Positions 1 to 64,000 of a stretch of 64,000 bases of DNA are shown here, piece after piece. The position numbers and the translations under genes are program-made. The DNA is from Candidatus Rokuibacteriota bacterium. Lineage in GTDB: Bacteria > Methylomirabilota > Methylomirabilia > Rokubacteriales > CSP1-6. The notes below the pieces were generated by a model. That model ran no database searches. It was given only the letters and a program-made list of their open reading frames with translations, and had not been told where the DNA came from. How positions within the stretch are numbered: position 1 is the stretch's first letter; every line of letters starts with the position of its first letter. Location of the stretch: contig QHSA01000145.1 in NCBI GenBank assembly GCA_003220315.1, forward strand, positions 1,087 to 65,086, read 5' to 3'.

Positions 1-771
1 GAGTACTTCTTCACCACGTCGTGGCAGAACGACCAGACGCCCGAGGCGATGGGCAAGTACATGACGGACCAGGGCCTCACCGACGTGCACATCATGGCGC
101 CCAACTACGCCGCCGGCAAAGACATGCTCAGCGGGTTCAAGCGGTACTTCAGGGGCCGGATCATCGCCGAGGTGTATACGCAGGTCAACCAGCCGGACTA
201 CCAGGCCGAGATCAGTCAGATCCGGGCCGCGAATCCGAAGGCGGTGTTCGTCTTCTATCCGGGGGCGATGGGAATCCAGTTCGTGAAGCAGTACGCCCAG
301 GCGGGGCTCCGTGAGCAGATCCCGCTCTACTCGGTCTACACGATCGACGAGGTGACGCTCCCCGCGCTGAAGGAGGCGGCGCTCGGCATCTGGGAGACGC
401 GGTACTGGAGCCCGGACCTCAGCAACGAGGCGAACACGAAGTACGTGTCCGACTTCCGGAAGAAGTACGGCTACACGCCCGCGTTCTACGGCGCGCAGAG
501 CTACGACGGCGTGATGTTGATCGACGCCGCGGTGCGCGCGGTCAAGGGTGACCTCGCGAACAAGGCGGGGATGATCGCCGCCATGCGGAAGGCCGACTAC
601 AAGTCGACGCGCGGTCCCTACAAGTACAACCTGAACCACTTCCCGATCGAGAACTTCTACCTTTTGAAAACCGTGCGGACGCCCGAGGGCGAGTTCGCCA
701 TGCAGATCCAGAAGACGGTCTTCGAGAACCACAAGGACGCCTACGCCAAGGACTGCGGGATGCAGTGGTAG
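1..771 (+). CDS. livK: Branched-chain amino acid ABC transporter substrate-binding protein (LivK/LivJ family). 5' partial: the frame is open from base 1.
   Basis: Frame 1 is open from position 1 into ORF 49..771. The translation has the periplasmic-binding-protein type I fold typical of Leu/Ile/Val-binding proteins, and the gene is followed by livHMGF. Confidence 0.8.
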   Translation, partial: EYFFTTSWQNDQTPEAMGKYMTDQGLTDVHIMAPNYAAGKDMLSGFKRYFRGRIIAEVYTQVNQPDYQAEISQIRAANPKAVFVFYPGAMGIQFVKQYAQAGLREQIPLYSVYTIDEVTLPALKEAALGIWETRYWSPDLSNEANTKYVSDFRKKYGYTPAFYGAQSYDGVMLIDAAVRAVKGDLANKAGMIAAMRKADYKSTRGPYKYNLNHFPIENFYLLKTVRTPEGEFAMQIQKTVFENHKDAYAKDCGMQW

Positions 772-794
772 GCGCGACGCGGATCGGCGGGCCA

Positions 795-825
795 GGGGCG
801 CGGGCGCAGCTCGCGCCCCTTTTTT
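795..825 (+). terminator. Rho-independent terminator between livK and livH: GGGGCGCG-loop-CGCGCCCC followed by TTTTTT.
   Basis: Perfect 8-bp GC stem with a 9-nt loop and a T6 run immediately after the livK stop. T-runs are very rare in this 70% GC sequence. Confidence 0.65.
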
Positions 826-865
826 GCGCCGGCCGGGCCGGACGGCCGACGCGCGGGAGCGAGAC

Positions 866-1783
866 GTGCTGCTGGTGCTCGAGCAGGGACTGAACGGGCT
901 GCAGTACGGCGTCATGCTGTTCCTGATGGCGGCGGGGCTGACCCTCGTCTTCGGCATCATGAACCTCGTCAACCTGGCCCACGGCTCCCTCTATATGGTG
1001 GGCGCCTACCTGGCCACCGCCTTCGCCCGCTGGACGGGCTCGTTCGTGCTGGGCGCGCTGCTGGCGCTTCCAGCCACGCTCCTGGTCGGCGTGGTGGTGG
1101 AGGTCATCGCCCTCCGGACGCTCTACGAGCGTGACCACCTCGATCAGGTGCTGGCCACCTTCGGCCTCATCCTTTTCTTCAACGAGCTGGTGGCGATCGT
1201 GTGGGGGCGGGCCGCGATCTACACGAGCCTGCCGCCGTCGCTCTCGGGATCCTTCGTGCTCCTTCCCGGCCTCCGGTACCCGACCTACCGCGCCCTCGTC
1301 ATCCTGGTGGGCGTGGCCGCGGCGGTGTTCCTCTACGTCCTCGTGACCTCCACGCGGCTGGGCATGCTGATCCGCGCCGGTGCGTCGAACCGCACGATGG
1401 TCGCGGCGCTCGGCGTGAACATCCGGCGGCTCTACACGCTCGTCTTCGGCCTCGGCGCCGCCCTCGCGGGCCTCGCCGGGCTCATGGCGGGGCCGATCTA
1501 CGCCGTCCAGCCCGGCATGGGCGAGCAGATCCTGATCCAGGTCTTCGTGGTCATCATCATCGGCGGTATCGGCTCGATCCGCGGCGCCGTGGCGGGCGCG
1601 ATGGTGGTCGGCATGGTGGACACGCTCGGGCGGGCGTTCCTGCGCCCCACGCTCAGCACGATCGTCTCGCCCGCCGCGGCGGACAAGGCGGGGCCGGCGC
1701 TGGCGTCGATGCTGATCTACCTCATGATGGCGGCGGTGCTCTTCTTCCGCCCGCAGGGACTGTTCCCGACCCGCGGCCGCTGA
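866..1783 (+). CDS. livH: Branched-chain amino acid ABC transporter permease LivH.
   Basis: Translation aligns with E. coli LivH from the N-terminus (LxxQxxNGxxLGxxYALxAxGxTxVFGxxxxxNxAHG). The ORF-track start at 824 lies inside the terminator T-run, so the GTG at 866 is preferred. Confidence 0.85.
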   Translation: MLLVLEQGLNGLQYGVMLFLMAAGLTLVFGIMNLVNLAHGSLYMVGAYLATAFARWTGSFVLGALLALPATLLVGVVVEVIALRTLYERDHLDQVLATFGLILFFNELVAIVWGRAAIYTSLPPSLSGSFVLLPGLRYPTYRALVILVGVAAAVFLYVLVTSTRLGMLIRAGASNRTMVAALGVNIRRLYTLVFGLGAALAGLAGLMAGPIYAVQPGMGEQILIQVFVVIIIGGIGSIRGAVAGAMVVGMVDTLGRAFLRPTLSTIVSPAAADKAGPALASMLIYLMMAAVLFFRPQGLFPTRGR

Positions 1784-1785
1784 CG

Positions 1786-2721
1786 ATGGCGATCTCCCGA
1801 CGGGCGATCGTGCTGGCAGCCGGCGCGGTGCTGCTGGCGCTGGTGCCCCCGGTGGCCGGGCTCCTCAACCAGCCCTTCTACGTCGACCTGTTCCGGCGGA
1901 TGATGATCTTCGCGATCGCCGCCCTCAGCCTGGACCTCATCCTGGGCTATGGCGGCATGGTGAGCTTCGGTCACGCGGCCTACCTCGGGATCGGCGCCTA
2001 CGCCGTCGGCATCTTCGCCTTCTACGGCGTGGACAACGGGTTCCTCCAGTGGTCGGTGGCGATCGCCGCGTCGGCGGCGGCGGCGCTCGTCATCGGCGTG
2101 ATCTCGATCCGGACGAGCGGTGTGTACTTCATCATGATCACGCTCGCGTTCACGCAGATGCTCTACTACCTCGGGATCAGCCTCGAGACCTACGGCGGCG
2201 ACAACGGGATGCCGCTCAAGACGCGTAGCCAGTTCGCCGGGCTCGTCGACCTGCGAAACCCGTCGGCGTTCTACTACGTCGTCCTGGCGCTGCTCCTCCT
2301 CTTCCTGCTTCTGGGCCGGCGGCTCGTCGACGCGCGCTTCGGCATGGTCATCAGGTCCGCCAGGTCCAACGAGCCGCGCGCGCGGGCGATCGGGTTCGCA
2401 CCGTTCCGCTACAAGCTCGCCGCCTTCGTCCTCGCGGGGGGCGCGTGCGGCCTCGCGGGCGCGCTGCTCGCGAACCAGACGGAGTACCTCACCCCTGACT
2501 TCATGCACTGGACCCGGTCCGGCGAGATCATGTTCATGGTCATCCTGGGCGGGATGCGCACGCTGTTCGGGCCCGTCCTCGGTGCGGTCGTGCTCCTCGG
2601 CCTCGAAGACGTGCTCTCCGCCCTGACGGAGCACTGGCAGATCATCCTGGGGCCCTTCCTCGTCGTCGTGGTCCTCTTCGCCAAGCGGGGCCTGTTCGGG
2701 CTGGTCTCGCGTGATGGCTGA
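1786..2721 (+). CDS. livM: Branched-chain amino acid ABC transporter permease LivM.
   Basis: ATG 3 nt after the livH stop; multi-TM permease with the LivM-type conserved core. The longer ORF 1201..2721 is an alternative-frame overlap with livH. Confidence 0.85.
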   Translation: MAISRRAIVLAAGAVLLALVPPVAGLLNQPFYVDLFRRMMIFAIAALSLDLILGYGGMVSFGHAAYLGIGAYAVGIFAFYGVDNGFLQWSVAIAASAAAALVIGVISIRTSGVYFIMITLAFTQMLYYLGISLETYGGDNGMPLKTRSQFAGLVDLRNPSAFYYVVLALLLLFLLLGRRLVDARFGMVIRSARSNEPRARAIGFAPFRYKLAAFVLAGGACGLAGALLANQTEYLTPDFMHWTRSGEIMFMVILGGMRTLFGPVLGAVVLLGLEDVLSALTEHWQIILGPFLVVVVLFAKRGLFGLVSRDG

Positions 2722-3469
2722 GCCGCTGATCGCCGTCCGCGGCCTCAGCAAGAGCTTTGGCGGCCTGCGCGCGACCGACCGGGTCGACCTCGACGTGGAG
2801 GACGGCGAGACGCACGCGATCATCGGCCCGAACGGCGCGGGCAAGACCACGCTGATCGGCCAGCTCGCGGGCGACCTCCGGCCCGACGCCGGCACGACGC
2901 GCTTCGCGGGGCGGGACGTGACGTCGCTCGACGCGCCCGCGCGCTCACGGCTCGGGCTCGCGCGCTCGTTCCAGATCACCAGCATCTTTCCCGACTTCTC
3001 CGCGCTCGACAACGTCGCCCTGGCGGTCCAGGCGCATTCGGGTCATAGCTTCCACTTCTGGCGACCGGCCCGCGCCGAGCGCGAGCTCCGCGAGCCCGCG
3101 CTGGCGGTCCTCGGCGGGGTCGGCCTCGGCGCGCGCGCCGACGTCCTCGCGGCCAACCTCGCGCACGGCGAGCAGCGGCAGCTCGAGATCGCCATGGCGC
3201 TGGCGACCCGGCCGCGGCTGCTCCTGCTCGACGAGCCCGTCGCGGGCATGGGCCTCGAGGAGACGCAGCGCATGGTGCGCCTCCTCTCCACCCTCAAGCG
3301 GCGCGTAACGATCGTGCTGGTGGAGCACGACATGGACGCCGTGTTCACCCTCGCCGATCGGATCTCGGTGATGGTCTACGGCCGGATCATCGCCACCGGG
3401 AGCCCCGAGGAGGTCCGCGGCAACGCCGAGGTTCGCCGCGCCTACCTCGGCGAGGGGACCGAGTCCTGA
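2711..3469 (+). CDS. livG: Branched-chain amino acid ABC transporter ATP-binding protein LivG.
   Basis: Walker A GPNGAGKTT, ABC signature and Walker B present. Overlaps the livM end by 11 nt. Confidence 0.9.
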   Translation: MMAEPLIAVRGLSKSFGGLRATDRVDLDVEDGETHAIIGPNGAGKTTLIGQLAGDLRPDAGTTRFAGRDVTSLDAPARSRLGLARSFQITSIFPDFSALDNVALAVQAHSGHSFHFWRPARAERELREPALAVLGGVGLGARADVLAANLAHGEQRQLEIAMALATRPRLLLLDEPVAGMGLEETQRMVRLLSTLKRRVTIVLVEHDMDAVFTLADRISVMVYGRIIATGSPEEVRGNAEVRRAYLGEGTES

Positions 3470-4170
3470 TGCTCACCGTCGACTCGCTCGAGACGGCCTA
3501 CGGCGTCAGCCAGGTGCTCTTCGGCGTCAGCCTCAGGATCGACGCGGGTCAGGTGGTGACGCTGCTCGGCAGGAATGGCATGGGCAAGACGACGACGGTG
3601 CGCTCGATCATGGGGATCGTGCGGCCGAGGGCGGGCGAGGTGCGCTTCCTGGGCCGGCCGATCCACGGGCTGCCGTCCTATCGCGTCGCGCAGACGGGGA
3701 TCGGCCTCGTGCCCGAGGGCCGCCAGGTCTTCCCGAACCTCACCGTGCGCGAGAATCTTGTCGCGACCGCGGCGAACCGCGGCGGCCACGGGGACCCGTG
3801 GACGGTCGAGAAGGTCCTCGACCTCTTTCCCCAGCTCGCCGGTCGCCAGCGCGTCCTCGGCGGGGCCCTCTCGGGCGGCGAGCAGCAGATGCTCGCGATC
3901 GGGCGCGCGCTCATGACGAACCCGCGCCTGCTCATCCTCGACGAGGCGACGGAGGGGCTCGCGCCGCTCGTCCGGACGGAGATCTGGCGCTGCCTGGTCC
4001 ACCTCAAGGCGCGCGGGCAGTCGATCCTGTTGATCGACAAGGACGTGGCCGCGCTGGCGCGGATCGCCGACCGACACTACATCCTCGAGAAGGGCCAGAT
4101 CGTGTGGAGCGGCGCCTCGGCCGAGCTCCGTGCACGCGCGGACATCCAGCACCGTTACCTCGGCGTGTGA
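3469..4170 (+). CDS. livF: Branched-chain amino acid ABC transporter ATP-binding protein LivF.
   Basis: Walker A GRNGMGKTT and signature LSGGEQQ. ATGA overlap with livG. Confidence 0.9.
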   Translation: MLTVDSLETAYGVSQVLFGVSLRIDAGQVVTLLGRNGMGKTTTVRSIMGIVRPRAGEVRFLGRPIHGLPSYRVAQTGIGLVPEGRQVFPNLTVRENLVATAANRGGHGDPWTVEKVLDLFPQLAGRQRVLGGALSGGEQQMLAIGRALMTNPRLLILDEATEGLAPLVRTEIWRCLVHLKARGQSILLIDKDVAALARIADRHYILEKGQIVWSGASAELRARADIQHRYLGV

Positions 4171-4183
4171 GAGACTGGCGGGC

Positions 4184-5035
4184 GTGAGCTGGATCGATCC
4201 GGCATTCCCGAAGACGGCGACGGTGTCCCAGCTGGTCGGCCGCGTGCTGGGACTCAACCCGGGCATGATGACGGGCCCGGGAACCAACACGTACCTCGTC
4301 GGTCGCCGCGACCCGATCCTCATCGACACGGGCGCGGGTGTGCCAGACTACCTGCCGCTACTCGAGCGTTACCTCGGCGAGCGCGGGTTCACCCAGCCCG
4401 CCCGGGTCGTGCTCACGCACCGCCACCGCGACCACATGGGCGGCGTGGCGCAGCTCCGAGCGCGGTTCCGCGGGCTCCCGGTCGCGAAGATGATCCACAA
4501 GGACGGCGGGCTCCCCGAGCCGATCGAGGACCTCCGCGAGGGCGAGCGTATCGAGGGCGAGGGCGTGACGCTCGTCCCCGTGTACACGCCCGGCCACGCC
4601 TCCGACCACCTCTGCTACTACCTCGTCGAGGAGAAGGCGCTCTTCACCGGTGACGTCATCCTCGGCGGGTCGACGACGGTGATCCCGTCCGACGACGGCG
4701 ACCTGCTCGAGTACCTCGACTCGCTCCGTCGTCTCGCGCAGCTCGACCTCCGCCGCATTTACCCGGCGCACGGCCCCGTCATCGAGGACGCGCCCGCGAA
4801 GATCCAGGAGTACATCGACCACCGCCTGATGCGCGAGCGGCAGATCCTCGCGGCGCTCGGCGACGGGATCGCGACGATCCCCGACATGGTCGCGAAGATC
4901 TATGCGGAGGTGCCGAAGGAGCTCCACCCTACGGCGGCGATGTCCGTCGAGTCGCACCTGAAGAAGCTCAGGAAGGAGCGGCGCGCCCGGGAGGTCGTCC
5001 GGCGGGACGCGCCGTCCCGCTGGGAGCTGGTCTAA
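4184..5035 (+). CDS. MBL-fold metallo-hydrolase.
   Basis: HxHxDH motif (THRHRDHMGG) with downstream His and Asp ligands. GTG at 4184 lies just after the livF stop; the ORF-track start at 4130 would overlap livF. Confidence 0.75.
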   Translation: MSWIDPAFPKTATVSQLVGRVLGLNPGMMTGPGTNTYLVGRRDPILIDTGAGVPDYLPLLERYLGERGFTQPARVVLTHRHRDHMGGVAQLRARFRGLPVAKMIHKDGGLPEPIEDLREGERIEGEGVTLVPVYTPGHASDHLCYYLVEEKALFTGDVILGGSTTVIPSDDGDLLEYLDSLRRLAQLDLRRIYPAHGPVIEDAPAKIQEYIDHRLMRERQILAALGDGIATIPDMVAKIYAEVPKELHPTAAMSVESHLKKLRKERRAREVVRRDAPSRWELV

Positions 5036-5040
5036 TCAAC

Positions 5041-5070
5041 GTTGGGGGGAGCGGCGCCGCTCCCCCCAAC
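5041..5070. terminator. Perfect 30-bp palindrome GTTGGGGGGAGCGGC|GCCGCTCCCCCCAAC between convergent genes; candidate bidirectional terminator.
   Basis: Seen directly: a perfect inverted repeat starting 6 nt after the MBL stop. No T-tract, as expected in a high-GC genome. Confidence 0.5.
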
Positions 5071-5110
5071 GCCCCCCACCGGTCATCCGCAGCGGCCTGG
5101 CCCGAAACCC

Positions 5111-5157
5111 GATGGCGCCGGCGAAGCCGGCGCTCGAAACGCAGTTACTCAGACGCG
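5111..5157. repeat. REP-like intergenic repeat, copy A (cgatggcgccggcgaagccggcgctcgaaacgcagttactc...).
   Basis: Shares the core GCGCCGGCGRAGCCGGCGCTCGAAMC and the downstream GTTACTC with copies at 7811..7835 and 38044..38117. Confidence 0.55.
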
Positions 5158-5913
5158 TGTCGAGCGGCTCGCCCGCCTGCGCGCCTCGCCGACCAGCGCC
5201 GCGAAGAGGCTGCGTGCGACGGGGTCGCGCGCGACGAGCTCTTCGGGATGCCACTGCACGCCGACGACGAAGCGGTCGCCGTCCGCCAGCTCGACTCCCT
5301 CGATGATTCCGTCGGGGGCCCAGGCGACCTCGCGGAGCCCGCGGCCGAGCGTCTTGATCGCCTGGTGGTGCATGCTGTTCACCGCGAGCTCGAGCGCCCC
5401 GACGATGGCCGCGAGCCGCGTGCCCTCGCCCAGCACCTTCACGGGGTGCGTGGGCTGGTCGCGCGGCTCCGCCTGACTGTGCCGGAGCGGCGTCCGCTTC
5501 GCGTCCGCGGCGTCGCGGTACTCGCCGGCGATGTCCTGGTAGAGGCTCCCGCCGAGCGCGACGTTGACCACCTGGACGCCGCGGCAGATCGCGAAGAGCG
5601 GCACGTCGTCCGCGAGCGCCCGGTGGACGAGGTCGAGCTCGAGGGCGTCGCGGGCTGGGGCGACGTCGTCCGTGGCCGCGTGGCGCGCCTCGCCGAAGCG
5701 CGCGGGGTCGATGTCGCCGCCGCCCGTGAGGACGAGGCCCTCGAGCCGTCGCCAGAGGGTCGCGAGCGCGTCCCCGTCGAGCCGAGGCGGGAGCAGCACG
5801 GGGATCCCGCCCGCCGCCTGGATCGCGGAGAGGTAGGCCGTGTTCACGTACGCGCGCTCGGGGGATGTGTCGACGGTGATCGAGGTCGAGACGCCGATCA
5901 GCGGTGGCTTCAC
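5149..5913 (-). CDS. Gamma-glutamyl-gamma-aminobutyrate hydrolase family protein (peptidase C26, class-I glutamine amidotransferase-like; PuuD-like).
   Basis: Conserved GICRGxQ nucleophile elbow (ICRGVQ) and HHQ / WHPE motifs. Confidence 0.8.
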   Translation of the reverse strand: MKPPLIGVSTSITVDTSPERAYVNTAYLSAIQAAGGIPVLLPPRLDGDALATLWRRLEGLVLTGGGDIDPARFGEARHAATDDVAPARDALELDLVHRALADDVPLFAICRGVQVVNVALGGSLYQDIAGEYRDAADAKRTPLRHSQAEPRDQPTHPVKVLGEGTRLAAIVGALELAVNSMHHQAIKTLGRGLREVAWAPDGIIEGVELADGDRFVVGVQWHPEELVARDPVARSLFAALVGEARRRASRSTRV

Positions 5914-5935
5914 GATCCGAGCGTAGCACGGGCGC

Positions 5936-5965
5936 TTGGCTGGGGGGCGCCCGAGCGCGTATCAT
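5936..5965 (+). promoter_or_regulatory. Candidate sigma70-like promoter TTGGCT-N18-TATCAT in the 50-bp divergent ggt / puuD-like intergenic region.
   Basis: Hexamers seen in sequence. The -10 overlaps the first ATG (5964), so the ggt start may instead be the ATG at 5976 (leaderless or short leader). Confidence 0.3.
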
Positions 5966-7754
5966 GAGGCCCACGATGAGCCTGGACTCCGTCTCCTCGC
6001 AGCAGCACGCCCCCCTCCACGCGCCGACCTCGACCGTCCAGGTCATCGGCACGCGCTGGGCCGTCGCGGCCGGCCACGCGCTCGCCTCCGAGGCCGCGGC
6101 GTGCGTGCTGTGGGCGGGCGGCAACGCGATCGACGCGGGCGTGGCGGCGGGGCTCACGCTCGGCGTCGTCCACCCCGACATGGTGAGCGTCGCCGGTGTG
6201 GCGCCGATCCTCGTCCACGTCGCCCGAACCGGCGAGACCTTCCAGGTGTCCGGCGTCGGGCCGTATCCGCGCGCCTCGAGCGTCGCGTATTTCCGCGAGC
6301 GTCACGGGGGCCAGATCCCGCCCGGCCTCCCGCGCACGGTCGTCCCTGCCGCGCCGGACGCGTGGCTCACCGCGCTCGAGCGCTGGGGCACCATGTCCTT
6401 CGGCGACGTTGCGCGCGCGGCGACCGAGCACGCCGAGCGCGGCTTCCCGGTCTCGACCTTCTCCGCGTACCAGATGGCCACGAACGCCGACAAGTACCGG
6501 CGCTGGCCGACGTCCGTCGCGCTCTTCCTCAGGGACGAGCGTGCCTACCGGGCGGGCGAGATCCTCGTCCAGCGCGAGCTCGGCGAAACGCTCCGCCGCA
6601 TGGCGCGCGCCGAGGCGAAGGCGGGCGGGAGCCGCGAGGCAGGCATCCGTGCCGCGCGCGACGAGTTCTACCGAGGCGAGACGGCCAGGCGCATCGCCGA
6701 GTTCCATCGCGCCTCGGGCGGGCCGCTCACCGACGAGGACCTCGCCGAGTTCGGCGTGGAGGTGGCGCCGGCGCTCACGACCCCATTCGGCGCCTGGGAC
6801 GTCGCCGCCTGTGGCTTCTGGTGCCAGGGGCCGGTGCTCCTCCAGATGCTGAATCTGCTCAACGGCGTCGATCTCGCCGCGCTCGGCCACAACGCCCCCG
6901 CGTACCTGCACCGGATCGTCGAGACCGTGAAGCTCGCGTTCGCGGACCGCGACGCGTACTACGGCGACCCGCGCTTCGTGGCGATTCCCGTGACCGGCCT
7001 CCTCTCGAAGGCGTACGCCGAGGCGCGCCGCGCGCTCGTGGGCGCCCGGGCGTGGCCCGAGATGCCGCCGGCCGGGGATCCGCATCGGCTGACCGCCGAG
7101 CGACGTCGCGAGGCGGCGCTGCCCCTCGCGGGCGGCTCGCACCCGGCGCAGTCAGGCCGGGAGACTGACGCGCTCGACACGAGCTACGTCGCCGTCGTCG
7201 ACGGGGCGGGGAACGGGTTCTCGGCCACGCCGAGCGATCCCAATGTGGACTCGCCCGTCGTGCCGGGCGTCGGCTGCGTCGTCTCGCCTCGCGGCTCGCA
7301 GGGCTGGCTCGATCCGCAACACCCGAGCGTGGTGGCGCCCGGCAAGCGGCCCCGCCTCACGCCCGCGCCGGCGATGGCGTTCACCGGAGGGCGGCTGTTC
7401 ATGGCGTTCGGCACGCCGGGCGGCGACGTCCAGCAACAGGCGATGCTCCAGGTCTTCCTCAATGTCACGGTCTTCGGCATGGAGCCGCAGGCCGCGGTGG
7501 AGGCGCCGCGCCTGGCCTCGCGCAGCTTCCCCGACTCGTTCTGGCCGCACGCGATGGCCCCCGGCAAGGTGGAGATCGAGCGGAGGATTCCACGCGAGAC
7601 CCGTGACGCGCTCGCGGCCCTCGGCCACGTCGTCGCCGAGTGGCCCGAGTTCGAGTGGCGTGCGGGCGCGGTGTGCGTCGTGCGCGTCGGGCCCGACGAC
7701 ACGCGCTGGGCCGGCGCCGATCCACGGCGCGGCTCGCTCGCGATCGCCCGCTAG
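5964..7754 (+). CDS. ggt: Gamma-glutamyltransferase (GGT) family protein, no signal peptide; start 5964 or 5976.
   Basis: Autocatalytic-site threonine context (DTSYVAVVDGAGN) and C-terminal GTPGG motif. About 597 aa. Confidence 0.85.
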   Translation: MRPTMSLDSVSSQQHAPLHAPTSTVQVIGTRWAVAAGHALASEAAACVLWAGGNAIDAGVAAGLTLGVVHPDMVSVAGVAPILVHVARTGETFQVSGVGPYPRASSVAYFRERHGGQIPPGLPRTVVPAAPDAWLTALERWGTMSFGDVARAATEHAERGFPVSTFSAYQMATNADKYRRWPTSVALFLRDERAYRAGEILVQRELGETLRRMARAEAKAGGSREAGIRAARDEFYRGETARRIAEFHRASGGPLTDEDLAEFGVEVAPALTTPFGAWDVAACGFWCQGPVLLQMLNLLNGVDLAALGHNAPAYLHRIVETVKLAFADRDAYYGDPRFVAIPVTGLLSKAYAEARRALVGARAWPEMPPAGDPHRLTAERRREAALPLAGGSHPAQSGRETDALDTSYVAVVDGAGNGFSATPSDPNVDSPVVPGVGCVVSPRGSQGWLDPQHPSVVAPGKRPRLTPAPAMAFTGGRLFMAFGTPGGDVQQQAMLQVFLNVTVFGMEPQAAVEAPRLASRSFPDSFWPHAMAPGKVEIERRIPRETRDALAALGHVVAEWPEFEWRAGAVCVVRVGPDDTRWAGADPRRGSLAIAR

Positions 7755-7810
7755 ATAACTCGGAGGGGCTTCGCCCCCCTTCCGAAACCTCCCTCCCCCC
7801 AGGATCGAGT

Positions 7811-7835
7811 GCGCCGGCGGAGCCGGCGCTCGAAC
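7811..7835. repeat. REP-like intergenic repeat, copy B (gcgccggcggagccggcgctcgaac; palindromic GCGCCGGC-GGA-GCCGGCGC).
   Basis: Identical 25-mer to 38093..38117. A short G/C hairpin (GGGGC-TTC-GCCCC) lies at 7765..7777 after the ggt stop. Confidence 0.55.
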
Positions 7836-7877
7836 CACGATCGACGGCCCCTTTTCTCCGACACGCTAGAGCAGTAG

Positions 7878-8321
7878 CTACCCGGGCCGACGGCCGATGA
7901 GGGAGAGGCCGCGGATCGTCAGGACGACCGCGCCGTGCTGGTTCCGCATCTCCATGAGCGAGCGGATCAGGCCACGGTCGGGCTTGCTTCGCGACGGAAT
8001 CGCCTCGAGGATCGTCATCCGGCCCGACAGCGTGTCACCGGGGCGCACCGGGTGCAGCCAGCGCAGCTCGTCGAAGCCCGGCGAGCCGAGGCTGGCGGTG
8101 TCGTGCAGCAGACCGTCGAAGAGGATCCGCATGAGCAGCGAGCCCGTGTGCCATCCGCTCGCGAGCAGGCCACCGTAGATCGAGCGCTTCGCAGCCTCCT
8201 CGTCGATATGGAACGGCTGCGGATCGAACTCTCGGGCGAAGGCGAGGATGCGTTCCTTCGAGATCGTCCGGGCCCCGAGCTCGATCACGTCCCCCGGCGT
8301 GAAATCCTCGAAGTAGCGCAC
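7878..8321 (-). CDS. MaoC-like (R)-specific enoyl-CoA hydratase / hotdog-fold dehydratase.
   Basis: The C-terminal 148 aa of ORF 7878..9572 has hotdog-fold dehydratase motifs ([11 protein letters not shown] ... [10 protein letters not shown]). GTG start 2 nt after the MFS stop; the rest of that ORF is an out-of-frame overlap of the MFS gene. Confidence 0.7.
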
Positions 8322-8323
8322 CG

Positions 8324-9601
8324 TCAGGAGAGGGCCGGCGCCGGGGAGCCCATCGGGCGCGAGGCGATCGGCTCCTCGCGGATCGCGAGGGCGAGCCCGG
8401 CAGCGAGGAACCCCATGAGCGCCGCGGAGACGAACGCGATCGTGTAGGCGCCGGTCCATTCGTAGATCCACCCGGCCAGCGCCGCGCCGAGCGCGGCGCC
8501 GACCTGGTGCGCGAAGAAGATCCAGCCCGACAACTCGCCGACCGAGTAGCGTCCGAAGATGTTGGCCGTCAGCGTGGTCGTCGGCGGCACCGTCGAGATG
8601 TAGTTGAGGCCGAAGATCGCCGCCCAGAGGTGGAGCGACGGGGCGTTCCAGACGTAGAGCAGGAACAGGAGTGACAGGCCGCGCACGAAGTAGTAGAAGG
8701 CGAGCGGGCCCCGGCGCCCGAACCGGTCGCAGATCCAGCCCGAGCCGACCGTCCCCAGCACGTTCATCGCGCCCATCACACCGAGCGCGGTCGAGGCCTG
8801 GAGCTCGCTGAAGTTGTGCTCGAGCGCGTGCGGCATGAAGTGGGTGAGCACCATGCCGTTGGACGTGTAGCCGCAGACGAAGAACGTCGCCATGAGGAGC
8901 CAGAATTGCGGCACCACGAGCGCGTCGAGCACCGACACTCGCTGTGCCTTCTGGGTGGCGGCCGCCTGCGCCGCGGTCTGGACGGGCCCGGTCGCGCCGT
9001 AGGGCCGGAGACCGCGCTCGGCGGGGTCGTCGCCCACGAGCCAGACGGCGATCGGCAACACGAGCACGAGCAGGCCGACGCCTTGCCAGAGGAAGCTCAT
9101 CCGCCAGCCGAACGCGAGCGTCAGGGCCATCGCGAGCGGGATCACGACGAGCTGACCGGCGGACATGCCGCCGGCGGCGATCCCGATCGCGACGCCGCGG
9201 CGCGCCTCGAACCAGCGCGCGGCGACGGTCGACGCGGTCGTCAACGCGAGGCCCCCGGCGCCGAGCGCCATGAGAAGCCCGGTCGTGAGATAGACGTGCC
9301 AGAGCCGCTGCACGAACGCGGCGCCGATCGCGCCCGCGCCCAGCAGCACGAGGGCGACGGTGACGACGCGGCGCGGTCCCCAGCGGTCGGCCAGCCGGCC
9401 GACGAGCGGCCCGGCCGCACCGAGGACGAGGAGGGAGATGGCGGCGGCACCGGAGAGGGCCCCCCGACCCCAGCCGAACTCCGCTTCCATGGGCTTGATG
9501 TAGACGCCGAAAACCGACCGCAGTCCCGAGCCGGCCACCATGCAGAGGGTGACCGCGCCGAGGACGATCCACGCCGGGTGGACCCGCCGGGGAGAGGGCA
9601 T
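8324..9601 (-). CDS. MFS transporter.
   Basis: 12-TM pattern and conserved MFS loop ([11 protein letters not shown]). Confidence 0.85.
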
Positions 9602-9651
9602 GTGGTTATGATGCCAGCACCCCGCCCCGGCGATTCACGGAGATGCGGTCG

Positions 9652-12021
<2,370 letters not shown>

Positions 12022-12130
12022 CCTCGAGTCTCTCCTTCACTCGCCTCGGCCGGCGGGGGCTCGATTCACAGACTCGCCTTGCCTGCAGCTGCGGCTCGCC
12101 CTGCGGCCCCGCGACGGCCTGCGGCTCACC

Positions 12131-13141
12131 TCACCCCTGATACGCGCGCGGGTTGTCTCCGCGCTGCGCTTTGAGCTTCTCGTAGAGGTCGCGTTCTCCT
12201 GGTGTCAGGTCGTTGGGCATCACGATCTTCACCGTGACGATCTGGTCTCCCGCCCCGCCCCCCTTGAGACGTGGCATCCCATAGCCAGGCAACCGGAACG
12301 CGCGGCCGCTCGAGGTGGCCGGGGGGATCCGCATCGACACGCGGCCCTTGAGCGTCGGGACCTCGATGGTCGTGCCCAGCGCGGCCTCCGGCGCCGTGAT
12401 GGGCACCGACACGTGGAGGTCGTCGCCCCGGCGCTCGAAGAGCGGGTGCGGTGACACCGTCACGGCGAGGTAGAGATCGCCGCGAGCTCCGGCGCCCCCG
12501 GCGCCCTCGCCGGAGACGCGCACCCGCTGGCCGCTCTTGACGCCCGCCGGGATCTTCACGTCGACCTGGCGGCGCGTACGCTGCCAGCCGCCGCCGTGGC
12601 ACGTCGCGCACGGCTGGCCCTTCACGTTGCCGGCACCCTGGCACGTCGGGCAGGGCTCGTCGAGGTCGAGCGCGAACGTCCGGTGCGTGCCGCTGAAGGC
12701 TTCCTCGAGCGTGATCTCGACGCTCGCCTGCACGTCCTGGCCACGACGGGGTCGACGCGCCCCGAACAGGTCCTCCGCGTCGAAGCCCGCGCGGCGCCCG
12801 CCGAGATCGCCGAACACCGAGCGGAAGAACTCGGAGAAGTCCCCGAGGTCGCCGAGATCTCCGCCGTACTGGACCCTGGAGCCGCCAGGTGCGCCGGGTC
12901 CGGGTTGGGCGTAGCGCTGCCAATCTGAGCCGAGTGTGTCGTAGCGCTGGCGCTTCTCCGGATCCGAGAGGACTTCGTACGCCTCGTTGATCTCTTTGAA
13001 CCGCTCGCCGGCGTCCTTCGTCTTGGCGACGTCGGGGTGATACTTGCGGGCGAGTCGCCGGTAGGCAGACTTGAGGGTCTTGTCGTCGGCGTTCCTGTCG
13101 ACACCGAGAATCCTGTAGTAGTCCTTGAATTCAACGCCCAT
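12131..13141 (-). CDS. J-domain co-chaperone (DnaJ/CbpA-like) with a reduced zinc-finger region (two CxxC instead of four).
   Basis: N-terminal J-domain with HPD (KYHPDV), G/F-rich region, CPTC...CATC motifs and DnaJ C-terminal domains. Confidence 0.85.
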   Translation of the reverse strand: MGVEFKDYYRILGVDRNADDKTLKSAYRRLARKYHPDVAKTKDAGERFKEINEAYEVLSDPEKRQRYDTLGSDWQRYAQPGPGAPGGSRVQYGGDLGDLGDFSEFFRSVFGDLGGRRAGFDAEDLFGARRPRRGQDVQASVEITLEEAFSGTHRTFALDLDEPCPTCQGAGNVKGQPCATCHGGGWQRTRRQVDVKIPAGVKSGQRVRVSGEGAGGAGARGDLYLAVTVSPHPLFERRGDDLHVSVPITAPEAALGTTIEVPTLKGRVSMRIPPATSSGRAFRLPGYGMPRLKGGGAGDQIVTVKIVMPNDLTPGERDLYEKLKAQRGDNPRAYQG

Positions 13142-13289
13142 GAGCCTCAGACCCTACAAAGAGTATAGCAGATGATTTTAGTGTGTCTCGCTCAGGCGGC
13201 GGATGGGATAGCCGACAGAGCGTTGCTGTAATTAATTGAAAAACAGGTAGTTTACCCAGTAAAGGCCAAGTCTTCAGCTCGCCCCAGAA
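13142..13289 (-). promoter_or_regulatory. AT-rich promoter island upstream of the DnaJ-like gene. Read on the minus strand it contains extended -10 TGcTATACT about 25 nt before the ATG and palindrome CTGTttttcAATTAATTacAG.
   Basis: 148 bp at roughly 45% GC in a 70% GC window. TATACT hexamer and AATTAATT-centred inverted repeat seen directly. Confidence 0.5.
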
Positions 13290-14777
13290 TCATCCTCGAC
13301 TAACCGTAAAGGCAACGTAGAGAGACATCTGGCCACGCTGGAGGAGGAAGGCAACCTGGTCGCCCTCCTTGACGTCGCGGGTGGCCCGCTCGAAGTCGGG
13401 GAGGCCTCGAACATTGGTGAGGACGTTCTGGCGCTTGATCTGCTTGACGACGTCACCACGCTGGATCCCGGCCTCGGCCGCCGCACTGCCCTCCTCGACA
13501 CGCGCGACGAGCACGCCCTCGGTCGACTTCAAGTTGAACCGCTGCGCGAGCTCGGGGGTGATGGGCCGCACCTCGAGTCCGAGCAGCGAACGCGGCCGCC
13601 CGGCCGGGCGCTCGCGCGCCTCGCGCTCGTCGGGCGCCTCGCTGACCTTGATCTCGACGGTCTTCTCGCTCTGGTCCCGCCAGACCTTCATCTTCGCGGA
13701 CTGGCCGGGCGAGAGCAGACCGACCGCGCGCTGCAGGTCCACCGGCCCTTCGAGCCTCTTGCCGTCGAACTCGACGAGCACGTCGCCGCGCTGGATTCCG
13801 GCCTTCGCCGCCGGGCTGTCGGGCACGATGTCGCTGACGAGCACGCCCCGGGCGTCCTTGACGCCGAACTCCCGCGCCAGCTCGGGCGTCAGCTGCTGGA
13901 TCTGGACGCCCAGCCAGCCGCGAGTCACGCGTCCCTTATCGAGCAGCTCCGTGTAGATCTTGCGGGCCATGTTCGACGGGATGGCGAAGCCGATGCCCGA
14001 GCCGCCGGCGACGATCGCCGTGTTGATGCCGATCACTTCGCCCTGCATGTTCACCAGCGGCCCACCGGAGTTGCCCGGGTTGATCGCGGCGTCGGTCTGG
14101 AGGAAATCGTCGAACGGCCCCTGGCCGATCTGGCGCGCCTTGGCGCTGATGATCCCCGCCGTCACGGTCGCCTGCAGGCCGAACGGCGATCCGACGGCGA
14201 GCACCCAATCGCCCACCTGGACCCGGTCCGAGTCGCCGACCTTCGCGGCCCGGAACGTGCCCTTGCCGTCGTCGAGCCGGAGCACGGCGAGGTCGGTCTT
14301 CCGGTCGAGCCCGACGACTTTCGCCTTGTGCTTGTTGCCGTCGAGCGTGATCACCTCGATGTCCGTCGCCCGCTCGACGACGTGCGCGTTGGTGAGGGCG
14401 ATCCCCTTGGGGTCCACGATGACGCCCGAGCCGAGGCTCCGCAGCGGGATGCGCTCGGGCAGCTCGCCGAAGAAGCGGCGGAAGAACTCCTCGCCGAAGA
14501 ACTCCTCGAACGGCGTGCGCCCCTGGAGGCCGGCGCCCCGCGACAGCGTGTTGATATTGATGACGGCCGGCTTGATCGCCTCCGCCACTGCGGCGAACGA
14601 CACGGTCGGCAGCGGCATCTGCACCGGCACGATGCGCGGCTGGGCCTGAGCCGTCGCGGCCGGCCCCGGCGTCTGTCCGGGCTCGATCCGGCCCTTGGCG
14701 AGGGCGCCCAGCGTGACGCCGATCAGTAGAGTGACCGCGACCACACCCAGGAACGTGTTCCGCCGGAGCTGCATCAT
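13290..14777 (-). CDS. htrA: Do-family serine endopeptidase DegP/HtrA (trypsin-like domain plus two PDZ domains).
   Basis: Signal/TM N-terminus, catalytic triad context (TNAHVV, D, GNSGGPLVN) and two PDZ-like repeats. Confidence 0.9.
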   Translation of the reverse strand: MMQLRRNTFLGVVAVTLLIGVTLGALAKGRIEPGQTPGPAATAQAQPRIVPVQMPLPTVSFAAVAEAIKPAVININTLSRGAGLQGRTPFEEFFGEEFFRRFFGELPERIPLRSLGSGVIVDPKGIALTNAHVVERATDIEVITLDGNKHKAKVVGLDRKTDLAVLRLDDGKGTFRAAKVGDSDRVQVGDWVLAVGSPFGLQATVTAGIISAKARQIGQGPFDDFLQTDAAINPGNSGGPLVNMQGEVIGINTAIVAGGSGIGFAIPSNMARKIYTELLDKGRVTRGWLGVQIQQLTPELAREFGVKDARGVLVSDIVPDSPAAKAGIQRGDVLVEFDGKRLEGPVDLQRAVGLLSPGQSAKMKVWRDQSEKTVEIKVSEAPDEREARERPAGRPRSLLGLEVRPITPELAQRFNLKSTEGVLVARVEEGSAAAEAGIQRGDVVKQIKRQNVLTNVRGLPDFERATRDVKEGDQVAFLLQRGQMSLYVAFTVSRG

Positions 14778-14793
14778 TGCTCCACTCTCCCCG

Positions 14794-16692
14794 TCACGCC
14801 ACGCCCTCGCCGGCCAGGGCGCGCCGCAGCGGCTCGCCTTCCAGCGTCTCCAAGCGCTTGAGCTCTTGCGCCGCGGCCACGAGCACCGCCTTCTTGGCCG
14901 TGAGGATGCCGCGCACGCGGTCGTGGGTCCGGTCGAGGATCGCGCGGACCTCTTCGTCGATCGTCCGCGCCGTCTCCTCGCTGTAGTCGCGCTCGCCCAT
15001 CCCCGTGCCCTTGAGGAAGAGCGGCGTGCGCTCGCCGAACGTCGCCAGCCCCACGCGCTCGGACATCCCGTACTTCGTGACCATCAGGCGGGCGATCTCC
15101 GTCGCGCGCTCGAGGTCGTTGTGCGCGCCCGTCGAGACCTCACCGTAGACGAGCTCCTCGGCCACACGGCCGCCGAGGAGCACCGCGATCCGGTCCTCGA
15201 GCTCCCGACGCGTCATGAGGAAGCGGTCCGCGGTCGGCAGCTGGTAGGTCATCCCGAGCGCGGCGACCCCGCGCGGGATGATCGTCACCTTGTGCACCGG
15301 GTCGGCGTTGACGACCGACGAGGCCACGAGTGCGTGTCCCATCTCGTGGTGGGCGACGATGTCGCGCTCTTTCTCCGAGAGCACCCGACTCTTCTTTTCG
15401 AGTCCCGCGACGACGCGATCGATCGCTTCTTCGAAGTCGGCCATGCCCACGGCGTCCTTCTCCTTCCGCGCCGCGAGCAGCGCCGCTTCGTTGACGATGT
15501 TGGCGAGGTCCGCGCCCGCGAAGCCAGGCGTCCGGGCGGCGATCACGCCCAGGTCGACGCTCGGCGCCAGGACGACGTTGCGGGCGTGCAATCTCAAGAT
15601 CGCCTCCCGGCCGCGGATGTCCGGCTTGTCCACGACCACCTGACGGTCGAAGCGGCCCGGACGCAGGAGGGCCAGATCGAGGACCTCGGGGCGGTTCGTC
15701 GCGGCCATGATGATGACACCCTTGGACGAGTCGAAGCCGTCCATCTCCGCGAGCAGTTGGTTCAGGGTCTGCTCGCGCTCGTCGTGGCCGCCGACGAACC
15801 CGGTCGCCCCCGCCCGCGACTTGCCGATCGCGTCGAGCTCGTCGATGAAGATGATGCACGGCGCCTTGTCTTTCGCCTGCTCGAACAGGTCGCGCACGCG
15901 CGCGGCGCCGACACCGACGAACATCTCGACGAACTCCGAGCCGGAGAGCGTGAAGAACGGCACGTCGGCCTCGCCCGCCACCGCGCGCGCCAGGAGCGTC
16001 TTTCCCGTGCCCGGCGGACCGACGAGGAGGACGCCCTTCGGGATACGACCGCCGAGGCGCTGGTACTTCTTCGGATTCTGGAGGAAGTCGACGATCTCGA
16101 CCAGCTCGGCCTTCGCCTCGTCGACGCCCGCCACGTCGGCGAACGTCGTCTTCAGCTCCTTCCGGTCGTAGATCTTGTGCTTGGAGCGGCCGAACGACAA
16201 CGCCTGCGTCGGCCCGCCGCCCACCCGGCGCATCAGGAACATCCAGATCGCGACCATGACGCCGAGCGGGAGGACCCAGCCGAAGAAGAGGTCGCGCAGG
16301 AACGTCGACTCGATCTTGCCCGTGAACTCAACCCGGTGCGCCTCGAGCTCGGTGATGAGCCGCCCATCGTCGATGCCGGGAATTCGGGTGACGGTGAAGA
16401 CGCGGACCTCGGAGCTCGAGCCGAGCAGCTCGCGGAGCCGGTCCCGGGCGCCGCCGGGCGCGGTCGGCAGGGCGTCGGGCTTCGCGACCCCCCGGACCTC
16501 GCGGTCGGTGATCGCCACACGCTCGATCTTGTCGGCCCGCAGCAGCTCGAGGAACTGCGACATCGACAGCTCCACGGTCCGGGGCGCCAGGAGCCAGGAC
16601 TGGAGGAACGACAGCACGACCATCGTGACGAGCAGGTACGCGAGTGTGAACTGGAAGCGCTGGGACAGCTGCGGCTTCATCGAGGGCCTCAA
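14794..16692 (-). CDS. ftsH: ATP-dependent zinc metalloprotease FtsH.
   Basis: Two N-terminal TM helices, AAA Walker [12 protein letters not shown] region and zinc-binding HEMGH. Confidence 0.95.
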
Positions 16693-16847
16693 AGGGTGAT
16701 GCTAGCCTCGGGGATGCAGTGTGTCAAACGCGCGCGGGCGCTTTTCTCCTTGACACTCCAACCGCTTTGACCTAAAAGTTGGCGCTGATCGGGCCTGTGA
16801 ATTCGCGAACAAGCGCATCGAGAGCTTAGGGTCGGCCAACGTCGCTG
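16693..16847. promoter_or_regulatory. Divergent intergenic region (ftsH vs CydA-like gene) with a TTGACA-N17-TAAAAG candidate promoter on the plus strand.
   Basis: TTGACA at about 16749 seen in sequence; the -10 is weak. Confidence 0.3.
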
Positions 16848-18656
16848 TTGAGCTCTAATCCGGGAGCCAGGGTGAGGGGTCTCCACGTGGTCCGGCAGGC
16901 CGTCCGGGCGGCCGTGCCGGTGGCGGCTCTGCTGCTCGCGGCGACCGCGCTGCCGGCCGCGGCCCAGGAGGCGGCCAGGGAGCCCGCGTACCGGGCCTTC
17001 CCGTTGATCGGCTCTCGGCTCGCCGTCTGGGCGATCGCGCAGCTCCACCTGAACTTCGCGGCCTTCATCCTCGGCGTGCCGATCTTCGCGGTGATCATCG
17101 AGATCATCGGGTGGCGCACGGGTGCCCCGCGCTACGACTGGCTCTCCCACGAGTTCGTCAAGCTCATCTTCGCCGCCTTCTCGACGACCGCGCTCCTGGG
17201 CGCGTTCCTCCTGTTCCTGTTCGTCGGCTACTACCCGAAGTTTTGGGCGTACATGACGTCGATCTTCTTCCCGACGTACTGGATCTACGCGCTCCTCTTC
17301 TTCGCCGAGACGTTCACGGTCTACCTCTGGTACTACGGCTGGGAATGGCTCAGCGGACCGCGGAAGTGGGTCCACGTCAGCCTGGGCGTCCTCTCGAACC
17401 TGTTCGGCACGGCGATCCTCCTCATCGGGAATTCCTGGGTCACCTTCATGATGTCGCCCGCCGGCGTCACCGAGACGGGCGCGCTCAAGGGGTCGGTCTG
17501 GGCGGCGATCAACAACTCCACGTGGATGCCGATCAACATCCACCGGTTGATCGCCAACATCGTCTTCGGTGGCACGATCGCCGCGGCGTACGCCGCGTTC
17601 CGCTTCCTCAACGCGACGACCGACGAGGAGCGCGCGCGCTACGACTGGATGGGCTACGTCGGCAACTTCGTCGCGCTCTCGGCGTTCATCGTCCTGCCCT
17701 TCGCCGGCTACTGGCTCGGCCGCGAGATCTACGCCTTCAACCAGACGATGGGCATCACGATGATGGGCGGGTTCATGTCGTGGCTCTGGATCATCCAGGC
17801 CATCCTGATCGGCGTCCTCTTCCTCGGCTCGAACTACTACCTCTGGCTCGGGATGGAGCGGATCCCCGGCTCCGAGCGCTACCGGAAGTACGTGCCCTAC
17901 ATGCTGACGATCCTGGCGATCGGCTTCATGGTGTGGGCGACGCCGCACAGCCTGATCGTGACCCTCGAGGAGGCCCGGGCGATGGGCGGCACGCACCATC
18001 CCTTCCTCGGCTTCTTCGGCGTCATGTCGGCCAAGAACACGGCCGTGAACCTCATGATCCTCACGACGTTCCTCTCGTACGTCCTGTACCGCCGGGCCAA
18101 CCGGCTCTCGATCCGGCCCTGGGTGGTGATCGGGATGGCGATCCAGTGGGCGGCCTTCGCCGTCGCCGCGGCGATCGTCGTCTTCTACGGGGTGTACGGC
18201 TATTTCGTCGAGTCGATCGTGCGGATCGGGTTCTCCGTCTACCAGGTGGGCGCGGTCCTCGGCGCGATCGTTCTGGTGATGACGATCGACGTCCCGATGT
18301 TTCGCGGCGCCAAGTCCACCGGCGCGATCCGATGGGGCAGCATCCCGGCGCGCTCGCAGTACGTGCTGATCCTGCTCGCCGTCACCTTCACCTGGCTCAT
18401 GGGGCTCATGGGCTTCGCGCGCTCGGGCATCCGGCAGTACTGGCACGTCTACGGCATCCTGCGCGACACGTCGGTTGACGCGGTGACGCCGGCGCTCGGC
18501 TACGCGGCCAACATGATCACGACCGTCACCATCGTCTTCTTCGCGCTGGTGATGTTCATCTTCTGGCTCGGCGGCCTCTCCGAGAAGGGCAAGCCGGGAG
18601 CGCACGGCGCGGCGGCGATGCCGGTGATCGCCGGCGGGAGCGAGGATCCTCGCTAG
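16848..18656 (+). CDS. Cytochrome bd superfamily CydA-like protein (orphan subunit I homolog with N-terminal signal/anchor extension, no adjacent cydB, short Q-loop).
   Basis: Alignable with E. coli CydA helices 1-5: the His19 equivalent in AQLHLNF, the Glu99 equivalent in FAETF, GWEWL matching GWDRL, NSWVTFMMSP matching NGWMQNPIAS, and the His186 equivalent in NIHRL. Confidence 0.75.
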   Translation: MSSNPGARVRGLHVVRQAVRAAVPVAALLLAATALPAAAQEAAREPAYRAFPLIGSRLAVWAIAQLHLNFAAFILGVPIFAVIIEIIGWRTGAPRYDWLSHEFVKLIFAAFSTTALLGAFLLFLFVGYYPKFWAYMTSIFFPTYWIYALLFFAETFTVYLWYYGWEWLSGPRKWVHVSLGVLSNLFGTAILLIGNSWVTFMMSPAGVTETGALKGSVWAAINNSTWMPINIHRLIANIVFGGTIAAAYAAFRFLNATTDEERARYDWMGYVGNFVALSAFIVLPFAGYWLGREIYAFNQTMGITMMGGFMSWLWIIQAILIGVLFLGSNYYLWLGMERIPGSERYRKYVPYMLTILAIGFMVWATPHSLIVTLEEARAMGGTHHPFLGFFGVMSAKNTAVNLMILTTFLSYVLYRRANRLSIRPWVVIGMAIQWAAFAVAAAIVVFYGVYGYFVESIVRIGFSVYQVGAVLGAIVLVMTIDVPMFRGAKSTGAIRWGSIPARSQYVLILLAVTFTWLMGLMGFARSGIRQYWHVYGILRDTSVDAVTPALGYAANMITTVTIVFFALVMFIFWLGGLSEKGKPGAHGAAAMPVIAGGSEDPR

Positions 18657-18906
18657 TGTCCCGTCTGAAAAGTCATGTTAACGACTGCCGCGCTCGCGCC
18701 GCGCAGCGGCCGACGGGCAGGTGCGGCAGGGGTCGACGGGACCCGTTCCCGCCCGTGGGCGACGGACACCGTGTCCCCAAATGGAGCCCAGCCGCAACGG
18801 GGCAGCGCACGCGTGCCGCGTGGTCCCGCGATCCCTGCCGCGCGTGCCCGTCGGCCCCGGCGCCGTGCGCTGGCGGGCGCTCAACATGACTTCGAGGACG
18901 GGACAC
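18656..18906. repeat. About 250-bp intergenic element bounded by 24-nt terminal inverted repeats (GTGTCCCGTC-tgaaa-AGTCATGTT ... AACATGACT-tcgag-GACGGGACAC); MITE-like or structured RNA.
   Basis: Arms seen directly, starting at the last base of the CydA-like stop codon and ending 5 nt before the downstream ATG. Internal palindrome GGACACcGTGTCC. Confidence 0.45.
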
Positions 18907-18911
18907 TAGCG

Positions 18912-19709
18912 ATGCGTGTTCCAGTCGGGCTCAAGCTCAGCGTCTTCTCGCTGGCCGTCATGGGCGTGTACACGTACTTCGCCAACTCGATCCCCCAGAT
19001 CGAGTCCAAGCCCCCCGAGGAGCTCTCGCTGGAGGGTGGCAACGTCACGCCGGCGCAGCTGGTCAAGGCGGGCGAGCAGATCTTCCACACGAAGGGGACC
19101 TGCGAGGTCTGCCACAAGATCGGCGAGAAGGGCACGCGCGCCCCCGATCTCGCCGGGGTCGGCGCCCGCGCCGCCAAGCGCAAGCCCGGCCAGAGCGCCA
19201 AGCAGTATCTGATCGAATCGCTCCTCGATCCCGGCGCCTACCTCGTCGAGGGGTATCCGAACATCATGCCGCGCGTCGACAAGCCGCCGATCGGGCTCAA
19301 CCGATCCGAGCTCTGGGCGGTGGTGGCCTTGCTCGAGTCGCTCGGGGGCAGCGTCGACGTCAAGCTCGATGACATTCCCAAGACCGCCGGGGCCCCGGCG
19401 GTCGGTGGGACGGCGGCCGAGCTCAAGCTGCCCGGCGACCCGAAAGCGGGCGAAGCGGTGTTCGCCGGCAAGGGGGCGTGCATCGCCTGTCACAAGGCGG
19501 GCAAGGTCGGCGCCGCGCAGGTCGGGCCCGATCTGTCGCAGATCGCGCGGATCCAGACGCCCGAGTACATCATGGGCAAGATCCTGAACCCCTCGGCGAT
19601 GGGCACCGTGGCGGGCTACCCGAAAGGCGTCATGCCACCGATCTTCGGCCAGACCCTGACGGCGAAGGAGTACGTGGACCTCGTCTCCTTCCTGCTGACC
19701 CTCAAATGA
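18912..19709 (+). CDS. Membrane-anchored dihaem c-type cytochrome.
   Basis: N-terminal TM helix and two CxxCH motifs (CEVCH, CIACH). Confidence 0.8.
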   Translation: MRVPVGLKLSVFSLAVMGVYTYFANSIPQIESKPPEELSLEGGNVTPAQLVKAGEQIFHTKGTCEVCHKIGEKGTRAPDLAGVGARAAKRKPGQSAKQYLIESLLDPGAYLVEGYPNIMPRVDKPPIGLNRSELWAVVALLESLGGSVDVKLDDIPKTAGAPAVGGTAAELKLPGDPKAGEAVFAGKGACIACHKAGKVGAAQVGPDLSQIARIQTPEYIMGKILNPSAMGTVAGYPKGVMPPIFGQTLTAKEYVDLVSFLLTLK

Positions 19710-19716
19710 CGCCGGC

Positions 19717-20469
19717 ATGAGCGTCCTCCGCTCGCGCTTCGTCCAGGCCGTCGTCATCCTCGTCGGCGCCTTCCTGGCGCTGCGCTTTGGCATCCGTCCG
19801 CCGGCGCCCTGGAGCGTGATCCAGATCTACATGGCGGTGGTGTTCCTGGCGGTGCTTATCTTCGTCTCCTCCGACACGGACTCGTGGCGCTCCTTCGTGA
19901 ACCCGATGCGCGCCGCGCTGGTCGACCCGAGCCAGCGGCCAGTGCGCATCGTGCTCGCGGTCGCGCTGCCGATCCTGCTCGGCTACTACGCCTACACGCA
20001 GGCGGCGGCCAGGCCGCAGGCGCCCGCCGAGCTGCGCGCGGTGCATCCGGCGCCGCCGGGCTCGATCCAGTTCCGGGGCAAGGAGATCAACATCGCGGGC
20101 GTCGACAACCCGCTCCGCAAGGACGTGGCGACCTTCAAGAGGAACGTCGCGGCGGGCGGCGAGATCTACGTTCGGAGCTGCATGTTCTGCCACGGCGACA
20201 ATCTCGACGGCCACGGGCTCTTCGCCTCCGCGCTGAACCCGCCGCCGGCGAATTTCGAGGACCCCGGGACGATCGCGATGCTGCAGGAGTCGTACCTCTT
20301 CTGGCGGATCGCCAAGGGCGGGCCGGGGTTGCCCAGGGAATCGACGCCGTGGAACTCGGCGATGCCGGCGTGGGAGGATCGCCTGACCGAAGAGCAGATC
20401 TGGCAGGTCATCGCCTATCTGTACGACGCGACCGGCCAGGAGCCGCGGCGCTGGGAGACGGCGCACTGA
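19717..20469 (+). CDS. Membrane-bound monohaem c-type cytochrome (two N-terminal TM helices plus class-I cytochrome c domain).
   Basis: One CxxCH (CMFCH) with a downstream Met ligand context. Confidence 0.8.
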   Translation: MSVLRSRFVQAVVILVGAFLALRFGIRPPAPWSVIQIYMAVVFLAVLIFVSSDTDSWRSFVNPMRAALVDPSQRPVRIVLAVALPILLGYYAYTQAAARPQAPAELRAVHPAPPGSIQFRGKEINIAGVDNPLRKDVATFKRNVAAGGEIYVRSCMFCHGDNLDGHGLFASALNPPPANFEDPGTIAMLQESYLFWRIAKGGPGLPRESTPWNSAMPAWEDRLTEEQIWQVIAYLYDATGQEPRRWETAH

Positions 20470-21926
20470 TGCGTGCGATCGTCCTGGTCGGCGCGCTCGC
20501 GAGCGCCGTCTTCCTGTTCGCGAGCGCTTCACCAGCGGGGGCGCAGGCAGGGGATGCCCAGGCGGGGAGGGCCGTGTACGAGAGGAAGTGTGCGCTGTGC
20601 CACGGGGAGAAGGGCGACGGCAAGGGGCCGGGCGCCGACCTCCTCGACCCGCGGCCGCGCGATTTCACCACGGGGATCTACAAGATCCGCACCACGGTGA
20701 ACAAGACGCCGACCGACCGGGACCTCTTCGACGTGATCACCCGCGGCATGCCTGGCACGTTCATGCCCGCGTGGGACGTCCTGCCCGAGAAGGACCGCTG
20801 GAACCTGGTCGCCTACCTCAAGGCGTTCGCCGCGGACAAGTTCAAGGAGGCGCCGAAGAAGCAAGAGCTGCCGAAGGAGGTCGCCTCGTCGCCGGAGTCG
20901 ATCAGGCGGGGCAAGGAGATGTACGAGGCAATCGAGTGCAACAAGTGCCACGGCGCCGAGGGCCGGGCCGACGGCCCTTCGCGCCCCGAGCTCAAGGACG
21001 AGTGGGGACATCCGATCCGGCCCGCGAACCTGACAAAGCGTTGGACCTTCCGCGGCGGAGGCGGCCGCGCGGAGATCGCGATGCGGCTCACGACCGGCGT
21101 GCTGGGCACGCCCATGCCGTCGTTCATCGACTCGGTGGAGAAGCCCGACGACATCTGGCACCTGGCGAACTACCTCGCGTCCCTCGGGCCCGAGTCGCCC
21201 CACTACGCGACGCTCCTGACCGCCGAGGCGGTGAACGGCGACATCCCGGCCGATCCCGTCGCGGAGTTCTGGAAGCGGATGGCGCCCCAGAACATTCCCC
21301 TGGTGGGGCAGGTGACCATCGACCCACGGAACTTCAACCCCTCCATCGACATGGTGGCGCTGCGGGCGGCGTGGAACGACAAGGAGGTCGCCTTCCACGT
21401 GACCTGGGACGACCCGACGCAGTCGGGGGCGGACGCCGCGAAGAAGGCCTCTCCCGACGTCGTCTCGCTCCAGTTCCCCCAGAAGGTCGCGGAGGGCGCG
21501 GACCGCCCGTACTTCCTCATGGGCGGAGACGCGGACGCCGTGTATCTGCTGCGGTGGGAGAACGGCAAGGGCGCGACCGAGGCGAGCGCGAACGGGCCGA
21601 CCCGGATCGTGCCGCTCGCAGGCGGCGAGGTGACGGGCCAGGCCGCGTACGCGAACGGCCAGTATCGGCTCGTCCTCAAGCGGCCGCTCGTGTCCAAGGG
21701 CCCCGACCGGCCCACGTTCCAGCCGGCGGTCTTCCTGCCGATCGCGTTCCAGGCTTGGGACGGCGGCGCGGGGGAGACCGGGGCCAAGATGTCGCTGACC
21801 TCGTGGTACTATCTGCGGCTGGAGGAGCCTCAATCGAGCCGCCGTTTCGTCGTTCCTCCGGTCGTGGCGATCCTCACGTTCGCGGCGATGCTGCTCGTGG
21901 TTCGCGTCGCGAACAGACGCGCGTAA
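20469..21926 (+). CDS. Dihaem c-type cytochrome with a roughly 300-aa C-terminal beta-rich domain and C-terminal TM anchor.
   Basis: Signal peptide, CALCH and CNKCH motifs. ATG overlaps the upstream stop (TGATG). Confidence 0.8.
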   Translation: MRAIVLVGALASAVFLFASASPAGAQAGDAQAGRAVYERKCALCHGEKGDGKGPGADLLDPRPRDFTTGIYKIRTTVNKTPTDRDLFDVITRGMPGTFMPAWDVLPEKDRWNLVAYLKAFAADKFKEAPKKQELPKEVASSPESIRRGKEMYEAIECNKCHGAEGRADGPSRPELKDEWGHPIRPANLTKRWTFRGGGGRAEIAMRLTTGVLGTPMPSFIDSVEKPDDIWHLANYLASLGPESPHYATLLTAEAVNGDIPADPVAEFWKRMAPQNIPLVGQVTIDPRNFNPSIDMVALRAAWNDKEVAFHVTWDDPTQSGADAAKKASPDVVSLQFPQKVAEGADRPYFLMGGDADAVYLLRWENGKGATEASANGPTRIVPLAGGEVTGQAAYANGQYRLVLKRPLVSKGPDRPTFQPAVFLPIAFQAWDGGAGETGAKMSLTSWYYLRLEEPQSSRRFVVPPVVAILTFAAMLLVVRVANRRA

Positions 21927-21941
21927 CCTCGCGGAGGATGG

Positions 21942-22023
21942 TAGTGCGAGCCGAGCGGCGGCCGCGGAGGCTCGGCGACGCGCGCCGCGAGGCGAGTCTG
22001 AGAACCCAGTAGTGCGAGCCGAG
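21942..22023 (+). promoter_or_regulatory. Direct repeat TAGTGCGAGCCGAG x2 (68 bp apart) flanking a GCCGAGC...GCTCGGC hairpin upstream of the cupredoxin-like gene; candidate operator/terminator region.
   Basis: Repeats at 21942..21955 and 22010..22023 seen directly. An AAGGAG Shine-Dalgarno sits 7 nt before ATG 22054. Confidence 0.3.
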
Positions 22024-22053
22024 GCGAGCGGACGAAGAAAAGGAGTCAGAGCA

Positions 22054-22752
22054 ATGCGGAGAGCACTCGGAGTCGTCCTGGCGGCGGCGCTCGTCGCGGG
22101 CGTCGCGCTGTTCGTCCAGCGCCCCGACCCTGTGGACGCCCAGGGAGGGGGCACCGTCGAGGTCACGGTCACGTATAACGGCGCGCCCGTCGTCGAGAAG
22201 CTCAAGGTCAACAAGGACACCGAGAAGTGCGGGACCGAGGCCGTGATCGAGAAGGTCGTGGTCGGCGGCAACAAGGGCCTGGCCAACGCGGTCGTCTCCG
22301 TCCCGACCGCCAAGGGCGCGCCGAAGATGGCGAAGGCGACGGTCGACCAGCATGGCTGCAAGTTCGTGCCGCACGTGACCGCGATGACGCCGGGCGACCT
22401 CGAGCTCAAGAACTCCGACGACATCCTGCACAACATCCATACGTACTCGACGGCAAACCCGTCCATCAACAAGGCGCAGCCGAAGTTCAAGAAGGTGATG
22501 ATGGAGAAGTTCGAGAAGCCCGAGATCATCAAGCTCACCTGCGACGTGCACAGCTGGATGCTCGGCTGGGTGGCGGTCCTGCCGACCCCGTTCTTCGCGG
22601 TCTCGGACGCCAGCGGCGCGGCCAAGATCGAGAACGTGCCGGCGGGCAAGCAGACCGTCGAGGTCTGGCACGAGACGCTCGGCAAGCAGACGAAGGAGGT
22701 CGACGTCAAGGCGGGCCAGGTGGTGAAGGTCGGGTTCGAGATGAAGAAGTAG
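22054..22752 (+). CDS. Secreted cupredoxin-like (type-1 copper motif) protein, paralog 1.
   Basis: Signal peptide. Conserved HNxH ... CDVHSWM (Cys-x2-His-x2-Met) ligand spacing as in amicyanin-type blue copper proteins. Strong Shine-Dalgarno at 22054. Paralogous to 29227..30036. Confidence 0.6.
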   Translation: MRRALGVVLAAALVAGVALFVQRPDPVDAQGGGTVEVTVTYNGAPVVEKLKVNKDTEKCGTEAVIEKVVVGGNKGLANAVVSVPTAKGAPKMAKATVDQHGCKFVPHVTAMTPGDLELKNSDDILHNIHTYSTANPSINKAQPKFKKVMMEKFEKPEIIKLTCDVHSWMLGWVAVLPTPFFAVSDASGAAKIENVPAGKQTVEVWHETLGKQTKEVDVKAGQVVKVGFEMKK

Positions 22753-22771
22753 GGCGAGGAGGCTCGCGAGC

Positions 22772-23419
22772 ATGCTCGACTGGTGGCTGCCAGAGAACGT
22801 GTCGACGTACGGAGCGGAGATCGACTGGCTGTTCCATCTCATCTACTACATCACCGGCGCGACGTTCGTCCTCGTCTTCGTCACGATGCTCGTGTTCATC
22901 GTGATGTACCGCGACCGGCCCGGGCGGACCGCGCGGTACACGCACGGCAACACCCCGCTCGAGATCGCGTGGACCATCGTGCCGGCGCTGATCCTCGTGA
23001 TCCTGACGGCCCTCAGCGTGCCGGCGTGGTCGAGGATCAAGATGCAGGTACCGGCGAGCGACTTCGACGTCAACGTGACGGCGAAGCAGTTCAACTGGCA
23101 GGTCGGCTACCCGGGGAGCGACAAGGTCTTCCTCGACGAGATGCACGTGCCGGTCAACAAGGTCGTCCGGGTGCACCTCAGGTCGCAGGACGTGATCCAC
23201 AGCTTCTTCGTCCCGCAGTTCCGCATGAAACAGGACGCGGTGCCGGGCCGCGAGATCGTCCAGTGGTTCGAGGTGGTCAAGCCGGGCAAGTACGAGTGGC
23301 CGTGCGCGGAGCTGTGCGGGTTCGGCCACTCCGGGATGCGCGGCTGGATCTACGTGCACACGCCCGAGGACTACGCCAAGTGGGCGGCCGAGAACCTTGA
23401 GGGAAAGGGCAAGCAATGA
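22772..23419 (+). CDS. coxB: Cytochrome c oxidase subunit II (no fused cytochrome c domain).
   Basis: Two TM helices and CuA centre (H...CAELCGFGHSGM). Confidence 0.95.
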   Translation: MLDWWLPENVSTYGAEIDWLFHLIYYITGATFVLVFVTMLVFIVMYRDRPGRTARYTHGNTPLEIAWTIVPALILVILTALSVPAWSRIKMQVPASDFDVNVTAKQFNWQVGYPGSDKVFLDEMHVPVNKVVRVHLRSQDVIHSFFVPQFRMKQDAVPGREIVQWFEVVKPGKYEWPCAELCGFGHSGMRGWIYVHTPEDYAKWAAENLEGKGKQ

Positions 23420-25170
23420 GCGCCACCAGCGCGACCGCGCATGCGCACGTCGAGCCCGCCGGGCACCACGAGCTCGGTTTCGTCCGGACCTACATGTTCT
23501 CCACGGACCATAAGATGATCGCCCGGCAGTTCCTGTTCCTCGGGCTCTCCATGATGATCATCGGCGGCCTGCTGGCGCTGGTCGTCCGCTGGGAGCTCGC
23601 GTGGCCCGAGACGCCCGTGCCAGGGCTGGGGATGATCCTCACGGAAACCGGGGGGATCCTCGAGCCCTCGCAGTACAACATGGCGTTCACCATGCACGCG
23701 ACGATCATGATCTTCTTCGTGATCATGCCGATCCTGGCGGGCGCCTTCGGGAACTTCTGCATCCCGCTGATGATCGGCGCCCGTGACATGGCGTTCCCGT
23801 TCCTCAACATGCTGTCGTTCTGGGTCGCCGCGGTCGCCGGCGTGCTCATGCTCGCCGGCTTCTTCGTGCCGGGCGGCCACGCCGCCGCGGGGTGGACCTC
23901 CTACGCACCGCTCTCCGCCGTGCCGGAGTACACGGGAACGAACTGGGGGCAGAACCTCTGGTGCATCAGCCTCTTCGTCCTCGGCATCTCGTCGATGATG
24001 GGCGCGATCAACTACATCACGACGATCATCAACATGCGGGCGCCGGGCATGAAGCTCTTCCGGATGCCGCTCGTGGTCTGGTCGCTCTTCATCACCGCGA
24101 TCCTGCTCTTGCTGGCGCTGCCGGTCCTCACCTCGGGCGTCGCGATGCTCCTGTTCGATCGCACGCTCGGGACGAGCTGGTTCAAGCCGTCGGGCGGCGG
24201 CGAGCCGCTCCTCTGGCAGCACCTCTTCTGGTACTTCGGTCACCCCGAGGTGTACATCCTGATCCTGCCCGCGATGGGCATCGCCTCGGAGATCCTCCCG
24301 GTCTTCTGCCGCAAGCCGATCTTCGGCTACCACGCGATGGCGTTCTCGATGATCGCCATCGCGTTCCTCTCGTGGGTCGTCTACGGCCACCACATGTTCG
24401 TGAGCGGCATGAACCCGGCGCTCGGGATGGCGTTCACCGTGACCACCATGATCATCGCCGTGCCGTCGGCCATCAAGACGTTCAACTGGCTCGGCACGCT
24501 CTGGGGCGCCCGGATCCAGTTCACCGTGCCGATGCTGAACGCGCTCGCGTTCGTCTCGATGTTCGTCATCGGCGGGCTCTCGGGTATCTTCATGGCCTCG
24601 ACGCCGGTCGACATCTACATCCAGGACACGTACTTCATCGTCGCGCACATCCACTACGTCGTCTTCGGCGGCTCGATCTTCGGTGCGTTCGCGGCGATCT
24701 ACTACTGGTTCCCGAAGATGTTCGGCCGGATGACGAACACGGTCCTGGGGCACCTCCACTTCTGGCCGACGTTCGTCTTCTTCAACCTCACGTTCTTCCC
24801 GATGCACATCATCGGCGTCGGTGGCCAGATGCGGCGCATCTACAACCCGATGCAGTACGAGTTCCTCCAGCACCAGCAGCACTGGAACGTGTTCATCACG
24901 ATGTCGGCGCTCGCTCTCGGCCTCGGGCAGATCCCCTTCGTCATCAACTTCTTCTGGTCCCTCTTCGCGGGGAAGAAGGCGCCGCTGAACCCATGGAACG
25001 CGAACACGCTCGAGTGGACCGCGGCGTCGCCGCCGCCGCACCTGAACTGGGGGCCGACACTGCCGACGGTGTACCGCGGCCCGTACGAGTACAGCTCACC
25101 CGAGTCCAGGGACGACTGGCTGCCGCAGACCGCGCCGCCGGTCACCGCCGCGGGAGCGCGGCGCCACTGA
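23416..25170 (+). CDS. ctaD: Cytochrome c oxidase subunit I (A-family haem-copper oxidase).
   Basis: 12-TM protein with WFFGHPEVY and haem/CuB His ligands. ATGA overlap with coxB. Confidence 0.95.
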   Translation: MSATSATAHAHVEPAGHHELGFVRTYMFSTDHKMIARQFLFLGLSMMIIGGLLALVVRWELAWPETPVPGLGMILTETGGILEPSQYNMAFTMHATIMIFFVIMPILAGAFGNFCIPLMIGARDMAFPFLNMLSFWVAAVAGVLMLAGFFVPGGHAAAGWTSYAPLSAVPEYTGTNWGQNLWCISLFVLGISSMMGAINYITTIINMRAPGMKLFRMPLVVWSLFITAILLLLALPVLTSGVAMLLFDRTLGTSWFKPSGGGEPLLWQHLFWYFGHPEVYILILPAMGIASEILPVFCRKPIFGYHAMAFSMIAIAFLSWVVYGHHMFVSGMNPALGMAFTVTTMIIAVPSAIKTFNWLGTLWGARIQFTVPMLNALAFVSMFVIGGLSGIFMASTPVDIYIQDTYFIVAHIHYVVFGGSIFGAFAAIYYWFPKMFGRMTNTVLGHLHFWPTFVFFNLTFFPMHIIGVGGQMRRIYNPMQYEFLQHQQHWNVFITMSALALGLGQIPFVINFFWSLFAGKKAPLNPWNANTLEWTAASPPPHLNWGPTLPTVYRGPYEYSSPESRDDWLPQTAPPVTAAGARRH

Positions 25171-25175
25171 AACGG

Positions 25176-26069
25176 GTGAGGGCGGTGGCGCACCGAGTGG
25201 CGCTCGTCACGCTGGCGGCGACGTTCGTGCTGATCCTCTTCGGGGGGCTCGTCACGAACACGGGCTCGGCCCTGGCGGTGCCGGACTGGCCGAGCACGTT
25301 CGGCGACAACCTCTTTGTGTTTCCGTGGTCCCAAATGGTTGGCGGGATCTTCTACGAGCATGGCCACCGGCTCATCGGCGCTCTCGTGGGGCTCTTGACA
25401 CTCGGCCTGGCCGCGACGCTCTGGCGCACGGGTGGGCGGCTCCGCTGGCTCGGCCTGGCCGCCGTCGCGGCCGTCGTGGCCCAGGGCGTGCTCGGCGGGC
25501 TCCGCGTGGTGCTCCTGGCAGACACGCTCGCGATCGTCCACGGGAGCCTGGCCCAGGCGTTCTTCGGATTGCTCTCGGCGATCGCGCTCCTCACCTCGCG
25601 CGCGGCGGAGCGCCCACCGGGGGACGTGGACCCGTCGCTGCGCTCACTGACGCTCGGCGCCGCCGGCCTCGTGTACCTTCAGATCGTGCTCGGCGCCCTC
25701 TTGACGCACGCGGGCTGGCTCGCGCTCCATCTCGCGGGGGCCGTGGCCGTCTTCGCGGTCGTGCCGACCGTGACCGCTCGGCTCCGGCGGAGCGCTGATA
25801 CCGTTGCCGCCCCCGTCGCCCGGACGCTCCTTGCGCTGCTGGGCGTCCAGCTGTTCCTCGGCGTCGGGAGCTACCTCGCGCGATTCTCGCCGATCGGGAT
25901 CCCGGGCGGGCAGACGACGATGCTCGTTCTGCCGGTCGCCCATCGGCTCGTCGGAAGCCTCATCTTCGGCGCCACGGTGGTGCTCGCCGTGCGTGTCGGC
26001 TCGCGGGTCCCGGAGGTGACGGTGGGACGGGAGCGGGGCCGGGTCGCGCCTCCCGTGAGCGCGACATGA
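25176..26069 (+). CDS. ctaA: Haem A synthase (CtaA/COX15 family); start codon uncertain (GTG 25176).
   Basis: Eight-TM protein with paired His residues in the HxxxR/HR contexts typical of CtaA. Begins 6 nt after the ctaD stop. Confidence 0.7.
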   Translation: MRAVAHRVALVTLAATFVLILFGGLVTNTGSALAVPDWPSTFGDNLFVFPWSQMVGGIFYEHGHRLIGALVGLLTLGLAATLWRTGGRLRWLGLAAVAAVVAQGVLGGLRVVLLADTLAIVHGSLAQAFFGLLSAIALLTSRAAERPPGDVDPSLRSLTLGAAGLVYLQIVLGALLTHAGWLALHLAGAVAVFAVVPTVTARLRRSADTVAAPVARTLLALLGVQLFLGVGSYLARFSPIGIPGGQTTMLVLPVAHRLVGSLIFGATVVLAVRVGSRVPEVTVGRERGRVAPPVSAT

Positions 26070-27007
26070 AGAACGGAGCCGGGGCGCGCCTCGACGGCGG
26101 CCTCGCGGTGTCGGCTCCCACGGTCATGGCCGCCTCGATCGCGCGCGAGCGACGCCGGGTCCTCGCCGACCTGGTCGCCCTCGCCAAGCCGCGGGTCGTT
26201 CTCATGATCCTCGTGACGGCGGCCGTGGGCTATTACGTCGGGCTGGCGGGCGCGCCGGACTACGCGCGACTGCTGCACCTCCTGGTCGGCACGCTCCTGG
26301 CGGCGGGCGGATCGCTCGCGCTGAATCAGTACTGGGAGCGCGACGTCGACGCGCGCATGGAGCGCACCCGGGCGCGGCCTCTGCCCGACGGCCGGCTCGC
26401 GCCGCTCGAGGCGCTCCTGTTCGGGAGCGCCCTCACGGCCCTGGGCCTCGTCTACACCGCCGTGTTCATCGGCGGGCTCGCGCTCGGCGTCACCGCCGCG
26501 ACCGCGGCGCTCTACCTGTTCGTGTACACGCCGCTGAAGCTCAGGACGCCGCTCTGCACGCTCATCGGCGCCGTGCCCGGGGCGCTCCCGCCCGTGACGG
26601 GCTGGGTGGCGGCCCGTGAGGACCTGGGCGTGGGCGCCTGGGTCCTGTTCGGGATCCTCTTCCTCTGGCAGCTCCCGCACACGCTCGCGATCGCGCGGCT
26701 CTATCGTGACGACTACGCCCGCGCCGGCGTCCGTCTGCTGCCGGTCGTGGACGCCGAGGGAAGCAGCACCGAGCGGCAGATCGTGACGGGGTGTCTCGCG
26801 CTCCTCGTCGTGAGCCTCCTGCCGACGCTGATCGGGCTCGCGGGCGCGGTCTACTTCGTCGGGGCGTTCCTGATGGGAGCAGCGTTCGCCGCGCTGGGCA
26901 CCTGGCAGGCGTTCGTGCCCTCGACCGGCTCGGCGCGCCGCGTGCTCCTCGCGTCGCTCCTCTACCTGCCAGCGCTCCTGGCGCTCCTGGCGTTCGACAA
27001 GGCATGA
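26066..27007 (+). CDS. ctaB: Protohaem IX farnesyltransferase (haem O synthase CtaB/CyoE).
   Basis: UbiA-family motifs (NQYWERDVDARMERTRARPL; D-rich) and 8-9 TM helices. ATGA overlap with ctaA. Confidence 0.9.
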   Translation: MKNGAGARLDGGLAVSAPTVMAASIARERRRVLADLVALAKPRVVLMILVTAAVGYYVGLAGAPDYARLLHLLVGTLLAAGGSLALNQYWERDVDARMERTRARPLPDGRLAPLEALLFGSALTALGLVYTAVFIGGLALGVTAATAALYLFVYTPLKLRTPLCTLIGAVPGALPPVTGWVAAREDLGVGAWVLFGILFLWQLPHTLAIARLYRDDYARAGVRLLPVVDAEGSSTERQIVTGCLALLVVSLLPTLIGLAGAVYFVGAFLMGAAFAALGTWQAFVPSTGSARRVLLASLLYLPALLALLAFDKA

Positions 27008-27201
27008 CGACGCTCATGGACCCCCGTTGGAATGAAGAGCGACACGAAGAGCGGAGCCGGGTCGCACCTCGTCTCGGGCCACCCACCGACCGCACCGGGC
27101 TCGCGGACCCCGCTACAACAGCCCGCCAGACACTCCGGGTCCTGCTCATGATCATCGCGGCGCTCGTCGTCGCGTCGTTCCTCGTGGGGATCCGCTGGTG
27201 A
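27004..27201 (+). CDS. Small (65 aa) single-TM protein translationally coupled between ctaB and coxC.
   Basis: ATGA overlap with the ctaB stop and GTGA overlap with the downstream start. C-terminal hydrophobic helix. No recognisable family. Confidence 0.4.
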   Translation: MTTLMDPRWNEERHEERSRVAPRLGPPTDRTGLADPATTARQTLRVLLMIIAALVVASFLVGIRW

Positions 27202-27881
27202 CGCAGGGGCTCCTCGAGGCGCCGCCCAAGCGCGGGCCGGTCACGGACCGGCCGAACGGGCCCGTCGGGCCACCACCCCCGCCGACGGGCGGCGGCGACG
27301 GGCCGGACCGCGAGCCGTCGCCGCGGCGACCCGTGCTCGACAATATACAGTTGGCCGTCCTCTTCCTGATCGGCGGCGAGGTGATGTTCTTCGCCGCGTT
27401 GATCGCGGCGCTCTTCGTCACGCGGCTCGGTCAGCCCCTCTGGCCGCCGCCGCACCAGCCGCGGCTCCCCGTGGGCGTCACCGGCGTCAACACGCTCGTG
27501 CTCCTCGCCTCGAGCGTCATGATGGCGCGCGCCGTCGGTGCGCTCGCGCGCGGCGAGGAGAGCCGTCTGGTGAAGCGGCTCGCCGCCACGGCTGGCCTCG
27601 GCGCGCTCTTCCTGCTGGTCCAGGGCTACGAGTGGGCACGCCTGATCGGCTTCGGGCTGACGGTCTCGGCCGGCACCTACGGCGCCACCTTCTACACGCT
27701 GATCGGCGCTCACGCCGCGCACGTCTTCGGGGCCCTGGTCTGGCTCTCGGTGACGCTGGTGCTCGCCTCCCACGGCCGCTTTGCGCACGGCCGGACGGCG
27801 CCGGTGAAGGCGTGCGCGATGTTCTGGCACTTCGTGGTCGGGCTGTGGCCGATCCTCTACGTCGCGGTCTACCTGCTCTGA
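27198..27881 (+). CDS. Cytochrome c oxidase subunit III family protein (paralog 1, with Pro/Gly-rich N-terminal extension).
   Basis: 5-TM core with conserved subunit-III helices (YEW, HxxH). Confidence 0.75.
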   Translation: MTQGLLEAPPKRGPVTDRPNGPVGPPPPPTGGGDGPDREPSPRRPVLDNIQLAVLFLIGGEVMFFAALIAALFVTRLGQPLWPPPHQPRLPVGVTGVNTLVLLASSVMMARAVGALARGEESRLVKRLAATAGLGALFLLVQGYEWARLIGFGLTVSAGTYGATFYTLIGAHAAHVFGALVWLSVTLVLASHGRFAHGRTAPVKACAMFWHFVVGLWPILYVAVYLL

Positions 27882-27933
27882 GCGCTGCCGTGAGCCCGGC
27901 GCGCAACGACCACGACACGCTCAAGGAGACGAT

Positions 27934-28551
27934 ATGAGCCCGTCAGCCTCCGTTCACTCGGCCATCGAGCCGGCCGAGACACCGCTCACACCCGAGAGCT
28001 GGGGCAAGCTCGGCATGTGGATCTTCCTGGCCGGCGACGCCGTCGGCTTCGGCGTCCTGCTGGCGTCCTACGGCGGGATGCGGGCGACGAGCGCCGACTG
28101 GCCGAACCCGTACGACGTCCTCGGGATCAACCTGACCGCCGCGATGACCTTCCTTCTGATCTGCTCGAGCGTCACGATGGTCAAGGCGCTCGAGTGGCTG
28201 GGCGGGGGCGACCGGACCAAGTGCCGGATGTTCCTCTTCTTCACCGCGCTCGGCGGCGCGATCTTCGTGTGCTGCCAGGCCTACGAGTGGTCGAAGCTCA
28301 TCCACGAGGGGCTCCACATCAACGGCAACCCGTGGGGCGCGTCGCTCTTCGGCACGTCCTTCTTCCTCATCACGGGGTTCCACGGCCTGCACGTCACCGG
28401 CGGCGTCATCTACCTCGTCTCGATCATCCGGTACGTCACGAACCGCCCGTCGCCGGCGGCCAGCTACAACGCCGTCGAGATCACCGGGCTCTACTGGCAC
28501 TTCGTCGACCTCGTGTGGATCATGGTGTTCACCTTCATGTATCTCATCTAG
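27934..28551 (+). CDS. ctaE: Cytochrome c oxidase subunit III (paralog 2).
   Basis: Subunit-III motifs (FFLITGFHGLHVTGG, YWHFVD). Confidence 0.85.
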   Translation: MSPSASVHSAIEPAETPLTPESWGKLGMWIFLAGDAVGFGVLLASYGGMRATSADWPNPYDVLGINLTAAMTFLLICSSVTMVKALEWLGGGDRTKCRMFLFFTALGGAIFVCCQAYEWSKLIHEGLHINGNPWGASLFGTSFFLITGFHGLHVTGGVIYLVSIIRYVTNRPSPAASYNAVEITGLYWHFVDLVWIMVFTFMYLI

Positions 28552-28563
28552 GGGGCCGAGGCG

Positions 28564-28893
28564 ATGGCGGGCGCAGAGCACAAGCACCCCAACTACATGG
28601 CGATCTTCTGGTACCTCGCGATCCTCACGGCGATCGAGATCGCGGTGATCTACGCGCCCCTGCCGAAGGTGACGATCGTCGTCCTCCTGTGCGGGCTCGC
28701 GCTCGGCAAGGCCGCGCTCGTGGCGATGTACTTCATGCACCTCCGGTTCGAGACGCGCACGCTGGGCCTGGTCGCGATCACCCCGCTCATGATCGCGACG
28801 CTCCTGGTGTTCCTGCTCCTCCCGGACGGCCTGGCCGTCGCGAAGCGCACGGTGGGCGTGAAGGCCGCCGTGAGCGCGCCCGCCAAGCACTGA
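28564..28893 (+). CDS. Cytochrome c oxidase subunit IV (prokaryotic CoxD/CtaF-type).
   Basis: About 109 aa, three hydrophobic helices, position directly after subunit III. Confidence 0.7.
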   Translation: MAGAEHKHPNYMAIFWYLAILTAIEIAVIYAPLPKVTIVVLLCGLALGKAALVAMYFMHLRFETRTLGLVAITPLMIATLLVFLLLPDGLAVAKRTVGVKAAVSAPAKH

Positions 28894-28924
28894 GTGGCGG
28901 GGGCGCGGAGCTCCGAGGTGCGGC

Positions 28925-29293
28925 ATGGCGCGCGAGCGTCGAGCGGTCCGCGTGCGGCGGGCCTTCGGGCGGGCGGCGCGCCTCCTGTGTCCCCGGTGCG
29001 GCGCGGCCCCGATGTTCCGAGGCTGGTTCCGGATGGCGCCCGTCTGCTCGGCCTGTGGTCTCCGCTTCGAGCGGGCGCAGGGCTACTTCGTCGGCGCGAT
29101 CTACCTCAACTACGCGGTGACGACGTTCCTCGTGATCGGAGGTTACGTCCTGCTCTGGGCGTTCACGGAGCTCACGACCGCGGCGCAGCTCGCCCTGTGG
29201 CTCCCCGTGGTCGTCGTGTTTCCCCTGTGGTTCTTCCGCTACAGCCGGAGCTTCTGGCTCGCCCTCGAGTACGCCGTCAACCCCGAGTCCTAG
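28925..29293 (+). CDS. DUF983-family protein (zinc ribbon CPRCG...CSACG plus two TM helices).
   Basis: Cys4 ribbon followed by a hydrophobic C-terminus; the family is recurrently encoded in cox operons. Confidence 0.65.
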   Translation: MARERRAVRVRRAFGRAARLLCPRCGAAPMFRGWFRMAPVCSACGLRFERAQGYFVGAIYLNYAVTTFLVIGGYVLLWAFTELTTAAQLALWLPVVVVFPLWFFRYSRSFWLALEYAVNPES

Positions 29294-30036
29294 CGGCGGT
29301 CCTCCTGGCGGCGCAGGCGCTCGGCGCGCCGGGCGTCGGCGCGGCGTACGAAGTCGTCGGCGTGGCGGACGGTGGCGCCGTGACCGGGACCCTGAAGTTC
29401 ATCGGCACGCCACCCAAGCTCGAGCCGATCCCCGTCAACAAGAACCGGGACGTCTGCGGCGAGTCGAAGCCGTCCGAGGCGCTCGTGCTCGGCCCCGACC
29501 ACGGCGTCAAGGGCGGTGTCGTGATGCTCGAGGGTGTCGCCCGCGGCAAGAAGGGAAGCGGCGACGTGCTCCTCGACAACCACAAGTGCCTGTTCGTCGC
29601 CCACGTCACGGCGGTGAGCCTCGGCGGGCGCGTCCACGTGAAGAACTCCGACCCGGTCCTCCACAACACTCACGGGTTCATGGGCAAGCCGACGGTCTTC
29701 AACGTGGCCCTGCCGAACAAGGACCAGCTGATCGATGTCACGCGGCGGCTCGCGAAGCCCGGCGTCGTCCACGTCCTGTGCGACGCCCACACGCACATGG
29801 CCGCGTGGATCCTCGTCCACGACAGCCCCTACGTCGCCGTCACGGACGAGCGCGGGGTCTTTCGGATCGCCGACGTCCCCCCGGGGACCTACAAAGTCAC
29901 GATGTGGCACGAGGGCTTCCGGGGGAGGGGCGTCGACAAGGACGGCCGGCCGGTGTACGAGGAGCCGCAGACGGTCACGAGAGAGGTGACGATCGCGCCC
30001 CGCGCGGTGGCGACGGTCGACTTCGAGCTGCGATAG
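29227..30036 (+). CDS. Secreted cupredoxin-like (type-1 copper motif) protein, paralog 2; start uncertain (GTG 29227 overlaps the DUF983 3' end).
   Basis: Same conserved HNTH ... CDAHTHM (C-x2-H-x2-M) pattern as 22054..22752, with signal-peptide-like hydrophobic N-terminus. Confidence 0.55.
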   Translation: MVLPLQPELLARPRVRRQPRVLAAVLLAAQALGAPGVGAAYEVVGVADGGAVTGTLKFIGTPPKLEPIPVNKNRDVCGESKPSEALVLGPDHGVKGGVVMLEGVARGKKGSGDVLLDNHKCLFVAHVTAVSLGGRVHVKNSDPVLHNTHGFMGKPTVFNVALPNKDQLIDVTRRLAKPGVVHVLCDAHTHMAAWILVHDSPYVAVTDERGVFRIADVPPGTYKVTMWHEGFRGRGVDKDGRPVYEEPQTVTREVTIAPRAVATVDFELR

Positions 30037-30045
30037 GGAGGGCCC

Positions 30046-31941
30046 ATGTTCAAGCACATCTGCGTTCCGGTGGACAACTCGGACTACTCGAACCGGGCGA
30101 TCGAGCTCGCCGTCGAGTTGGGCCGGACCTGCGGCGCCAAGCTCACCGGCGTCCACGTGTACGCGGCGCAGCTCCACGACTATCGGTTCAAGCAGATGGA
30201 GTACACCCTGCCGGACGAGTACAAGGACGAGCACGAACTCGAGCGACAGCGAAAGATCCACGACTCGCTGATCGCCATGGGCCTGCAGCTCATCTCCGAC
30301 TCCTACCTCGACGTGATGGCCCGGCGTGCCGAGACGGCGGGGCTCGCCTTCGAGCGGAAGCTGATCGACGGCAAGCACTACAAGGTCCTGATCGAGGACT
30401 GCCTCGCCTCCGACTACGACCTGGTCGTCATGGGCGCCCTCGGCATGGGCGCCGTGAAGGACAGCCAGCTCGGCTCGGTGACCGAGCGCTTCGTCCGGAA
30501 GGTCCCGAAGGACACGCTGGTCGTCAGGAACGCCGATCGACTCTCGGATTCGCCGGGCGCCATCGTCGTGGGCCTCGACGGCTCGCCCCAGTCCTTCAAC
30601 GGCCTCAGGCTCGGCATCGGCCTCGCCAAGGCCCTGGGCCGCCCGCTCCAGGCGGTCGCGGTCTACGATCCGTACCTCCACTATGCGATGTTCAACGGGA
30701 TCGTCGGCGTGCTGAGCGAGAAGGCGTCGAAGATCTTTCGATTCAAGGAGCAGGAGCAGCTCCACGAGGAGATCATCGATACAGGATTGGCCAAGATCTA
30801 CCAGTCGCACCTTGAGATCGGTCGCAAGCTCGCCGCCGAGGACGGCGTCGACCTGGCGATCACCCTGCTCGACGGGAAGTGTTTCGAAAAGGTTCTCACG
30901 TTCGCCCGCAAGGCGCAGCCGTGGCTCTTGATCCTGGGGCGGGTCGGGGTCCACTCGGACGAGCACGAGGTAGACCTCGGCTCGAACACCGAGAACCTCC
31001 TGCGGCTCCTGCCCTGCAACGTGCTCCTGACGGGCGGCAAGTTCTACCCACCGCTCGACGTCCGGGCCGAGGAGATCATCTCCTGGACCGAGGAGGCCGA
31101 GGCGCGCATGGAGCGCGTGCCGCCCCAGGTGAAGGGCGTGGCGCGCACGGCGCTGCTCCGGTACGCGATCGAGCAGGGCCACACGGTCATCACGAACAAG
31201 GTCATCGACGAGGCGATGGCGATCTTCATGCCGGCCCGGATGGCCGAGAAGATGCAGATCCTCGCGGAGGATCTCGCCGTGGCGAAGCTCCGCGCCGAGG
31301 CGCAGGTCGCGACGGCGATCTGTTCGGTGTGCGGCTACACGGTCAAGGGGCCGAACCCGGTCGTCACGTGCCCGGTCTGCAAGGCGTCCGCCGACAAGTT
31401 CCAGGTGATCTCCCGGGAGGCGGTCGAGACGATCGCCACCCAGGAGGGCGGCATCGAGGAGGAGGAGTCGATGCCGGGCGTGCGGGTGAAGTGGTCGGCC
31501 GACGCGCGCGACGCGCTCCGCGAGGTGACGGACGCGTACCTCCGCCGGCGCGCCAAGGCGCGGATCGAGAAGTACGCGCGCTCGCGGAAGATCCCCGTCA
31601 TCACGTGTCAGCTCGCGCTGCCGATGATCGAGGAGACGGTGGGCCGCGAGAAGCTGGGGGCGGGCTGGGACACGCTCCTGGCGAGGACGCGGTTCGAGCC
31701 CGCCCAGGCGCCGGCGGTGGAGGGGAGCGGCTTCGTCTGGACCGAGGAGGCCACCGCGCGGCTCGGCCGTGTGCCCGCCGGGTTCATGCGCGACATGACG
31801 CGCGAGGAGGTCGAGCGCGTCGCGACCGAGAAGGGCGCGACGACGATCGACCTCGCGCTCTGCGAGGAGGGCATCGGGCACGCGCGGCAGACGATGAACG
31901 AGGTGATCGCGGGGTACGTCTCGAGCAAGAAACCTCGCTAG
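30046..31941 (+). CDS. Multidomain protein: tandem universal stress protein (UspA) domains, three PCP_red-like (protochlorophyllide reductase B C-terminal-like) repeats and a central Cys4 zinc ribbon.
   Basis: Two USP-fold halves (residues about 1-330). Three repeats matching W-x-EA...IP-x-FVRG...E-x-YA...G...IT at about 340-395, 485-540 and 575-625. CSVCG...CPVCK ribbon. Confidence 0.75.
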   Translation: MFKHICVPVDNSDYSNRAIELAVELGRTCGAKLTGVHVYAAQLHDYRFKQMEYTLPDEYKDEHELERQRKIHDSLIAMGLQLISDSYLDVMARRAETAGLAFERKLIDGKHYKVLIEDCLASDYDLVVMGALGMGAVKDSQLGSVTERFVRKVPKDTLVVRNADRLSDSPGAIVVGLDGSPQSFNGLRLGIGLAKALGRPLQAVAVYDPYLHYAMFNGIVGVLSEKASKIFRFKEQEQLHEEIIDTGLAKIYQSHLEIGRKLAAEDGVDLAITLLDGKCFEKVLTFARKAQPWLLILGRVGVHSDEHEVDLGSNTENLLRLLPCNVLLTGGKFYPPLDVRAEEIISWTEEAEARMERVPPQVKGVARTALLRYAIEQGHTVITNKVIDEAMAIFMPARMAEKMQILAEDLAVAKLRAEAQVATAICSVCGYTVKGPNPVVTCPVCKASADKFQVISREAVETIATQEGGIEEEESMPGVRVKWSADARDALREVTDAYLRRRAKARIEKYARSRKIPVITCQLALPMIEETVGREKLGAGWDTLLARTRFEPAQAPAVEGSGFVWTEEATARLGRVPAGFMRDMTREEVERVATEKGATTIDLALCEEGIGHARQTMNEVIAGYVSSKKPR

Positions 31942-31956
31942 TCGGGCTGTGGGCAT

Positions 31957-32059
31957 GGGGGGCTCCGCCGGAATCCGACTGCGCTCCGTGCGCACGTCCG
32001 ACGTTCTCTGCACGAGGCGAGGGCAACGCTGACGACAACGGATTCCGCCGGAGCCCCCC
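31957..32059 (+). repeat. Long imperfect hairpin: 21-nt arms (GGGGGGCTCCGCCGGAATCCG / CGGATTCCGCCGGAGCCCCCC, one mismatch) with a 61-nt loop.
   Basis: Arms seen directly in the 138-bp spacer between the USP/PCP_red gene and the radical SAM gene. Confidence 0.45.
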
Positions 32060-32079
32060 ACACCCCCAGCGGGAGCGGC

Positions 32080-33480
32080 ATGTCTCTGCCTGCGAGGCCC
32101 ACCCCTTCCACTCCTCCGCCATCGCCACCGCCGTCGTCCACATCCCCGCCGACCGGCGCGGTCAGTCCGTACACGGCGTACAGCGTGTCGTGGAACCTGA
32201 CACAGCGGTGCAACCTCGAGTGCGCGCACTGCTACATGTCGGCGTTCGCGGGCGCCGACACGCGAGGGGAGCTCACCACCGGCGAATGCCGTCGCGTGCT
32301 GGACGAGATCGCCCAGGTCAACCCGAACGTGTTCTTGATCCTCACCGGCGGCGAGCCGCTCCTGCGGCGCGACATCTGGGAGATCGCCGCCTACGCCGCC
32401 GAGAAGCGGTTCACGACGGTCCTCGGCACCAACGGCGTGCTGCTGGGCGAGCGCGAGGCGCGACGCATGCGCGAGCACGGGGTGCTGGGCGCGTCGATCA
32501 GCCTCGACTCCACCGACCGCGTCAAGCACGACGCGTTCCGCCACCTGCCGGGCGCCTGGGACGGCGCCGTGCGCGCCACGCGGGTGCTCGGCGATGCGGG
32601 CCTCGACTTCTCGCTGCACATGTCGGTGACGGACTGGAACGTCGGCGAGATCCCCGCGATGATCGACCTCGCGAGGGCGCTCGGGGCGAAGGTCCTGAAC
32701 TTCTTCTTCCTCGTGCGGACGGGCCGGGGGCGGGACCTCACCGACGTCGACGCGACCGCCTACGAGCGGATCCTGACGTCCCTGGCAAAGGCTCAGAGCG
32801 TCGGCGGCACGGCCGCCGGGAGGTTCGAGGATCCGTGGTCGGCGCCGGTGGGCCGCGCGGACGGCCTGCTCATCCGCGCCAAGTGCGCCCCGCACTTCAG
32901 GCGAATCCTCTGGCAGCAGAACCCGTCGTCACCGCTCCTCCAGAACTACGCCCACGGCTCGTGCCCCGCGGGGAAGTACTACTGCCGCATCACGCCCGAG
33001 GGCGACGTGACGCCGTGCCCCTACATGCCGGTGGCGGCGGGGAACCTCAGGACCGCGAGCTTCGCCGAGCTCTGGCGCGGGGCGCCGGTCTTCGACAACC
33101 TGCGCGACCCGAAGCTCGGCGGCCGCTGTGGGGCGTGCGAGTTCTCGAAGATCTGTGGCGGCTGCCGGTGCCGCGCTTACGCGACGTACGGCGACTACCT
33201 CGCGGAGGATCCCGCGTGCGGCTACGCGCCCGGGGCCCACGGCGGAGCGGTCATCGAGCTGCCCGCGACGGTCACGTTCGGACTGCCGGTGGCGTGGGAG
33301 CTCGCGTGGGATGCGGACGCGCGCGAGCGGCTCCAGGCGATCCCGTCCTTCGCCCGCGGGATGGTCGTCAAGGCGGTCGAGGCGTATGCGCGCGGGCGCG
33401 GAGACGCCGTCGTCACGCGGGAGCTCTTGGCCGAGGTCCGGGCGAAGTGGGGCGGCCGGTTCCGGCCGTCGCGCCCGTGA
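32080..33480 (+). CDS. Radical SAM/SPASM-domain enzyme of the NirJ/AhbC/AhbD (tetrapyrrole-modifying) family with C-terminal PCP_red-like domain and Pro/Ser-rich N-terminal extension.
   Basis: SWNLTQRCNLECAHCY (CxxxCxxC) hallmark of the NirJ/Ahb family, C-terminal Cys-rich SPASM region (CPAGKYYC ... CGACEFSKICGGCRCRA) and a terminal PCP_red repeat (WDADARERLQAIPSFARGMVVKAVEAYARGRGDAVVT). Confidence 0.85.
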   Translation: MSLPARPTPSTPPPSPPPSSTSPPTGAVSPYTAYSVSWNLTQRCNLECAHCYMSAFAGADTRGELTTGECRRVLDEIAQVNPNVFLILTGGEPLLRRDIWEIAAYAAEKRFTTVLGTNGVLLGEREARRMREHGVLGASISLDSTDRVKHDAFRHLPGAWDGAVRATRVLGDAGLDFSLHMSVTDWNVGEIPAMIDLARALGAKVLNFFFLVRTGRGRDLTDVDATAYERILTSLAKAQSVGGTAAGRFEDPWSAPVGRADGLLIRAKCAPHFRRILWQQNPSSPLLQNYAHGSCPAGKYYCRITPEGDVTPCPYMPVAAGNLRTASFAELWRGAPVFDNLRDPKLGGRCGACEFSKICGGCRCRAYATYGDYLAEDPACGYAPGAHGGAVIELPATVTFGLPVAWELAWDADARERLQAIPSFARGMVVKAVEAYARGRGDAVVTRELLAEVRAKWGGRFRPSRP

Positions 33481-33905
33481 CCACGGTCGAGCGACGATTC
33501 CGCCAGGCCGCGTGGACGTACCTCGGCTACGGCATCGTGTACTGGGTCACCGCGCTCTATCTGCAGCTCGCGGTCTTCCCGGTGCGCGGCCGGCCGCTCT
33601 TCTGGTTCGGCGTCGGCGCGCTGATCGCCGTGGGCGTCCCCCCGCTCCTCTACCGCCCGCGCCGGTGGTTCGAGCGCTGGGTGCTCTCGCGGCGCGACCT
33701 CGCCCGGATCCTGGCGGTCCTGGTCGCGGTTCGCGCGCTCTTCGTCGCGCGCCTCGCGCTCGTCGGCGCCGAGTCGATGCGCATGCCGACCTTCGGGGGC
33801 GCGGTGCCGCCGAGCCCGGCCGCCGCCTGGCTGATGGCGCTCGTCGCCGCCGTGACCGCCGCGATGCTGGCGCGCGCGGCGTGGTCCTCCGAAGGCGCCG
33901 CATGA
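33477..33905 (+). CDS. Small integral membrane protein (about 142 aa, 3-4 TM), translationally coupled.
   Basis: GTGA overlap with the radical SAM stop and ATGA overlap with the Mrp start. Hydrophobic helices. No family recognised. Confidence 0.5.
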   Translation: MTTVERRFRQAAWTYLGYGIVYWVTALYLQLAVFPVRGRPLFWFGVGALIAVGVPPLLYRPRRWFERWVLSRRDLARILAVLVAVRALFVARLALVGAESMRMPTFGGAVPPSPAAAWLMALVAAVTAAMLARAAWSSEGAA

Positions 33906-34762
33906 AGAAGTACAAGGACATCGCGGGAGACGGCGGCTCGAACATCGTCGCCCAGGTCGAGGCCCAGCAGCGGAGGCTCAGGGCGCGTCTCGCCACCGTC
34001 CGCGCCGTCGTCGCGATCGTGTCGGGTAAGGGCGGCGTCGGCAAGTCGTCGCTCACCGCGAACCTCGCCTGCTGCCTGGCGCAGGCCGGCCTCCGGGTCG
34101 GCGTCCTCGACGCAGACCTCAACGGGCCCACGATGGCGAAGATGCTCGGCGTGCGCGGCCAGCGCCTCGTCCTGGCGTCGGGTGGCGTCGAGCCGCCGCG
34201 GACGTCGCTCGGCGTCAAGGTGATGTCCATGGACCTGCTGCTGCCGTCGGACTCGGCCCCCCTCCAGTGGAACGCGGTGACCCAGGACGAGGCCCATACC
34301 TGGCGCGGCTCGATGGAGGCGAGCGCGCTCCGCGAGTTCCTCACGGACACCAACTGGGGCGAGCTCGACCTGCTGCTGCTCGACCTGCCGCCGGGCACGG
34401 ACCGGCTCCTCACCATCGCCGCGCTGGTGGAGCGCCTGGCGGGGACCGTCGTCGTCACGATCCCGTCGGATGTCTCGCACCTCGTCGTGAGGAAGGCCAT
34501 CACGGTGGCGAGCCAGGTGAAGGCGCCCGTCCTCGGCCTCGTCGAGAACATGGCCGGGCTCTTGTCCGGCCCCGATGCCGCGCTGCTCGCCCGCGACGCG
34601 GGCATCCCCCTCCTCGGGCGTGTGCCCTTCGACCCGGCGCTCGCCGCCGCGGCGGATCGCGGCGAGCCCTTCGTCGCGGTCGCGCCGGAGAGCGCCGCCG
34701 CCCGCGCGCTCGTCGCGCTGGCGGCCGAGATCCAGGCGAGGATCACGGCGCCCGCGGCGTGA
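33902..34762 (+). CDS. Mrp/NBP35/ApbC-family Fe-S cluster carrier ATPase.
   Basis: Deviant Walker A GKGGVGKSS, ParA/MinD fold and CxxC-type carrier region. Confidence 0.85.
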   Translation: MKKYKDIAGDGGSNIVAQVEAQQRRLRARLATVRAVVAIVSGKGGVGKSSLTANLACCLAQAGLRVGVLDADLNGPTMAKMLGVRGQRLVLASGGVEPPRTSLGVKVMSMDLLLPSDSAPLQWNAVTQDEAHTWRGSMEASALREFLTDTNWGELDLLLLDLPPGTDRLLTIAALVERLAGTVVVTIPSDVSHLVVRKAITVASQVKAPVLGLVENMAGLLSGPDAALLARDAGIPLLGRVPFDPALAAAADRGEPFVAVAPESAAARALVALAAEIQARITAPAA

Positions 34763-34778
34763 GCTCCGTGTCTGCCTG

Positions 34779-35288
34779 GTGGTGACATCGACGCCGAAGT
34801 TCTGCAGCGCCTGCGGCGGCCGGCTCGCGGTCGTGCGCGAGGAGGGACGCTCGCGGCGGCGCTGCCGGCGCTGCGGCTTCACCGTCTACGGCAACCCCGT
34901 CCCGACGTCCGTCGCCCTCATCATGCGGGGCGGACGCGTCCTCTTGACCCGCCGGGCGCGCCCGCCCTACGCGGGGACCTGGGACGTGCCCGGTGGATTC
35001 CTCGAGGCGGGGGAGCATCCCGAGGCGTGCCTGCGTCGAGAGCTGCGAGAGGAGCTGGGGATGAGGGTCCGCCAGGCCCGGCTCCTCGATTTCGCCCTCG
35101 ACCGCTACGGGCCGAAGGGGTTTCCGCTGCTCACGCTCGTCTACCGGGTGACGCCGGCGCCTGGTCGCCTCACACCCGGGGACGACGTGAGCGAAGCGCG
35201 ATGGTTCCCGCGGAAGGCGATCCCGTACCATGCGATCGCGTTCCGAGGGCTGCGCCGCCTCCTGCGGCGCCGGATCAGCGGCAGGTGA
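34779..35288 (+). CDS. NUDIX hydrolase with N-terminal zinc ribbon (NudC-like, lacking the NudC N-terminal domain); GTG start.
   Basis: CSACG...CRRCG ribbon, then Nudix box GGFLEAGEHPEACLRRELREELG. Confidence 0.7.
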   Translation: MVTSTPKFCSACGGRLAVVREEGRSRRRCRRCGFTVYGNPVPTSVALIMRGGRVLLTRRARPPYAGTWDVPGGFLEAGEHPEACLRRELREELGMRVRQARLLDFALDRYGPKGFPLLTLVYRVTPAPGRLTPGDDVSEARWFPRKAIPYHAIAFRGLRRLLRRRISGR

Positions 35289-35970
35289 CGCCGGGCTCCA
35301 GCCGGTAGTTGGCGATCTGGAAGGTCTTGACGAAATCGTCCTCCCACGCCTGGATCGAGAGCCGCCCGAGCGGTGTCTCGCCGTCGAACCCGAAGACCGA
35401 GGCGCGTGCCCCCAAGTCGCGCAGCTTGACACCGCCGGCGATGTACGCGGCGACGGTCGGCCGGTCCGCGAAGACCGCGATCGTCTCGCGCACCGGCTGC
35501 GTCCCGGGCTGGCTCGTGGGCTTGAGCCAGTCGACGATGACCGTAAAGCCGTCGACGAGAGAATCGGTGACCAGCTCCGCGCGCTGAGTCATGCGTCGCA
35601 GCATGGGACCGACGTAACGGGAGAACATCGCGGCGGCGCGCCCGTCCATCTTCAGTGAGGCGAACTGGGGCGACGTCTCCTGGTCGACGTAGATCCGGAG
35701 CGAGAGATACCGGTCGTCTTTGGACGGGACCAGGTGCTTCGGCCGGAAGAAACCGATCGACTCCTTGGAAACCTCCAGCCAGGGCAGGCAGTGATAGATC
35801 CCCGCGTTGAGGTCGCGCAGCGCGGGCGCGTACTTCCGCGCGAGCGTGCGCGCCTTCTCGGACGTGTACTGGTCGACGGCGAGGATGCGGTCGTCGGGCG
35901 GCGCCGCGACGGCGCGCCCGACGACAATGAGGCCGAGCGCCAGGGCTGCCGTGAGCAGCCTAACGCTCAA
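35275..35970 (-). CDS. Secreted hypothetical protein (signal peptide, about 231 aa).
   Basis: Cleavable N-terminal signal sequence. Coding-like composition. No family recognised. Convergent with the Nudix gene. Confidence 0.5.
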   Translation of the reverse strand: MSVRLLTAALALGLIVVGRAVAAPPDDRILAVDQYTSEKARTLARKYAPALRDLNAGIYHCLPWLEVSKESIGFFRPKHLVPSKDDRYLSLRIYVDQETSPQFASLKMDGRAAAMFSRYVGPMLRRMTQRAELVTDSLVDGFTVIVDWLKPTSQPGTQPVRETIAVFADRPTVAAYIAGGVKLRDLGARASVFGFDGETPLGRLSIQAWEDDFVKTFQIANYRLEPGVTCR

Positions 35971-36215
35971 GAATCTGGTCCTGTCTCACCGTGATGGGCC
36001 GACCCGACCAGTTCGCCGCGCGTGCCGCGTCGAGGTCCGCGCGCGTCACCTGCGGGCTCGTGCCCGGGCGGTTTGCGCAACCAGCCGACAGAAGGAGCGC
36101 CGTCTCGTGTCACCCTCCTCCGCGCTCGAATGCGGCCATGCTACCGTCGTCGTCGCGTCCGGTCAATCCGTGGTTCGTGCTAGACTCGACACCGAGCTCG
36201 TCGAGGAGATTCGCA

Positions 36216-37091
36216 ATGCTCACGATCCACGCGTTGCCCGACGGCCGGCGCCGACCCATCCTCATCATGGCGTTCAGCGGCTGGAACGACGCGGCAGAGG
36301 CCGCGACGACCGCCGCGCGCTACCTGGCCACCGCCTTCCGCGCCGAGAAGTTCGCCGAGATCGATCCCGAGGAGTTCTACCACTTCGGCCTCTCCCGCCC
36401 CTACGTCCGCTTCAAGGCGGGCTCGGAGACGGACCGAGAGATCGTCTGGCCCGTGACCGAGTTCTCGATCGCCCAGGTGCCCGACCTCGCGCGCGACCTG
36501 ATCGTCGGCGTCGCGGCCGAGCCGCACCTCAAGTGGAAGACCTACTGCGCGACCGTGCTCGAGCTCGCGCGCCGGTGTGAGGCGACGGTGGTGCTGACGC
36601 TCGGCGCTCTCCTCGCCGAGGTCCCCCACACCCGCCCGGTCCGCCTGGTCGGCGGCGCGACCGACGCCGAGCTGGCCGCCCGGCTCGGCATCCGGCCCAC
36701 CAGGTACGAAGGGCCCACGGGCATCGTCGGGGCGCTGAGCACGATCTGCCGCGACCAGGGGTTCACGACCGCGAGCCTCTGGGCGAACGTGCCCCACTAC
36801 ATCTCGGGGATCGAGAACCCGAAGGCGACGCTCGCCCTCGTTCGACGCGTGCTCCCGCTGCTCGGCGCTACCCTGGACCTCGTCGACCTCGAGGACGCGG
36901 GCAGGCAGTTTGACCAGAACCTGACCGAGATCGTCCGGCAGAACGCGAAGATCGCAAACTACGTCAAGAAGCTCGAATCGCGCGACACCGAAGAGCCGTC
37001 CGCGGAGCCCAGCCGGGGGAGTGACCTGCCGCCCGCCTCAGAGCTCGTCGCCGAGATCGAGCAGTTCCTGCGGCAGCAGCGGCCGGAGTGA
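36216..37091 (+). CDS. PAC2 (proteasome assembly chaperone 2)-family protein.
   Basis: N-terminal LIMAFSGWNDAAEAAT motif characteristic of bacterial PAC2-family proteins. Confidence 0.7.
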   Translation: MLTIHALPDGRRRPILIMAFSGWNDAAEAATTAARYLATAFRAEKFAEIDPEEFYHFGLSRPYVRFKAGSETDREIVWPVTEFSIAQVPDLARDLIVGVAAEPHLKWKTYCATVLELARRCEATVVLTLGALLAEVPHTRPVRLVGGATDAELAARLGIRPTRYEGPTGIVGALSTICRDQGFTTASLWANVPHYISGIENPKATLALVRRVLPLLGATLDLVDLEDAGRQFDQNLTEIVRQNAKIANYVKKLESRDTEEPSAEPSRGSDLPPASELVAEIEQFLRQQRPE

Positions 37092-37969
37092 GCGGGGTCG
37101 CGCGCGCGGGTGTCCTCGCCGGCTGTGTGGTTGCTGGCGCGCTGGCCGGGGGCGCTCTCGCGGGCGAGCGGGCCGACGTCGTCTGGCATCCGACGCATCC
37201 GCGCGTCGGTGACGTCGCGTGGCTCCACGTGCGAAACGTGCCGGAGGCGGCACGGGTCGAGGGCTCCGTTGATGGGAGGCCGCTGACCTTCTTTCCCTAC
37301 GCGGGCGGTCACGCCGCCCTCCTGGGGATCGACCTCGAGGCCAAGCCCGGGGCACGACCGTGGGGGGTCGCCGTCCTCGAGCCCGAGCGGGAGCCGCGGA
37401 CGGCGCGTGGCACGGTGCGGTTCGTGCCGCGGCGGTTTCCGGTGGAGCGCCTCACGCTCCCGCGACCGATGGTGGAGCTCGACCCCGACACCGAACGCCG
37501 CGCGGTGGCGGAGGCCCAGCGGCTCACCGCGGTGTTCAGAGCCATCACTGCCGACCGCCTCTGGCGCGGCCGGTTCACACGCCCCGTCGGCGGGACGCTG
37601 CCCGGCACCGGCTTCGGCGCCCGGCGGATCATCAACGGCGCACCGCGCTCGCCGCACGGCGGGATCGATTACTCGATGCCCCTCGGCACTCCGGTCGTCG
37701 CGGCCAACACGGGCCGCGTGGCCCTCGTCGACGAATTCTTCTTCCCCGGGCGCCTGGTCGTGCTCGACCACGGCCTCGGTCTCTACACGCTCTACTTCCA
37801 CCTCGACTCGGTGACCGTCAGCGAGGGCGAGCGTGTCGAGCGCGGTCAGACCCTCGGGTCGGTCGGGGCCAGCGGTCGGGCGACCGGCCCGCACCTGCAC
37901 TTCGGGGCCCAGGTCGGCACCGCGCGGGTGGACCCGGCGGCCCTCCTGGGCCTCGCCCTCGGCGACTAG
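37088..37969 (+). CDS. M23-family metallopeptidase (LytM domain).
   Basis: HGGIDY...D...HLHFG zinc-ligand motifs and N-terminal signal/anchor. Confidence 0.85.
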   Translation: MSGVARAGVLAGCVVAGALAGGALAGERADVVWHPTHPRVGDVAWLHVRNVPEAARVEGSVDGRPLTFFPYAGGHAALLGIDLEAKPGARPWGVAVLEPEREPRTARGTVRFVPRRFPVERLTLPRPMVELDPDTERRAVAEAQRLTAVFRAITADRLWRGRFTRPVGGTLPGTGFGARRIINGAPRSPHGGIDYSMPLGTPVVAANTGRVALVDEFFFPGRLVVLDHGLGLYTLYFHLDSVTVSEGERVERGQTLGSVGASGRATGPHLHFGAQVGTARVDPAALLGLALGD

Positions 37970-37974
37970 AACAT

Positions 37975-37997
37975 GGGGGGCCCCGACATGGCCCCCC
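37975..37997 (+). terminator. G/C-run hairpin GGGGGGCC-ccgacat-GGCCCCCC 6 nt after the M23 stop; candidate terminator.
   Basis: Perfect 8-bp stem seen directly; same architecture as 5041..5070. Confidence 0.45.
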
Positions 37998-38043
37998 AAC
38001 CCCCCCAACGCTCGGAGCACCCCGGCCAAGCCGTGGCGCTCCT

Positions 38044-38117
38044 CGATGGCGAAGCCCGCGCTCGAACGGCGGTTACTCCAGCCGCGCCGATTGCGCCGGC
38101 GGAGCCGGCGCTCGAAC
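38044..38117. repeat. REP-like intergenic repeat, copy C (two sub-copies; contains the identical 25-mer gcgccggcggagccggcgctcgaac).
   Basis: 38093..38117 is identical to 7811..7835. 38044..38086 matches copy A (cgatggcgaagcccgcgctcgaacggcggttactc). Confidence 0.55.
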
Positions 38118-38137
38118 CCGGTCAGTCCAACACGTCC

Positions 38138-38374
38138 CTAGCGACGCCGCCGAGCCTTCGCCTTGCCCCGGGCCTTCCTCGACTTTCCCGTAGTCTTCCG
38201 CCGCGCGGCCGCCTTCTTCTTCGCCTTGGGCCTCGGCTTTGCCTTCGCCTTGGGCTTGGCCGCCTTCGCAGGCGGGCGCGGGGCCGAAGGCATGCTCGGC
38301 GCGGGCGACGTCATGGGCGGGGGCGGGGCAGGTGCGGGCATCCAGGGCTGGGGCTCACCGAACGTTCGTTCCAT
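38138..38374 (-). CDS. Small Lys/Ala/Pro-rich basic protein (histone H1-like).
   Basis: 78-aa ORF with KAAKPKAKAKPRPKAKKKAAARRK repeats typical of bacterial H1-like/AlgP-tail proteins. Low-complexity, so moderate confidence. Confidence 0.45.
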   Translation of the reverse strand: MERTFGEPQPWMPAPAPPPPMTSPAPSMPSAPRPPAKAAKPKAKAKPRPKAKKKAAARRKTTGKSRKARGKAKARRRR

Positions 38375-38453
38375 CGTCTCCTCCCTGTGCGGCAGCAGTT
38401 GGCTGGCGCTGGCCCTACCCTGCCGTCCGCACTCGACGAGCGCAAGAGGGAAA

Positions 38454-39473
38454 TTAGAGCGTGATTCTCCGCCGGAGGCGCGCGGCGTCGGCGCCGAGCG
38501 CGGTGTCGGACCAGACGGTGAGCGCCGAGCGAGTGAGCAGCGCGCGCACGGTCGCTCGAGGAATCTTGATCGGCGCCGTGACAGCGAGCGGATCCGGGTG
38601 CGCGGCGAGCGCGGCGAGGGTCGCGAGGCCGATCAGGAGGGGCCACGCGCACGCGAGCCGCATCCGCCACTCGCGCCGCGGGATCGCGAGCGTGTAGCGA
38701 CACGCGACATCGTAGTGAGCGAGCGCGGTCGCGAGAAGCCGCCGGTAGAGTGGGCGCACGCGCGCGCCGGCCCCGGGCTCGAGGAGGTCCTTCGGGACCA
38801 GGCCGAGGGCCCCGAGGTCGGCCGCGGGCAGGTAGCAGCGGCCGTGTCGGAGATCGCTCGGGATGTCACGGAGCACGTTCGTCATCTGGAGGGCCTTGCC
38901 GAAGCTCACGCCCTCCTGACTCTTCTCGCGTAGGTCCCAGCGCCGGAGGCGTGGGCGGTGGGCGGCGTGCAGAGCCGTCCAGAAGGGGCCGACGCAGCCG
39001 GCGACGAGGTACGTGTAGCGGTCGAGCTCGTCGAGCGTGTCGAGGGCGGCCAGGCTCGCGGCATCCTCCCCGGGGAAGCGGGCGAGGTCGAAGAGCATGC
39101 CGGTCGTCAGCGTGGCGAGGACCGCGCGGACTTCGGCGCGGTCCGCGGCCGGGAGCGCGTCGAGGCGCGCGAGCGCCTCGTCCAGGCGTTCGAGAAGCCG
39201 CCGCTCCGCGGCGTGGGCCTGGTGCGGCGCGCAGGCGCGTGCGACCGCGGCGACGTCGGACGCGGCGCCGGTGCAGGCGTGCCGGAGCGTCTCGACGTGT
39301 CGGACGCGCTCCTCCCGCGCGATGAGGCGCGTGTCGGCGACGGTGTCGGCCGCGCGCGCGAGCAGGTACGCGAGGCCGACCGGCTCACGGAGCGGGCGCG
39401 GGAGGATCGCGAGCGAGAGGTAGAAGCTCCGGCTGACCTGCCGCAGGAGGTCGCGCAGCAGGTCGTCGGCCAT
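38454..39473 (-). CDS. Squalene/phytoene synthase family protein (HpnC/HpnD/CrtB-like).
   Basis: N-terminal RSFYLS motif and isoprenoid-synthase helical fold; about 339 aa. Confidence 0.75.
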   Translation of the reverse strand: MADDLLRDLLRQVSRSFYLSLAILPRPLREPVGLAYLLARAADTVADTRLIAREERVRHVETLRHACTGAASDVAAVARACAPHQAHAAERRLLERLDEALARLDALPAADRAEVRAVLATLTTGMLFDLARFPGEDAASLAALDTLDELDRYTYLVAGCVGPFWTALHAAHRPRLRRWDLREKSQEGVSFGKALQMTNVLRDIPSDLRHGRCYLPAADLGALGLVPKDLLEPGAGARVRPLYRRLLATALAHYDVACRYTLAIPRREWRMRLACAWPLLIGLATLAALAAHPDPLAVTAPIKIPRATVRALLTRSALTVWSDTALGADAARLRRRITL

Positions 39474-39474
39474 C

Positions 39475-39771
39475 CTACTCGTAGTCGAAGGGGCGCTTCG
39501 GCGGGTCGGGCGAGTCCTTCGCCTTCTTGAGGCCCTCCTGGAACTTTCGGTCGAGGACTTTGCCCTTCTGCCCTTCCGCCTCGACGCCCTGGCGGAAGCG
39601 CTCCTCGATCTGGGCCGAGCGCGAGCGCAGCTTGTCGAGCGCTCCGCCGAGGTCGGCGACCGTGCGCGTCGGAGGGGGCGGCTCGTGCGCGATCACGGCC
39701 CGGAGCTCCGGGTCCAGCGTGAGCTTGGCCTTGCAGCACGGGCACTCGATCCTGAAGGACTTCTCCGCCAC
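39475..39771 (-). CDS. Small zinc-ribbon-like protein (98 aa, CPCC motif, charged C-terminus).
   Basis: GTG-initiated C-terminal part of ORF 39475..40473. The upstream part of that ORF is antisense to glcG and is discarded. Confidence 0.35.
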   Translation of the reverse strand: MAEKSFRIECPCCKAKLTLDPELRAVIAHEPPPPTRTVADLGGALDKLRSRSAQIEERFRQGVEAEGQKGKVLDRKFQEGLKKAKDSPDPPKRPFDYE

Positions 39772-39897
39772 GCGCTCACCGTAGCAGCGCCTCCGGGGAC
39801 CGTCAAGCGGGGCCGCACCGGGGGTCTTGACCGGGCCGGAGACCGCCGTTAAACTCGCGCCGCTCCACACCCACTCCACCCCGAAGGAGTAACGAGC

Positions 39898-40443
39898 ATG
39901 CTGAGAGTCCTGGCGACCCTCCTGATCTCGCTCACATTCGCGGCGGCCGCATCCGCCCAGCTCATGGACAAGAAGGCCCTCACCCTCGACGGCGCCAAGA
40001 AGCTCGCGGCGGCCGCCGAAGCCCAGCTCATGGACAAGAAGGCCCTCACCCTCGACGGCGCCAAGAAGCTCGCGGCGGCCGCCGAAGCCGAGGCGACGAA
40101 GAACAACTGGCGCGTGGTCATCGTCATCGTCGACGACGGCGGCCATCTCGTCTACCTCGAGCGGATCGACGACACGCAGACGGGCAGCATTGACGTCGCC
40201 ATCGCGAAGGCGCGAGGCGCGGTGGCCTACAAGCGTCCCACGAAGGTCTTCGAAGACGCGGTCACCGGCGGCCGGAACGTCATCATGGCGCTGCCCCACG
40301 CGATGCCGGTCGAGGGCGGGCTGCCGCTCGTCGTGGACGGCAAGCTCGTCGGCGGCATCGGCGTCAGCGGCGTCACCTCGCAGCAGGACGGGCAGATCGC
40401 CAAGGCGGGCGCGGACGCGCTGCCGAAGCTGCTCGGCAGGTAG
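39898..40443 (+). CDS. GlcG/HbpS-like haem-binding protein (DUF336) with signal peptide and an internal perfect 22-aa tandem duplication.
   Basis: C-terminal GGIGVSG motif of the GlcG family. AGGAG Shine-Dalgarno before the ATG. Confidence 0.75.
   Translation: MLRVLATLLISLTFAAAASAQLMDKKALTLDGAKKLAAAAEAQLMDKKALTLDGAKKLAAAAEAEATKNNWRVVIVIVDDGGHLVYLERIDDTQTGSIDVAIAKARGAVAYKRPTKVFEDAVTGGRNVIMALPHAMPVEGGLPLVVDGKLVGGIGVSGVTSQQDGQIAKAGADALPKLLGR
39955..40086 (+). repeat. Perfect 2 x 66-bp tandem direct repeat inside the glcG-like coding sequence (encodes AQLMDKKALTLDGAKKLAAAAE twice).
   Basis: Identical 66-mers at 39955..40020 and 40021..40086. Confidence 0.9.
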
Positions 40444-40472
40444 GCGCGCGGCGGCTCCGTCGCCATGCGACA

Positions 40473-41399
40473 ATGCCGGCGATGGCGGAGCTCACCAACG
40501 ACTTCTCCTGGTCGCGGAGCCGCGACAACGCCTTCCAGGAGTGCAAGCGCAGATACTACTATCACTATTACGGGGCGTGGGGAGGCTGGGACGCCGCGGC
40601 GCCCGAGGAAGTCCGACGGCTCTACGTCCTGAAGCAGCTCGCCTCCCGCCAGCAGTGGGCGGGGCGCGTCGTGCACGACGCGATCGAGATGGCCCTGCAC
40701 GCCTTCGCGCAGGGCCGGGACATCCCCGTCGAGCCCTTCATCGCCGACGTCATCGAGCGGATGCGGGGCGAGTGGCGCTCCTCGAGGGCGGGCCACTACC
40801 GAGACACTCCGAAGTCGACCGCGCTCTTCGAGCACGAGTACCGGGTCGAGCTCCAGCCGGAGGCGTGGCAGGCGCTCAGCCGCAACGTCGCCGTGTGCCT
40901 CCGGAACTTCTTCCACCTTCCGCTCACAGCCGAGATCCGCACGACGGTGCCCGAGCACTGGTCGATCGAGCACTGGTCGAAGGTCTTCGACTTCGAGGGC
41001 ACGGCCGTGTGGGTCGCGCCCGACTTCGGCTTCTGGACGCGCGACGGTCGCCTCGCCCTCGTCGACTGGAAGACGGGCGGTACCTCCCCGGACGGCGCGG
41101 CCTTCCAGCTGGGCTGCTACGCCCTGTACGCCCGCGACGTCCTCGGCGTCGAGCCCGCGCGTGTGGACCTCTTCGAGGCGAACCTCCGCGGGCCGGACGT
41201 GACGCGCATCCACTGGAGCGACGAGCGGCTCGAGGCGATCCGCGAGCAGCTCCGCCTCTCGATCCGGTCGATGAAAGCCTATCTCGTGGACCCGGAGGCG
41301 AACGTCGCGGTCGTCGCCGACTTCGAGAAGACCGAAGACCTGAGAATCTGTCGCTGGTGCAACTTCCGCGCGGTCTGCCGCCCCGAGCTCAACGCCTGA
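40473..41399 (+). CDS. PD-(D/E)XK nuclease family protein with Cas4/AddB-type 4-Cys Fe-S motif (standalone Cas4-like).
   Basis: N-terminal Cys, hhhDxK core (LALVDWKTG) and C-terminal C-x2-C-x5-C (CRWCNFRAVC). Confidence 0.7.
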   Translation: MPAMAELTNDFSWSRSRDNAFQECKRRYYYHYYGAWGGWDAAAPEEVRRLYVLKQLASRQQWAGRVVHDAIEMALHAFAQGRDIPVEPFIADVIERMRGEWRSSRAGHYRDTPKSTALFEHEYRVELQPEAWQALSRNVAVCLRNFFHLPLTAEIRTTVPEHWSIEHWSKVFDFEGTAVWVAPDFGFWTRDGRLALVDWKTGGTSPDGAAFQLGCYALYARDVLGVEPARVDLFEANLRGPDVTRIHWSDERLEAIREQLRLSIRSMKAYLVDPEANVAVVADFEKTEDLRICRWCNFRAVCRPELNA

Positions 41400-41415
41400 G
41401 GGGGAGGAGAGGGAC

Positions 41416-42207
41416 GTGAGAGAGAACACGCTGAGGACGATCTGGGCGCGGGGCGAAGCCGTCGTGAACGGCTGGCTGTCGATTCCGAGCGGGTTCTCGG
41501 CGGAGGTCATGGCCCACCAGGGCTTCGACTCGCTCACCGTGGACATGCAGCACGGCGTCGTCGACTACCAGGTGGCCGTGACGATGCTCCAGGCGATCTC
41601 GACGACACCCGTGATCCCGTTGGCGCGCGTGCCCTGGAACGATCCGGCGCGCCTCATGAAGATCCTCGACGCCGGCGTGTACGGCGTCATCTGCCCGATG
41701 ATCAACTCGCGCGCCCAGGCCGAGGCGCTCGTCGCCGCGTGCAAGTACGCGCCACGCGGCTACCGGAGCTGGGGCCCGGTGCGAGCGTCGATCTACGCAG
41801 GCGGCGACTACGGCGACCACGCCAACGACGACTTGATCGTCATGCCGATGGTCGAGACGGCCGAGGCCGTGAAGAACATCGACGAGATCCTGAGTGTGCC
41901 AGGGGTGGACGCGGTCTATGTCGGTCCGTCGGATCTCAGCCTGACGCTCGGCTGCAAGCCGCGCCTGGACCAGACCGATCCGCCCGTGGTGGAAGCCCAG
42001 CAGAGGATCGTCGAGGCGTGCAAGCGCCACGGCGTGGTCGCGGGCATCCACAACGCGACCGCGGCCTACGCGCTTCAGATGATCGCCGCGGGCTACCAGT
42101 TCGTCACGCTGGCCAGCGACAGCCGCTTCCTCGCCGCCAAGGCCGCCGAGGAGGTCGCCGCCGTGCGGAAGACCGGTGTCAGGGCTGGGAAGCTGCCGGC
42201 GTACTGA
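41416..42207 (+). CDS. HpcH/HpaI aldolase / citrate lyase beta-like family protein.
   Basis: TIM-barrel aldolase motifs (MINSRAQAEALVAACKYAPRGYRSWGP, VGPSDLS). Confidence 0.8.
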   Translation: MRENTLRTIWARGEAVVNGWLSIPSGFSAEVMAHQGFDSLTVDMQHGVVDYQVAVTMLQAISTTPVIPLARVPWNDPARLMKILDAGVYGVICPMINSRAQAEALVAACKYAPRGYRSWGPVRASIYAGGDYGDHANDDLIVMPMVETAEAVKNIDEILSVPGVDAVYVGPSDLSLTLGCKPRLDQTDPPVVEAQQRIVEACKRHGVVAGIHNATAAYALQMIAAGYQFVTLASDSRFLAAKAAEEVAAVRKTGVRAGKLPAY

Positions 42208-42210
42208 CGC

Positions 42211-42843
42211 GTGACGGATCCGCCGCCTCTTCGCCTCGACGACGCGTTGCGCGCGCGGGCGCGCGCCAACCTCGCCGCCTTCGAGCGGAGGTCGCTCGCG
42301 CGCGACGGCCGCCGCCCGGCGGCGGTCGCCCTCGTGCTGCTGGACGACGACGAGGGACGCGCGTGCTTCCTCCTGACCCGTCGCGCTGCATCGCTCCGCG
42401 CCCACGCGCGACAGTGGGCGCTGCCCGGAGGCCGGATCGACCCGGGCGAGAGCGCCGAGCGCGCGGCGCTCCGCGAGCTCCGGGAGGAGGTCGGGCTCGA
42501 GCGCGACGAGCCCACGGTCCTCGGGCTGCTCGACGACTACGGCACGCGCTCGGGCTTCATCATCACCCCCGTGGTCGTCTGGGGCGGTTCGGGCGCGGCG
42601 CTCGTCGCGAATCCCGCCGAGGTCGCGAGCGTCCATCGGGTGCCGCTCGCCGACCTCGATCGCCCCGACGTCCCGCGCCTGGTCACGATCCCCGAGAGCG
42701 ACCGGCCCGTCATCCAGGTGCCGCTGCTCTCCACGCTGGTGCACGCGCCGACGGCGGCCGTGCTCTATCAGGTGCGCGAGGTCGTCGTCCATGGCCGCCC
42801 GACCCGGGTCGCCCACTTCGAGCAGCCGGTCTGGGCCTGGTGA
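42211..42843 (+). CDS. NUDIX CoA pyrophosphatase (NudL-like).
   Basis: Nudix box (LPGGRIDPGESAERAALRELREEVGL) and N-terminal NudL-type region. Confidence 0.7.
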   Translation: MTDPPPLRLDDALRARARANLAAFERRSLARDGRRPAAVALVLLDDDEGRACFLLTRRAASLRAHARQWALPGGRIDPGESAERAALRELREEVGLERDEPTVLGLLDDYGTRSGFIITPVVVWGGSGAALVANPAEVASVHRVPLADLDRPDVPRLVTIPESDRPVIQVPLLSTLVHAPTAAVLYQVREVVVHGRPTRVAHFEQPVWAW

Positions 42844-43020
42844 TGAGGTGATGAGAGGAGGGCGGACTCACGGCGGCTGGACGCGACGGCGGGAGAAGAA
42901 CGGAGCCGGGTGGCACCTGGCTCAGGCCGATTCACGCAGGCTCGCCTCGCGCGTCGGACGCGCTGCGGCTTCGCACTCCCACGGAGTGCCGCGGCCCCGC
43001 GGCCCCCGCTACAATAGTCC

Positions 43021-43812
43021 GTGATGGGCAGACTCGACGGGCAGGTGGCGATCGTCACCGGAGGCGGCAGCGGCATCGGCCGCGAAACCGCCAGGCTGCT
43101 CGCAGCGGAGGGCGCGCACGTTGTCGTCGCCGGCCGGCGCAAGCCGCCGCTCAACGACGTGGTCGGCGAGATCCAGAAGGCGGGCGGCAAGGCGACCGCC
43201 CGGCAGGCGGACGTCTCGAGGCACGTGGAGGCTGGCGAGCTCGCCCACTGGACGCTCGCGACGCTCGGCCGGGTCGACGTCCTCGTCAACAACGCCGGCC
43301 ACTCGAGCAGGGCCCGTTCGATCCGCTGGGTGGACAAGGACGAGTGGGACGGCGTGCTGGACGTCAACTTGAACGGCGTCTACGCCCTGACCCAGGCCGT
43401 GCTCCCGAGCATGATCGAGCGCGGGGGCGGAACGATCGTCACCGTCTCGTCGGTCGCCGCGCTCCGGCCGGGGCTCATCGGCGGCGCGCCGTACGGCGCC
43501 GCCAAGGCCGCCGTGCGGAACCTCATGGGCCACGTCCACACGGTCCTTCGCGACAAGGGGATTCGTGCGACGACGGTCATGCCGGCTGAGGTGGACACTC
43601 CGATCCTCGAGAACCGGCCATTGCCGCCGGACGCGAAGGCGCGGGCGACGATGATGCAGGCGGAGGACGTGGCGCGCGCGGTCCTCCTGTGCGTCACGCT
43701 GCCGCCGCGCACGGTGATCGAGGAGATCGTCATGAGCCCGACGATCTCCCGCGACATGAGCGCGGACATCGCCGCGGCGAGCCGCGCGGGCGCACCGCCG
43801 GGCGCCCCGTAG
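43021..43812 (+). CDS. SDR family oxidoreductase.
   Basis: TGGGSGIG Rossmann motif, NNAG and YxxxK. Confidence 0.9.
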   Translation: MMGRLDGQVAIVTGGGSGIGRETARLLAAEGAHVVVAGRRKPPLNDVVGEIQKAGGKATARQADVSRHVEAGELAHWTLATLGRVDVLVNNAGHSSRARSIRWVDKDEWDGVLDVNLNGVYALTQAVLPSMIERGGGTIVTVSSVAALRPGLIGGAPYGAAKAAVRNLMGHVHTVLRDKGIRATTVMPAEVDTPILENRPLPPDAKARATMMQAEDVARAVLLCVTLPPRTVIEEIVMSPTISRDMSADIAAASRAGAPPGAP

Positions 43813-43822
43813 GAGGACGGTC

Positions 43823-44734
43823 ATGGCTGAGCCGGGATTTACGCTGATCGACGACGGTCAAGCGGTCGAGGTGGCCTACGGCGACGGCGTCGAGCGCGCC
43901 GGGCACGCGCAGCGCGCGGGGCGTCCCGTCGCGCTCGACCTCGACGAGCGCGCCGCGTACCTCGGCGTGCCCGCGAGCGCCCGCGCGGCCGCGCTCGCCT
44001 CGCTCGAGGCGCCGGACTTCACGCTGCCCGGTCTCGATGGGCGCCCGCACACGCTCTCGGCCCACCGCGGGACGAAGGTCCTCCTGGTCGCTTACGCGTC
44101 CTGGTGAGGGTGCCGTCTCGACCTGCCCGTGTGGCAGGCGATCCAGGAGGAGCTGCGGGGCTTCGGCTTCACCGTCGTCACCGTGGCGCTCGATCGGAGC
44201 CCCGAGGACGCCCGCCCCTGGATCGAGGCCGCCAAGCCGACGCACCCGTCCCTGATCGACACCCGCCACCTCGTCGCGGACCTCTACAACGTGGTCAACG
44301 TGCCGACGATCGTCTGGATCGACGCGCGCGGCCGGATCGTCCGTCCGAACGACGTGGCCTTCGGCACCGACACCTTCAAGCACATCACCGGGCTCGAGGC
44401 CGCGAAGCACCTCGGGGCGCTCCGGGCATGGGTGAGGGGGGAGGCGCAGCCGCTCGCGGAGGCTCGCACCCGGGCGCTCCAGTCCCTGCCCACCGAGACG
44501 GACCAGCGGGCGCGCGCCGAGTTCGGCCTGGGCCAGTGGCTCGTCGAACGCGGGCGCGCCGAGGCCGCCGCGCGTCACTTCGAGCGGGCGGGTGAGCTCG
44601 CCCCGCACGACTTCACCATCCGACGCGGCACGATGCCGATGCGCGGCATCGATCCGATGGGACCCACGTTCCGAGAGATGCTCGGCGCGTGGACCAAGGC
44701 GGGGAACCCGTACTACCGACCTCTTCCGGAGTAG
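43823..44734 (+). CDS. TlpA/ResA-like thioredoxin-fold redoxin with an in-frame TGA (44105..44107) at the catalytic Cys position; selenoprotein candidate, alternatively a disrupted gene. C-terminal ~100-aa helical extension.
   Basis: ORFs 43823..44107 and 44129..44734 are the same frame. Together they form one redoxin domain: APDFTLPGLDGRPHTLSAHRGTKVLLVAYASW-TGA-GCRLDLP ... VVTVALDRSPEDARPWIEAAK ... VPTIVWIDARGRIV. A hairpin follows 11 nt after the TGA. Confidence 0.55.
44118..44141 (+). ncRNA. Candidate bacterial SECIS-like hairpin (UCG-A-CCUGCC / loop CGUGU / GGCAGG-CGA) 11 nt downstream of the in-frame UGA.
   Basis: Stem of 9 bp with one bulged A and a G/U-containing apical loop, seen directly. 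Confidence 0.4.
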
Positions 44735-44737
44735 ACC

Positions 44738-45730
44738 ATGGGCATGCTGGATGGCAAGGCGGCGCTGGTGACGGGCGCCGGACGCGGGATCGGCCGGGGA
44801 ATCGCGATCGCCCTCGCCAGGGCGGGGGCGAGGGTCGTCGTCAACGATCTCGGCGCGAGCCTGGCGGGCGAGGGCGGCGACACGCGTCCGGCCGCACAGG
44901 CGGTGGACGAGATCGTCAAGGCCGGCGGCACGGCGGCGCCGAACTTCGGCTCGGTCGCGGACTTCGCCGAGGCGACCGCGATGGTCGAGCAGGTGATCCG
45001 CACCTACGGTCGGATCGACATTCTCGTGCACGTGGCCGGGATCCTGCGCGACCGGATGATCTTCAACATGGCCGAGGGCGAGTGGGACGCGGTGATCGCG
45101 GTCCATTTGACGGGTATGTTCAACACGGTGCGGGCGGCCGCGGTCGCCATGCGCGAGGCGCGGGGCGGCCGGATCATCAGCATGTCGTCGGTCTCCGCGC
45201 TCGGCGCGCCGGGCCAGCCGAACTACGCCGCGGCGAAGGCCGGGATCCTCGGCCTCACGTGGTCCACCGCCAACGCGCTCGCGAAATACGGCGTGACCGC
45301 GAACGCGATCTTCCCGAGCGGCGCCACTCGCATGATCGACTCCACGCCGCGCGGTCGCGAGGTCTTCGCCGAGACCGGCAAGTGGCCGAGCGAGCTGGCC
45401 GCCGGGACCGAGCGCGACCCCGACAACGTCGCGCCCCTCGTCGTCTACCTGGCGAGTGACGGCGCCCGGCACGTCAACGGGCAGGTGTTCCACTCCTTCG
45501 GTTACGGCTACACGCTGCTCGCGCAGCCGCAGGCGGTGCGCCGGCTCGAGGCCGACCGGCGTCTCACGCCGGACGAGGTGGCGACGCTCTTTCCATCGAC
45601 GCTCGGCAGAGGCCTCAAGCCGCCGCCGGGCACGCTCTTCGGCAAGACCCTCCAGGAGCGTCCCGCCGGAGAATGGAAAGACCTCGGGGACGGTGCGCGG
45701 TTCTGGCAGTCGCCGTGGGAGGAGCCGTGA
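44738..45730 (+). CDS. SDR family oxidoreductase with C-terminal extension.
   Basis: TGAGRGIG Rossmann motif and the S-Y-K catalytic pattern (YAAAK). Confidence 0.85.
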   Translation: MGMLDGKAALVTGAGRGIGRGIAIALARAGARVVVNDLGASLAGEGGDTRPAAQAVDEIVKAGGTAAPNFGSVADFAEATAMVEQVIRTYGRIDILVHVAGILRDRMIFNMAEGEWDAVIAVHLTGMFNTVRAAAVAMREARGGRIISMSSVSALGAPGQPNYAAAKAGILGLTWSTANALAKYGVTANAIFPSGATRMIDSTPRGREVFAETGKWPSELAAGTERDPDNVAPLVVYLASDGARHVNGQVFHSFGYGYTLLAQPQAVRRLEADRRLTPDEVATLFPSTLGRGLKPPPGTLFGKTLQERPAGEWKDLGDGARFWQSPWEEP

Positions 45731-46215
45731 AGACGGTCCTCTTCGTCTGCCATGCCAACACGTGCCGGAGCGTGATGGCCCAGGTGCTGCTCGAGAAGAT
45801 GCTGGCGGAGCGGAACGGCCGTGCCCGCGTCCGGGTCCGGTCGGGCGGCGTCGGCCACACTGCGCGCGACGGCATGATCCCTTCTCTCGACGCCCGTCTT
45901 CTGCTCCGCGAGGACGGGATCCACCTCACGGAGACGGCGATCCTCTCCACGGATCTCCGCCGGCACCCGGAGGTCGTCGCCGCCGCCGACCTGATCCTGA
46001 CGATGACGGCGCGGCAGAAGCTCGAGCTGGCCGCCCTCCCCGAGTCGGACGGGCGGCCGGTGTTCACGCTCAAGGAGTTCGTGGGCGAGGACGGGGACAT
46101 CGCGGACCCGGTGGGCCAGGACGAGGACACGCACCGCGCCTGCCGCGACGAGATCAAGCGCTGCCTGGAGCTGTCGCTCGACCGGCTGCTCGTGACCATA
46201 GCCTTGGACCGATGA
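45727..46215 (+). CDS. Low-molecular-weight protein tyrosine phosphatase family (LMW-PTP/ArsC-like).
   Basis: CX5R P-loop (VCHANTCRS) and DP motif. GTGA overlap with the upstream stop. Confidence 0.7.
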   Translation: MKTVLFVCHANTCRSVMAQVLLEKMLAERNGRARVRVRSGGVGHTARDGMIPSLDARLLLREDGIHLTETAILSTDLRRHPEVVAAADLILTMTARQKLELAALPESDGRPVFTLKEFVGEDGDIADPVGQDEDTHRACRDEIKRCLELSLDRLLVTIALDR

Positions 46216-47186
46216 CGCGACTTCGCGCCGTCGCTCTCGTGATCGTGGTCCTGGTCCTGGTGGCGTTGCTCCCGCCGGGCGCCGCGCCCCAGACGGCGAA
46301 GCGGTACCGTATCGGCGTCCTCAACACGGCGCTCGCCGCGAACTCTCCGATGGTCGAAGGGCTACGGGCGGGGCTCAAACAGCTCGGACTTCAGGAGGGC
46401 GACGTGAGCCTCGACGTCCGCTTCACGCGAGGCGACGTCATCGCCCTGTCGACGGCGGCGGAGGAGCTCGCGAAGGCGCCGGTGGACCTCATCTTCGCCA
46501 ACGGCGACGTCGCCGCGCGGGCCGCGAAGGGCGCCACGTCGACGATCCCGATCGTCTTCACGGTCGTGCCCGACCCGGTCGCCGCGGGCCTCGTCAAGGA
46601 CCTCGCGAAGCCCGACGGCAACCTCACCGGCGTGTCGAGCCTCACGACCGAGCTGGTGCCCAAGCGGATCGAGATCCTCAAAGCGCTGGCGCCGCGCGTG
46701 GGCCGTGTGCTGTCCATCTACCACCCCGATGATGCCGCGTCCCGGGCCGCCGCGGAGAAGGCGCAGGCCGTGGCGCCCCGGTTCAGGGTCGCCGTGCTGG
46801 ACCGCGCGGCGCGCAACCCTGGAGACGTTGAGCGCGCCATGAAGGAGCTCCGCCCCGGCGACGGTCTCCTGCCGCCGGACCTCAGCTCGCTCGCGATCCC
46901 GGGGCGAATGCTCGAGCTGTCGCTCGCGCAGAAGGTCCCCGCCGTCTTCACGGCGGCGCTCTGGATCCAACAGGGCGCGCTCGCCGCCTACGGCTCGGAC
47001 CCCTACGCGGAGGGGATCCAGGCCGCCGGGCTCGTCGCCAAGATCCTCAAGGGCGCCAAGCCCCAGGAGCTGCCGGTCGAGGGGGCCGGGAAGCTCGTCC
47101 TCGCGATCAACAGGGGGACCGCGGCCGCACTGGGCCTCCGGGTCCCCGACGAGCTCCTCAATCGCGCGGACCGCGTCGTCGAGTGA
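46212..47186 (+). CDS. ABC transporter substrate-binding protein (ABC_sub_bind/DUF534-like), signal peptide.
   Basis: Periplasmic binding fold with hydrophobic N-terminus. ATGA overlap with the upstream gene. Confidence 0.65.
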   Translation: MTRLRAVALVIVVLVLVALLPPGAAPQTAKRYRIGVLNTALAANSPMVEGLRAGLKQLGLQEGDVSLDVRFTRGDVIALSTAAEELAKAPVDLIFANGDVAARAAKGATSTIPIVFTVVPDPVAAGLVKDLAKPDGNLTGVSSLTTELVPKRIEILKALAPRVGRVLSIYHPDDAASRAAAEKAQAVAPRFRVAVLDRAARNPGDVERAMKELRPGDGLLPPDLSSLAIPGRMLELSLAQKVPAVFTAALWIQQGALAAYGSDPYAEGIQAAGLVAKILKGAKPQELPVEGAGKLVLAINRGTAAALGLRVPDELLNRADRVVE

Positions 47187-47322
47187 CGCGGTGAGTGGCG
47201 GCCCTCCTCAGCGTCCAGCGGGAGAAGGCCCTGGCGGCCGGCGCGAAGATCGAGCAGTTCACCTCGGTCCCGGAGGCCGGGAGCAGCTCTCGCCTCGCCT
47301 GAACGAAGAAGGAGCTGAGGGC

Positions 47323-48321
47323 ATGAACCGACGCGAGTTCCTGCACGCGACAGCGCTCGGCGGAACGGCTGCGTTCCTCGGGGCTCGACCCGATCCCGCG
47401 ACGGCGGAGGTGCCCCTGGAGACGACCGGGATCAGGCTTGTGCAGATCCCGGGCATCTGTGTCGCGCCGCAGTACGTCGCCGAGGAGCTGCTGAAGGCCG
47501 AGGGTTTCGCCGACGTAGGGTACGTCCAGAAGCCAGGAGCGGAGGGGATCTACAAGGCCCTCGGCTCGGGCGAGGCCCAGATCAGCATGGCCTTCGCTCC
47601 CCCGTTCATCATCCAGGTCGACGCGGGGGAGCCGATCGTCCTTCTGGCCGGGGTTCACATCGGATGCTACGAGCTGTTTGGGACGGACCGCGTGCGGACA
47701 ATCCGTGACCTCAAGGGGAAGGCCGTGGCCGTGCCCGCCCTGGGCTCGCCCCACCACACGTTCGTCGCCACCATGGGAGCGTACGTCGGGCTTGATCCCG
47801 GGAAGGACATCAACTTCATCGTCCACCCGCCCGCCGAGGCGATGCGACTCCTGGCCGAAGGCAAGCTCGACGCTCTGATAGGCTTCCCGCCGGTCCCGCA
47901 GGAGATGCGGGCGAGGAGGATCGGCCACGTCGTCGTTAACAGTGCGGTGGACCGCCCCTGGTCTCAGTACTTCTGCTGCATCGTGGCGGGGAACCGCGAG
48001 TTCGTTCGCAGGAACCCGGTTGCGACGAAGCGGGCGCTCCGCGCGATCTTGAAAGCGTCGAATGTCTGCGCCACGGAGCCGGCGCGCGCAGCCCGGCTCC
48101 TCGTGGACAAGGGCTTCGCCAAGGTTTACGACTATGCGCTCCAGACGATGAAGGAGCTGCCCTACGCGAAGTGGCGCGACTATAACCCGGAGGACTCTGT
48201 TCGTTTCTATGCCCTCCGCCTTCACGAGGCCGGGATGATCAAGTCCAGTCCCCAGAAGGTCATCGCCCAGGGCACCGACTGGCGCTTCCTCAACGAGCTC
48301 CGAAAGGAGTTGAAGGGATGA
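47323..48321 (+). CDS. NitT/TauT-family (NMT1-like) ABC substrate-binding protein with TAT signal, array paralog 1.
   Basis: RREFLH twin-arginine motif. Near-identical to the three downstream paralogs (e.g. VDRPWSQYFCCIVAGNREFV). Confidence 0.8.
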   Translation: MNRREFLHATALGGTAAFLGARPDPATAEVPLETTGIRLVQIPGICVAPQYVAEELLKAEGFADVGYVQKPGAEGIYKALGSGEAQISMAFAPPFIIQVDAGEPIVLLAGVHIGCYELFGTDRVRTIRDLKGKAVAVPALGSPHHTFVATMGAYVGLDPGKDINFIVHPPAEAMRLLAEGKLDALIGFPPVPQEMRARRIGHVVVNSAVDRPWSQYFCCIVAGNREFVRRNPVATKRALRAILKASNVCATEPARAARLLVDKGFAKVYDYALQTMKELPYAKWRDYNPEDSVRFYALRLHEAGMIKSSPQKVIAQGTDWRFLNELRKELKG

Positions 48322-48542
48322 TCCGCGCTGTGCTGGACCTGTCCGCGCTCGAGGTCGTTCACCCCCGGGTGGCGATTGCCCTTCGCACGAAGTCGGGGTC
48401 CGAGCGACTGCGGCTCGCCCACGAGAGCTGGGAACTGGCGAGAGAGCGGGTGAGTGCCTTCTTCGCGGCAACGCACGCGGACTGGGACGCAGCACGTGTC
48501 GCCCGTGAGGTGGCGCGGAGGCTCCTGGGTGACTCAGGCTGA
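48318..48542 (+). CDS. Small hypothetical protein (74 aa), ATGA-coupled to SBP paralog 1; a degenerate second copy lies at 52142..52230.
   Basis: ORF overlaps the downstream NTase-fold gene start by 14 nt. A truncated duplicate elsewhere in the array argues it is part of a mobile/duplicated unit. Confidence 0.35.
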   Translation: MIRAVLDLSALEVVHPRVAIALRTKSGSERLRLAHESWELARERVSAFFAATHADWDAARVAREVARRLLGDSG

Positions 48543-49095
48543 GCTCCTGCGCTACGTTGTGGAGACGCTGGAGGAACAAGAGATTCCGTATATGATCGGC
48601 GGGTCGCAGGCGGCCGTGTACTACGGCGAGCCGAGATTCACCCGGGACGTCGATGTCGTGGCCGGCCTCGGGCCGGCACAGATTCATGCGCTGCTCGCCC
48701 GGTTTCCCGCGCCGGACTTCTATGTGAGCGGCGAGGCAGCACGCGAGGCTGTCGAAACCCGCGGACAATTCAACATCATCCATCCTGCGTCGGGCCTCAA
48801 GATCGACATCTTCGTCAACAGGGACACGCCCTACGATCGCTTACGGCTCGAGCGTCGCCGACGCCTGCCGCTGGTTCCAGGACGGGACGCGTGGTTCGCG
48901 CGCGCCGAGGACGTGATCCTATACAAGCTGATCTACTACCGGGACGGTCAGTCCGAGCTACATCTTCGAGACGTCATCGGGATCCTGCGGGTCTCGGGGG
49001 ATGAGGTCGATTCGCGCTACATCACCGAGTGGGCCGAGCGCCTCGGGCTCGGCTCCCTCTGGGACGCAGTGCTCAAGCGAGCCGGGCACGAATGA
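48529..49095 (+). CDS. Nucleotidyltransferase-fold protein (GS-x11-RDVDVV motif).
   Basis: hG[GS]x9-13Dh[DE]h polymerase-beta-like NTase signature in IGGSQAAVYYGEPRFTRDVDVV. GTG start overlapping the small upstream ORF. Confidence 0.5.
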   Translation: MTQAELLRYVVETLEEQEIPYMIGGSQAAVYYGEPRFTRDVDVVAGLGPAQIHALLARFPAPDFYVSGEAAREAVETRGQFNIIHPASGLKIDIFVNRDTPYDRLRLERRRRLPLVPGRDAWFARAEDVILYKLIYYRDGQSELHLRDVIGILRVSGDEVDSRYITEWAERLGLGSLWDAVLKRAGHE

Positions 49096-49110
49096 TGCGG
49101 GAGCCCAGCA

Positions 49111-49147
49111 GGTCGTTGTGGGACGAGCTGAAGAAGGAGCCGAAGCG
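49111..49147 (+). pseudogene. Remnant 3' end of an SBP paralog (…WDELKKEPKR*) fused to the start of SBP paralog 2; recombination scar.
   Basis: gtcgttgtgggacgagctgaagaaggagccgaagcgATGa mirrors the cgcttcctcaacgagctgaagaaggagctgaagggATGa junctions. Confidence 0.45.
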
Positions 49148-50149
49148 ATGATCAGCCGACGGGAGTTCTTGCGTGGTCTGACGCTGGCGGGGACAGCGAG
49201 CCTCGCCGGACTTGGACCCGAATTGGCCGGAGCCGAGCCGCCGCCCGAGACGACGCGACTCAGAATTTCCCGCGTCCCCAGCACCTGCCGGAGCCCGGAG
49301 TGGATGGCCGAAGAGCTGCTCCGGGCCGAGGGTTTCTCCCACGTGCAGTACACTCCGACAGCAGGGACCGTCGGGGTCGAGCAGGCGCTCGCTTCGGGCG
49401 AGGCTGATATCAGTGGGCACTTCGCGGCGCCGGTGATCCTGCGAGTCGAGGCAGGAGACCCTATCGTCATCCTGGCTGGCGAGCACGTCGGCTGCTTCGA
49501 ACTGCTGGGCACCGATCGTATCCGAACGATCCGCGACCTCAAGGGAAGGACGGTCGCGGTGCCCGCGCTGGACCCCAGTCCCTACGCGTTCCTCGCCAGC
49601 ATGACGGCGTACGTGGGCCTGGATCCCAACAAGGACATCAACTGGGTCAAGCATCCCGCGAGCGAGTCGATGCGGCTTCTCGCCGAGGGAAAGATCGACG
49701 CGTACCTGGGCTTCCCTCCCGAGCCGCAGGCGCTGCGCGCGAAAGGGATCGGCCGCGTCGTGGTCAACAGCGCAGTGGACCGGCCCTGGTCCCAGTACTT
49801 CTGCTGCATGCTGGTCGGGAACCGGGAGTTCGTCCGGAAGCACCCGGTGGCGACCAAGCGCGCCCTGCGCGCCATTCTCAAGGCGGCCGACCTGTGCGCT
49901 GCTCAGCCTGAGAGGGTCGCGCGGTTCATCGTCGAGGGGGGCGTGGCGAAGAACTACGACTACGCTCTCCAGGCCATCAAGGGATTGCCGTACGGCAGGT
50001 GGCGCGAGTACGACCCGGAGGACACGTTGCGCTTCTACGCGCTCCGCTTGAAGGAGGCGGGAATGATCAAGAGCAGTCCACAAAAAATCATCACCCAGAG
50101 TGCGGATTGGCGCTTCCTCAGCGAGCTGAAGAAGGAGTTGAAGGGATGA
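49148..50149 (+). CDS. NitT/TauT-family substrate-binding protein with TAT signal, array paralog 2.
   Basis: RREFLRG and the conserved paralog core. Confidence 0.8.
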   Translation: MISRREFLRGLTLAGTASLAGLGPELAGAEPPPETTRLRISRVPSTCRSPEWMAEELLRAEGFSHVQYTPTAGTVGVEQALASGEADISGHFAAPVILRVEAGDPIVILAGEHVGCFELLGTDRIRTIRDLKGRTVAVPALDPSPYAFLASMTAYVGLDPNKDINWVKHPASESMRLLAEGKIDAYLGFPPEPQALRAKGIGRVVVNSAVDRPWSQYFCCMLVGNREFVRKHPVATKRALRAILKAADLCAAQPERVARFIVEGGVAKNYDYALQAIKGLPYGRWREYDPEDTLRFYALRLKEAGMIKSSPQKIITQSADWRFLSELKKELKG

Positions 50150-51135
50150 TCACCCGGCGGGCGCTCCTCAGTGGTCTCGCGCTGGCCGGCGGTGGCGGAC
50201 TGCTCGGCCTGACATCCCGGCCGGCCGCCGCCGAGCCGCCCCCCGAGACCACGAGGGTTCGACTGGTCCAGATCGCGGGAATCTGCGTCGCGCCGCAATA
50301 TGTGGCCGAGGAGATGCTGCGGGCCGAGGGGTTCGTGGACGTGCAGTACGTTCAGTTCCTGACCAACCCCTATAAGGCCTTTGCGGCCGGCGACGTCGAC
50401 CTCAGTATGGCCTTCGTCGCCCCCTTCATTCTCCAGGTGGACCGAGGCAACCCCATTGTCCTGCTGGGGGGAGTGCACGTCGGCTGCTACGAGTTGTTCG
50501 GTACCGATCGGGTCAACACGATCCGTGACCTCCGGGACAAGACCGTTTCCATCCCCGAGATCGAGTCACCGCATCACGTGTTCGTCGCCAGCATGGCCTC
50601 CTACGTCGGCCTGGATCCCGGCAAGGACATTCGCTTCGTGACCCAGGCTCCGACCGAGGCCGTGCAACATCTGGCCGAGCGCAAGATCGACGCTCTCATG
50701 GCCTTTCCGCCCCTCTCCCAGGAGCTGCGGGCCAGGAAGATCGGGCATGTGGTCGTCAACAGCGGCGTGGACCGGCCCTGGTCGCAGTACTTTTGCTGCA
50801 TCGTGGCCGCCAACCGGGAGTTCGTGCGTAAGCACCCGGTGGCGACGAAGCGGGCCTTGCGCGCCATCTTGAAGGCCGCCAACCTGTGTGCGCTGGAGCC
50901 GGACCGGGCCGCGCGCCGCGTGGCCGACCGGGGTTACAACTACGACTACGCGCTGCAGACCATGAGAGAGATCCCGTACGGGCGGTGGCGGGAGTTCGAC
51001 CCCGAGGACGCGGTGCGCTTCCATGCTCTCCGCCTCCACGAGGCAAGGATGATCACGTCGAACCCGAAGAAGATCATCGCCGAGGGCACCGACTGGCGAT
51101 TCTGGAACGAGCTGAAGAAGGAGCTGAAGGGATGA
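50146..51135 (+). CDS. NitT/TauT-family substrate-binding protein with TAT signal, array paralog 3.
   Basis: ATGA overlap with paralog 2. RRALLSG and the conserved core. Confidence 0.8.
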   Translation: MITRRALLSGLALAGGGGLLGLTSRPAAAEPPPETTRVRLVQIAGICVAPQYVAEEMLRAEGFVDVQYVQFLTNPYKAFAAGDVDLSMAFVAPFILQVDRGNPIVLLGGVHVGCYELFGTDRVNTIRDLRDKTVSIPEIESPHHVFVASMASYVGLDPGKDIRFVTQAPTEAVQHLAERKIDALMAFPPLSQELRARKIGHVVVNSGVDRPWSQYFCCIVAANREFVRKHPVATKRALRAILKAANLCALEPDRAARRVADRGYNYDYALQTMREIPYGRWREFDPEDAVRFHALRLHEARMITSNPKKIIAEGTDWRFWNELKKELKG

Positions 51136-52145
51136 TCACCCGGCGGGACCTTCTCGGTGGACTGGCTGCGACGGGAGGCATGGGGCTGCTCGGCCTCGAC
51201 GCCCGGCCGGCGGCCGCCGAGCCACCACCGGAGACGACCCGGATCCGGCTATCGAAGGTACCCAGCGTCTGTGTGGCGCCCCAGTACGTCGCCGAGGAGT
51301 TTTTGACAGCCGAGGGGTTCACCGACGTCCGCTACGTCGGCGAGAAGGGGGCGGGAGTCGGCGGCATCCCCCTGGCCAAGGCGATGGGCGCCGGTGAGGT
51401 CGACGTCGCCATGAACTTCGCCGCGCCGCTGGTCGTCTCCCTCGACGCGGGAGAGCCGATCATCCTCCTGGGCGGCGTGCACGTCGGGTGCTTCGAGCTG
51501 TTCGGGAGCGAGCGGGTGCGGACGCTCAGCGACCTGAAAGGCAAGACGGTCGCCGTCCCCCAGTTGAATTCCCCTCAGCACACCTTCATCGCCAGCATCG
51601 TCACCCAGATCGGGCTCGATCCCAACCGGGACATCACGTGGCTTCTGCACCCCCCGGCCGAGGCCAAGCGGCTTCTGGCGGAGGGCAAGATCGACGGCTT
51701 TCTCGGGTTCCCGCCCGACCCTCAGGAGCTGCGCGCCAGGAAGATCGGGCGGGTCCTGGTCAACAGCGCAGTCGACCGCCCCTGGTCCCAGTACTTCTGC
51801 TGCCTGGTCTCGGCCAACCGCGAGTTCGTCAAGAGACACCCCGTGGCGACCAAGCGCGCCCTGCGCGCCATCCTCAAGGGCGATCAGCTCTGCGCCGTGG
51901 ACCCGGGCCGGGGCGCGCGGGCATTTGCAGACCGGGGCTTCAAGGGCGTTCCAGAGTACGCCCGCCAGGCGATGACGGAAATCCCGTTCGGCCGCTGGCG
52001 GGAGTACAAGCCGGAGGAGACCGTGCGCTTCTACGCGCTCCGCCTGCGGGAAGCCGGGATGGTGAAGGGCAGCCCACAGAAGCTGATTGCCGAAGGCACA
52101 GACTGGAGATTCCTCAACGAGCTGAGGAAGGAGCTGAAAGGATGA
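51132..52145 (+). CDS. NitT/TauT-family substrate-binding protein with TAT signal, array paralog 4.
   Basis: ATGA overlap with paralog 3. RRDLLGG and the conserved core. Confidence 0.8.
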   Translation: MITRRDLLGGLAATGGMGLLGLDARPAAAEPPPETTRIRLSKVPSVCVAPQYVAEEFLTAEGFTDVRYVGEKGAGVGGIPLAKAMGAGEVDVAMNFAAPLVVSLDAGEPIILLGGVHVGCFELFGSERVRTLSDLKGKTVAVPQLNSPQHTFIASIVTQIGLDPNRDITWLLHPPAEAKRLLAEGKIDGFLGFPPDPQELRARKIGRVLVNSAVDRPWSQYFCCLVSANREFVKRHPVATKRALRAILKGDQLCAVDPGRGARAFADRGFKGVPEYARQAMTEIPFGRWREYKPEETVRFYALRLREAGMVKGSPQKLIAEGTDWRFLNELRKELKG

Positions 52146-52651
52146 TCCGCGCTGTGCGGGACCTGTCCGCGAGCTGGGAACTCGGCTAAGCGCCTTCTTC
52201 GCGGCAACGCACCCGGACTGGGACGGAACGAGAGATCGTTCTGCGACGAGCTGAAGAGGATGTGAAGGGATGACTCGCGACGGGCTGCTAAACCGACGAA
52301 ACCTTCCACCGGGACGAGACGCTTCGCCACGGGATCGGCGGCCAGAAAAAGACTCTCGAGGGCCACGGCTCCGAGCAGAGCGGGTCCACCTGGGGCGATG
52401 AAGCAGGGCGTTGTCACCTCTCGCCCGTTGATGGCAACGCGCACCTCGGCGACGGGCCAGACCTCCTTCCGACCTCCAGCGATCTGGACAGGCTGGGTAC
52501 GCAGCGCGAGGATCTCGAGCTGATCAGCCAGCGAACGCGGAACCACCAGGAGCGTCGCACCAGTGTCGACCAGCAGGTCAAGAGTCGCCGTCCGCCCTGT
52601 GGGACCGGTGAGACTGGCTGAGACGTGAAAGAGCCCCATAATTGCCTTCAT
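52031..52651 (-). CDS. Retropepsin-like (clan AA) aspartic protease; 3' end uncertain.
   Basis: N-terminal 125 aa carry the LVDTGATLLVVP active-site motif of bacterial retropepsin-like proteases. No in-frame stop until 52031; the C-terminal ~80 aa are antisense to SBP-repeat scar sequence and probably non-native. Confidence 0.45.
   Translation of the reverse strand: MKAIMGLFHVSASLTGPTGRTATLDLLVDTGATLLVVPRSLADQLEILALRTQPVQIAGGRKEVWPVAEVRVAINGREVTTPCFIAPGGPALLGAVALESLFLAADPVAKRLVPVEGFVGLAARRESSLHILFSSSQNDLSFRPSPGALPRRRRLAEFPARGQVPHSADHPFSSFLSSLRNLQSVPSAISFCGLPFTIPASRRRSA
52142..52290 (+). pseudogene. Collapsed copy of the [small ORF – NTase – SBP-junction] unit: truncated duplicate of the 48318 ORF 5' end (MIRAVRDLSASWELG*) plus a degenerate SBP-tail/start junction.
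   Basis: atgatccgcgctgtgcgggacctgtccgcg ... gccttcttcgcggcaacgcacccggactgggacg aligns with 48318..48490 with a roughly 100-nt deletion. 52240..52290 mirrors the SBP junction motif. Confidence 0.45.
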
Positions 52652-52698
52652 TCTACTGTTACTCTGCGGCGGGGCAACGGTGCAGAGTAGATACAGTC

Positions 52699-52749
52699 GA
52701 CACCGACTGGCGCTTCCTCAACGAGCTCAAGAGGGAGCTGAAGGGGTAG
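52699..52749 (+). pseudogene. Orphan 3' fragment of an SBP paralog (DTDWRFLNELKRELKG*) immediately upstream of sco1.
   Basis: gacaccgactggcgcttcctcaacgagctcaagagggagctgaaggggtag matches the array gene 3' ends. Confidence 0.45.
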
Positions 52750-52751
52750 GC

Positions 52752-53360
52752 GTGAGCAATCGCCGCGCGTGGTGCCTGACGATCGTGGTCCTGCTCCTGG
52801 CGAGCGGCTGGGCTGCGCCAGACGATGGCCACGCGGCGGGGGGGACTAACGGTCTTCCCAAGATCGGTCCCGCGCCCGACTTCACGCTGACCACGCAGGA
52901 CGGCGCACGCATGTCCCTCCGGGATCTACGCGGGAAGGTCGTCGCGGTGACGTTCATCTATGCGAGCTGCACCGACACGTGCCCCCTCCTGACGGCGAAG
53001 ATGGCCGCGCTCCAGGCCAAGCTCGGCCCCGAGTTCGGCTCACGTGTGTTCTTCGCGTCCGTGACCGTCGATCCCGAGCGCGACACGCCAGTGGTCCTCA
53101 GGCGCTACGCCCAGGCCCACGGGGCGAATCCGGGGGGCTGGGCGTTTCTCACGGGGTCGCCGGCCGAGATCCGGGACGTGGAGAGGCGGTACGGAGTCTA
53201 CGCCCGGAAGAACCCGGCGGGAGACGTGGATCACACCTTCCTCACGTCTTTGATCGACAGGAACGGGATCCTCCGCGTCCAGTATCTGGGAGTGCGGTTC
53301 GACCCCGACGAGCTCCTCGGAGACGTGCAGAGTCTGCTGCGGGAGATGGGGCGGCAGTGA
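52752..53360 (+). CDS. SCO1/SenC-family copper chaperone (thioredoxin-like, CxxxC).
   Basis: Signal/anchor, YASCTDTCP motif and conserved His (HTF). Confidence 0.8.
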   Translation: MSNRRAWCLTIVVLLLASGWAAPDDGHAAGGTNGLPKIGPAPDFTLTTQDGARMSLRDLRGKVVAVTFIYASCTDTCPLLTAKMAALQAKLGPEFGSRVFFASVTVDPERDTPVVLRRYAQAHGANPGGWAFLTGSPAEIRDVERRYGVYARKNPAGDVDHTFLTSLIDRNGILRVQYLGVRFDPDELLGDVQSLLREMGRQ

Positions 53361-54865
53361 CGTGGCTGGTCGGGCTCATCGCGCGGATGCCTGTCACGGT
53401 CCACGCAAAGCTCCTGGCGGCGTTCCTCGCCATCGTCGTGCTGCTCATCACGGTGGGCGCGGTCGGCCTGCAGACGCTGAGCGCCGTGAACCGCCGCGCC
53501 GAGAATCTGGTCCAGCTCCAGCGCAAGATCGCCGCCTACCGCCAGCTCCAGCACGACACCACCAGCCAGCTCTACAGCGTCTCCTCGGCGCTCCTGGTCC
53601 CCGACGAGCGAACGCTCGAGGCCACGTTGCGTCAGCTCAACCAGTTCGGCTACGACCTCGACCGGCTCCAGTTCGTCGCGAAGGACGAAGTCGAACTGCT
53701 CAGCCGGGTCCGCGAGGACTATGACCAGTTCATCAAGGTCGTGACCCAGGTCGTCGAGCTGATTCGCGCCGCCAAGGTGGCCCAGGGCCGGGAGGTTCAA
53801 CTTGTTCAGGCCGGTCCCCTTGCGGACCGGCTCGAGCGCTTGACCAACGAACTCGTGAACAAGGCCGAGGCGGACATGGTGGCGTCGATCGACGCGACAC
53901 ACGAGGCGTACGTGGGCTCCCGGTGGGTCGTCATCGGCTTCGCGGTCGGCTCCATCGCGCTCGCCCTGAGCCTCGGCTACGCGATCTCCTGGTCACTGAT
54001 CGGCCCGGTGCGGCACATGGACGAACGGCTGAAGCGGCTCGCCTCAGGCGACTTCGCTGGTCGCGTCGAGATCCCGAACCGCGACGAGTTCGGCGCCCTC
54101 GCGGCGAACCTCAACCGGATGAGCGAGGAGCTGGGACGGCTCTACCAGCAGCTCGAGGCTGCGAGCCGCCACAAGTCGGAGTTCCTGGCGAATATGTCGC
54201 ACGAGCTGAGGACCCCGCTCAACGCGATCATCGGCTTCTCGGAGGTCCTCCTCGAGCGGATGTTCGGCGAACTCAACCCCAAACAGGAAGAGTATCTTCA
54301 GGACATCATGACGTCGGGTCGCCATCTGCTCTCGCTCATCAACGACATCCTCGACCTCTCTAAGATCGAGGCCGGCCGCATGGAGCTCGAGCCGAGCGCG
54401 TTCGACTTGCCGGCCGCGCTCGAGGGCTGCCTGACCCTCGTGCGCGAGCGCGCGACTCGTCACGGCATCACGTTGGGGCTGACGGTCGACGAGCATCTCG
54501 GGCAGATCGTCGCCGACGAGCGGAAGGTTCGGCAGGTCGTGCTGAACCTGCTCTCGAATGCCGTGAAATTCACTCCCCAAGGCGGCCGAGTCGCGATCAA
54601 TGCCGTCCGGGCCGACGGAGCCACGGAGATCTCGGTGAGCGACACTGGCATCGGCATCGCGGCCGAGGACCAGGAGCTCATCTTCGAGGAGTTCCGCCAG
54701 GCTGGCGGCGACTACACACGAAAGCGCGAGGGAACCGGGCTCGGCCTGGCGCTCGCGCGGAAGTTCGTCGAGCTCCACGGCGGGCGGATCTGGGTCAAGA
54801 GCGAGATGGGCAAAGGGTCGACGTTCACCTTCGCCCTACCGGAGAGACCATGGCCGGCGAGCTGA
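53357..54865 (+). CDS. Sensor histidine kinase (two TM helices, HAMP, HisKA, HATPase_c).
   Basis: H-box SHELRTPLN, and N / G1 / G2 boxes. GTGA overlap with the sco1 stop. Confidence 0.85.
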   Translation: MTWLVGLIARMPVTVHAKLLAAFLAIVVLLITVGAVGLQTLSAVNRRAENLVQLQRKIAAYRQLQHDTTSQLYSVSSALLVPDERTLEATLRQLNQFGYDLDRLQFVAKDEVELLSRVREDYDQFIKVVTQVVELIRAAKVAQGREVQLVQAGPLADRLERLTNELVNKAEADMVASIDATHEAYVGSRWVVIGFAVGSIALALSLGYAISWSLIGPVRHMDERLKRLASGDFAGRVEIPNRDEFGALAANLNRMSEELGRLYQQLEAASRHKSEFLANMSHELRTPLNAIIGFSEVLLERMFGELNPKQEEYLQDIMTSGRHLLSLINDILDLSKIEAGRMELEPSAFDLPAALEGCLTLVRERATRHGITLGLTVDEHLGQIVADERKVRQVVLNLLSNAVKFTPQGGRVAINAVRADGATEISVSDTGIGIAAEDQELIFEEFRQAGGDYTRKREGTGLGLALARKFVELHGGRIWVKSEMGKGSTFTFALPERPWPAS

Positions 54866-55224
54866 TCCTGATCGTCGAGGACAACGAGAAGAACCTGAAG
54901 CTGGTGCGGGACGTGCTCCAGTTCAAAGGGTATCAGACCGTCGAGGCCTCCACCGGGGAGGACGGCGTGCGTCTGGCCAAGGAACGCCATCCGGCGCTCG
55001 TCCTCATGGACATCCAGCTCCCCGGGATGAACGGGATCACCGCGCTCGGCCAGTTGCGCGTCGATCCCGCGACGCGCGCGATTCCCGTCATCGCGGTCAC
55101 CGCCTCGGCGATGACGCACGACCGGCAGAAGATCATGGCGGCCGGCTTCGACGGTTACCAGTCGAAGCCGATTCGGGTGAAGGAGTTCCTCGAGGCCGTC
55201 CGCACGATGCTCGACCGTCCATGA
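54850..55224 (+). CDS. Single-domain response regulator (CheY-like receiver).
   Basis: DD...D(LVLMD)...T...K receiver motifs. Overlaps the kinase end. Confidence 0.85.
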   Translation: MAGELILIVEDNEKNLKLVRDVLQFKGYQTVEASTGEDGVRLAKERHPALVLMDIQLPGMNGITALGQLRVDPATRAIPVIAVTASAMTHDRQKIMAAGFDGYQSKPIRVKEFLEAVRTMLDRP

Positions 55225-56315
55225 CCGCGTCGGCGAAGATCCTCGTCGTCGACGACACCCCGCACAACGTCAAGCTGCTGGCCGATCTGCTGACCGTCAA
55301 GGGCTATGTCGTCGTCACGGCGTCCTCGGGCGCCCAGGCGCTCGAGAAGGTCGAGACGGAGCAGCCCGACCTCGTCCTGCTCGACGTCGTCATGCCCGAG
55401 ATGAGCGGGTACGAGGTCTGCCGCAAGATCCGCGGCAGTCGCGCGACCGCCACACTCCCCGTGGTCATGGTGACGGCGCTCGATCCCGCGCAGGAGCGCG
55501 TGAAGGGGATCGAAGCGGGTGCCGACGATTTCCTCTCCAAGCCGATCAGCCAGCAGGAGCTGCTCGCGCGGGTGAAGTCGCTTCTCCGGATCAAGGTGCT
55601 TCACGACGAGCTCGGCGAGTGGAGTCGGACGCTCGAGCAGCGCGTCGAGGCGCAGGTGGCCCAGCTCGAGCGGTTGGAGCGTCTGAAGCGCTTCTTCTCG
55701 CCCCAGCTCGCCGAAATGATCGTGAGCGGGGACGCCGACGATCCCCTGAAGAGCCATCGCCGCGAGATCACCGTGGTCTTCCTCGACCTCCGCGGCTTCA
55801 CCTCGTTCGCCGAGACTTCCGAGCCCGAGGAGGTCATGGGGGTACTGCGCGAGTACCACGCGGAGATGGGCCGACTGATCCTCGAGCACGAGGGCACGCT
55901 CGAGCGGTTCACCGGGGACGGCATGATGATCTTCTTCAACGATCCGGTGTCCGTGCCGGACGCGCCCGCGCGCGCGGTCCGGATGGCGGTCGCGATGCGT
56001 CAGCGGGTGGACGAGCTCCTCGTGCGGTGGCGGAAGCGCGGCTACGACCTCGACTTCGGCGTCGGGGTCGCCCAGGGATACGCCACGATCGGCGCCATCG
56101 GCTTCGAGGGGCGACTGGATTACGGCGCGATCGGCACCGTCACCAACCTCGCGGCCCGCCTGTGCGGGGAGGCGAAGCCCGGCCAGATCCTGATCTCCCA
56201 GCGCGTGTACGGTGCGGTCGAAGACTCGGTCGACGTCGAAGAGCTCGGCGGCCTGACGCTCAGGGGCTTCTCGAAGCCCGTGCCCGCCTTCAACGTGCTG
56301 CGGCTCCGACGCTGA
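55221..56315 (+). CDS. Response regulator with C-terminal class III adenylate/guanylate cyclase domain.
   Basis: Receiver domain (LVLLDVVMP) plus cyclase motifs (ITVVFLDLRGFT ... FTGDGMMIFFNDP). Confidence 0.85.
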   Translation: MTASAKILVVDDTPHNVKLLADLLTVKGYVVVTASSGAQALEKVETEQPDLVLLDVVMPEMSGYEVCRKIRGSRATATLPVVMVTALDPAQERVKGIEAGADDFLSKPISQQELLARVKSLLRIKVLHDELGEWSRTLEQRVEAQVAQLERLERLKRFFSPQLAEMIVSGDADDPLKSHRREITVVFLDLRGFTSFAETSEPEEVMGVLREYHAEMGRLILEHEGTLERFTGDGMMIFFNDPVSVPDAPARAVRMAVAMRQRVDELLVRWRKRGYDLDFGVGVAQGYATIGAIGFEGRLDYGAIGTVTNLAARLCGEAKPGQILISQRVYGAVEDSVDVEELGGLTLRGFSKPVPAFNVLRLRR

Positions 56316-57288
56316 CCCGGACGCCCGTGTAGAGGTGGCAGGCGACGAGGCGCCCCGCTTCGGGGAGTAGCGCGGGCTCCTCGGCCGAGCACCGGGCCAT
56401 CGCGTGAGGGCAGCGCGGGTGGAAGCGGCAGCCGGCTGGCGGCGCGAGCGGGCTCGGCACCTCTCCGGTGACGACGACCTCGTCCCGCTTCTCGTCGGGG
56501 TGCGAGGGCAGCGCCGCCGAGAAGAGCGCCTGGGTGTAGGGGTGCCTGGGCGTGGCGGCGACGGTTTCGGCGTTCCCGATCTCGACGATCTTTCCGAGGT
56601 ACATCACCGCGATCGTGTGGCTCATGTGCGCGACGGCCGCGAGGTCGTGCGCGATGAAGAGATACGACAGGCCGAGCCGGCTCTGGAGGTCGCGGAGCAG
56701 GTTGAGGATCTGCGCGCGGATCGAGACGTCGAGGGCCGACACCGGCTCGTCGAGCACGACGAGCTTCGGTGACAGGGCGAGCGCCCGGGCGATCGCGATC
56801 CGCTGCCGCTGCCCGCCCGAGAACTCGTGGGGGAAGAGGTCCGCGGATCGCTCCGGCAGTCCGACCACCTCGAGGAGGTGGGCGACGCGCTTGCGCGCCG
56901 CGCCGGCGGGCAGCGATTCGTTCGTGACGAGGGGCTCGGCGATGATCGACCCGACACGCATCCGCGGATTGAGCGAGGCGTAGGGGTCCTGGAAGACGGC
57001 CTGCACGGACCGCCGGTACTCGCGCAGCGCTCCCCTGTCGAACGTCTGGAGATCCCGGCCCTCGAAGCGGATCGCGCCCGACGTCGGCGCCTCGAGATGC
57101 AGCACGAGCTTCGCGGTCGTCGTCTTGCCACATCCCGACTCGCCGACGACACCGAGGGTCCGGCCGGGCTCGATCGCGAACGAGACGTCGTCCACGGCGC
57201 GCACGACGTCGGACCCGCGCCCGAGAAGGCCGCGCTTGACGGGGAAGTGCTTGGTCAGGTTCCGGGCCTCGAGGATCGGGACGGTCAT
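56290..57288 (-). CDS. Peptide/nickel ABC transporter ATP-binding protein (DppF/OppF-like).
   Basis: Walker A GESGCGKTT, signature and the C-terminal oligopeptide-ABC extension. The upstream part of ORF 56290..57594 is discarded. Confidence 0.85.
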   Translation of the reverse strand: MTVPILEARNLTKHFPVKRGLLGRGSDVVRAVDDVSFAIEPGRTLGVVGESGCGKTTTAKLVLHLEAPTSGAIRFEGRDLQTFDRGALREYRRSVQAVFQDPYASLNPRMRVGSIIAEPLVTNESLPAGAARKRVAHLLEVVGLPERSADLFPHEFSGGQRQRIAIARALALSPKLVVLDEPVSALDVSIRAQILNLLRDLQSRLGLSYLFIAHDLAAVAHMSHTIAVMYLGKIVEIGNAETVAATPRHPYTQALFSAALPSHPDEKRDEVVVTGEVPSPLAPPAGCRFHPRCPHAMARCSAEEPALLPEAGRLVACHLYTGVRVSVGAAAR

Positions 57289-58262
57289 CGGCGGTCGGCG
57301 GCGAGCCAGCAGCGCGCGGTCTGGCTCTCGCCCACGACGAGCTCGGGCGGCGCCTCCTGTCGGCAGTGGTCCATCACCCGCGGGCACCGCGGGTGGAAGG
57401 CGCAGCCGGCGGGAGGGTTCGCCGGGTCGGGCGGCTGGCCGTCGATGGCGGTGAGGCGCGCGCGGCCGTCGCCGAGTCTGGGGATCGACTCGAGCAGCGC
57501 CTTCGTGTAGGGATGGGCCGGCGCGTTGAAGATCTTGCGGATCGGTCCCCCCTCGACCATCCGCCCCGCGTACATCACCGCCACCCGATCGCACATCTTG
57601 GCGACGATGCCGAGGTTGTGCGTGATGAAGATCATGGCGAGGTGGTGGGCGCGCTGCAGGTCACGGAGCAGGTTCAGGTACTGGGCCTGGATGGTCACGT
57701 CGAGGCTCGTCGTGGGCTCGTCGGCGATCAAGAGGCGCGGCTCGCACGAGATTGCGATCGCGCCGACGATGCGCTGGCGCATCCCGCCGGACATCTGGTG
57801 CGGATATTCCCGCACGCGGAGCTCGGGCGCGGAGATCCGCACCGCCCGGAGGAGCTCCCGCGCGCGGACCCACGCGCCGCGGCGGCCGGCGCCCTCGTGG
57901 ATCCGGATGGGCTCGGCCACCTGGTCGCCGATCGTGAAGAGCGGGTTGAGCGAGGCCATCGGGTCCTGGAGGATCATCGCGATCCGCTTGCCGCGGATCC
58001 TGCGCATCTCGGCGGCGGGCTTTCGGAGCAGGTCGTCGCCCTCGAACCGGACCTCGCCCGCGACGATCCGCGCCGCGGGCGGCAGGAGCCTCAAGAGCGA
58101 GAGCGCGAGCGTGGTCTTGCCCGAGCCCGACTCGCCCACGATGCCGAGCGTCTCGCCCTCCTCGAGCGCGAACGACACCTGGTCCACGGCACGCGTCACG
58201 CGCGTGCCGCGCGCGCTCACGTAGTGGGTCGAAAGCCCTCGGACGTCGAGGAGCAGGCTCAC
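57285..58262 (-). CDS. Peptide/nickel ABC transporter ATP-binding protein (DppD/OppD-like); GTG start, coordinate ±1.
   Basis: Walker A GESGSGKTT. The N-terminal 280 aa of ORF 57285..59108 is an out-of-frame overlap of the permease gene and is discarded. Confidence 0.8.
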   Translation of the reverse strand: MSLLLDVRGLSTHYVSARGTRVTRAVDQVSFALEEGETLGIVGESGSGKTTLALSLLRLLPPAARIVAGEVRFEGDDLLRKPAAEMRRIRGKRIAMILQDPMASLNPLFTIGDQVAEPIRIHEGAGRRGAWVRARELLRAVRISAPELRVREYPHQMSGGMRQRIVGAIAISCEPRLLIADEPTTSLDVTIQAQYLNLLRDLQRAHHLAMIFITHNLGIVAKMCDRVAVMYAGRMVEGGPIRKIFNAPAHPYTKALLESIPRLGDGRARLTAIDGQPPDPANPPAGCAFHPRCPRVMDHCRQEAPPELVVGESQTARCWLAADRR

Positions 58263-59143
58263 AGCTGGCGGAGCTGGGGGTCGAGCTTCACCCGGAGCCA
58301 GTCGCCCAGGAGGTTCGCGGCGAGCACCATCAGCACGATGCAGCAACCCGGCAGCACCGTGAGCCACCAGTAGCCGGCCATCAGCCCCTTCTTGCCGTCG
58401 GCGAGCATGAGGCCCCACGCGGGCTTGGGGGGCGGCACGCCCACGCCGAGAAACGACAGCGACGCCTCGGTGACGATGACGACCCCCAGCATGAGCGTGG
58501 CGAGCACGATGGCGGAGTTGAGCACGTTCGGCAGGATGTGGCGGCGCATGATCGTCCGCTTGGAGCAGCCCGCGACGATCGCGAGACGCACGAAATCGCG
58601 CTCCTTGAGCGAGAGGACCTCCCCGCGGATCACTCGCGCGTAGCGCGTCCAGTAGACCGCGGCCAGAATGATCACGATGTTCATCTCGCTCGGTCCCACG
58701 ATCGCGGCGAGGAAGATCGCGAAGGTCAGGGCGGGCAGGGCGAGCCAGGTGTCGGTGATCCGCATGATGAGTTGATCCACCCATCCGCCCAGATACCCGG
58801 ACACGATCCCGAGGCCGGTGCCGAGGAGGCCCGCGACGATGACCGCCGTGAAGCCGACGACCATGGAGACGCGGGCGCCGAAGATGAGCCGCGAGAGGAC
58901 GTCGCGCCCGAGGTGGTCGGTCCCGAGGAGGTGCTCCGCACTGCCGCCCGCCTGCCACACGGGCGGATGGAAGCGGTCGCCGAGCGAGCCGATCTCGGGA
59001 TTGTACGGCGTGATCACGTTGGCGAAGATCGCGACCAGCGCGAGCGTCAGGAGGATGAGCGTCGGGAGGAGGGGGAACCCCTCGCTCCGGAAGGCGGCGA
59101 AGCGCCACGCCAGCGTGAGCCCCGCCGCCCGGCTGCCGTTCAT
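58259..59143 (-). CDS. Peptide/nickel ABC transporter permease (DppC/OppC-like).
   Basis: BPD_transp_1 EAA-like motif region and 6 TM helices; 294 aa from MNGSRAAG. Confidence 0.85.
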   Translation of the reverse strand: MNGSRAAGLTLAWRFAAFRSEGFPLLPTLILLTLALVAIFANVITPYNPEIGSLGDRFHPPVWQAGGSAEHLLGTDHLGRDVLSRLIFGARVSMVVGFTAVIVAGLLGTGLGIVSGYLGGWVDQLIMRITDTWLALPALTFAIFLAAIVGPSEMNIVIILAAVYWTRYARVIRGEVLSLKERDFVRLAIVAGCSKRTIMRRHILPNVLNSAIVLATLMLGVVIVTEASLSFLGVGVPPPKPAWGLMLADGKKGLMAGYWWLTVLPGCCIVLMVLAANLLGDWLRVKLDPQLRQL

Positions 59144-60060
59144 CGCTCGTACCGGATCCGCGGGTCGATCACCGCGTAGAGCACGTCCACGATCAGATTG
59201 ACGGTCACGATCATGGCGCCGCCGAGCAGGACGGTCGCCTGGACGACCGGGAAGTCGCGGAACGCGATGCCCTCGTAGAGCAGGCGGCCGACGCCGGGCC
59301 AGGCGAAGACGGTCTCGACGACGACGGCGACGTTCACCATCAGCACGAGGTTGATCCCGGCGAGGGTGAGGACGGGGATGAGGGCGTTCTTGAAGGCGTG
59401 CTTGCCGATCACGAGGGCTTCCGGCAGCCCCTTGAGCCGCGCGAGCTTGACGTACTCGGAGCCGAGGACCTCGAGCATCGACGAGCGCGTGAGCCTCATG
59501 TGCGCCGCCGCGAAGTACCAGCCGAGCGCGAAGGCGGGCATGAGGACGTGGAGCAGGGTGCCCGAGCCGGAGGACGGGAGCCAGCCGAGGTAGACGGAGA
59601 AGAAGAGGATCATGAGCAGGCCGACCCAGAAGGAGGGCATCGAGAGCCCGAGCAGCGCGAAGATCTTCCCCGCGCTGTCCCACCAGCCGTTGACCCGCAC
59701 CGCCGCGACGATGCCCGTCGGGAGGCCGATCACCAGCGAGAACACCATCGCCACGGTCGCCAGGAGGAGCGAGGCGGGCAGGCGGGAGAGGTAGAGCTCG
59801 AGGACGTCCGTCCGGTAGTAGAACGACTGGCCGAAGTCGCCCCGCGCCAGGTGCGCGATGAAGCTCCCGTACTGGACCGGGAGCGGCTGGTCGAGACCGA
59901 ACTGCTGACGGATCGCGTCGAGGTCCGCCTGGCTCGCGCCCGGCTCGACGAGGAGGACGGCCGGGTCGCCGGTGACGCGGACGAAGAAGAAGATCGTCAC
60001 CGACAGGAGGAACAGCGAGACGACCGCGAACCCGAGGCGACGGAGGATGAATCGCCTCAT
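59140..60060 (-). CDS. Peptide/nickel ABC transporter permease (DppB/OppB-like).
   Basis: 306-aa C-terminal part of ORF 59140..61347 starting MRRFILRRLGF. ATGA overlaps on both sides. Confidence 0.85.
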   Translation of the reverse strand: MRRFILRRLGFAVVSLFLLSVTIFFFVRVTGDPAVLLVEPGASQADLDAIRQQFGLDQPLPVQYGSFIAHLARGDFGQSFYYRTDVLELYLSRLPASLLLATVAMVFSLVIGLPTGIVAAVRVNGWWDSAGKIFALLGLSMPSFWVGLLMILFFSVYLGWLPSSGSGTLLHVLMPAFALGWYFAAAHMRLTRSSMLEVLGSEYVKLARLKGLPEALVIGKHAFKNALIPVLTLAGINLVLMVNVAVVVETVFAWPGVGRLLYEGIAFRDFPVVQATVLLGGAMIVTVNLIVDVLYAVIDPRIRYER

Positions 60061-61613
60061 GGCGTTCGGAGGGTGAGATCTTCGTACGGCGCGGAGTACG
60101 CGAAGCCTGGCATCAACCCCATCCCCGACTCCGCGACGCGCGGGCCGATACCGCAGAGAAACGCCAGCTGGTAGATCGGTGCGTGCAACACGTGGTCGTG
60201 GACGACCTTCTGGATCTGATGCAGCAGCGCCCCCCGCTTTTTCCGGTCGAGCTCCCGCGCCTGGCGGTGGAAGAGGTCCTCGACCTCCGGGAGGACCCCG
60301 TAGGCGTAGATGCCGGTCTTCGTCACGTACCCCTCCAGCCGCGTGGCCGCGTTGCCCGACGCGCCCGTGATCCCGAGCAGGACCCCGTGCAGCGTCTTCT
60401 CCCGCCACGCGGTCTGGAAGGCCGCGCGCTCCATCGTCTTGATCCGCGTCCGGATCCCGACGGCCTGGAGATAGCCGGCCAGCGCCTCGCCCATCGAGAA
60501 GTAGGGCGGGAAGGGGTGGAAGTCGCCCGCGTCGAAGCCGTCCGGATAGCCGGCCTCGGCGAGGAGCTCCTTCGCCCGCTTCGGGTCGTAGCGCGGTGGA
60601 TCGAAGGGCAGCGCGAACTCGAAGCTCCGCGGGACGATACTGCCGGTCGGCTGCGAGAAGCCGAGGGTCTCGGCCGCGTTCACCGCCTGGCGGTCGATCG
60701 CCAGGCTCGCGGCCAGCCGCACGCGTGGCTCGTGCCAGGGAGATTTCGGATCCCACTGGTCGGGAAAGTCCAGCCAGAAGACGCCAGCCACCAGCGGCGC
60801 CACCAGCCGCAGACCCGGCGTCCGCCTGATCTCCTCCGCCACGGGACCGCTCAGGAGGTAGACGATGTCGACCTCGCCCTTCTTGAGCGCGGCGGCACGC
60901 GTGGTTTCCTCCGGCATGGCGCGCAGGACGAGCCGCTTGACGCTCGGCGTCTTGCGCCAGTAGCCCTCGAAGGCCTCGAGCACGAGCTCGACACCCGGCG
61001 TGAAGGACACGAAGCGATAGGGCCCGGCGCCGACCGGCGCCTTCTTGAAGCCGTCCTCGCCGACCTTGTCCACGTATTTCTTGGGGACGATCCAGCCCGC
61101 ACCCGTGGCCGAGGTGCCGTAGAAGGTCATGAAGTCCGGCCACGGCTCGCGCAGGTGGAAGCGCACGCGTCCGGGATCGACGACCTGCACCTCGCGCACC
61201 TTTTCTCTGAGCAGCTTGCCCCCGGCGCCCTTGTAACGCTCGAAGGTGAACTTCACGTCCTCCGCGGTGACCGGATCGCCATTGTGGAAGCGCACGCCTT
61301 TGCGCAGGACGAAGTCGTAGCTGAGCGCGTCCTTGCCCATCGTCCACGACTCGGCCAGGCTCGGCCCCATCGCGTGACCCGGCATGGGCTTCACGAGAGC
61401 GTCGTGGAGCGCGTAGTAGAAGAGGAAGGGCGTCAGGATGCCCTCCATCTCAGCCGGGTCGAGCCAGCGCGTCACCAGGCTCAGGTGCACGCCCCAGGTG
61501 AGCTGGCCTTCGGGTCCTGCCGACGCCGGCGTCGGGGTGAGCAGGGCGAGGGCCACGAGGCCCCACAGCGCGAGGCGCCGGGCGATCGGGCCGAGCGTCC
61601 TTGGGTGGTTCAT
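60057..61613 (-). CDS. ABC transporter substrate-binding protein, family 5 (DppA/OppA-like), signal peptide.
   Basis: SBP_bac_5-type fold; 518 aa. Confidence 0.85.
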   Translation of the reverse strand: MNHPRTLGPIARRLALWGLVALALLTPTPASAGPEGQLTWGVHLSLVTRWLDPAEMEGILTPFLFYYALHDALVKPMPGHAMGPSLAESWTMGKDALSYDFVLRKGVRFHNGDPVTAEDVKFTFERYKGAGGKLLREKVREVQVVDPGRVRFHLREPWPDFMTFYGTSATGAGWIVPKKYVDKVGEDGFKKAPVGAGPYRFVSFTPGVELVLEAFEGYWRKTPSVKRLVLRAMPEETTRAAALKKGEVDIVYLLSGPVAEEIRRTPGLRLVAPLVAGVFWLDFPDQWDPKSPWHEPRVRLAASLAIDRQAVNAAETLGFSQPTGSIVPRSFEFALPFDPPRYDPKRAKELLAEAGYPDGFDAGDFHPFPPYFSMGEALAGYLQAVGIRTRIKTMERAAFQTAWREKTLHGVLLGITGASGNAATRLEGYVTKTGIYAYGVLPEVEDLFHRQARELDRKKRGALLHQIQKVVHDHVLHAPIYQLAFLCGIGPRVAESGMGLMPGFAYSAPYEDLTLRTP

Positions 61614-61691
61614 GGGTGCGGCCCTCCCGGGAGGGAGGTTGCGTGATTATCCGTGAACCAGGGGCCTTGTCAACGACTCATGGCGTCAGAG

Positions 61692-62042
61692 CTATTTCTT
61701 CTGGCGGGCGATGATGTCGTCCTTGATCTTGTCGTACGTCGCCTTCGGGATGATGCTCTTGCTGACCAGCTCGTCCTTCCGCTTGTAGGGGCGATTCTCG
61801 ACGATCTTCTTGGCGTAGGCGTCGCCGATCCCGGTCAGCGTCTTGAGGTCGGCCTCCGAGGCGCTGTTGAGATCGAGCTTCTCCTTCCGCTTGCTCTCGG
61901 CCTTCCTGGCGTCGTCGGCCTTCTTCGAGTCACTCTTGGCCGGCGCCTCCTTCTTCGTCGGGGTCTGGGCCTCGGGCGGCGAGGTGCCGAGCGCGACGAG
62001 GGCGAACGCCAGGGTGACCACGAGCGCACCGAGTCCGGCCAT
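61692..62042 (-). CDS. ComEA-like helix-hairpin-helix DNA-binding protein.
   Basis: Signal/anchor, Lys-rich linker and tandem HhH (LDLNSASEADLKTLTGIGDAYAKKIVENRPY). Confidence 0.75.
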   Translation of the reverse strand: MAGLGALVVTLAFALVALGTSPPEAQTPTKKEAPAKSDSKKADDARKAESKRKEKLDLNSASEADLKTLTGIGDAYAKKIVENRPYKRKDELVSKSIIPKATYDKIKDDIIARQKK

Positions 62043-62075
62043 CGCTGTCCTCCGGGGATGGGGTTTCGACTCGAC

Positions 62076-62258
62076 CTAGTCGCTCGCGAGCCTGCCGTTC
62101 CAGCCCCAGTTCGACTTCTCGACGTCCTGGAAGACGATGTGGACCTGGTCGGGCGTGGTCTTGCCGATCTTCACCATCGCCTCCGTGATGGCGGCCGTGA
62201 GCTGCCGCTTCTGGTCCTGGGTGCGTCCCGCGTACCACTGGATCGTGATGTTGGGCAT
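62076..62258 (-). CDS. 4-oxalocrotonate tautomerase family protein (60 aa).
   Basis: N-terminal Pro1 after Met (MPNITIQW...), characteristic size. Confidence 0.7.
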   Translation of the reverse strand: MPNITIQWYAGRTQDQKRQLTAAITEAMVKIGKTTPDQVHIVFQDVEKSNWGWNGRLASD

Positions 62259-62270
62259 GCCGTCGCCTCC

Positions 62271-62594
62271 TCATCTGAGCCGCTTCATGTCGTCGGGGAA
62301 GTTCGAGGTGAACGAATAGGACTTGACCGTCCCGTTCGAGTTGAAGCGGACGGTGAAGTCCTTGCTGGCCTCGCCGCCGACGCCGTACTCGGCGCAGAAC
62401 CAGCGCCACGTCTGGTCGCCGCTGTCGAGCCCGACCTGGTAGGGCTCGCCGAACATCCGCACGAGCGCCGCCTTGTCGGTCACGTTGACGGTGATCTGGG
62501 CGGGCTCGGGCGACGGGAACACGCGTCCGGGGTGGAGCGCACAGGCGGCGGTGGCGAGGACCGCCAGCGCCAGCAGCACAGCGTGTCGTCGCAT
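62271..62594 (-). CDS. Putative lipoprotein.
   Basis: Signal peptide with lipobox-like AACA; no family recognised. Confidence 0.45.
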   Translation of the reverse strand: MRRHAVLLALAVLATAACALHPGRVFPSPEPAQITVNVTDKAALVRMFGEPYQVGLDSGDQTWRWFCAEYGVGGEASKDFTVRFNSNGTVKSYSFTSNFPDDMKRLR

Positions 62595-62607
62595 CCTCAG
62601 CTCCCCC

Positions 62608-63786
62608 TCATGCGAGCGCGACGACGCCGGAGGCGGCGAGACGCTCGATCTCCGCGCGCGCGAGGCCGAGCTCGCCCAGCACCTCGGCGGTGTGCTCGCC
62701 GAGCCGCGGGGCCGGGCGGCGGATCGTGGCGGGCGTCGCCGAAGCGCGGACGGGGAAGGCGAGCATCTTCGCCTGTCCGTAGCCCGGCTGATCGACCTCG
62801 GTCACGAGGCCGAGGTGCTGGACCTGGGGGTCGTCGAACACCTCGTCGAACTCGTAGATCGGCCCGGCGGCGACCTGCGCCGCCTCGAAGCGCCTCACCC
62901 ACTCGGCGGTCGTCGCCCGGGCGAGCGCGGCTTCGATCCGTGCCTGGAGCTCGTCGTGATGGACGAGGCGGCTCTCGTTGGTCGCGAACTTCGGGTCGGT
63001 CGCGAGCTCGTCGTCGCCCAGCACCGCGCACAAGCGCGCATACTGGTCGGGGTTCATGATGACGACCTGGACCCAGCCGTCCTTGGTGTGGAACGCCTCG
63101 GCCGGCGTGAGATTGGGGTTCCGATTCCCGACCCGCGGCGGGCGCGTGCCGGAGTCGAAGTAGTGGGCGACGGGGTCGGGGAGGAGCGCGAGCGTCGAGG
63201 CGAGCAGGTTGACGTCCAGGTGCTGGCCCTGGCCGGTCCGGAGCCGGTGGACGAGCGCGGCGTTCACCGCGCCGAACGCGAGGAACGCGGCGGCGAGGTC
63301 CGCCACCGAGCCGCCGACCTTGGTGGGCGGGCTCCCCGGCTGACCGGTGAGGGCCATGATGCCACTCATCCCCTGCGCGATCGTGTTGTAGCCCGCGCGC
63401 CGCGCGTGCGGCCCGGTCTGACCGAAGCCGGTGACGGATGCGTAGATGACGGACGGGTTTGCGGCGCTCACCGCCTGGTAGCCGAGGCCTAGCCGCTCGG
63501 CGACCCCGGGGAGGAAGTTCTCGACGACGACGTCCGCGCGCCGCGCGAGCTCGAACGCGAGGCGGGCGCCCTCAGGGTGCTGGAGGTCGACCGCGATCCC
63601 CCGCTTGTTCCGGTTGATCGCGGCGAACGTGGCGCTCATGCCGTCACCGCGCCACGCGCGCAGGTCGTCGCCGCGACCCGGGCGCTCGACCTTGATGACG
63701 TCGGCGCCGAGGTCGGCCATGAGCGTCGCGCAGTACGGCCCGGCGATGACCCGCGAGAGGTCGAGGACGTGGATCCCTTCAAGCAT
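62608..63786 (-). CDS. CoA-transferase family III (CaiB/BaiF) protein.
   Basis: N-terminal GIxVLDLSRVIAGPYCxxLLADLGADVIKVE motif. Confidence 0.9.
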   Translation of the reverse strand: MLEGIHVLDLSRVIAGPYCATLMADLGADVIKVERPGRGDDLRAWRGDGMSATFAAINRNKRGIAVDLQHPEGARLAFELARRADVVVENFLPGVAERLGLGYQAVSAANPSVIYASVTGFGQTGPHARRAGYNTIAQGMSGIMALTGQPGSPPTKVGGSVADLAAAFLAFGAVNAALVHRLRTGQGQHLDVNLLASTLALLPDPVAHYFDSGTRPPRVGNRNPNLTPAEAFHTKDGWVQVVIMNPDQYARLCAVLGDDELATDPKFATNESRLVHHDELQARIEAALARATTAEWVRRFEAAQVAAGPIYEFDEVFDDPQVQHLGLVTEVDQPGYGQAKMLAFPVRASATPATIRRPAPRLGEHTAEVLGELGLARAEIERLAASGVVALA

Positions 63787-64000
63787 CGTCCGGGTCCGAG
63801 CCGCGGTCGAGGAAACCCTCCGTCATCGCGTTGACCTCGGGGATGCCCGCGCGGGTGATGGCGTTGATCCGCGCCTTGGCTTCCGCCAGCGGCCTCGCGG
63901 GCTTGGCGGCGAGCAGCTCGACCCAGGCGCGCGCCTCTTTGAGGAGCGACGTGCCCGGCACGACGCGGTGGAGGAGGCCCATCGCGTGGGCGTCGGCGGC
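63779..64000 (-). CDS. Enoyl-CoA hydratase/isomerase (crotonase) family protein, 5' partial (runs off the window end).
   Basis: C-terminal crotonase helices. The frame is open to the window edge. ATGA-type overlap with the CoA-transferase start. Confidence 0.65.
   Translation of the reverse strand, partial: AADAHAMGLLHRVVPGTSLLKEARAWVELLAAKPARPLAEAKARINAITRAGIPEVNAMTEGFLDRGSDPDDA

Follow-up and report, generated by a model that had tools for sequence, protein, structure and literature searches.

What kind of complex is encoded where a CydA-like gene without cydB is followed by genes for c-type cytochromes and stands directly upstream of an aa3 oxidase cluster? This question is raised by a locus in a 64-kb stretch of DNA from a Candidatus Rokuibacteriota bacterium, the whole of which is called the window here. 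An earlier note had recognised four open reading frames, an orphan CydA homologue and three cytochromes c, and had proposed either a cytochrome-c-dependent bd-type reductase or a cupredoxin-linked electron module feeding the aa3 oxidase. The four frames exist on the + strand at the coordinates given there, and these two proposals are the readings that survive the analysis.

The bd-like subunit and its haem sites

The first gene (16848–18656, + strand) encodes a CydA homologue of the OR-N2 type, 602 aa long when read from a TTG start; the GTG at 16887 (589 aa) corresponds to the start in database homologues and is likelier than the TTG at 16848. In Pfam, residues 56–574 match PF01654 (Cyt_bd_oxida_I) with 48.2 bits, the gathering score being 26.2, and a HMMER profile built from 19 diverse homologues matches the solved CydA chains 5doq_A (E = 6.8e-16), 9r2g_A (1.5e-14) and 6rko_A (1.9e-8). 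Identity to solved CydA is only 13–20%, yet no solved structure lies nearer than canonical CydA. The protein begins with an N-terminal signal peptide or TM0/anchor, followed by about 13 TM helices; it contains no CXXCH, and it carries the GWEWL and NSWVTFMMSP motifs, as had been noted. The reported lack of a quinol-binding Q-loop is confirmed, and all known CydA quinol-binding elements are missing. A scan of about 55 ORFs across the window turned up no cydB (PF02322), and the operon contains no second cydA.

In the HMMER alignment to solved CydA, the His of AQLHLNF corresponds to H19 and that of INIHRL to H186, as the earlier note had proposed. The Glu that it had taken for Glu99, in FFAETF, aligns instead with E. 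coli E107 (G. thermodenitrificans E108), and the E99 position is occupied by an invariant Tyr seven residues upstream. An invariant Ser likewise stands in place of the b595 ligand Glu445. Across 48 bd-like sequences of 33–95% identity, H54 (H19), E72 (E74), E141 (E107), H163 (H126), H219 (H186) and M380 (M393) are invariant, with E. coli numbering in parentheses. It is thus well supported by these alignments that the predicted TM1–4 haem pocket and the predicted His/Met low-spin haem b site are kept while the Q-loop is lost. Since Glu445 is replaced by Ser and Glu99 by Tyr, the predicted di-haem O2 site is not intact by canonical criteria.

Three cytochromes c and the case for one complex

The three c-type cytochromes that follow carry two, one and two CXXCH motifs, in agreement with the dihaem, monohaem, dihaem order described before. 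The first, c2 (18912–19709, + strand), is a membrane-anchored dihaem protein with one N-terminal TM helix and PF00034/PF13442 matches, and it shows 27% identity to a 439-aa dihaem cytochrome c at the same operon position in Nitrospira. The second, c1 (19717–20469, + strand), is a membrane monohaem protein with 2–3 TM helices and a PF13442 match, 39% identical to a 345-aa monohaem cytochrome of Nitrospira. The third, c2EB (20469–21926, + strand), whose start shares 1 nt with the c1 stop codon, has a signal peptide, a dihaem part and a C-terminal TM anchor. The C-terminal region formerly described as a beta-domain is more exactly an EB_dh domain of the NxrC/EbdC type, and c2EB is the equivalent of alt_NxrC_2. 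Its domain matches are PF13442 (twice), PF09459 (65.8 bits) and TIGR03477 (94 bits, under its cut-off); the dihaem part matches 6h5l_B (E = 1.9e-49), the match to NXR-C 7b04_C is weak, and a Nitrospira protein of 593 aa is 30% identical over 540 aa. The EB_dh domain is a putative haem b binder, in which no invariant Met was found and a candidate Lys is present in five of the six sequences compared.

The order bd-like, c2, c1, c2EB is kept in all 66 Methylomirabilota loci. In addition, natural fusions join bd-like to c2 (L087, P0121, P0408, P0409, P0413 and P0490) and c1 to c2EB (NC10 loci and L087), and one 5.1-Mb contig carries both kinds of fusion. Because of these fusions, the 66/66 collinearity and the 1-nt overlap of c1 and c2EB, the prediction that the four genes encode one membrane complex is well supported. 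A MITE-like insertion of about 250 bp (18657–18906), with 30-nt terminal inverted repeats and 48-nt inner arms, separates the bd-like stop codon from the start codon of c2. It is missing from a 96%-identical locus (L001) and from four other loci, and is single-copy within the window and the 85 loci compared; it sits inside the operon, yet is no part of the complex.

The location directly upstream of the aa3 cluster also holds, the cluster beginning 85 bp 3' of c2EB with cup1 (22012–22752, + strand), a cupredoxin-like protein with an N-terminal anchor, a C-terminal CarboxypepD_reg-like beta-sandwich and weak Pfam matches. Its invariant His/Cys/His/Met set (H140, C177, H180, M183) is common to cup2 and three Nitrospira homologues, and in most Rokubacteria loci cup1 follows c2EB. 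The A-type haem-copper oxidase genes (22772–28893, + strand; Pfam matches COX2, COX1 at 509 bits, COX15-CtaA, UbiA, two COX3 and COX4_pro) comprise coxB (22772–23419), coxA (23416–25170), ctaA (about 25167–26069), ctaB (26066–27007), two COX3-like genes (27198–27881 and 27934–28551) and coxD (28564–28893). They are followed, on the same strand, by a DUF983 protein (PF06170; 28925–29293) and by cup2 (about 29380–30036), which has a T1-copper-type ligand set and closes the oxidase block. Among Methylomirabilota loci extending far enough, 46 of 51 have coxB within 3 kb downstream of c2EB.

Next comes an accessory set (30046–34762, + strand), identified by Pfam and NCBIfam matches and tightly associated with the module in several phyla: two Usp, three PCP_red and a Cys4 Zn-ribbon protein (30046–31941), an AhbD/NirJ-like radical SAM/SPASM enzyme with a C-terminal PCP_red domain (32080–33480), a small membrane protein (33477–33905) and an Mrp/ApbC-like P-loop ATPase (33926–34762). 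This set adjoins the four-gene module in Rhodocaloribacter (L086), in L088–L090 and in NC10 loci L078 and L080. In the reverse test, the module lies directly upstream in 18/18 loci fetched with the Usp-PCP_red protein and having more than 6 kb upstream. Meanwhile, in at least 10 soil metagenome loci and in L088–L090, actA/actB (Qrc-like, TIGR04519) and cytochrome c genes lie immediately next to the bd-like gene, their stop and start codons overlapping, and no NrfD-type ActC/ActF gene was found in these loci; in NC10 locus L078, a canonical actCBA adjoins the module.

Placement in the cytochrome bd superfamily

Murali, Gennis and Hemp (2021) defined the OR-N2 subfamily, with Nitrospira sp. TKS59798.1 as reference. 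The well-supported assignment of the module to this branch is made because it agrees with their description in TM count, signature residues and operon content: a CydA-like protein with 14 predicted TM helices that lacks both a quinol site and CXXCH; an operon without a second cydA or cydB and with several cytochromes c and an EbdC homologue; and identical residues at H19, E99 (Tyr), E107, H126, H186, M393/N, E445 (Ser) and W441. The H219-M380-S513-W519 spacings also equal those of the published reference. The same features bear out the earlier suggestion of a bd-like family presumed to use cytochrome c. The window host differs in being a Rokubacterium and not a member of Nitrospirota, and its cluster runs on into an A-type oxidase operon.

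Also well supported is orthology with Manganitrophus TO_1 and with the Nitrospira cluster of bd-like_3, two cytochromes c and alt_NxrC_2, the latter reported to be conserved in Nitrospina and Kuenenia as well (Lucker 2010/2013, Mundinger 2019). Nitrospira locus L085 is collinear gene for gene, with identities of 46/27/39/30% for bd-like, c2, c1 and c2EB, and cupredoxin-like and PCP_red/Zn-ribbon proteins lie near both. Unlike that cluster, the window has no nearby NXR genes and no duplicated solitary bd-like_4, and whereas Nitrospira are reported generally to lack haem-copper oxidases, the window module is directly followed by an aa3 operon.

With canonical CydAB (E. coli 6rko, G. thermodenitrificans 5doq, M. 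smegmatis 9r2g) the protein shares the H19, E107, H126 and H186/M393 equivalents, but it has no Q-loop and no CydB/CydX, possesses four additional TM helices plus a signal peptide, carries Tyr for Glu99 and Ser for Glu445, and has c-type cytochromes as partners. The OR-C family, in which a haem c domain is fused to the C-terminus of CydA, likewise has lost the quinol site and is presumed to use cytochrome c as donor, and fusions to a dihaem c occur among close homologues of the window protein; however, OR-C proteins have about 8 TM helices and keep Glu99, whereas the window protein has 13–14, no CXXCH and Tyr at 99, and this assignment was rejected in favour of OR-N2. The module resembles ActABCDEF/Qrc in pairing periplasmic multihaem and membrane components directly upstream of an aa3-type oxidase, and actA/actB-like genes share its operon in related soil loci. 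It differs in that the window lacks ActA, ActB and the NrfD-type subunit, and its membrane subunit belongs to another family and binds haems.

Candidate functions

The favoured reading, to which we give about an even chance, is that the complex is a terminal (O2) reductase fed by cytochrome c or cupredoxin. Electrons would enter from periplasmic cytochrome c or from the two blue-copper-type cupredoxins that bracket the oxidase genes, and travel along five c haems and the haem of the EB_dh domain to the bd-like subunit, first to its His219/Met380 haem and then to its His54 haem pocket, which would reduce a high-potential acceptor, most likely O2. Protons would be drawn from the cytoplasm via the conserved Glu141/His163 (E. 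coli E107/H126) path, so that turnover would be electrogenic without pumping. By analogy with the canonical bd mechanism, such a path would be required for reduction at the haem pocket but not for pmf-driven reverse flow to quinone. OR-N enzymes have been proposed as O2 reductases in Nitrospirales and Nitrospinota, and it has been reported that Manganitrophus TO_1 is expressed at the 98th percentile, that the bd-like_3 cluster of N. moscoviensis is among its 40 most transcribed genes, and that ACIII genes often neighbour oxygen reductases, as actCBA would in L078. Against an O2 reductase, the predicted di-haem O2 site departs from the canonical one, the literature records no purified or assayed OR-N member, and the module is reported to be conserved inside the NXR cluster of strictly anaerobic anammox bacteria; moreover, two cytochrome-c-type terminal oxidases per apparent transcription unit would be unusual, whereas a complex-III-like module is commonly found ahead of an oxidase.

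The same anammox occurrence would fit another role, proposed explicitly by Lucker (2013) and Mundinger (2019) and ranked second here as a tentative possibility: an ACIII-like coupling module, not an oxidase, in which a new quinone/quinol site in the bd-like subunit would link the quinone pool to periplasmic cytochrome c or cupredoxin, serving as a complex III equivalent that feeds the downstream aa3 in Rokubacteria and running in reverse in nitrite oxidisers and anammox bacteria. The cup1-coxBA genes immediately 3' in 46/51 loci with no convincing terminator between, the actA/actB genes abutting bd-like without ActC/ActF, and the failure to find bc1 or ACIII within the window are consistent with it. 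However, no alternative can be shown for the missing CydA quinol-binding elements, and the CydA haems are all located close to the periplasmic side, which leaves the fold without an electron path across the membrane. With a cytoplasm-side proton path, either quinol oxidation would be dissipative or quinone reduction would generate pmf, which is opposite in sign to what reverse electron flow requires. In L078 the complete ActABC beside the module indicates that it does not replace ACIII there, and a similarity to ActF may only mirror a shared layout of two four-helix bundles, since CydB scores alike. In an unlikely role, the complex would anchor to the membrane a periplasmic molybdoenzyme (nitrite oxidoreductase, for example) whose genes lie elsewhere, and would draw off its electrons, with the EB_dh subunit docking the catalytic alpha-beta dimer as an alternative NxrC. 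The homology of c2EB to alt_NxrC_2 points this way, as does TIGR03477, the DMSO-reductase type II gamma subunit family; the entire set of genes, for alternative NxrC, a monohaem and a dihaem c, two cupredoxins, a Zn-finger protein and bd-like, is reported to be conserved beside nxr in Nitrospina, Kuenenia and Nitrospira, and NXR genes are reported for some Rokubacteria. Yet no molybdopterin enzyme was found in the window or within 10 kb in 80 Methylomirabilota loci, and the linkage of the module to any CISM enzyme is far looser than that to the Usp-PCP_red set and to cox/act genes. Rhodocaloribacter litoris, a cultured aerobic heterotroph and not a nitrite oxidiser, also carries the module with no nxr-like gene within 10 kb. 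As for an ordinary quinol-oxidising cytochrome bd with cydB encoded elsewhere, the Pfam family is the same and qOR2-type bd oxidases are reported as possible in Methylomirabilota genomes; this very improbable reading is effectively refuted by the absent Q-loop, the extra TM helices, the two replaced glutamates, the low identity to solved CydA, and strict synteny with, and fusion to, c-type cytochromes.

The branch itself is already named: the same gene set has been described since 2010–2013 in Nitrospira, Nitrospina and Kuenenia, and OR-N has been tabulated for Methylomirabilota. What is new here is an OR-N2 member in a soil Rokubacterium, adjoining its aa3 oxidase. If the complex is a terminal reductase, it would give Rokubacteria a second terminal branch alongside the aa3 oxidase encoded next to it, with donors shared between the two.

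Gene organisation of the bd-like module and its neighbours

The window has a G+C content of about 70%, and proteins from Candidatus Rokubacteria MAGs of the phylum Methylomirabilota match its bd-like protein with 100% identity. The bd-like gene (16848/16887–18656, PF01654) is followed on the same plus strand by genes for a dihaem cytochrome c (c2, 18912–19709), a monohaem membrane cytochrome c (c1, 19717–20469), and a dihaem c protein with an EB_dh domain (c2EB, 20469–21926); the stop codon of c1 shares one base with the start codon of c2EB. Further along the plus strand are a cupredoxin-like gene (cup1, 22012–22752); coxB, coxA, ctaA, ctaB, two COX3-like genes, and coxD (22772–28893); a DUF983/Zn-ribbon gene (28925–29293); a second cupredoxin-like gene (cup2, about 29380–30036); and genes for a Usp/PCP_red/Zn-ribbon protein (30046–31941), a radical SAM/SPASM/PCP_red protein (32080–33480), a small membrane protein (33477–33905), and an Mrp-like ATPase (33926–34762). 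Upstream of the module, ftsH, degP, dnaJ, and clpB lie on the opposite strand. Pfam scans of about 55 ORFs detected no cydB, nxr, bc1, or ACIII genes in the 64-kb window, and the promoter and terminator scan of 16500–33800 stayed at chance level, with 5 found against 5.6 expected. The two COX3-family genes of the oxidase cluster are consecutive (27198–27881, 227 aa; 27934–28551, 205 aa).

Among 80 Methylomirabilota loci, the four genes of the module are collinear in every one of the 66 that hold them all. Fusions also occur: L087, a homologous locus on a contig of 5.1 Mb, has two genes in place of four at 10001–15005, namely bd-like::c2 (919 aa) and c1::c2EB (746 aa), and c1 and c2EB are fused in the NC10 loci L080 (12551–14734) and L078 (12560–14797). 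Further bd-like::cytochrome c fusions are found among the database clusters (P0121, P0408, P0409, P0413, P0490). Collinearity, fusions, and the one-base overlap are taken as indications that the four genes encode a single complex. The fused proteins measure 882–1014 aa for bd-like::dihaem c and 727–746 aa for monohaem c::dihaem-c/EB_dh, and such natural two-gene fusions would be convenient constructs for expressing the complex. The haem b ligands of EbdC are a Met/Lys pair; the EB_dh domain has no invariant Met and a candidate Lys in five of six sequences, and it is regarded here as a putative haem b binder.

The 255-bp gap between bd-like and c2 to which the earlier note drew attention is due to a MITE-like insertion of about 250 bp (18657–18906), which separates the stop codon of bd-like from the start codon of c2 and has terminal inverted repeats of 30 nt (18650–18679 and 18883–18912), inner arms of 48 nt, and the palindromic target TCGCTAGCGA. 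The insertion is missing from the 96%-identical locus L001, where the bd-like stop and c2 start codons are adjacent, and from four other relatives in which the two genes likewise abut. No second copy was found in the window or in 85 loci.

A coxB gene lies within 3 kb after c2EB in 46 of the 51 loci that extend far enough, the exceptions being L070 and four Methylomirabilales/Methylomirabilis/NC10 loci (L054, L056, L078, L080). In L078 and L080 the Usp-PCP_red, radical SAM, and Mrp set is directly upstream of the module, and L078 also carries a canonical actCBA beside it. The products of cup1 (22012–22752) and cup2 (29380–30036) are paralogues bracketing the cox operon. These cupredoxin-like proteins combine an invariant His/Cys/His/Met set with a CarboxypepD_reg-like C-terminal domain, and three homologues occur in the Nitrospira locus L085. 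Since no cytochrome c domain is fused to CoxB (215 aa), the cupredoxin-like proteins may be its electron donors.

Fold, residues, and family placement of the bd-like subunit

The bd-like protein is a CydA homologue of the cytochrome bd superfamily. Its PF01654 score of 48.2 bits exceeds the cut-off of 26.2. With phmmer, the single sequence matched nothing among the PDB sequences, and a profile of 19 homologues (29–58% identity) recovered CydA of G. thermodenitrificans (5doq_A, E = 6.8e-16) and of E. coli (E = 1.9e-8). The matches to solved CydA chains span helices 1–5 only, and in HMMER profile alignments the sequence past TM5 is not alignable to CydA. An AlphaFold model built from 48 sequences (pLDDT 80.7, pTM 0.84) contains the CydA core fold of two four-helix bundles and a ninth helix, and its top Foldseek matches are all CydA chains. 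No solved structure nearer to the protein than the canonical bd oxidases was found, and no NCBIfam model matches the bd-like or cupredoxin-like proteins. The topology comprises 13 TM helices and an N-terminal signal or anchor, with no CXXCH motif. A Q-loop is absent, as the earlier note had stated: both TM prediction and the model place only about 10 residues after TM6, followed by four additional inserted helices, and the longest hydrophilic loop of the protein has at most about 28 residues.

Residue positions were read from HMMER alignments and counted in 48 Rokubacteria and Nitrospirota sequences of 33–95% identity; numbering follows the 589-aa form, to which 13 is added for the 602-aa form. 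H54 (H67 in the longer form) corresponds to H19, which axially ligates the haem of the active site, and all 48 sequences have it. The equivalences E72 = E74, E141 = E107, H163 = H126, and H219 = H186 are likewise invariant. The position of E99 is occupied by an invariant Tyr, Y134, and the residue that the earlier note had taken as the Glu99 equivalent is consequently that of Glu107 (E141). The spacings of H219, M380, S513, and W519 equal those of the published OR-N2 reference (H269, M430/N434, S563, W569); thus M380 corresponds to M393 and W519 to W441, and Ser513 is placed at position 445 through this spacing. M380/N384 and S513 are invariant, and W519 is found in 47 of the 48. Glu99 and Glu445, which belong to the haem d/b595 environment, are therefore not kept, their places being taken by the invariant Tyr134 and Ser513. 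Other invariant residues are H371, H520, R512, and R516, which the helix order in the model would place on the periplasmic side.

OR-N2, a branch of the cytochrome bd superfamily, has been defined by 14 TM helices, the lack of a quinol site, the frequent lack of another cydA-like gene, and an operon with multiple cytochromes c and an EbdC homologue (Murali, Gennis & Hemp supplement, bioRxiv 10.1101/2021.01.16.426971), and Methylomirabilota are already OR-N-positive in the table of these authors. The bd-like protein shows the OR-N2 residue signature (H19, Tyr at 99, E107, H126, H186, M393/Asn, Ser at 445, W441) together with 13–14 TM, no CXXCH, and no quinol site, and the window has the corresponding operon type, with several cytochromes c, an EbdC homologue, and no second cydA. 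By TM count, residue signature, and operon content it is thus assigned to OR-N2 from sequence comparison, with tree placement by proxy through 46% identity to the Nitrospira bd-like_3 protein and a collinear operon. The family-level reading of the earlier note is borne out by the OR-N2 signature, the TM count, and the operon content, and its observation is real. OR-C membership was rejected, as OR-C proteins have a haem c motif within CydA and about 8 TM helices, against no CXXCH and 13–14 TM here; homologues with a fused cytochrome c do exist. A canonical CydAB with a remote cydB was rejected on Q-loop, ligand, and synteny evidence. No cydB (PF02322) was found in the roughly 55 window ORFs or in the 66 syntenic loci, in agreement with the earlier claim that a CydB partner is missing.

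In Nitrospira sp. Kam-Ns4a (L085) the same four genes occur in the same order, with identities of 46, 27, 39, and 30%, and this locus also has homologues of both cupredoxin-like proteins and a PCP_red protein. The set corresponds to the cluster described as 'bd-like_3 / two cytochromes c / alt_NxrC_2' (Mundinger 2019) and to TO_1 of Manganitrophus, and the same genes have been reported to be kept beside NXR in Nitrospina, Kuenenia, and Nitrospira (Lucker 2013). All components of the NXR-associated set (alt NxrC, mono- and dihaem c, two cupredoxin-like proteins, a Zn-finger protein, and bd-like) are found within 16848–31941 of the window; however, the NXR-associated module adjoins nxrABC, whereas that of the window does not, and neither the window nor the flanks of 80 related loci yielded a molybdopterin oxidoreductase. 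The module is a further member of a known, biochemically uncharacterised family, and the window adds no new family. Other Nitrospirota contexts (P0390, P0311, P0144) contain solitary bd-like paralogues without cytochromes. L085 also carries, within 1–11902, a second bd-like gene upstream of the bd-like_3 cluster. In front of this gene lie those for a PCP_red protein, DUF420, and three cupredoxin-like proteins, as well as a very large ORF that resembles multicopper oxidases, a gene content reminiscent of the accessory content of the Rokubacteria locus.

Accessory, putatively tetrapyrrole-handling genes and Act/Qrc-like hybrids

The accessory set of the window (30046–34762) consists of a protein with two Usp, three PCP_red, and a Cys4 Zn-ribbon, an AhbD/NirJ-like radical SAM/SPASM enzyme with a C-terminal PCP_red, and an Mrp/ApbC-like ATPase, to which a small PCP_red protein and a GNAT are added in some lineages. 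It is tightly linked to the module in Rokubacteria, NC10, Rhodocaloribacter, and the soil-metagenome/long-contig lineage L088–L170, as in L080 (4715–9281), L090 (15073–21092), and L086 of Rhodocaloribacter litoris (16833–21842), where the module is followed by the same set. The Usp-PCP_red protein is 51–61% identical across phyla, above the conservation of the bd-like protein. In the reverse test, in which 80 metagenome loci were fetched via the Usp-PCP_red protein, the full module was directly upstream in all 18 loci whose upstream sequence exceeded 6 kb. The best NCBIfam matches of the radical SAM enzyme, AhbD (304 bits) and NirJ2 (302 bits), both fall under the cut-off and point to a tetrapyrrole substrate, and the set may serve as a dedicated system that modifies or inserts a tetrapyrrole. 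No description of its linkage to the bd-like module was found in the literature.

In three long contigs (L088, 5136–15291; L089, 5268–15504; L090, 5651–14968) and at least 10 soil metagenome loci (L097–L166), the bd-like gene is directly adjoined by genes for an ActA/QrcA-like multihaem cytochrome, an ActB-like protein (QrcB+QrcC, TIGR04519), and a cytochrome c, and in one soil lineage stop and start codons overlap between the Act/Qrc-like genes and the module. These hybrid loci have no NrfD-type ActC/ActF gene, so that the bd-like gene stands where ACIII/Qrc has its quinone-binding subunits. The window itself has none of the ACIII subunits (pentahaem ActA, Mo-like/FeS ActB, NrfD-type ActC/ActF); ActA/ActB-like proteins join the module only in other lineages.

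Possible functions of the module

The favoured reading, to which about an even chance is given, is that the module would be a terminal reductase, probably of O2, fed by cytochrome c or cupredoxin. It is favoured because neither the pocket ligand nor the proton-path residues on the cytoplasmic side vary, because the field reads OR-N enzymes in this way, and because the proton path suits substrate reduction rather than reverse flow to quinone. Cytoplasmic protons would reach the reduced substrate through this conserved path; for a reverse flow to quinone driven by the pmf, its sign would be wrong. Four facts argue against a terminal reductase: the replacement of Glu445 by Ser and of Glu99 by Tyr, the presence of the module in anaerobic anammox bacteria, its location directly upstream of the aa3 operon, and the replacement of ActC/ActF by the bd-like gene within Act-like operons. 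They leave room for an ACIII-like quinol:cytochrome c role, which is considered rather unlikely. The module could possibly also anchor an NXR-type enzyme encoded elsewhere, since NXR has been reported in some Rokubacteria (Becraft 2017), but nothing within the window supports this.

A joint reading, which we consider improbable, is that the module would be just one half, the visible one, of a more extensive system not described before, in which the accessory set would make and insert a modified tetrapyrrole for the bd-like subunit, and in which, in some soil lineages, the bd-like protein would have replaced the NrfD-type subunits of an ActAB/Qrc-like complex. If true, the system would be a respiratory complex of a new class, served by a haem cofactor pathway of its own and widespread in soil bacteria. 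The accessory tetrapyrrole-type set and the Act–bd-like hybrids are the parts of most follow-up value.

In Nitrospira, Nitrospina, and Manganitrophus, oxygen is presumed to be reduced mainly by OR-N enzymes. No member of the family has been purified, and the question of whether these enzymes reduce O2 or link to the quinone pool dates from 2010. Rokubacteria, an abundant group in soil, carry the module as a standard feature, wired to a conventional aa3 oxidase; it travels with conserved putative tetrapyrrole-handling genes and is present in the cultured bacterium Rhodocaloribacter litoris. Routes to the question of OR-N function are thereby provided in the form of an experimental host, two-gene fusions for expression, and a candidate cofactor pathway.

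Follow-up and report, generated by a model that had tools for sequence, protein, structure and literature searches.

A PCP_red-bearing AhbD-like radical SAM enzyme and its Usp/PCP_red partner beside Rokubacteria oxidase genes: a candidate oxygen-independent haem b synthase

A conserved, uncharacterised gene pair, G1 and G2, lies at the end of an operon for a respiratory oxidase in the genome of a soil member of the Rokubacteria. Both proteins carry PCP_red, a lid domain that has been characterised to date in just one enzyme, of the chlorophyll pathway. G2 is an AhbD-like radical SAM/SPASM enzyme, and we give a probability of about 0.5 to the reading that it is a haem b synthase of the AhbD type, which decarboxylates coproheme without oxygen and has a lid for the tetrapyrrole as well as accessory proteins. 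The chemistry would then be known and the architecture new, and a new haem modification need not be involved. The arrangement of the module is far beyond chance, as dozens of genomes contain the same genes.

Genes and domains of the module

The features found in the window (the whole 64-kb stretch of DNA that was analysed) are listed in Table 1. The genes and domains that an earlier note had read from the sequence (Usp, PCP_red and a Cys4 ribbon in G1, radical SAM, SPASM and PCP_red in G2, an Mrp-like G4 and a Nudix gene) were all matched in Pfam. The ctaA, ctaB and oxidase subunit genes that it had placed upstream of the module were also recovered, with matches to COX1, COX2, two COX3 and COX4. 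Its label of cupredoxin for the secreted protein encoded before G1 is plausible but unproven: Pfam gave CarboxypepD_reg only, although a type-1-copper-like pattern (HNTH...C-x2-H-x2-M) is common to this protein and its paralogue. The four genes G1 to G4 had been described as chained by start-stop overlaps. Overlaps are limited to G2/G3 (GTGA), where the GTG start of G3 overlaps the stop of G2, and G3/G4 (ATGA), where the ATG start of G4 overlaps the stop of G3. G1 ends with TAG at 31939-31941 and G2 starts with ATG at 32080, leaving a gap and no overlap. An RNA family search of this 138-nt spacer gave no match.

Table 1. Features of the module and of the upstream region, with positions counted from the first nucleotide of the window
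Feature	Position	Strand	Description	Source
bd-like oxidase subunit, two cytochromes c, dihaem cytochrome c fused to EB_dh	16830..21926	+		
aa3-type oxidase and haem A genes	22772..28893	+	order COX2, COX1, ctaA, ctaB, COX3, COX3, COX4	
Secreted CarboxypepD_reg protein	29227..30036	+	type-1-copper-like motif; paralogue at 22012-22752	Pfam
G1	30046..31941	+	631-aa soluble protein: tandem Usp, PCP_red, Cys4 rubredoxin-like knuckle, PCP_red, PCP_red	Pfam
G1 tandem Usp	30046..31032	+	aa 1-161 and ~173-329	
G1 PCP_red repeat 1	31069..31221	+	aa 342-392	Pfam, NCBIfam
G1 rubredoxin-like Cys4 knuckle	31321..31404	+	C426, C429, C442, C445	PF21349
G1 PCP_red repeat 2	31492..31626	+	aa ~483-527	Pfam, alignment
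G1 PCP_red repeat 3	31738..31866	+	aa 565-607	Pfam
G1-G2 intergenic spacer	31942..32079	.	138 nt; GGGAG ribosome-binding site 5' of the G2 ATG	
G2	32080..33480	+	466 aa; AhbD-like radical SAM/SPASM, C-terminal PCP_red, variable N-terminus	Pfam, NCBIfam
G2 radical SAM core	32194..32670	+	C44-x3-C48-x2-C51	
G2 SPASM region	32884..33219	+	eight cysteines, two probable auxiliary clusters	
G2 PCP_red domain	33307..33441	+	aa 410-454; three-helix unit, modelled with high confidence	Pfam, 48 bits
G3	33477..33905	+	142-aa membrane protein, four hydrophobic segments	
G4	33902..34762	+	Mrp/NUBPL-like P-loop ATPase without CxxC	PF10609
G5	34779..35288	+	Nudix hydrolase with N-terminal Zn ribbon; probable start 34779/34782	Pfam

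The presence of PCP_red (PF08369) in both proteins was tested by profile search. The scores of 93.9 bits for G1, in three stretches, and 48 bits for G2 exceeded the Pfam gathering score of 32.5 bits. NCBIfam aligned the units of both proteins to the final ~50 residues of BchB, at about positions 459-530; the C-terminal PCP_red region of BchB covers the Pchlide cavity (PMC4071322). The likeness to the C-terminal domain of BchB/ChlB, of the dark-operative protochlorophyllide reductase, is at the level of sequence, with three copies in G1 and one in G2. Unlike BchB/ChlB, the module has neither a nitrogenase-like core nor photosynthesis genes, and its PCP_red units occur as repeats, on their own, or in fusion with Usp, Zn-ribbon or radical SAM modules.

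G1 further scored 130 bits for Usp (PF00582), in two stretches, and 38 bits for the rubredoxin-like RUBY_RBDX (PF21349) in Pfam. Having the Usp fold together with the G-x2-G-x9-G-S/T motif, it falls in the ATP-binding class of Usp proteins; the motif G-x2-G-x9-G-S of the first Usp domain is located at aa 130-144 and an x10 variant at aa 298-313. The Usp domains carry twin invariant His/Glu motifs (H37, H44, H72; H212, H240).

G3 contains no His or Cys, gave no match in the Pfam family search and follows the radical SAM gene in 22 loci. G4 resembles the Mrp/ApbC/NBP35 Fe-S carriers (PF10609; MrpORP) in an end-to-end match to PF10609 NUBPL/Mrp (221 bits, profile positions 2-245 of 246) and in the deviant Walker A motif GKGGVGKS, and scored under the ApbC and MrpORP cut-offs of NCBIfam. 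In contrast to these carriers, it lacks CxxC, the [4Fe-4S] cluster-bridging motif of Mrp/ApbC proteins. The motif is taken out by an 11-residue deletion after VENM, and C57 and C58 are the only cysteines of G4. Its close relatives share the deletion and are likewise without CxxC, some of them containing no cysteine, whereas CxxC is kept in the distant orthologues of Poribacteria and of loci L020, L027 and L085. With the CxxC ligands lost from the Mrp homologue, loading of Fe-S clusters by Mrp/ApbC, as had been proposed, is doubtful in this genome. G4 may ancestrally have been an Fe-S carrier and would act as a Cys-less ATPase in this lineage.

The AhbD-like enzyme G2

G2 scored 77.8 bits for Radical_SAM and 41.1 bits for SPASM in Pfam. 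AhbD (304.4 bits) and NirJ2 (302 bits) ranked first in NCBIfam, in agreement with the earlier assignment to the NirJ/AhbC/AhbD-type family, and JGI pipelines label G2 homologues 'AdoMet-dependent heme synthase'. Nevertheless, G2 was under every curated NCBIfam cut-off, including those of the AhbD equivalog TIGR04545 (500 bits) and of NirJ TIGR04051 of haem d1 biosynthesis (196 bits against 515). Its nearest PCP_red-less relatives were also mostly under the AhbD cut-off, at 277-405 bits. Neither the window nor the loci examined contained nir genes. G2 does not match the ordinary AhbD or NirJ, always located in siroheme or haem d1 clusters, that the earlier note had weighed against its own proposal: it lies under all cut-offs and has no ahb or nir genes nearby.

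The C-terminal cysteines of G2 (C350, C353, C359, C362, C380) exactly match the AhbD spacing CX2CX5CX2CX17C as defined previously (PMC10452713), and three further cysteines (C269, C295, C313) are present in the SPASM region. C269, C295, C313 and C362 probably bind cluster AuxI, and C350, C353, C359 and C380 probably bind AuxII. AhbD (TIGR04545) of Methanosarcina barkeri and Desulfovibrio vulgaris shares the radical SAM core with CX3CX2C, the full SPASM domain, this C-terminal motif and the three extra auxiliary-cluster cysteines. G2 differs from AhbD in ~90 additional C-terminal residues that make up the PCP_red domain, in forming a separate clade, and in having no ahbA, ahbB or ahbC nearby but instead a G1 partner, a small membrane protein and an Mrp-like ATPase. 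PDB entry 2kru matches aa 407-459 of G2, and aa 1-30 are a variable Pro/Ser-rich stretch.

The AF2 model of G2 was confident (pLDDT 91.6, pTM 0.90) and has a SPASM fold, with PqqE, SkfB, SuiB and anSME as the nearest solved folds. Many SPASM enzymes modify peptides, and G2 could accordingly be a protein or peptide maturase acting on PCP_red proteins (G1 and the small PCP_red/Zn-ribbon proteins), its own PCP_red being a docking domain and not a lid. Such a role would suit the occurrence of PCP_red units on both the enzyme and its neighbours in nearly every lineage, small PCP_red/Zn-ribbon proteins being among these neighbours, and the extreme conservation of G1, whose homologues are 86-94% identical across Rokubacteria and 42-56% across phyla. 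We consider it improbable, however, as the similarity of G2 to AhbD and NirJ2 is far above that to any peptide maturase (PqqE 115 and MftC 154 bits in NCBIfam), G2 is not accompanied by a conserved short gene of the precursor type, and the G2 of Nitrospinota has no PCP_red partner within 10 kb.

AhbD homologues at similar identity (36%) with an extra domain are lipid-modifying GMGT synthases (Gms; PMC11214058), so homology alone cannot fix the substrate of G2. Gms and G2 are alike in the AhbD-like core, the level of identity and the addition of one domain that redefines the enzyme. On this precedent the substrate might be a membrane lipid or a quinone and the oxidase linkage a matter of membrane physiology. 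A small membrane protein, either G3 or a CopD/HemJ-like protein, is always found alongside G2, and the neighbours of the Nitrospinota enzyme include a UbiE-type methyltransferase and an FAD monooxygenase-like gene. The domain added in Gms, however, is an N-terminal lipid-binding COG4001 domain of about 100 aa, which G2 lacks, and the probable Gms clade, with N-terminal extensions of 100-127 aa, was separate in the neighbour-joining (NJ) tree. The fusion to C-terminal PCP_red and the hemY adjacency described below favour a tetrapyrrole, and a non-tetrapyrrole substrate appears very improbable.

Distribution and gene neighbourhoods

In a quick NJ tree, the PCP_red-bearing AhbD-like enzymes formed essentially one clade, occurring in Methylomirabilota/Rokubacteria, Nitrospirota, Nitrospinota, Poribacteria and the anaerobe Brocadia (locus L079). 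The usual neighbour of the enzyme is G1. The pair adjoins aa3 oxidase, ctaA and ctaB genes in two phyla. The survey of gene neighbourhoods that had been called for showed this order to be conserved in Rokubacteria, in all 11 loci that have 8 kb or more of upstream sequence, and less strictly in Poribacteria (13/31 loci). In L017, L053, L027, L089 and L090 the enzyme adjoins clusters for bd-like oxidases. A gene of the HemY oxidase family is located directly 3' of the radical SAM gene in three lineages (L003, L084 and L086), the copy in L003 scoring 246 bits on TIGR00562 (cut-off 98).

These tight ties to oxidase operons, the separate clade under the AhbD cut-off, and PCP_red/rubredoxin accessory proteins in excess of the known needs of AhbD could indicate that the reaction of G2 is another one, a new way of modifying haem or a different tetrapyrrole without oxygen that is reserved for terminal oxidases, with G1 and G3 delivering the product. 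The aa3 or bd-like oxidase might, for example, obtain a haem of the O/A type or some other modified haem by an anaerobic route. We regard this as unlikely. Synthesis of haem O and A is already covered by ctaA and ctaB, the cysteine motif of G2 is identical to that of AhbD, and the hemY adjacency points to the core pathway. Moreover, no oxidase genes, G1 or Mrp were found within 10 kb of the enzyme in Nitrospinota (20 of 20 loci) or Brocadia, and a general biosynthetic enzyme therefore fits better than an oxidase-specific one.

Proposed reaction and accessory proteins

As a haem b synthase, G2 would use its radical SAM cluster to cleave SAM, and the resulting 5'-deoxyadenosyl radical would take hydrogen from the propionate side chains of Fe-coproporphyrin III. 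Both auxiliary clusters of the SPASM domain would serve to remove the electron, and loss of CO2 would leave haem b with its two vinyl groups. The bound tetrapyrrole may be covered by the PCP_red helices fused to the enzyme, acting as a lid by analogy with BchB, the one protein in which contact of PCP_red with a tetrapyrrole is known. G1 is a candidate dedicated partner that would use its PCP_red units to dock on or take up the tetrapyrrole, and its Fe(Cys)4-type knuckle may pass an electron to or from G2, gated by the ATP state. G3 could be an anchor at the membrane, where ctaB and ctaA turn haem b into haem O and A for the oxidase.

The best-matching families AhbD and NirJ2, the AhbD cysteine motifs, the confident SPASM fold of the AF2 model and the PCP_red units of G1 and G2 are consistent with this reaction; the families and PCP_red also bear out the link of the module to tetrapyrroles or haem drawn in the earlier note. 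The single clade, the hemY adjacency, the cta/cox and bd-like neighbours and the presence in an anaerobe were observed and argue in the same direction. AhbD substitutes for ChdC in organisms of the coproporphyrin pathway that have no other Ahb enzymes (PMC13564367). Against a haem b synthase stand the distance of G2 from the AhbD cut-off (304 bits against 500), the absence of hemE, hemH, cgoX, cpfC and ahbA-C from the window, and a weak Chlor_dismutase/ChdC-like gene near six Poribacteria loci. Plain AhbD also needs no G1, so that the elaborate PCP_red/rubredoxin partners are left unexplained.

The ChdC/HemQ gene often adjoins hemY in Actinobacteria. ChdC/HemQ, the H2O2-dependent coproheme decarboxylase, carries out the same reaction as proposed for G2 and shares the same kind of neighbourhood, given the HemY-family gene that directly follows G2 in L003, L084 and L086. 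Fold and chemistry are unrelated, and G2 would act without O2 or H2O2.

A radical-based haem modification and delivery system for the oxidase had been proposed from the sequence. Nothing favours a new modification over the known AhbD reaction from coproheme to haem b, and delivery of haem to the oxidase is a step that we can only infer. Speculatively, the handling of tetrapyrroles may be a general function of PCP_red that extends beyond photosynthesis. G1 and G2 might then combine with the small PCP_red/Zn-ribbon proteins and the membrane partner in a dedicated machine for haem synthesis and handoff, or in a maker of a new modified haem. In both cases the product would go to the aa3 oxidases and to the enigmatic 'bd-like' terminal oxidases found in Rokubacteria, Nitrospirota and Poribacteria. 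The rubredoxin knuckle and conserved His/Glu motifs of G1 could serve in it as a redox or haem-binding relay. We put this forward as a tentative idea, with the odds against it.

G5 does not belong to the conserved part of the module, being present in 8/21 Rokubacteria loci and none elsewhere. It scored 59 bits for the NudC NAD+ diphosphatase NF001299 (cut-off 158), the match being confined to the Nudix and Zn-ribbon domains. In the relative L001, an additional hydrolase gene occupies the position of the G1-G2 spacer.

Gene module and surrounding oxidase array

The window has a G+C content of ~70%, and its close homologues are named Candidatus Rokubacteria or Rokuibacteriota (Methylomirabilota). 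GC3 frame analysis and Pfam searches placed the module within a single long same-strand gene array. All domain claims made for the module genes in the earlier note were confirmed by Pfam. G1 contains two Usp domains, three PCP_red domains (PF08369) and one rubredoxin-like Cys4 knuckle; G2 contains Radical_SAM, SPASM and PCP_red domains and is followed by a small membrane protein (G3), an Mrp/NUBPL-type ATPase (G4) and a Zn-ribbon-bearing Nudix gene. Start-stop overlaps had been described for the whole chain; they were found at G2/G3 and G3/G4 but not at G1/G2, since the TAG of G1 precedes the G2 start by 138 nt, with a GGGAG site upstream of that start.

Features of the window and of related loci (L001, L033, L090)
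Feature	Position	Strand	Remark
ClpB, DnaJ, HtrA/DegP-like protease, FtsH	9652-16701	-	protein quality-control cluster, divergent from oxidase array
bd-like oxidase subunit	16830-18656	+	array start; weak Cyt_bd_oxida_I match
Two cytochromes c		+	between bd-like subunit and dihaem cytochrome c
Dihaem cytochrome c fused to EB_dh	20469-21926	+	C-terminal anchor
CarboxypepD_reg protein, first paralogue	22012-22752	+	Pfam
COX2, COX1, ctaA, ctaB, COX3, COX3, COX4		+	in that order; Pfam
ctaA	25170-26069	+	
ctaB	26066-27007	+	
Small ORF	28925-29293		high third-position G+C; between COX4 and second CarboxypepD_reg gene
CarboxypepD_reg protein, second paralogue	29227-30036	+	5' of module genes
G1	30046-31941		
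G1, tandem Usp half	30046-31032		
G2	32080-33480		
G2, N-terminal low-complexity stretch	32080-32169		~30 aa, Pro/Ser-rich
G3	33477-33905		
G4	33902-34762		
Convergent gene	35275-35970		closes array 3' of module
HbpS-like haem-degrading/binding protein	39898-40443		4.6 kb 3' of module
SCO1/SenC copper chaperone	52629-53360		separate, farther downstream
L001, dienelactone-hydrolase-like gene	9195-10004		Rokubacteria relative; between G1 and G2, in place of the 138-nt spacer
L033, CopD/HemJ-superfamily protein	9445-9948		four-helix; beside radical SAM gene
L033, DUF420 and weak Chlor_dismutase/ChdC-like gene	12777-14088		just 3' of radical SAM gene
L090, CopD/HemJ-superfamily membrane protein	8505-9008		

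The region directly 5' of the aa3 operon (16830-21926) is similar to the TO_1-type terminal oxidase clusters of Nitrospirota, which are poorly characterised. The aa3 operon is flanked on both sides by the secreted CarboxypepD_reg paralogues, which share 31% identity. One of them had been named a cupredoxin. Pfam gave no cupredoxin call for either paralogue, only the CarboxypepD_reg match, and a PDB sequence search with the candidate found no match; both proteins, however, carry the pattern HN(I/T)H...C-x2-H-x2-M, which is reminiscent of type-1 copper sites. The small ORF after COX4 is probably the counterpart of a DUF983 gene that was called at the corresponding position of L001.

The 64-kb window contained no haem biosynthesis genes (hemE, hemH, cgoX, ahbA-C). 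A search for FNR/CRP boxes gave 14 matches in the window, none of them in any relevant promoter region. Promoter and terminator scans stayed at background level, and the window gave no Rfam or tRNA hits.

The radical SAM enzyme and its family

The top-scoring families for G2 were AhbD, the radical SAM haem b synthase (304 bits), and NirJ2 (302 bits), and all curated NCBIfam cut-offs were missed. The radical SAM motif is C44-x3-C48-x2-C51. The C-terminal motif, C350-x2-C353-x5-C359-x2-C362-x17-C380, is exactly as reported for AhbD, and C269, C295 and C313 match the cysteines assigned to the first auxiliary cluster of M. barkeri AhbD (PMC10452713). The AlphaFold model of G2 was confident (pLDDT 91.6, pTM 0.90), with well-defined PCP_red helices at model residues 382-431. 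Its nearest solved folds were the SPASM enzymes PqqE, SkfB, SuiB and anSME; no structure of AhbD or NirJ exists among solved folds. Conserved positions of the PCP_red part are W410, A414, P422, F424, R426, E434 and A437. The N-terminal low-complexity stretch varies in length among close homologues (proteins of 433-503 aa).

The best reading is that G2 carries out the AhbD reaction, the conversion of coproheme to haem b without oxygen, to which we assign a probability of about one half. It is suggested by the cluster motifs, which are identical to those of AhbD, and by the fusion to a tetrapyrrole-associated domain: in BchB, the C-terminal PCP_red region covers the pigment cavity (PMC4071322). 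AhbD is also found in coproporphyrin-pathway organisms that have no other Ahb enzymes (reviews; PMC13564367). As a caveat for the substrate, one homologue of AhbD, at a similar identity level and with an extra domain, proved to be lipid-modifying (PMC11214058); a non-tetrapyrrole substrate for G2 is considered very unlikely. If G2 is a terminal haem synthase, the last haem step would be filled for major nitrogen-cycle and soil players, and haem synthesis at low or zero oxygen would be explained. PCP_red gains here a first testable role outside photosynthesis.

Exhaustive searching of representative sequences gave 1,090 cluster representatives matching G2 at E<1e-30. The C-terminal PCP_red domain is kept in about two dozen representatives, with 40-50% identity to G2, and some of these (590-715 aa) have two or three additional PCP_red units. 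A quick neighbour-joining tree built on 116 core domains placed the PCP_red-bearing enzymes in essentially one clade, apart from core-only AhbD/NirJ2-like sequences and from another clade, extended N-terminally by 100-127 aa, whose members are probably GMGT synthases. For G2 itself, GMGT synthase (Gms) was rejected, as the COG4001 domain is absent, and a NirJ/haem d1 role was rejected on score and context.

Distribution and gene neighbourhoods

Scanning a single genome for each species gave 80 full-length loci from Methylomirabilota/Rokubacteria, Nitrospiria including Manganitrophaceae, Poribacteria, Nitrospinota and Brocadia, with one locus each labelled Gemmatimonadota and Binatia; the matches listed by a homologue search with a cross-phylum profile were all from Rokubacteria. 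Complete or near-complete genomes with G2 include Poribacteria chromosomes such as OY282444.1, Manganitrophaceae OY970371.1 and the Rokubacteria contigs CAWHBD010000001.1 and CAVUPM010000001.1. The module is conserved across several environmentally important phyla. Its lineages are all abundant and mostly uncultured: Rokubacteria, nitrite-oxidising Nitrospira and Nitrospina, manganese oxidisers, anammox Brocadia and Poribacteria, which are sponge symbionts. Literature searches on PCP_red/PF08369 with radical SAM and on AhbD in anammox bacteria, Nitrospira or Rokubacteria turned up no account of the module, and the Nitrospina and Manganitrophaceae genome papers make no mention of it.

Neighbours were counted by comparing the window's proteins with all open reading frames of the 80 loci. 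In Rokubacteria-type loci, G1 was present in 14/15 cases where the upstream sequence covered 2.5 kb or more, and cox/cta genes in all 11 where it covered 8 kb or more; Mrp and G3 were each present in 17/21. Of the 31 Poribacteria loci, 18 had G1 within 10 kb, 19 had Mrp and 13 had COX3/COX4 (plus ctaB). G1 was adjacent in 5/6 Nitrospiria loci, two of which had a bd-like oxidase/cytochrome c cluster and none aa3 genes, and G1, Mrp, G3 and oxidase partners were all missing within 10 kb in Nitrospinota (20 loci) and Brocadia.

In L033, a typical Poribacteria locus, the genes run ctaB, COX3, COX3, COX4, SCO1, G1, a BamB-like propeller, Mrp, a Zn-ribbon plus PCP_red protein, a CopD/HemJ-superfamily membrane protein and G2, followed by a small PCP_red-like protein, a HEAT protein, DUF420 and a weak Chlor_dismutase/ChdC-like protein. 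The last two occur just 3' of the radical SAM gene in 5/31 and 6/31 Poribacteria loci, respectively. The CopD/HemJ-superfamily protein, whose first transmembrane helix contains an invariant His (31/31 Poribacteria loci), adjoins that gene in each of the 31 Poribacteria loci and also in four loci of Nitrospiria (L018, L020, L024, L025).

The sampling also took in nine contigs from representatives that are more divergent (L002, L003, L084-L090). The order was G1, G2 and a HemY-family oxidase in L003 and L086, and G2 and a HemY-family oxidase in L084, with start and stop codons overlapping or 3 nt apart; the L003 HemY scored 246 bits on TIGR00562 (cut-off 98). L085 showed Crp/Fnr, Mrp, Zn-ribbon plus PCP_red, Usp-PCP_red and G2. 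In L087, L089 and L090, G1 and G2 adjoin cytochrome c/EB_dh, SCO1 and bd-like oxidase genes, a link that offers a handle on the cofactor content of these uncharacterised oxidases. The conserved core is G1 plus G2, and hemY, aa3/cta genes and bd-like oxidase clusters are its recurring contexts.

The recurrent hemY adjacency, the enzyme's occurrence in an obligate anaerobe and its lone, housekeeping-like placement in Nitrospinota all argue for the AhbD reaction. If G2 makes haem b, its adjacency to ctaB and ctaA makes sense, as the last three haem steps would be co-expressed with the client oxidase. The earlier note had proposed a radical-based haem modification and delivery system for the aa3 oxidase. 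Its links to haem and to oxidases hold, but the chemistry is probably a known one, set in a new architecture; a new oxidase-specific tetrapyrrole modification seems rather unlikely.

Partner proteins G1, G3 and G4

G1 is defined here as a very highly conserved partner protein of uncharacterised function. Its most conserved part across phyla is the N-terminal tandem Usp half. USP1 has an ATP-type motif, G-x2-G-x9-G-S. Invariant residues are H37, H44, R47, F48, M51, E52, Q68, R69, H72 and D73 in the first unit and D208, P209, H212, F231-E237, H240, E241 and E242 in the second. These His/Glu-rich motifs match each other (aa 37-73 and 208-245) and suggest a metal or haem site atypical of Usp proteins. 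The number of PCP_red and Cys4 units differs between lineages, one Manganitrophaceae protein having 5 PCP_red domains and 3 knuckles. With PCP_red units present in both G1 and G2, G2 might be a maturase acting on PCP_red proteins, which we consider very unlikely beside the AhbD reaction. No solved structure or curated family covers the whole G1 architecture, and its AF2 model, built on a shallow alignment, was poor (pLDDT 64, pTM 0.45) and was left out of the fold search. Beside an AhbD-like G2, G1 may be a partner for docking, shuttling or electron relay, while G3 may anchor the module at the membrane and G4 may act as an ATPase.

G3 (142 aa) has four hydrophobic segments and no family match, and is unrelated to the CopD/HemJ-like membrane protein of Poribacteria and Nitrospiria (hhalign, probability 0.4%).

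G4 had been assigned a role in Fe-S loading, which is doubtful in this genome. In G4 and its closest Rokubacteria orthologues, an 11-residue deletion right after the VENM motif removes the CxxC, so that canonical bridging-cluster binding would, judging by the sequence, be impossible in the window's protein. The CxxC is missing in the window, L001, L004-L013, L026 and L028, and five orthologues are entirely cysteine-free. It is kept in the same gene context in L016, L019-L021, L027, L029 and L085, including deeper Rokubacteria, and in all 19 Poribacteria loci with Mrp. Since distant orthologues keep the CxxC, the ancestral gene looks like a genuine Fe-S carrier, and the Mrp orthologues with and without it in the same gene context constitute a natural experiment.

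Follow-up and report, generated by a model that had tools for sequence, protein, structure and literature searches.

The described selenoproteins most similar to the gene reported here are known as Prx-like (UGC-containing) proteins or UGC-containing TlpA disulfide reductases, thioredoxin-fold proteins of the pfam00578/cd02966 type. The catalogued Prx-like (UGC-containing) family, represented by MDE0950781.1, has a single selenocysteine (Sec) in a U-G-C motif and many homologs with C-G-C, and is reported to be enriched in non-marine samples. The main text of Peng et al. 2016 (PMC5029168) does not mention it. NCBIfam NF041054 ('ResA-like WAxxUGC motif-containing protein', WAxxUGC_long, 354 positions) combines an N-terminal domain with a ResA-like domain and a [W/Y]-A-x-x-U-G-C motif. 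The closest solved folds are those of ResA, TlpA and StoA, membrane-anchored or secreted C-x-x-C proteins without Sec in which the nucleophile is at the N-terminus of helix alpha1. For the recoding signal, the point of comparison is the SECIS element of E. coli fdhF, a hairpin that lies in frame just 3' of the UGA and whose small apical loop, G-G-U-C, exposes a G-U.

The window, i.e. the whole 64-kb stretch of DNA that was analysed, contains a plus-strand gene at 43823..44734 that, judging from comparative sequence evidence, very probably encodes one functional ResA/TlpA-like selenoprotein oxidoreductase in which UGA is recoded as Sec. The gene is predicted to be complete, with 303 codons, one in-frame UGA and a TAG stop. 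The host is a soil bacterium of the Rokubacteriales (phylum Methylomirabilota), and the product is most likely cytoplasmic; inspection of the window protein sequence revealed no N-terminal hydrophobic stretch. An initial annotation had proposed that two open reading frames (ORFs), 43823..44107 and 44129..44734, form a single frame. The sequence bears this out, as the sole break is the TGA at 44105-44107 (...VLLVAYASW-[TGA]-GCRLDLPVWQ...). Automatic gene calling yields a 94-aa ORF and a 201-aa ORF, and the same split is found in all orthologous loci and in public gene calls. The GTG at 44129-44131, annotated as the start of the downstream ORF, is a Val codon that provides the G-U of the hairpin loop described below. 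TGA is the commonest stop in the window, where it ends 28 of 41 gene-like ORFs. It is thus an ordinary stop elsewhere in this sequence, meaning that the code is the standard one and that recoding is local. Scanning the window for other genes with in-frame TGA codons returned only antisense or off-frame ORFs and same-frame junctions between adjacent genes, all of which were rejected; one of these junctions, at TGA 42205-42207, lies between HpcH/HpaI and Nudix genes. The frame of a SCO1-like gene in the window is intact.

Domain searches agree with the earlier assignment to TlpA/ResA-like thioredoxin-fold proteins. Pfam AhpC-TSA (PF00578; E=6e-15, which exceeds the gathering score) and Redoxin (E=3e-11) both align across the TGA over residues 62-179 (44006..44359), the thioredoxin-fold catalytic domain, and a structure model of a Cys homolog (P0055, pLDDT 95.3) is ResA-like. 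In the PDB, the model most closely matches oxidoreductases of the ResA type (Foldseek E~1e-10; TM, relative to the target, 0.80-0.86). Its C-G-C lies at the N-terminal end of helix alpha1, where a thioredoxin fold canonically has its nucleophile. The window family differs from ResA, TlpA and StoA in having U-G-C or C-G-C throughout, and the window protein falls far below the NCBIfam cutoffs for ResA (50 bits vs 170) and TlpA (42 vs 230). Similarity to peroxiredoxins extends to the AhpC-TSA match, but the matches to PrxQ/BCP models fall well short of the cutoffs. The U is preceded by Y-A-S-W, with Ser at -2, whereas the peroxiredoxin P-x-x-x-T/S-x-x-C motif has Thr/Ser at -3. In place of the Y-A-S-W-U-G-C of the window protein, W-A-S-W-U-G-C or W-G-S-W-U-G-C occurs in a few orthologs.

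The proposed Sec codon (U95, 44105..44107) occupies the nucleophilic active-site position. The initial annotation had placed the TGA at the N-terminal redox Cys, and alignment with 52 full-length Cys homologs (43-59% identity) confirms this: the TGA falls at the first Cys of S-W-C-G-C-R, a motif invariant among them, so that W-U-G-C-R in the window protein corresponds to W-C-G-C-R in the homologs. The second, resolving Cys is encoded by TGC at 44111..44113 and is invariant in both Sec and Cys forms. The same annotation described the motif as one residue short of CxxC. The motif is indeed U-G-C, but nothing is missing; C-G-C is invariant in the Cys homologs, and the short spacing is therefore native to the family, with no lost codon. 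Cys and Sec forms both exist, and the shorter C-x-C spacing is conserved in both. Comparison with the catalogued Prx-like (UGC-containing) family is by description, and it shares the single Sec in U-G-C and the many C-G-C homologs. Its reported enrichment in non-marine samples parallels the soil origin of the window clade, and extra N- and C-terminal domains are not described for it.

NF041054, which has its N-terminal and ResA-like domains in common with the family described here, is by far the best NCBIfam match to the window protein (E=6e-63), yet the score of 213.4 bits is under the 300-bit equivalog cutoff. The other Sec forms (222-258 bits; 252-258 for the long Sec forms) and the Cys forms (232-281 bits) also fall below it. 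The alignment covers model positions 50-204 for the window protein and approximately 7-205 of 354 for the long forms, indicating that the C-terminal ~150 residues of the clade constitute a different domain. This region (44375..44731 in the window gene) is predicted to be an all-helical domain specific to the sub-family; it has weak TPR similarity, and the homolog model contains helices at 229-336. The N-terminal region, residues 1-61 (43823..44005), is shortened, as seen in alignments and in a survey of upstream regions of Sec-form loci. It lacks a sub-domain of ~45 residues with an LGWxL...GLCxxxxCVP motif that both the Cys forms and the 'long' Sec forms possess, and we deduce that the clade of the window gene has lost it.

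Downstream of the UGA is a hairpin with a conserved core at 44122..44138, composed of a 5' arm (44122-44127, CCUGCC), a loop (44128-44132, CGUGU) and a 3' arm (44133-44138, GGCAGG). The core stem has six perfect base pairs, the loop has 5 nt, and 20 nt separate the UGA from the loop. The 9-bp hairpin of the initial annotation (44118..44141, fold -14 kcal/mol) exists, but only six of its nine pairs are conserved, and the hairpin arises in part simply because the peptide D-L-P-x-W-Q is conserved. A bulged A (44121) sets the outer three pairs (44118-44120 with 44139-44141) apart from the core. Both the bulge and these pairs are clade-specific; the pairs form in only 60% of ortholog cells and hence are not conserved. 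The suggestion of bacterial SECIS geometry fared better. Using a script, we applied the published bSECIS constraints (PMC13188914), which are a loop of 3-9 nt, a stem of 4-16 bp, a spacing of 16-37 nt, G then G/U in the first loop positions, and MFE <= -7.5 kcal/mol. The hairpin satisfies all of them, with a 5-nt loop (SGUSU), a 6-bp stem, G-U at loop positions 2-3, a 20-nt spacing and an MFE of about -9 to -14 kcal/mol.

Core pairing is found in 99.7% of ortholog cells (54 distinct sequences). A GAC-to-GAU change, seen once, in locus L060, is matched on the 3' arm, a compensatory replacement of a C-G by a U-A pair; the remaining five pairs of the stem are invariant and so provide no covariation evidence. 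Loop positions 1 and 4 covary (G:C 33, C:G 17, other 4; counts uncorrected for phylogeny). The commoner loop variant among the orthologs is G-G-U-C, as in fdhF, and in both systems a G:C or C:G pair closes the loop. The stem has no sequence relationship to that of fdhF, and an extra 3' loop U occurs in place of the 5' bulged U of fdhF. Synonymous entropy of the stem codons is 0.10 for Asp+5 and 0 for Leu+6 and Gln+10, compared with a mean of 0.86 for 60 other conserved degenerate codons, only 8% of which are as low as the stem codons; this points to constraint at the RNA level. Val+8 (GUS) is invariant in the Sec forms, and the same position is S/A/G/V/Q in the Cys forms. Folding energy was not informative, as an 81-nt region folds no better than its shuffles (z=+0.64), and we therefore place weight on the ortholog comparison, which we consider decisive. 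In the window, which has 69.5% GC, 2.4% of all TGA trinucleotides precede a hairpin that has the required geometry and a stem of 6 bp or more. No such hairpin follows a gene-terminal TGA among the 17 that were examined on the plus strand. The peptide D-L-P-x-W-Q dictates much of the stem. In GC-rich codons (GAC CUG CCN NNN UGG CAG) it is self-complementary, and weaker versions of the hairpin also occur in the Cys forms.

The initial annotation left open whether the gene encodes a Sec redoxin with a U-x-C active site or has been disrupted, and a single stop in an otherwise intact frame, next to a motif that looks one residue short of CxxC, might indeed suggest a pseudogene, a C-x-x-C redoxin inactivated either by a nonsense mutation or by deletion of 3 nt (TGY-NNA to TGA). 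This is extremely improbable given that C-G-C is the native family motif and nothing has been lost. The TGA is also retained in all 82 orthologous loci (71-75 unique sequences, ~67-99% protein identity; all 71 in the count of 71 unique sequences), and a dead gene would be expected to gain further stops and frameshifts. Entropy at codon positions 1/2/3 across these loci is 0.30/0.26/1.07 upstream of the TGA and 0.41/0.31/0.82 downstream; the third position is the most variable on both sides, so both halves are translated and under purifying selection. The number of distinct sequences rules out redundant copies of one contaminant. Sequencing or assembly error has a negligible probability, since the codon is identical in independent assemblies from JGI, ENA, NCBI and Logan, and seven contigs encode an identical 201-aa product. 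Gene callers and NCBI do report exactly the arrangement expected if a 94-aa protein ended at the TGA and a separate 201-aa protein began at GTG 44129 (e.g. PYN57807.1, a 203-aa 'thioredoxin family protein'), but two separate genes are very unlikely. The split would separate strand beta1 of the thioredoxin fold from its active-site helix, and the seven invariant codons between the TGA and the GTG (G-C-R-L-D-L-P) belong to the active-site motif of unsplit homologs. Further, there is no purine-rich ribosome-binding sequence ahead of GTG 44129, which encodes the Val in the conserved peptide D-L-P-V-W-Q. The alignment with Cys homologs, the universal retention of the TGA and the constrained bSECIS-like hairpin together favor the Sec redoxin with U-x-C.

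A further alternative is that the UGA is recoded through SECIS and SelB but that Cys is inserted by tRNA-ReC/SelC*, giving a C-G-C protein. Sequence alone cannot tell Sec from Cys insertion, and according to PMC13582414, which cites Vargas-Rodriguez et al. 2018, such tRNAs occur in several phyla and function together with SelB and SECIS elements. They are infrequent overall and are not reported for Methylomirabilota genomes in PMC13582414, and a costly UGA maintained throughout the clade is hard to explain if Cys, one mutation away, sufficed. We identified no selA, selB, selD or tRNA-Sec in the 64-kb window, in which Rfam and ARAGORN detected no RNA family and no tRNA. Sec machinery was likewise not found in ~456 kb of orthologous loci searched with SelA, SelD and SelB motifs and ARAGORN; two 92-nt tRNA calls that resembled tRNA-Sec or allo-tRNA (loci L016 and L059) were false positives located antisense inside a conserved HpcH/HpaI aldolase gene. 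In the lineage, one Methylomirabilia MAG has selA (552 bits, cutoff 268) adjoining selB (369 bits, cutoff 242), and selA is needed only for making Sec. A scan of a genome collection with a GC-rich SelA motif returned at least one Methylomirabilia genome among the at least 120 matches listed, and more than 120 close SelA relatives come from soil metagenomes and Methylomirabilota MAGs. Matching of NCBI accessions identified no assembly joining SelA and the redoxin. The Methylomirabilota have been reported to have the largest predicted bacterial selenoproteome. One MAG of the phylum is predicted to hold 63 selenoprotein genes (PMC13188914), and Sec-type hydrogenases also occur in it (PMC13582414). 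We consider insertion of Cys by tRNA-ReC unlikely.

If the gene encodes a selenoprotein, the UGA at 44105-44107 would be recoded during translation, presumably with selenium rather than sulfur entering the active site, and the mRNA hairpin at 44122-44138, inside the coding sequence, would recruit SelB and Sec-tRNA(Sec). The product would carry a U-G-C redox center at the N-terminus of helix alpha1. Its selenolate may attack a substrate disulfide or oxidized thiol, the Cys two residues on would resolve the intermediate to form an intramolecular selenenylsulfide, and a reductant would then re-reduce the U-G-C center.

The redoxin gene is part of a tightly packed plus-strand cluster. A gene for an SDR-family oxidoreductase (43021..43812) lies upstream, 10 nt from the redoxin start, and is a probable operon partner. 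Genes for a second SDR-family oxidoreductase (44738..45730) and a protein with an LMW-phosphatase fold (about 45727..46215) are tightly packed downstream. The downstream SDR and LMW-phosphatase-fold genes are syntenic in Sec-form loci, and an SDR gene also occurs upstream of Cys forms in loci L089 and L090. These operon neighbors (Nudix, two SDRs and the LMW-phosphatase fold) are generic and provide no clue to the substrate.

This kind of selenoprotein is already catalogued, and the gene very probably adds a member that public annotation has missed. The finding is thus less unusual than it was first rated, and it leaves known Sec biology unchanged. Public records for the clade consist of an orphan ORF of ~94 aa and a shortened product of 201-203 aa labeled 'thioredoxin family protein' or 'hypothetical protein', and more than 100 clusters in a protein collection are such truncated fragments. 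That NF041054 misses the clade may explain why annotation pipelines overlook the gene. Reading the UGA as Sec recovers the full 303-aa enzyme, active site included, and adds one more entry to the selenoproteome of the Rokubacteriales, an uncultured soil lineage.

We tentatively suggest, from sequence comparison, that the Rokubacteriales clade could represent a distinct sub-family of UGC redoxins whose SECIS element was exapted from a hairpin latent in the coding sequence. The sub-family would be marked by a distinct helical domain at the C-terminus and, in the branch that includes the window gene, by loss of the N-terminal sub-domain with its Cys pair. Because the D-L-P-x-W-Q codons are self-complementary, Cys-form genes already contain a stem that is suitably spaced from the active-site codon. 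If this scenario is correct, a TGC-to-TGA change and fixation of x as Val (GUN, which provides the loop G-U) would make a working Sec site, which could explain the proneness of this redoxin family to become a selenoprotein. A hairpin that is largely encoded by the peptide and pre-exists in the Cys forms would then be a small example of how a bacterial SECIS element can arise.

The frame at 43823..44734 (+) translates as 303 codons with one internal stop, a TGA at 44105-44107, in the peptide context ...VLLVAYASW-stop-GCRLDLPVWQ.... The two ORFs that the initial annotation had joined are the same pair present in the mechanical ORF list, 94 aa upstream (43823..44107, +) and 201 aa downstream (44129..44734, +), and this TGA is indeed all that interrupts their shared frame. 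When the stop is replaced by Cys, Pfam matches to AhpC-TSA (E=6e-15) and Redoxin (E=3e-11) span it, at residues 62-179, and the C-terminal third of the protein has weak TPR similarity. TGA is the commonest stop codon in the window, where it ends 28 of 41 gene-like ORFs. It is thus an ordinary stop in a standard code, and recoding at 44105-44107 must be local.

In a search of a protein collection, the read-through sequence matched more than 100 clusters at 76-98% identity. All of them measure 186-207 aa, as does the fragment called from just 3' of the TGA. Also recovered were a few full-length homologs (~348 aa, 50-61% identity) that read Y-A-S-W-C-G-C-R-Y-D-L-P at the site aligned with the TGA. 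Across 52 full-length homologs at 43-59% identity, from Binatia, Myxococcota, Acidimicrobiia, Hyphomonadaceae and other groups, S-W-C-G-C-R is invariant. In this alignment, the TGA stands in place of the first Cys of the C-G-C motif, in agreement with its earlier assignment to the N-terminal redox Cys. The motif had also been described as one residue short, a possible sign of a disrupted gene. The short spacing is real, but it does not indicate loss, because the invariant motif makes C-x-C native to the redoxin family. Cys and Sec forms both exist among the homologs, and the C-x-C/U-x-C spacing is kept.

At the DNA level, TGA occupies the aligned codon in 82/82 loci and 71/71 unique sequences (80 metagenome loci and 2 assembly loci, encoding proteins ~67-99% identical to that of the window), which effectively excludes sequencing error as its source. 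Column entropy averages 0.30/0.26/1.07 for codon positions 1/2/3 over the 32 codons upstream of the TGA and 0.41/0.31/0.82 over the 100 codons downstream. This codon-periodic variation indicates that the stretches on either side are both translated and held by purifying selection, so that a pseudogene is also effectively excluded. The ORF calls could instead reflect two separate genes, the second starting at a GTG. However, both sides are constrained, and the seven codons that separate the TGA from this GTG encode G-C-R-L-D-L-P, which is invariant and part of the active-site motif; two genes are therefore implausible. The annotated GTG is the Val codon of a conserved D-L-P-x-W-Q peptide. One ENA contig, L059, looks frameshifted immediately 3' of the hairpin discussed below (~3300-3315), and its upstream peptide is garbled; this is probably an assembly error, and the contig was left out of alignments. 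Public records of orthologs (PYN57807.1, PYN14490.1, PYN04782.1; locus L001, 10001-10612) contain the C-terminal 203-aa fragment alone, named 'thioredoxin family protein'. The Sec codon is unannotated in the public records of this clade, and the more than 100 clusters are truncated fragments.

Downstream of the TGA, an inner stem of 6 bp (44122-44127 with 44133-44138, +) closes an apical CGUGU loop (44128-44132, +), and an outer stem of 3 bp (44118-44120 with 44139-44141, +) is separated from it by a bulged A (44121, +). In isolation this hairpin carries little weight. Dinucleotide shuffles of the region fold just as well (z=+0.64), and hairpins with at least six perfect pairs and the right geometry follow 2.4% of the 1443 TGA trinucleotides in the whole window (69.5% GC), while none of the 17 gene-terminal TGAs checked in the window is followed by a geometry-compliant hairpin. 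A 2026 review of prokaryotic selenoproteomes gives a consensus bSECIS with a loop of 3-9 nt, an upper stem of 4-16 bp, a G at loop position 1 or 2, in most cases with G or U next to it on the 3' side, a UGA-to-loop distance of 16-37 nt, and an MFE of -7.5 kcal/mol or lower (PMC13188914). The element at 44122-44138 falls within all of these limits, as the SECIS-like geometry first noticed had suggested: its loop is the 5-nt S-G-U-S-U, its stem has 6 bp, its spacing is 20 nt and its MFE lies between -9.3 and -14 kcal/mol.

Among 54 distinct sequences, 99.7% of cells in the 6-bp stem are paired. Five of the six pairs are invariant and therefore uninformative for covariation; the sixth has a single compensatory change, from C-G to U-A in L060, and a single mismatch, in L082. 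Of the 9-bp hairpin originally described, the position and the inner stem are thus upheld, but the outer 3 bp are unconserved, with only 60% of cells paired. Loop positions 1 and 4 (44128 and 44131), the third positions of Pro+7 and Val+8 counted from the TGA, covary (G:C 33, C:G 17, other 4, a raw count uncorrected for phylogeny), and are C..G or G..C in 50/54. This suggests that the two bases pair and leave the G-U between them exposed, giving an S-[G-U]-S apex. The commoner variant, G-G-U-C, matches the loop at the tip of the E. coli fdhF SECIS. Synonymous entropy of the stem codons is 0.10 for Asp+5 and 0 for both Leu+6 and Gln+10. The other 60 conserved degenerate codons average 0.86 (only 8% are as low as the stem codons), and other Leu codons of the gene range from 0.50 to 1.70. 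These frozen synonymous sites also reveal constraint at the RNA level.

The stem, CUGCC/GGCAG, is encoded by the conserved D-L-P-x-W-Q peptide, so a weaker hairpin (-5 to -13 kcal/mol) is present in Cys-form genes too, where uncompensated GAU and CAA codons occur. The x residue is S/A/G/V/Q in Cys forms and always Val (GUS) in Sec forms, in which this codon supplies the loop G-U. We tentatively suggest that the SECIS was exapted, in a distinct sub-family, from a hairpin latent in this coding sequence.

No tRNA genes or Rfam families were found in the 64-kb window, and neither SelA, SelD and SelB signature motifs nor tRNA-Sec were detected there or in ~456 kb of orthologous loci. Two 92-nt ARAGORN calls ~2.6 kb upstream of the redoxin gene, 'tRNA-Val(cac)' (L016, 398-489, -) and 'tRNA-Ala(cgc)' (L059, 249-340, -), were considered as tRNA-Sec-like or allo-tRNAs and rejected as false positives antisense within a conserved HpcH/HpaI aldolase coding sequence. 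Redoxin orthologs occur in three NCBI MAGs annotated as Candidatus Rokuibacteriota, a lineage now ranked as the order Rokubacteriales in the phylum Methylomirabilota (PMC8780371). A genome collection was searched with the PLP-lysine motif of SelA back-translated into GC-rich codons, and the 120 matches listed include one Candidatus Methylomirabilia MAG (L161). In its 8-kb segment, selA (TIGR00474, 552 bits, cutoff 268) adjoins selB (TIGR00475, 369 bits, cutoff 242), and more than 120 related proteins, from soil metagenomes and from MAGs named Methylomirabilota, are 77-89% identical to this SelA. Matching NCBI accessions gave no link between SelA and the redoxin in the same assembly. One Methylomirabilota MAG has 63 predicted selenoprotein genes (PMC13188914), and Sec-type [NiFeSe] hydrogenases occur in the phylum (PMC13582414). 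Insertion of Cys at the UGA by a tRNA-ReC-type tRNA, which would also depend on SelB and a SECIS, is very improbable.

The GOS selenoproteome study described a "Prx-like (UGC-containing)" family (pfam00578, motif UGC, 46 Sec sequences and 855 Cys homologs) that is commoner in non-marine samples (PMC2398784). The top NCBIfam match of the window protein is NF041054, "ResA-like WAxxUGC motif-containing protein" (213 bits, E=6e-63). This model also ranks first for long Sec forms, at 252-258 bits, and for Cys forms, at 232-281 bits. None of these scores reaches its equivalog cutoff of 300 bits, and the alignment covers only model positions ~7-205 of 354, indicating that the Rokubacteriales clade shares the N-domain, the redoxin domain and a motif of the form [W/Y]-A-x-x-U-G-C (Y-A-S-W-U-G-C in the window, W-A-S-W-U-G-C or W-G-S-W-U-G-C in a few orthologs) but has a different C-terminal domain. 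The clade fits the broad definition, a thioredoxin fold with U-G-C, and is outside NF041054 equivalog membership. The window protein is neither ResA nor TlpA; unlike these, it lacks C-x-x-C and an anchor, and it scores far under their cutoffs.

For a Cys homolog with 58% identity to the window protein (P0055), AlphaFold2 gave a model of very high confidence (pLDDT 95.3, pTM 0.92). In it, a beta-rich domain at the N-terminus (~1-100) is followed by a thioredoxin fold (~105-225) and a helical domain at the C-terminus (~229-336). C138-G-C140 lies at the N-terminus of helix 139-157, directly after a beta-strand, and in a Foldseek comparison with the PDB the central domain resembles thiol-disulfide oxidoreductases of the ResA, StoA, DsbE-like and TlpA kinds (E~1e-10, TM 0.80-0.86 relative to target). 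Together these place the predicted Sec at the canonical nucleophile site of a thioredoxin-fold oxidoreductase, with the resolving Cys two residues further on. From the fold and general knowledge of Sec/Cys redox motifs, the selenolate of the U-G-C centre would attack and an intramolecular selenenylsulfide would then form. Inspection found no N-terminal hydrophobic segment, and the protein is therefore probably cytoplasmic, in contrast to ResA and TlpA. The window clade (43823-44005) has also lost ~45 residues near the N-terminus, a sub-domain whose near-invariant LGWxL...GLCxxxxCVP motif includes a Cys pair. This sub-domain is kept in all Cys forms and some Sec forms (e.g. L063, L066, L068, L069, L071, L075, L081, L082) and could be a second redox or metal site. 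A second thioredoxin-fold gene in the window (52752-53360, +) is SCO1/SenC-like and encodes the motif C-T-D-T-C as well as a hydrophobic segment at the N-terminal end; the gene is intact, with zero in-frame stops, and a HAMP/HisKA sensor kinase lies directly 3' (~53357-54865, +).

The gene order around Sec forms is Nudix, SDR, redoxin, SDR and an LMW-phosphatase fold, with gaps of a few nt. The apparent split ORF at 41344-42843 (+) is an ordinary junction of an HpcH/HpaI aldolase gene and the Nudix gene, which share a frame and are separated by a TGA (42205-42207) and one codon. Four tandem paralogous NMT1/ABC-type substrate-binding protein genes lie at ~47320-52150 (+), 3' of an ABC_sub_bind gene (projected from the Pfam table of an identical contig, L083, 11490-16312). 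An SDR gene is upstream of the redoxin in some Cys forms. In the Cys-form loci L089 (1835-2260, 2274-2784) and L090 (3536-4216), the SDR is 5' and a ferredoxin-thioredoxin-reductase catalytic-subunit-like gene (PF02943) and/or a DUF480 gene is 3', the reductase-like gene being downstream in one locus. Neighbouring genes of Sec and Cys forms identify no substrate; those of the Cys forms (PF02943-type, DUF480, SDR) may point to a redox partner.

Between the two options initially raised, a Sec-containing redoxin or a disrupted gene, the conserved TGA, selection on both sides of it, the C-G-C homologs and the bSECIS-compliant hairpin strongly favor the former. The redoxin gene is genuine, conserved and mis-annotated, and is predicted to encode a selenoprotein by means of an in-frame SECIS, of a selenoprotein kind already catalogued and in a phylum already known as rich in selenoproteins.
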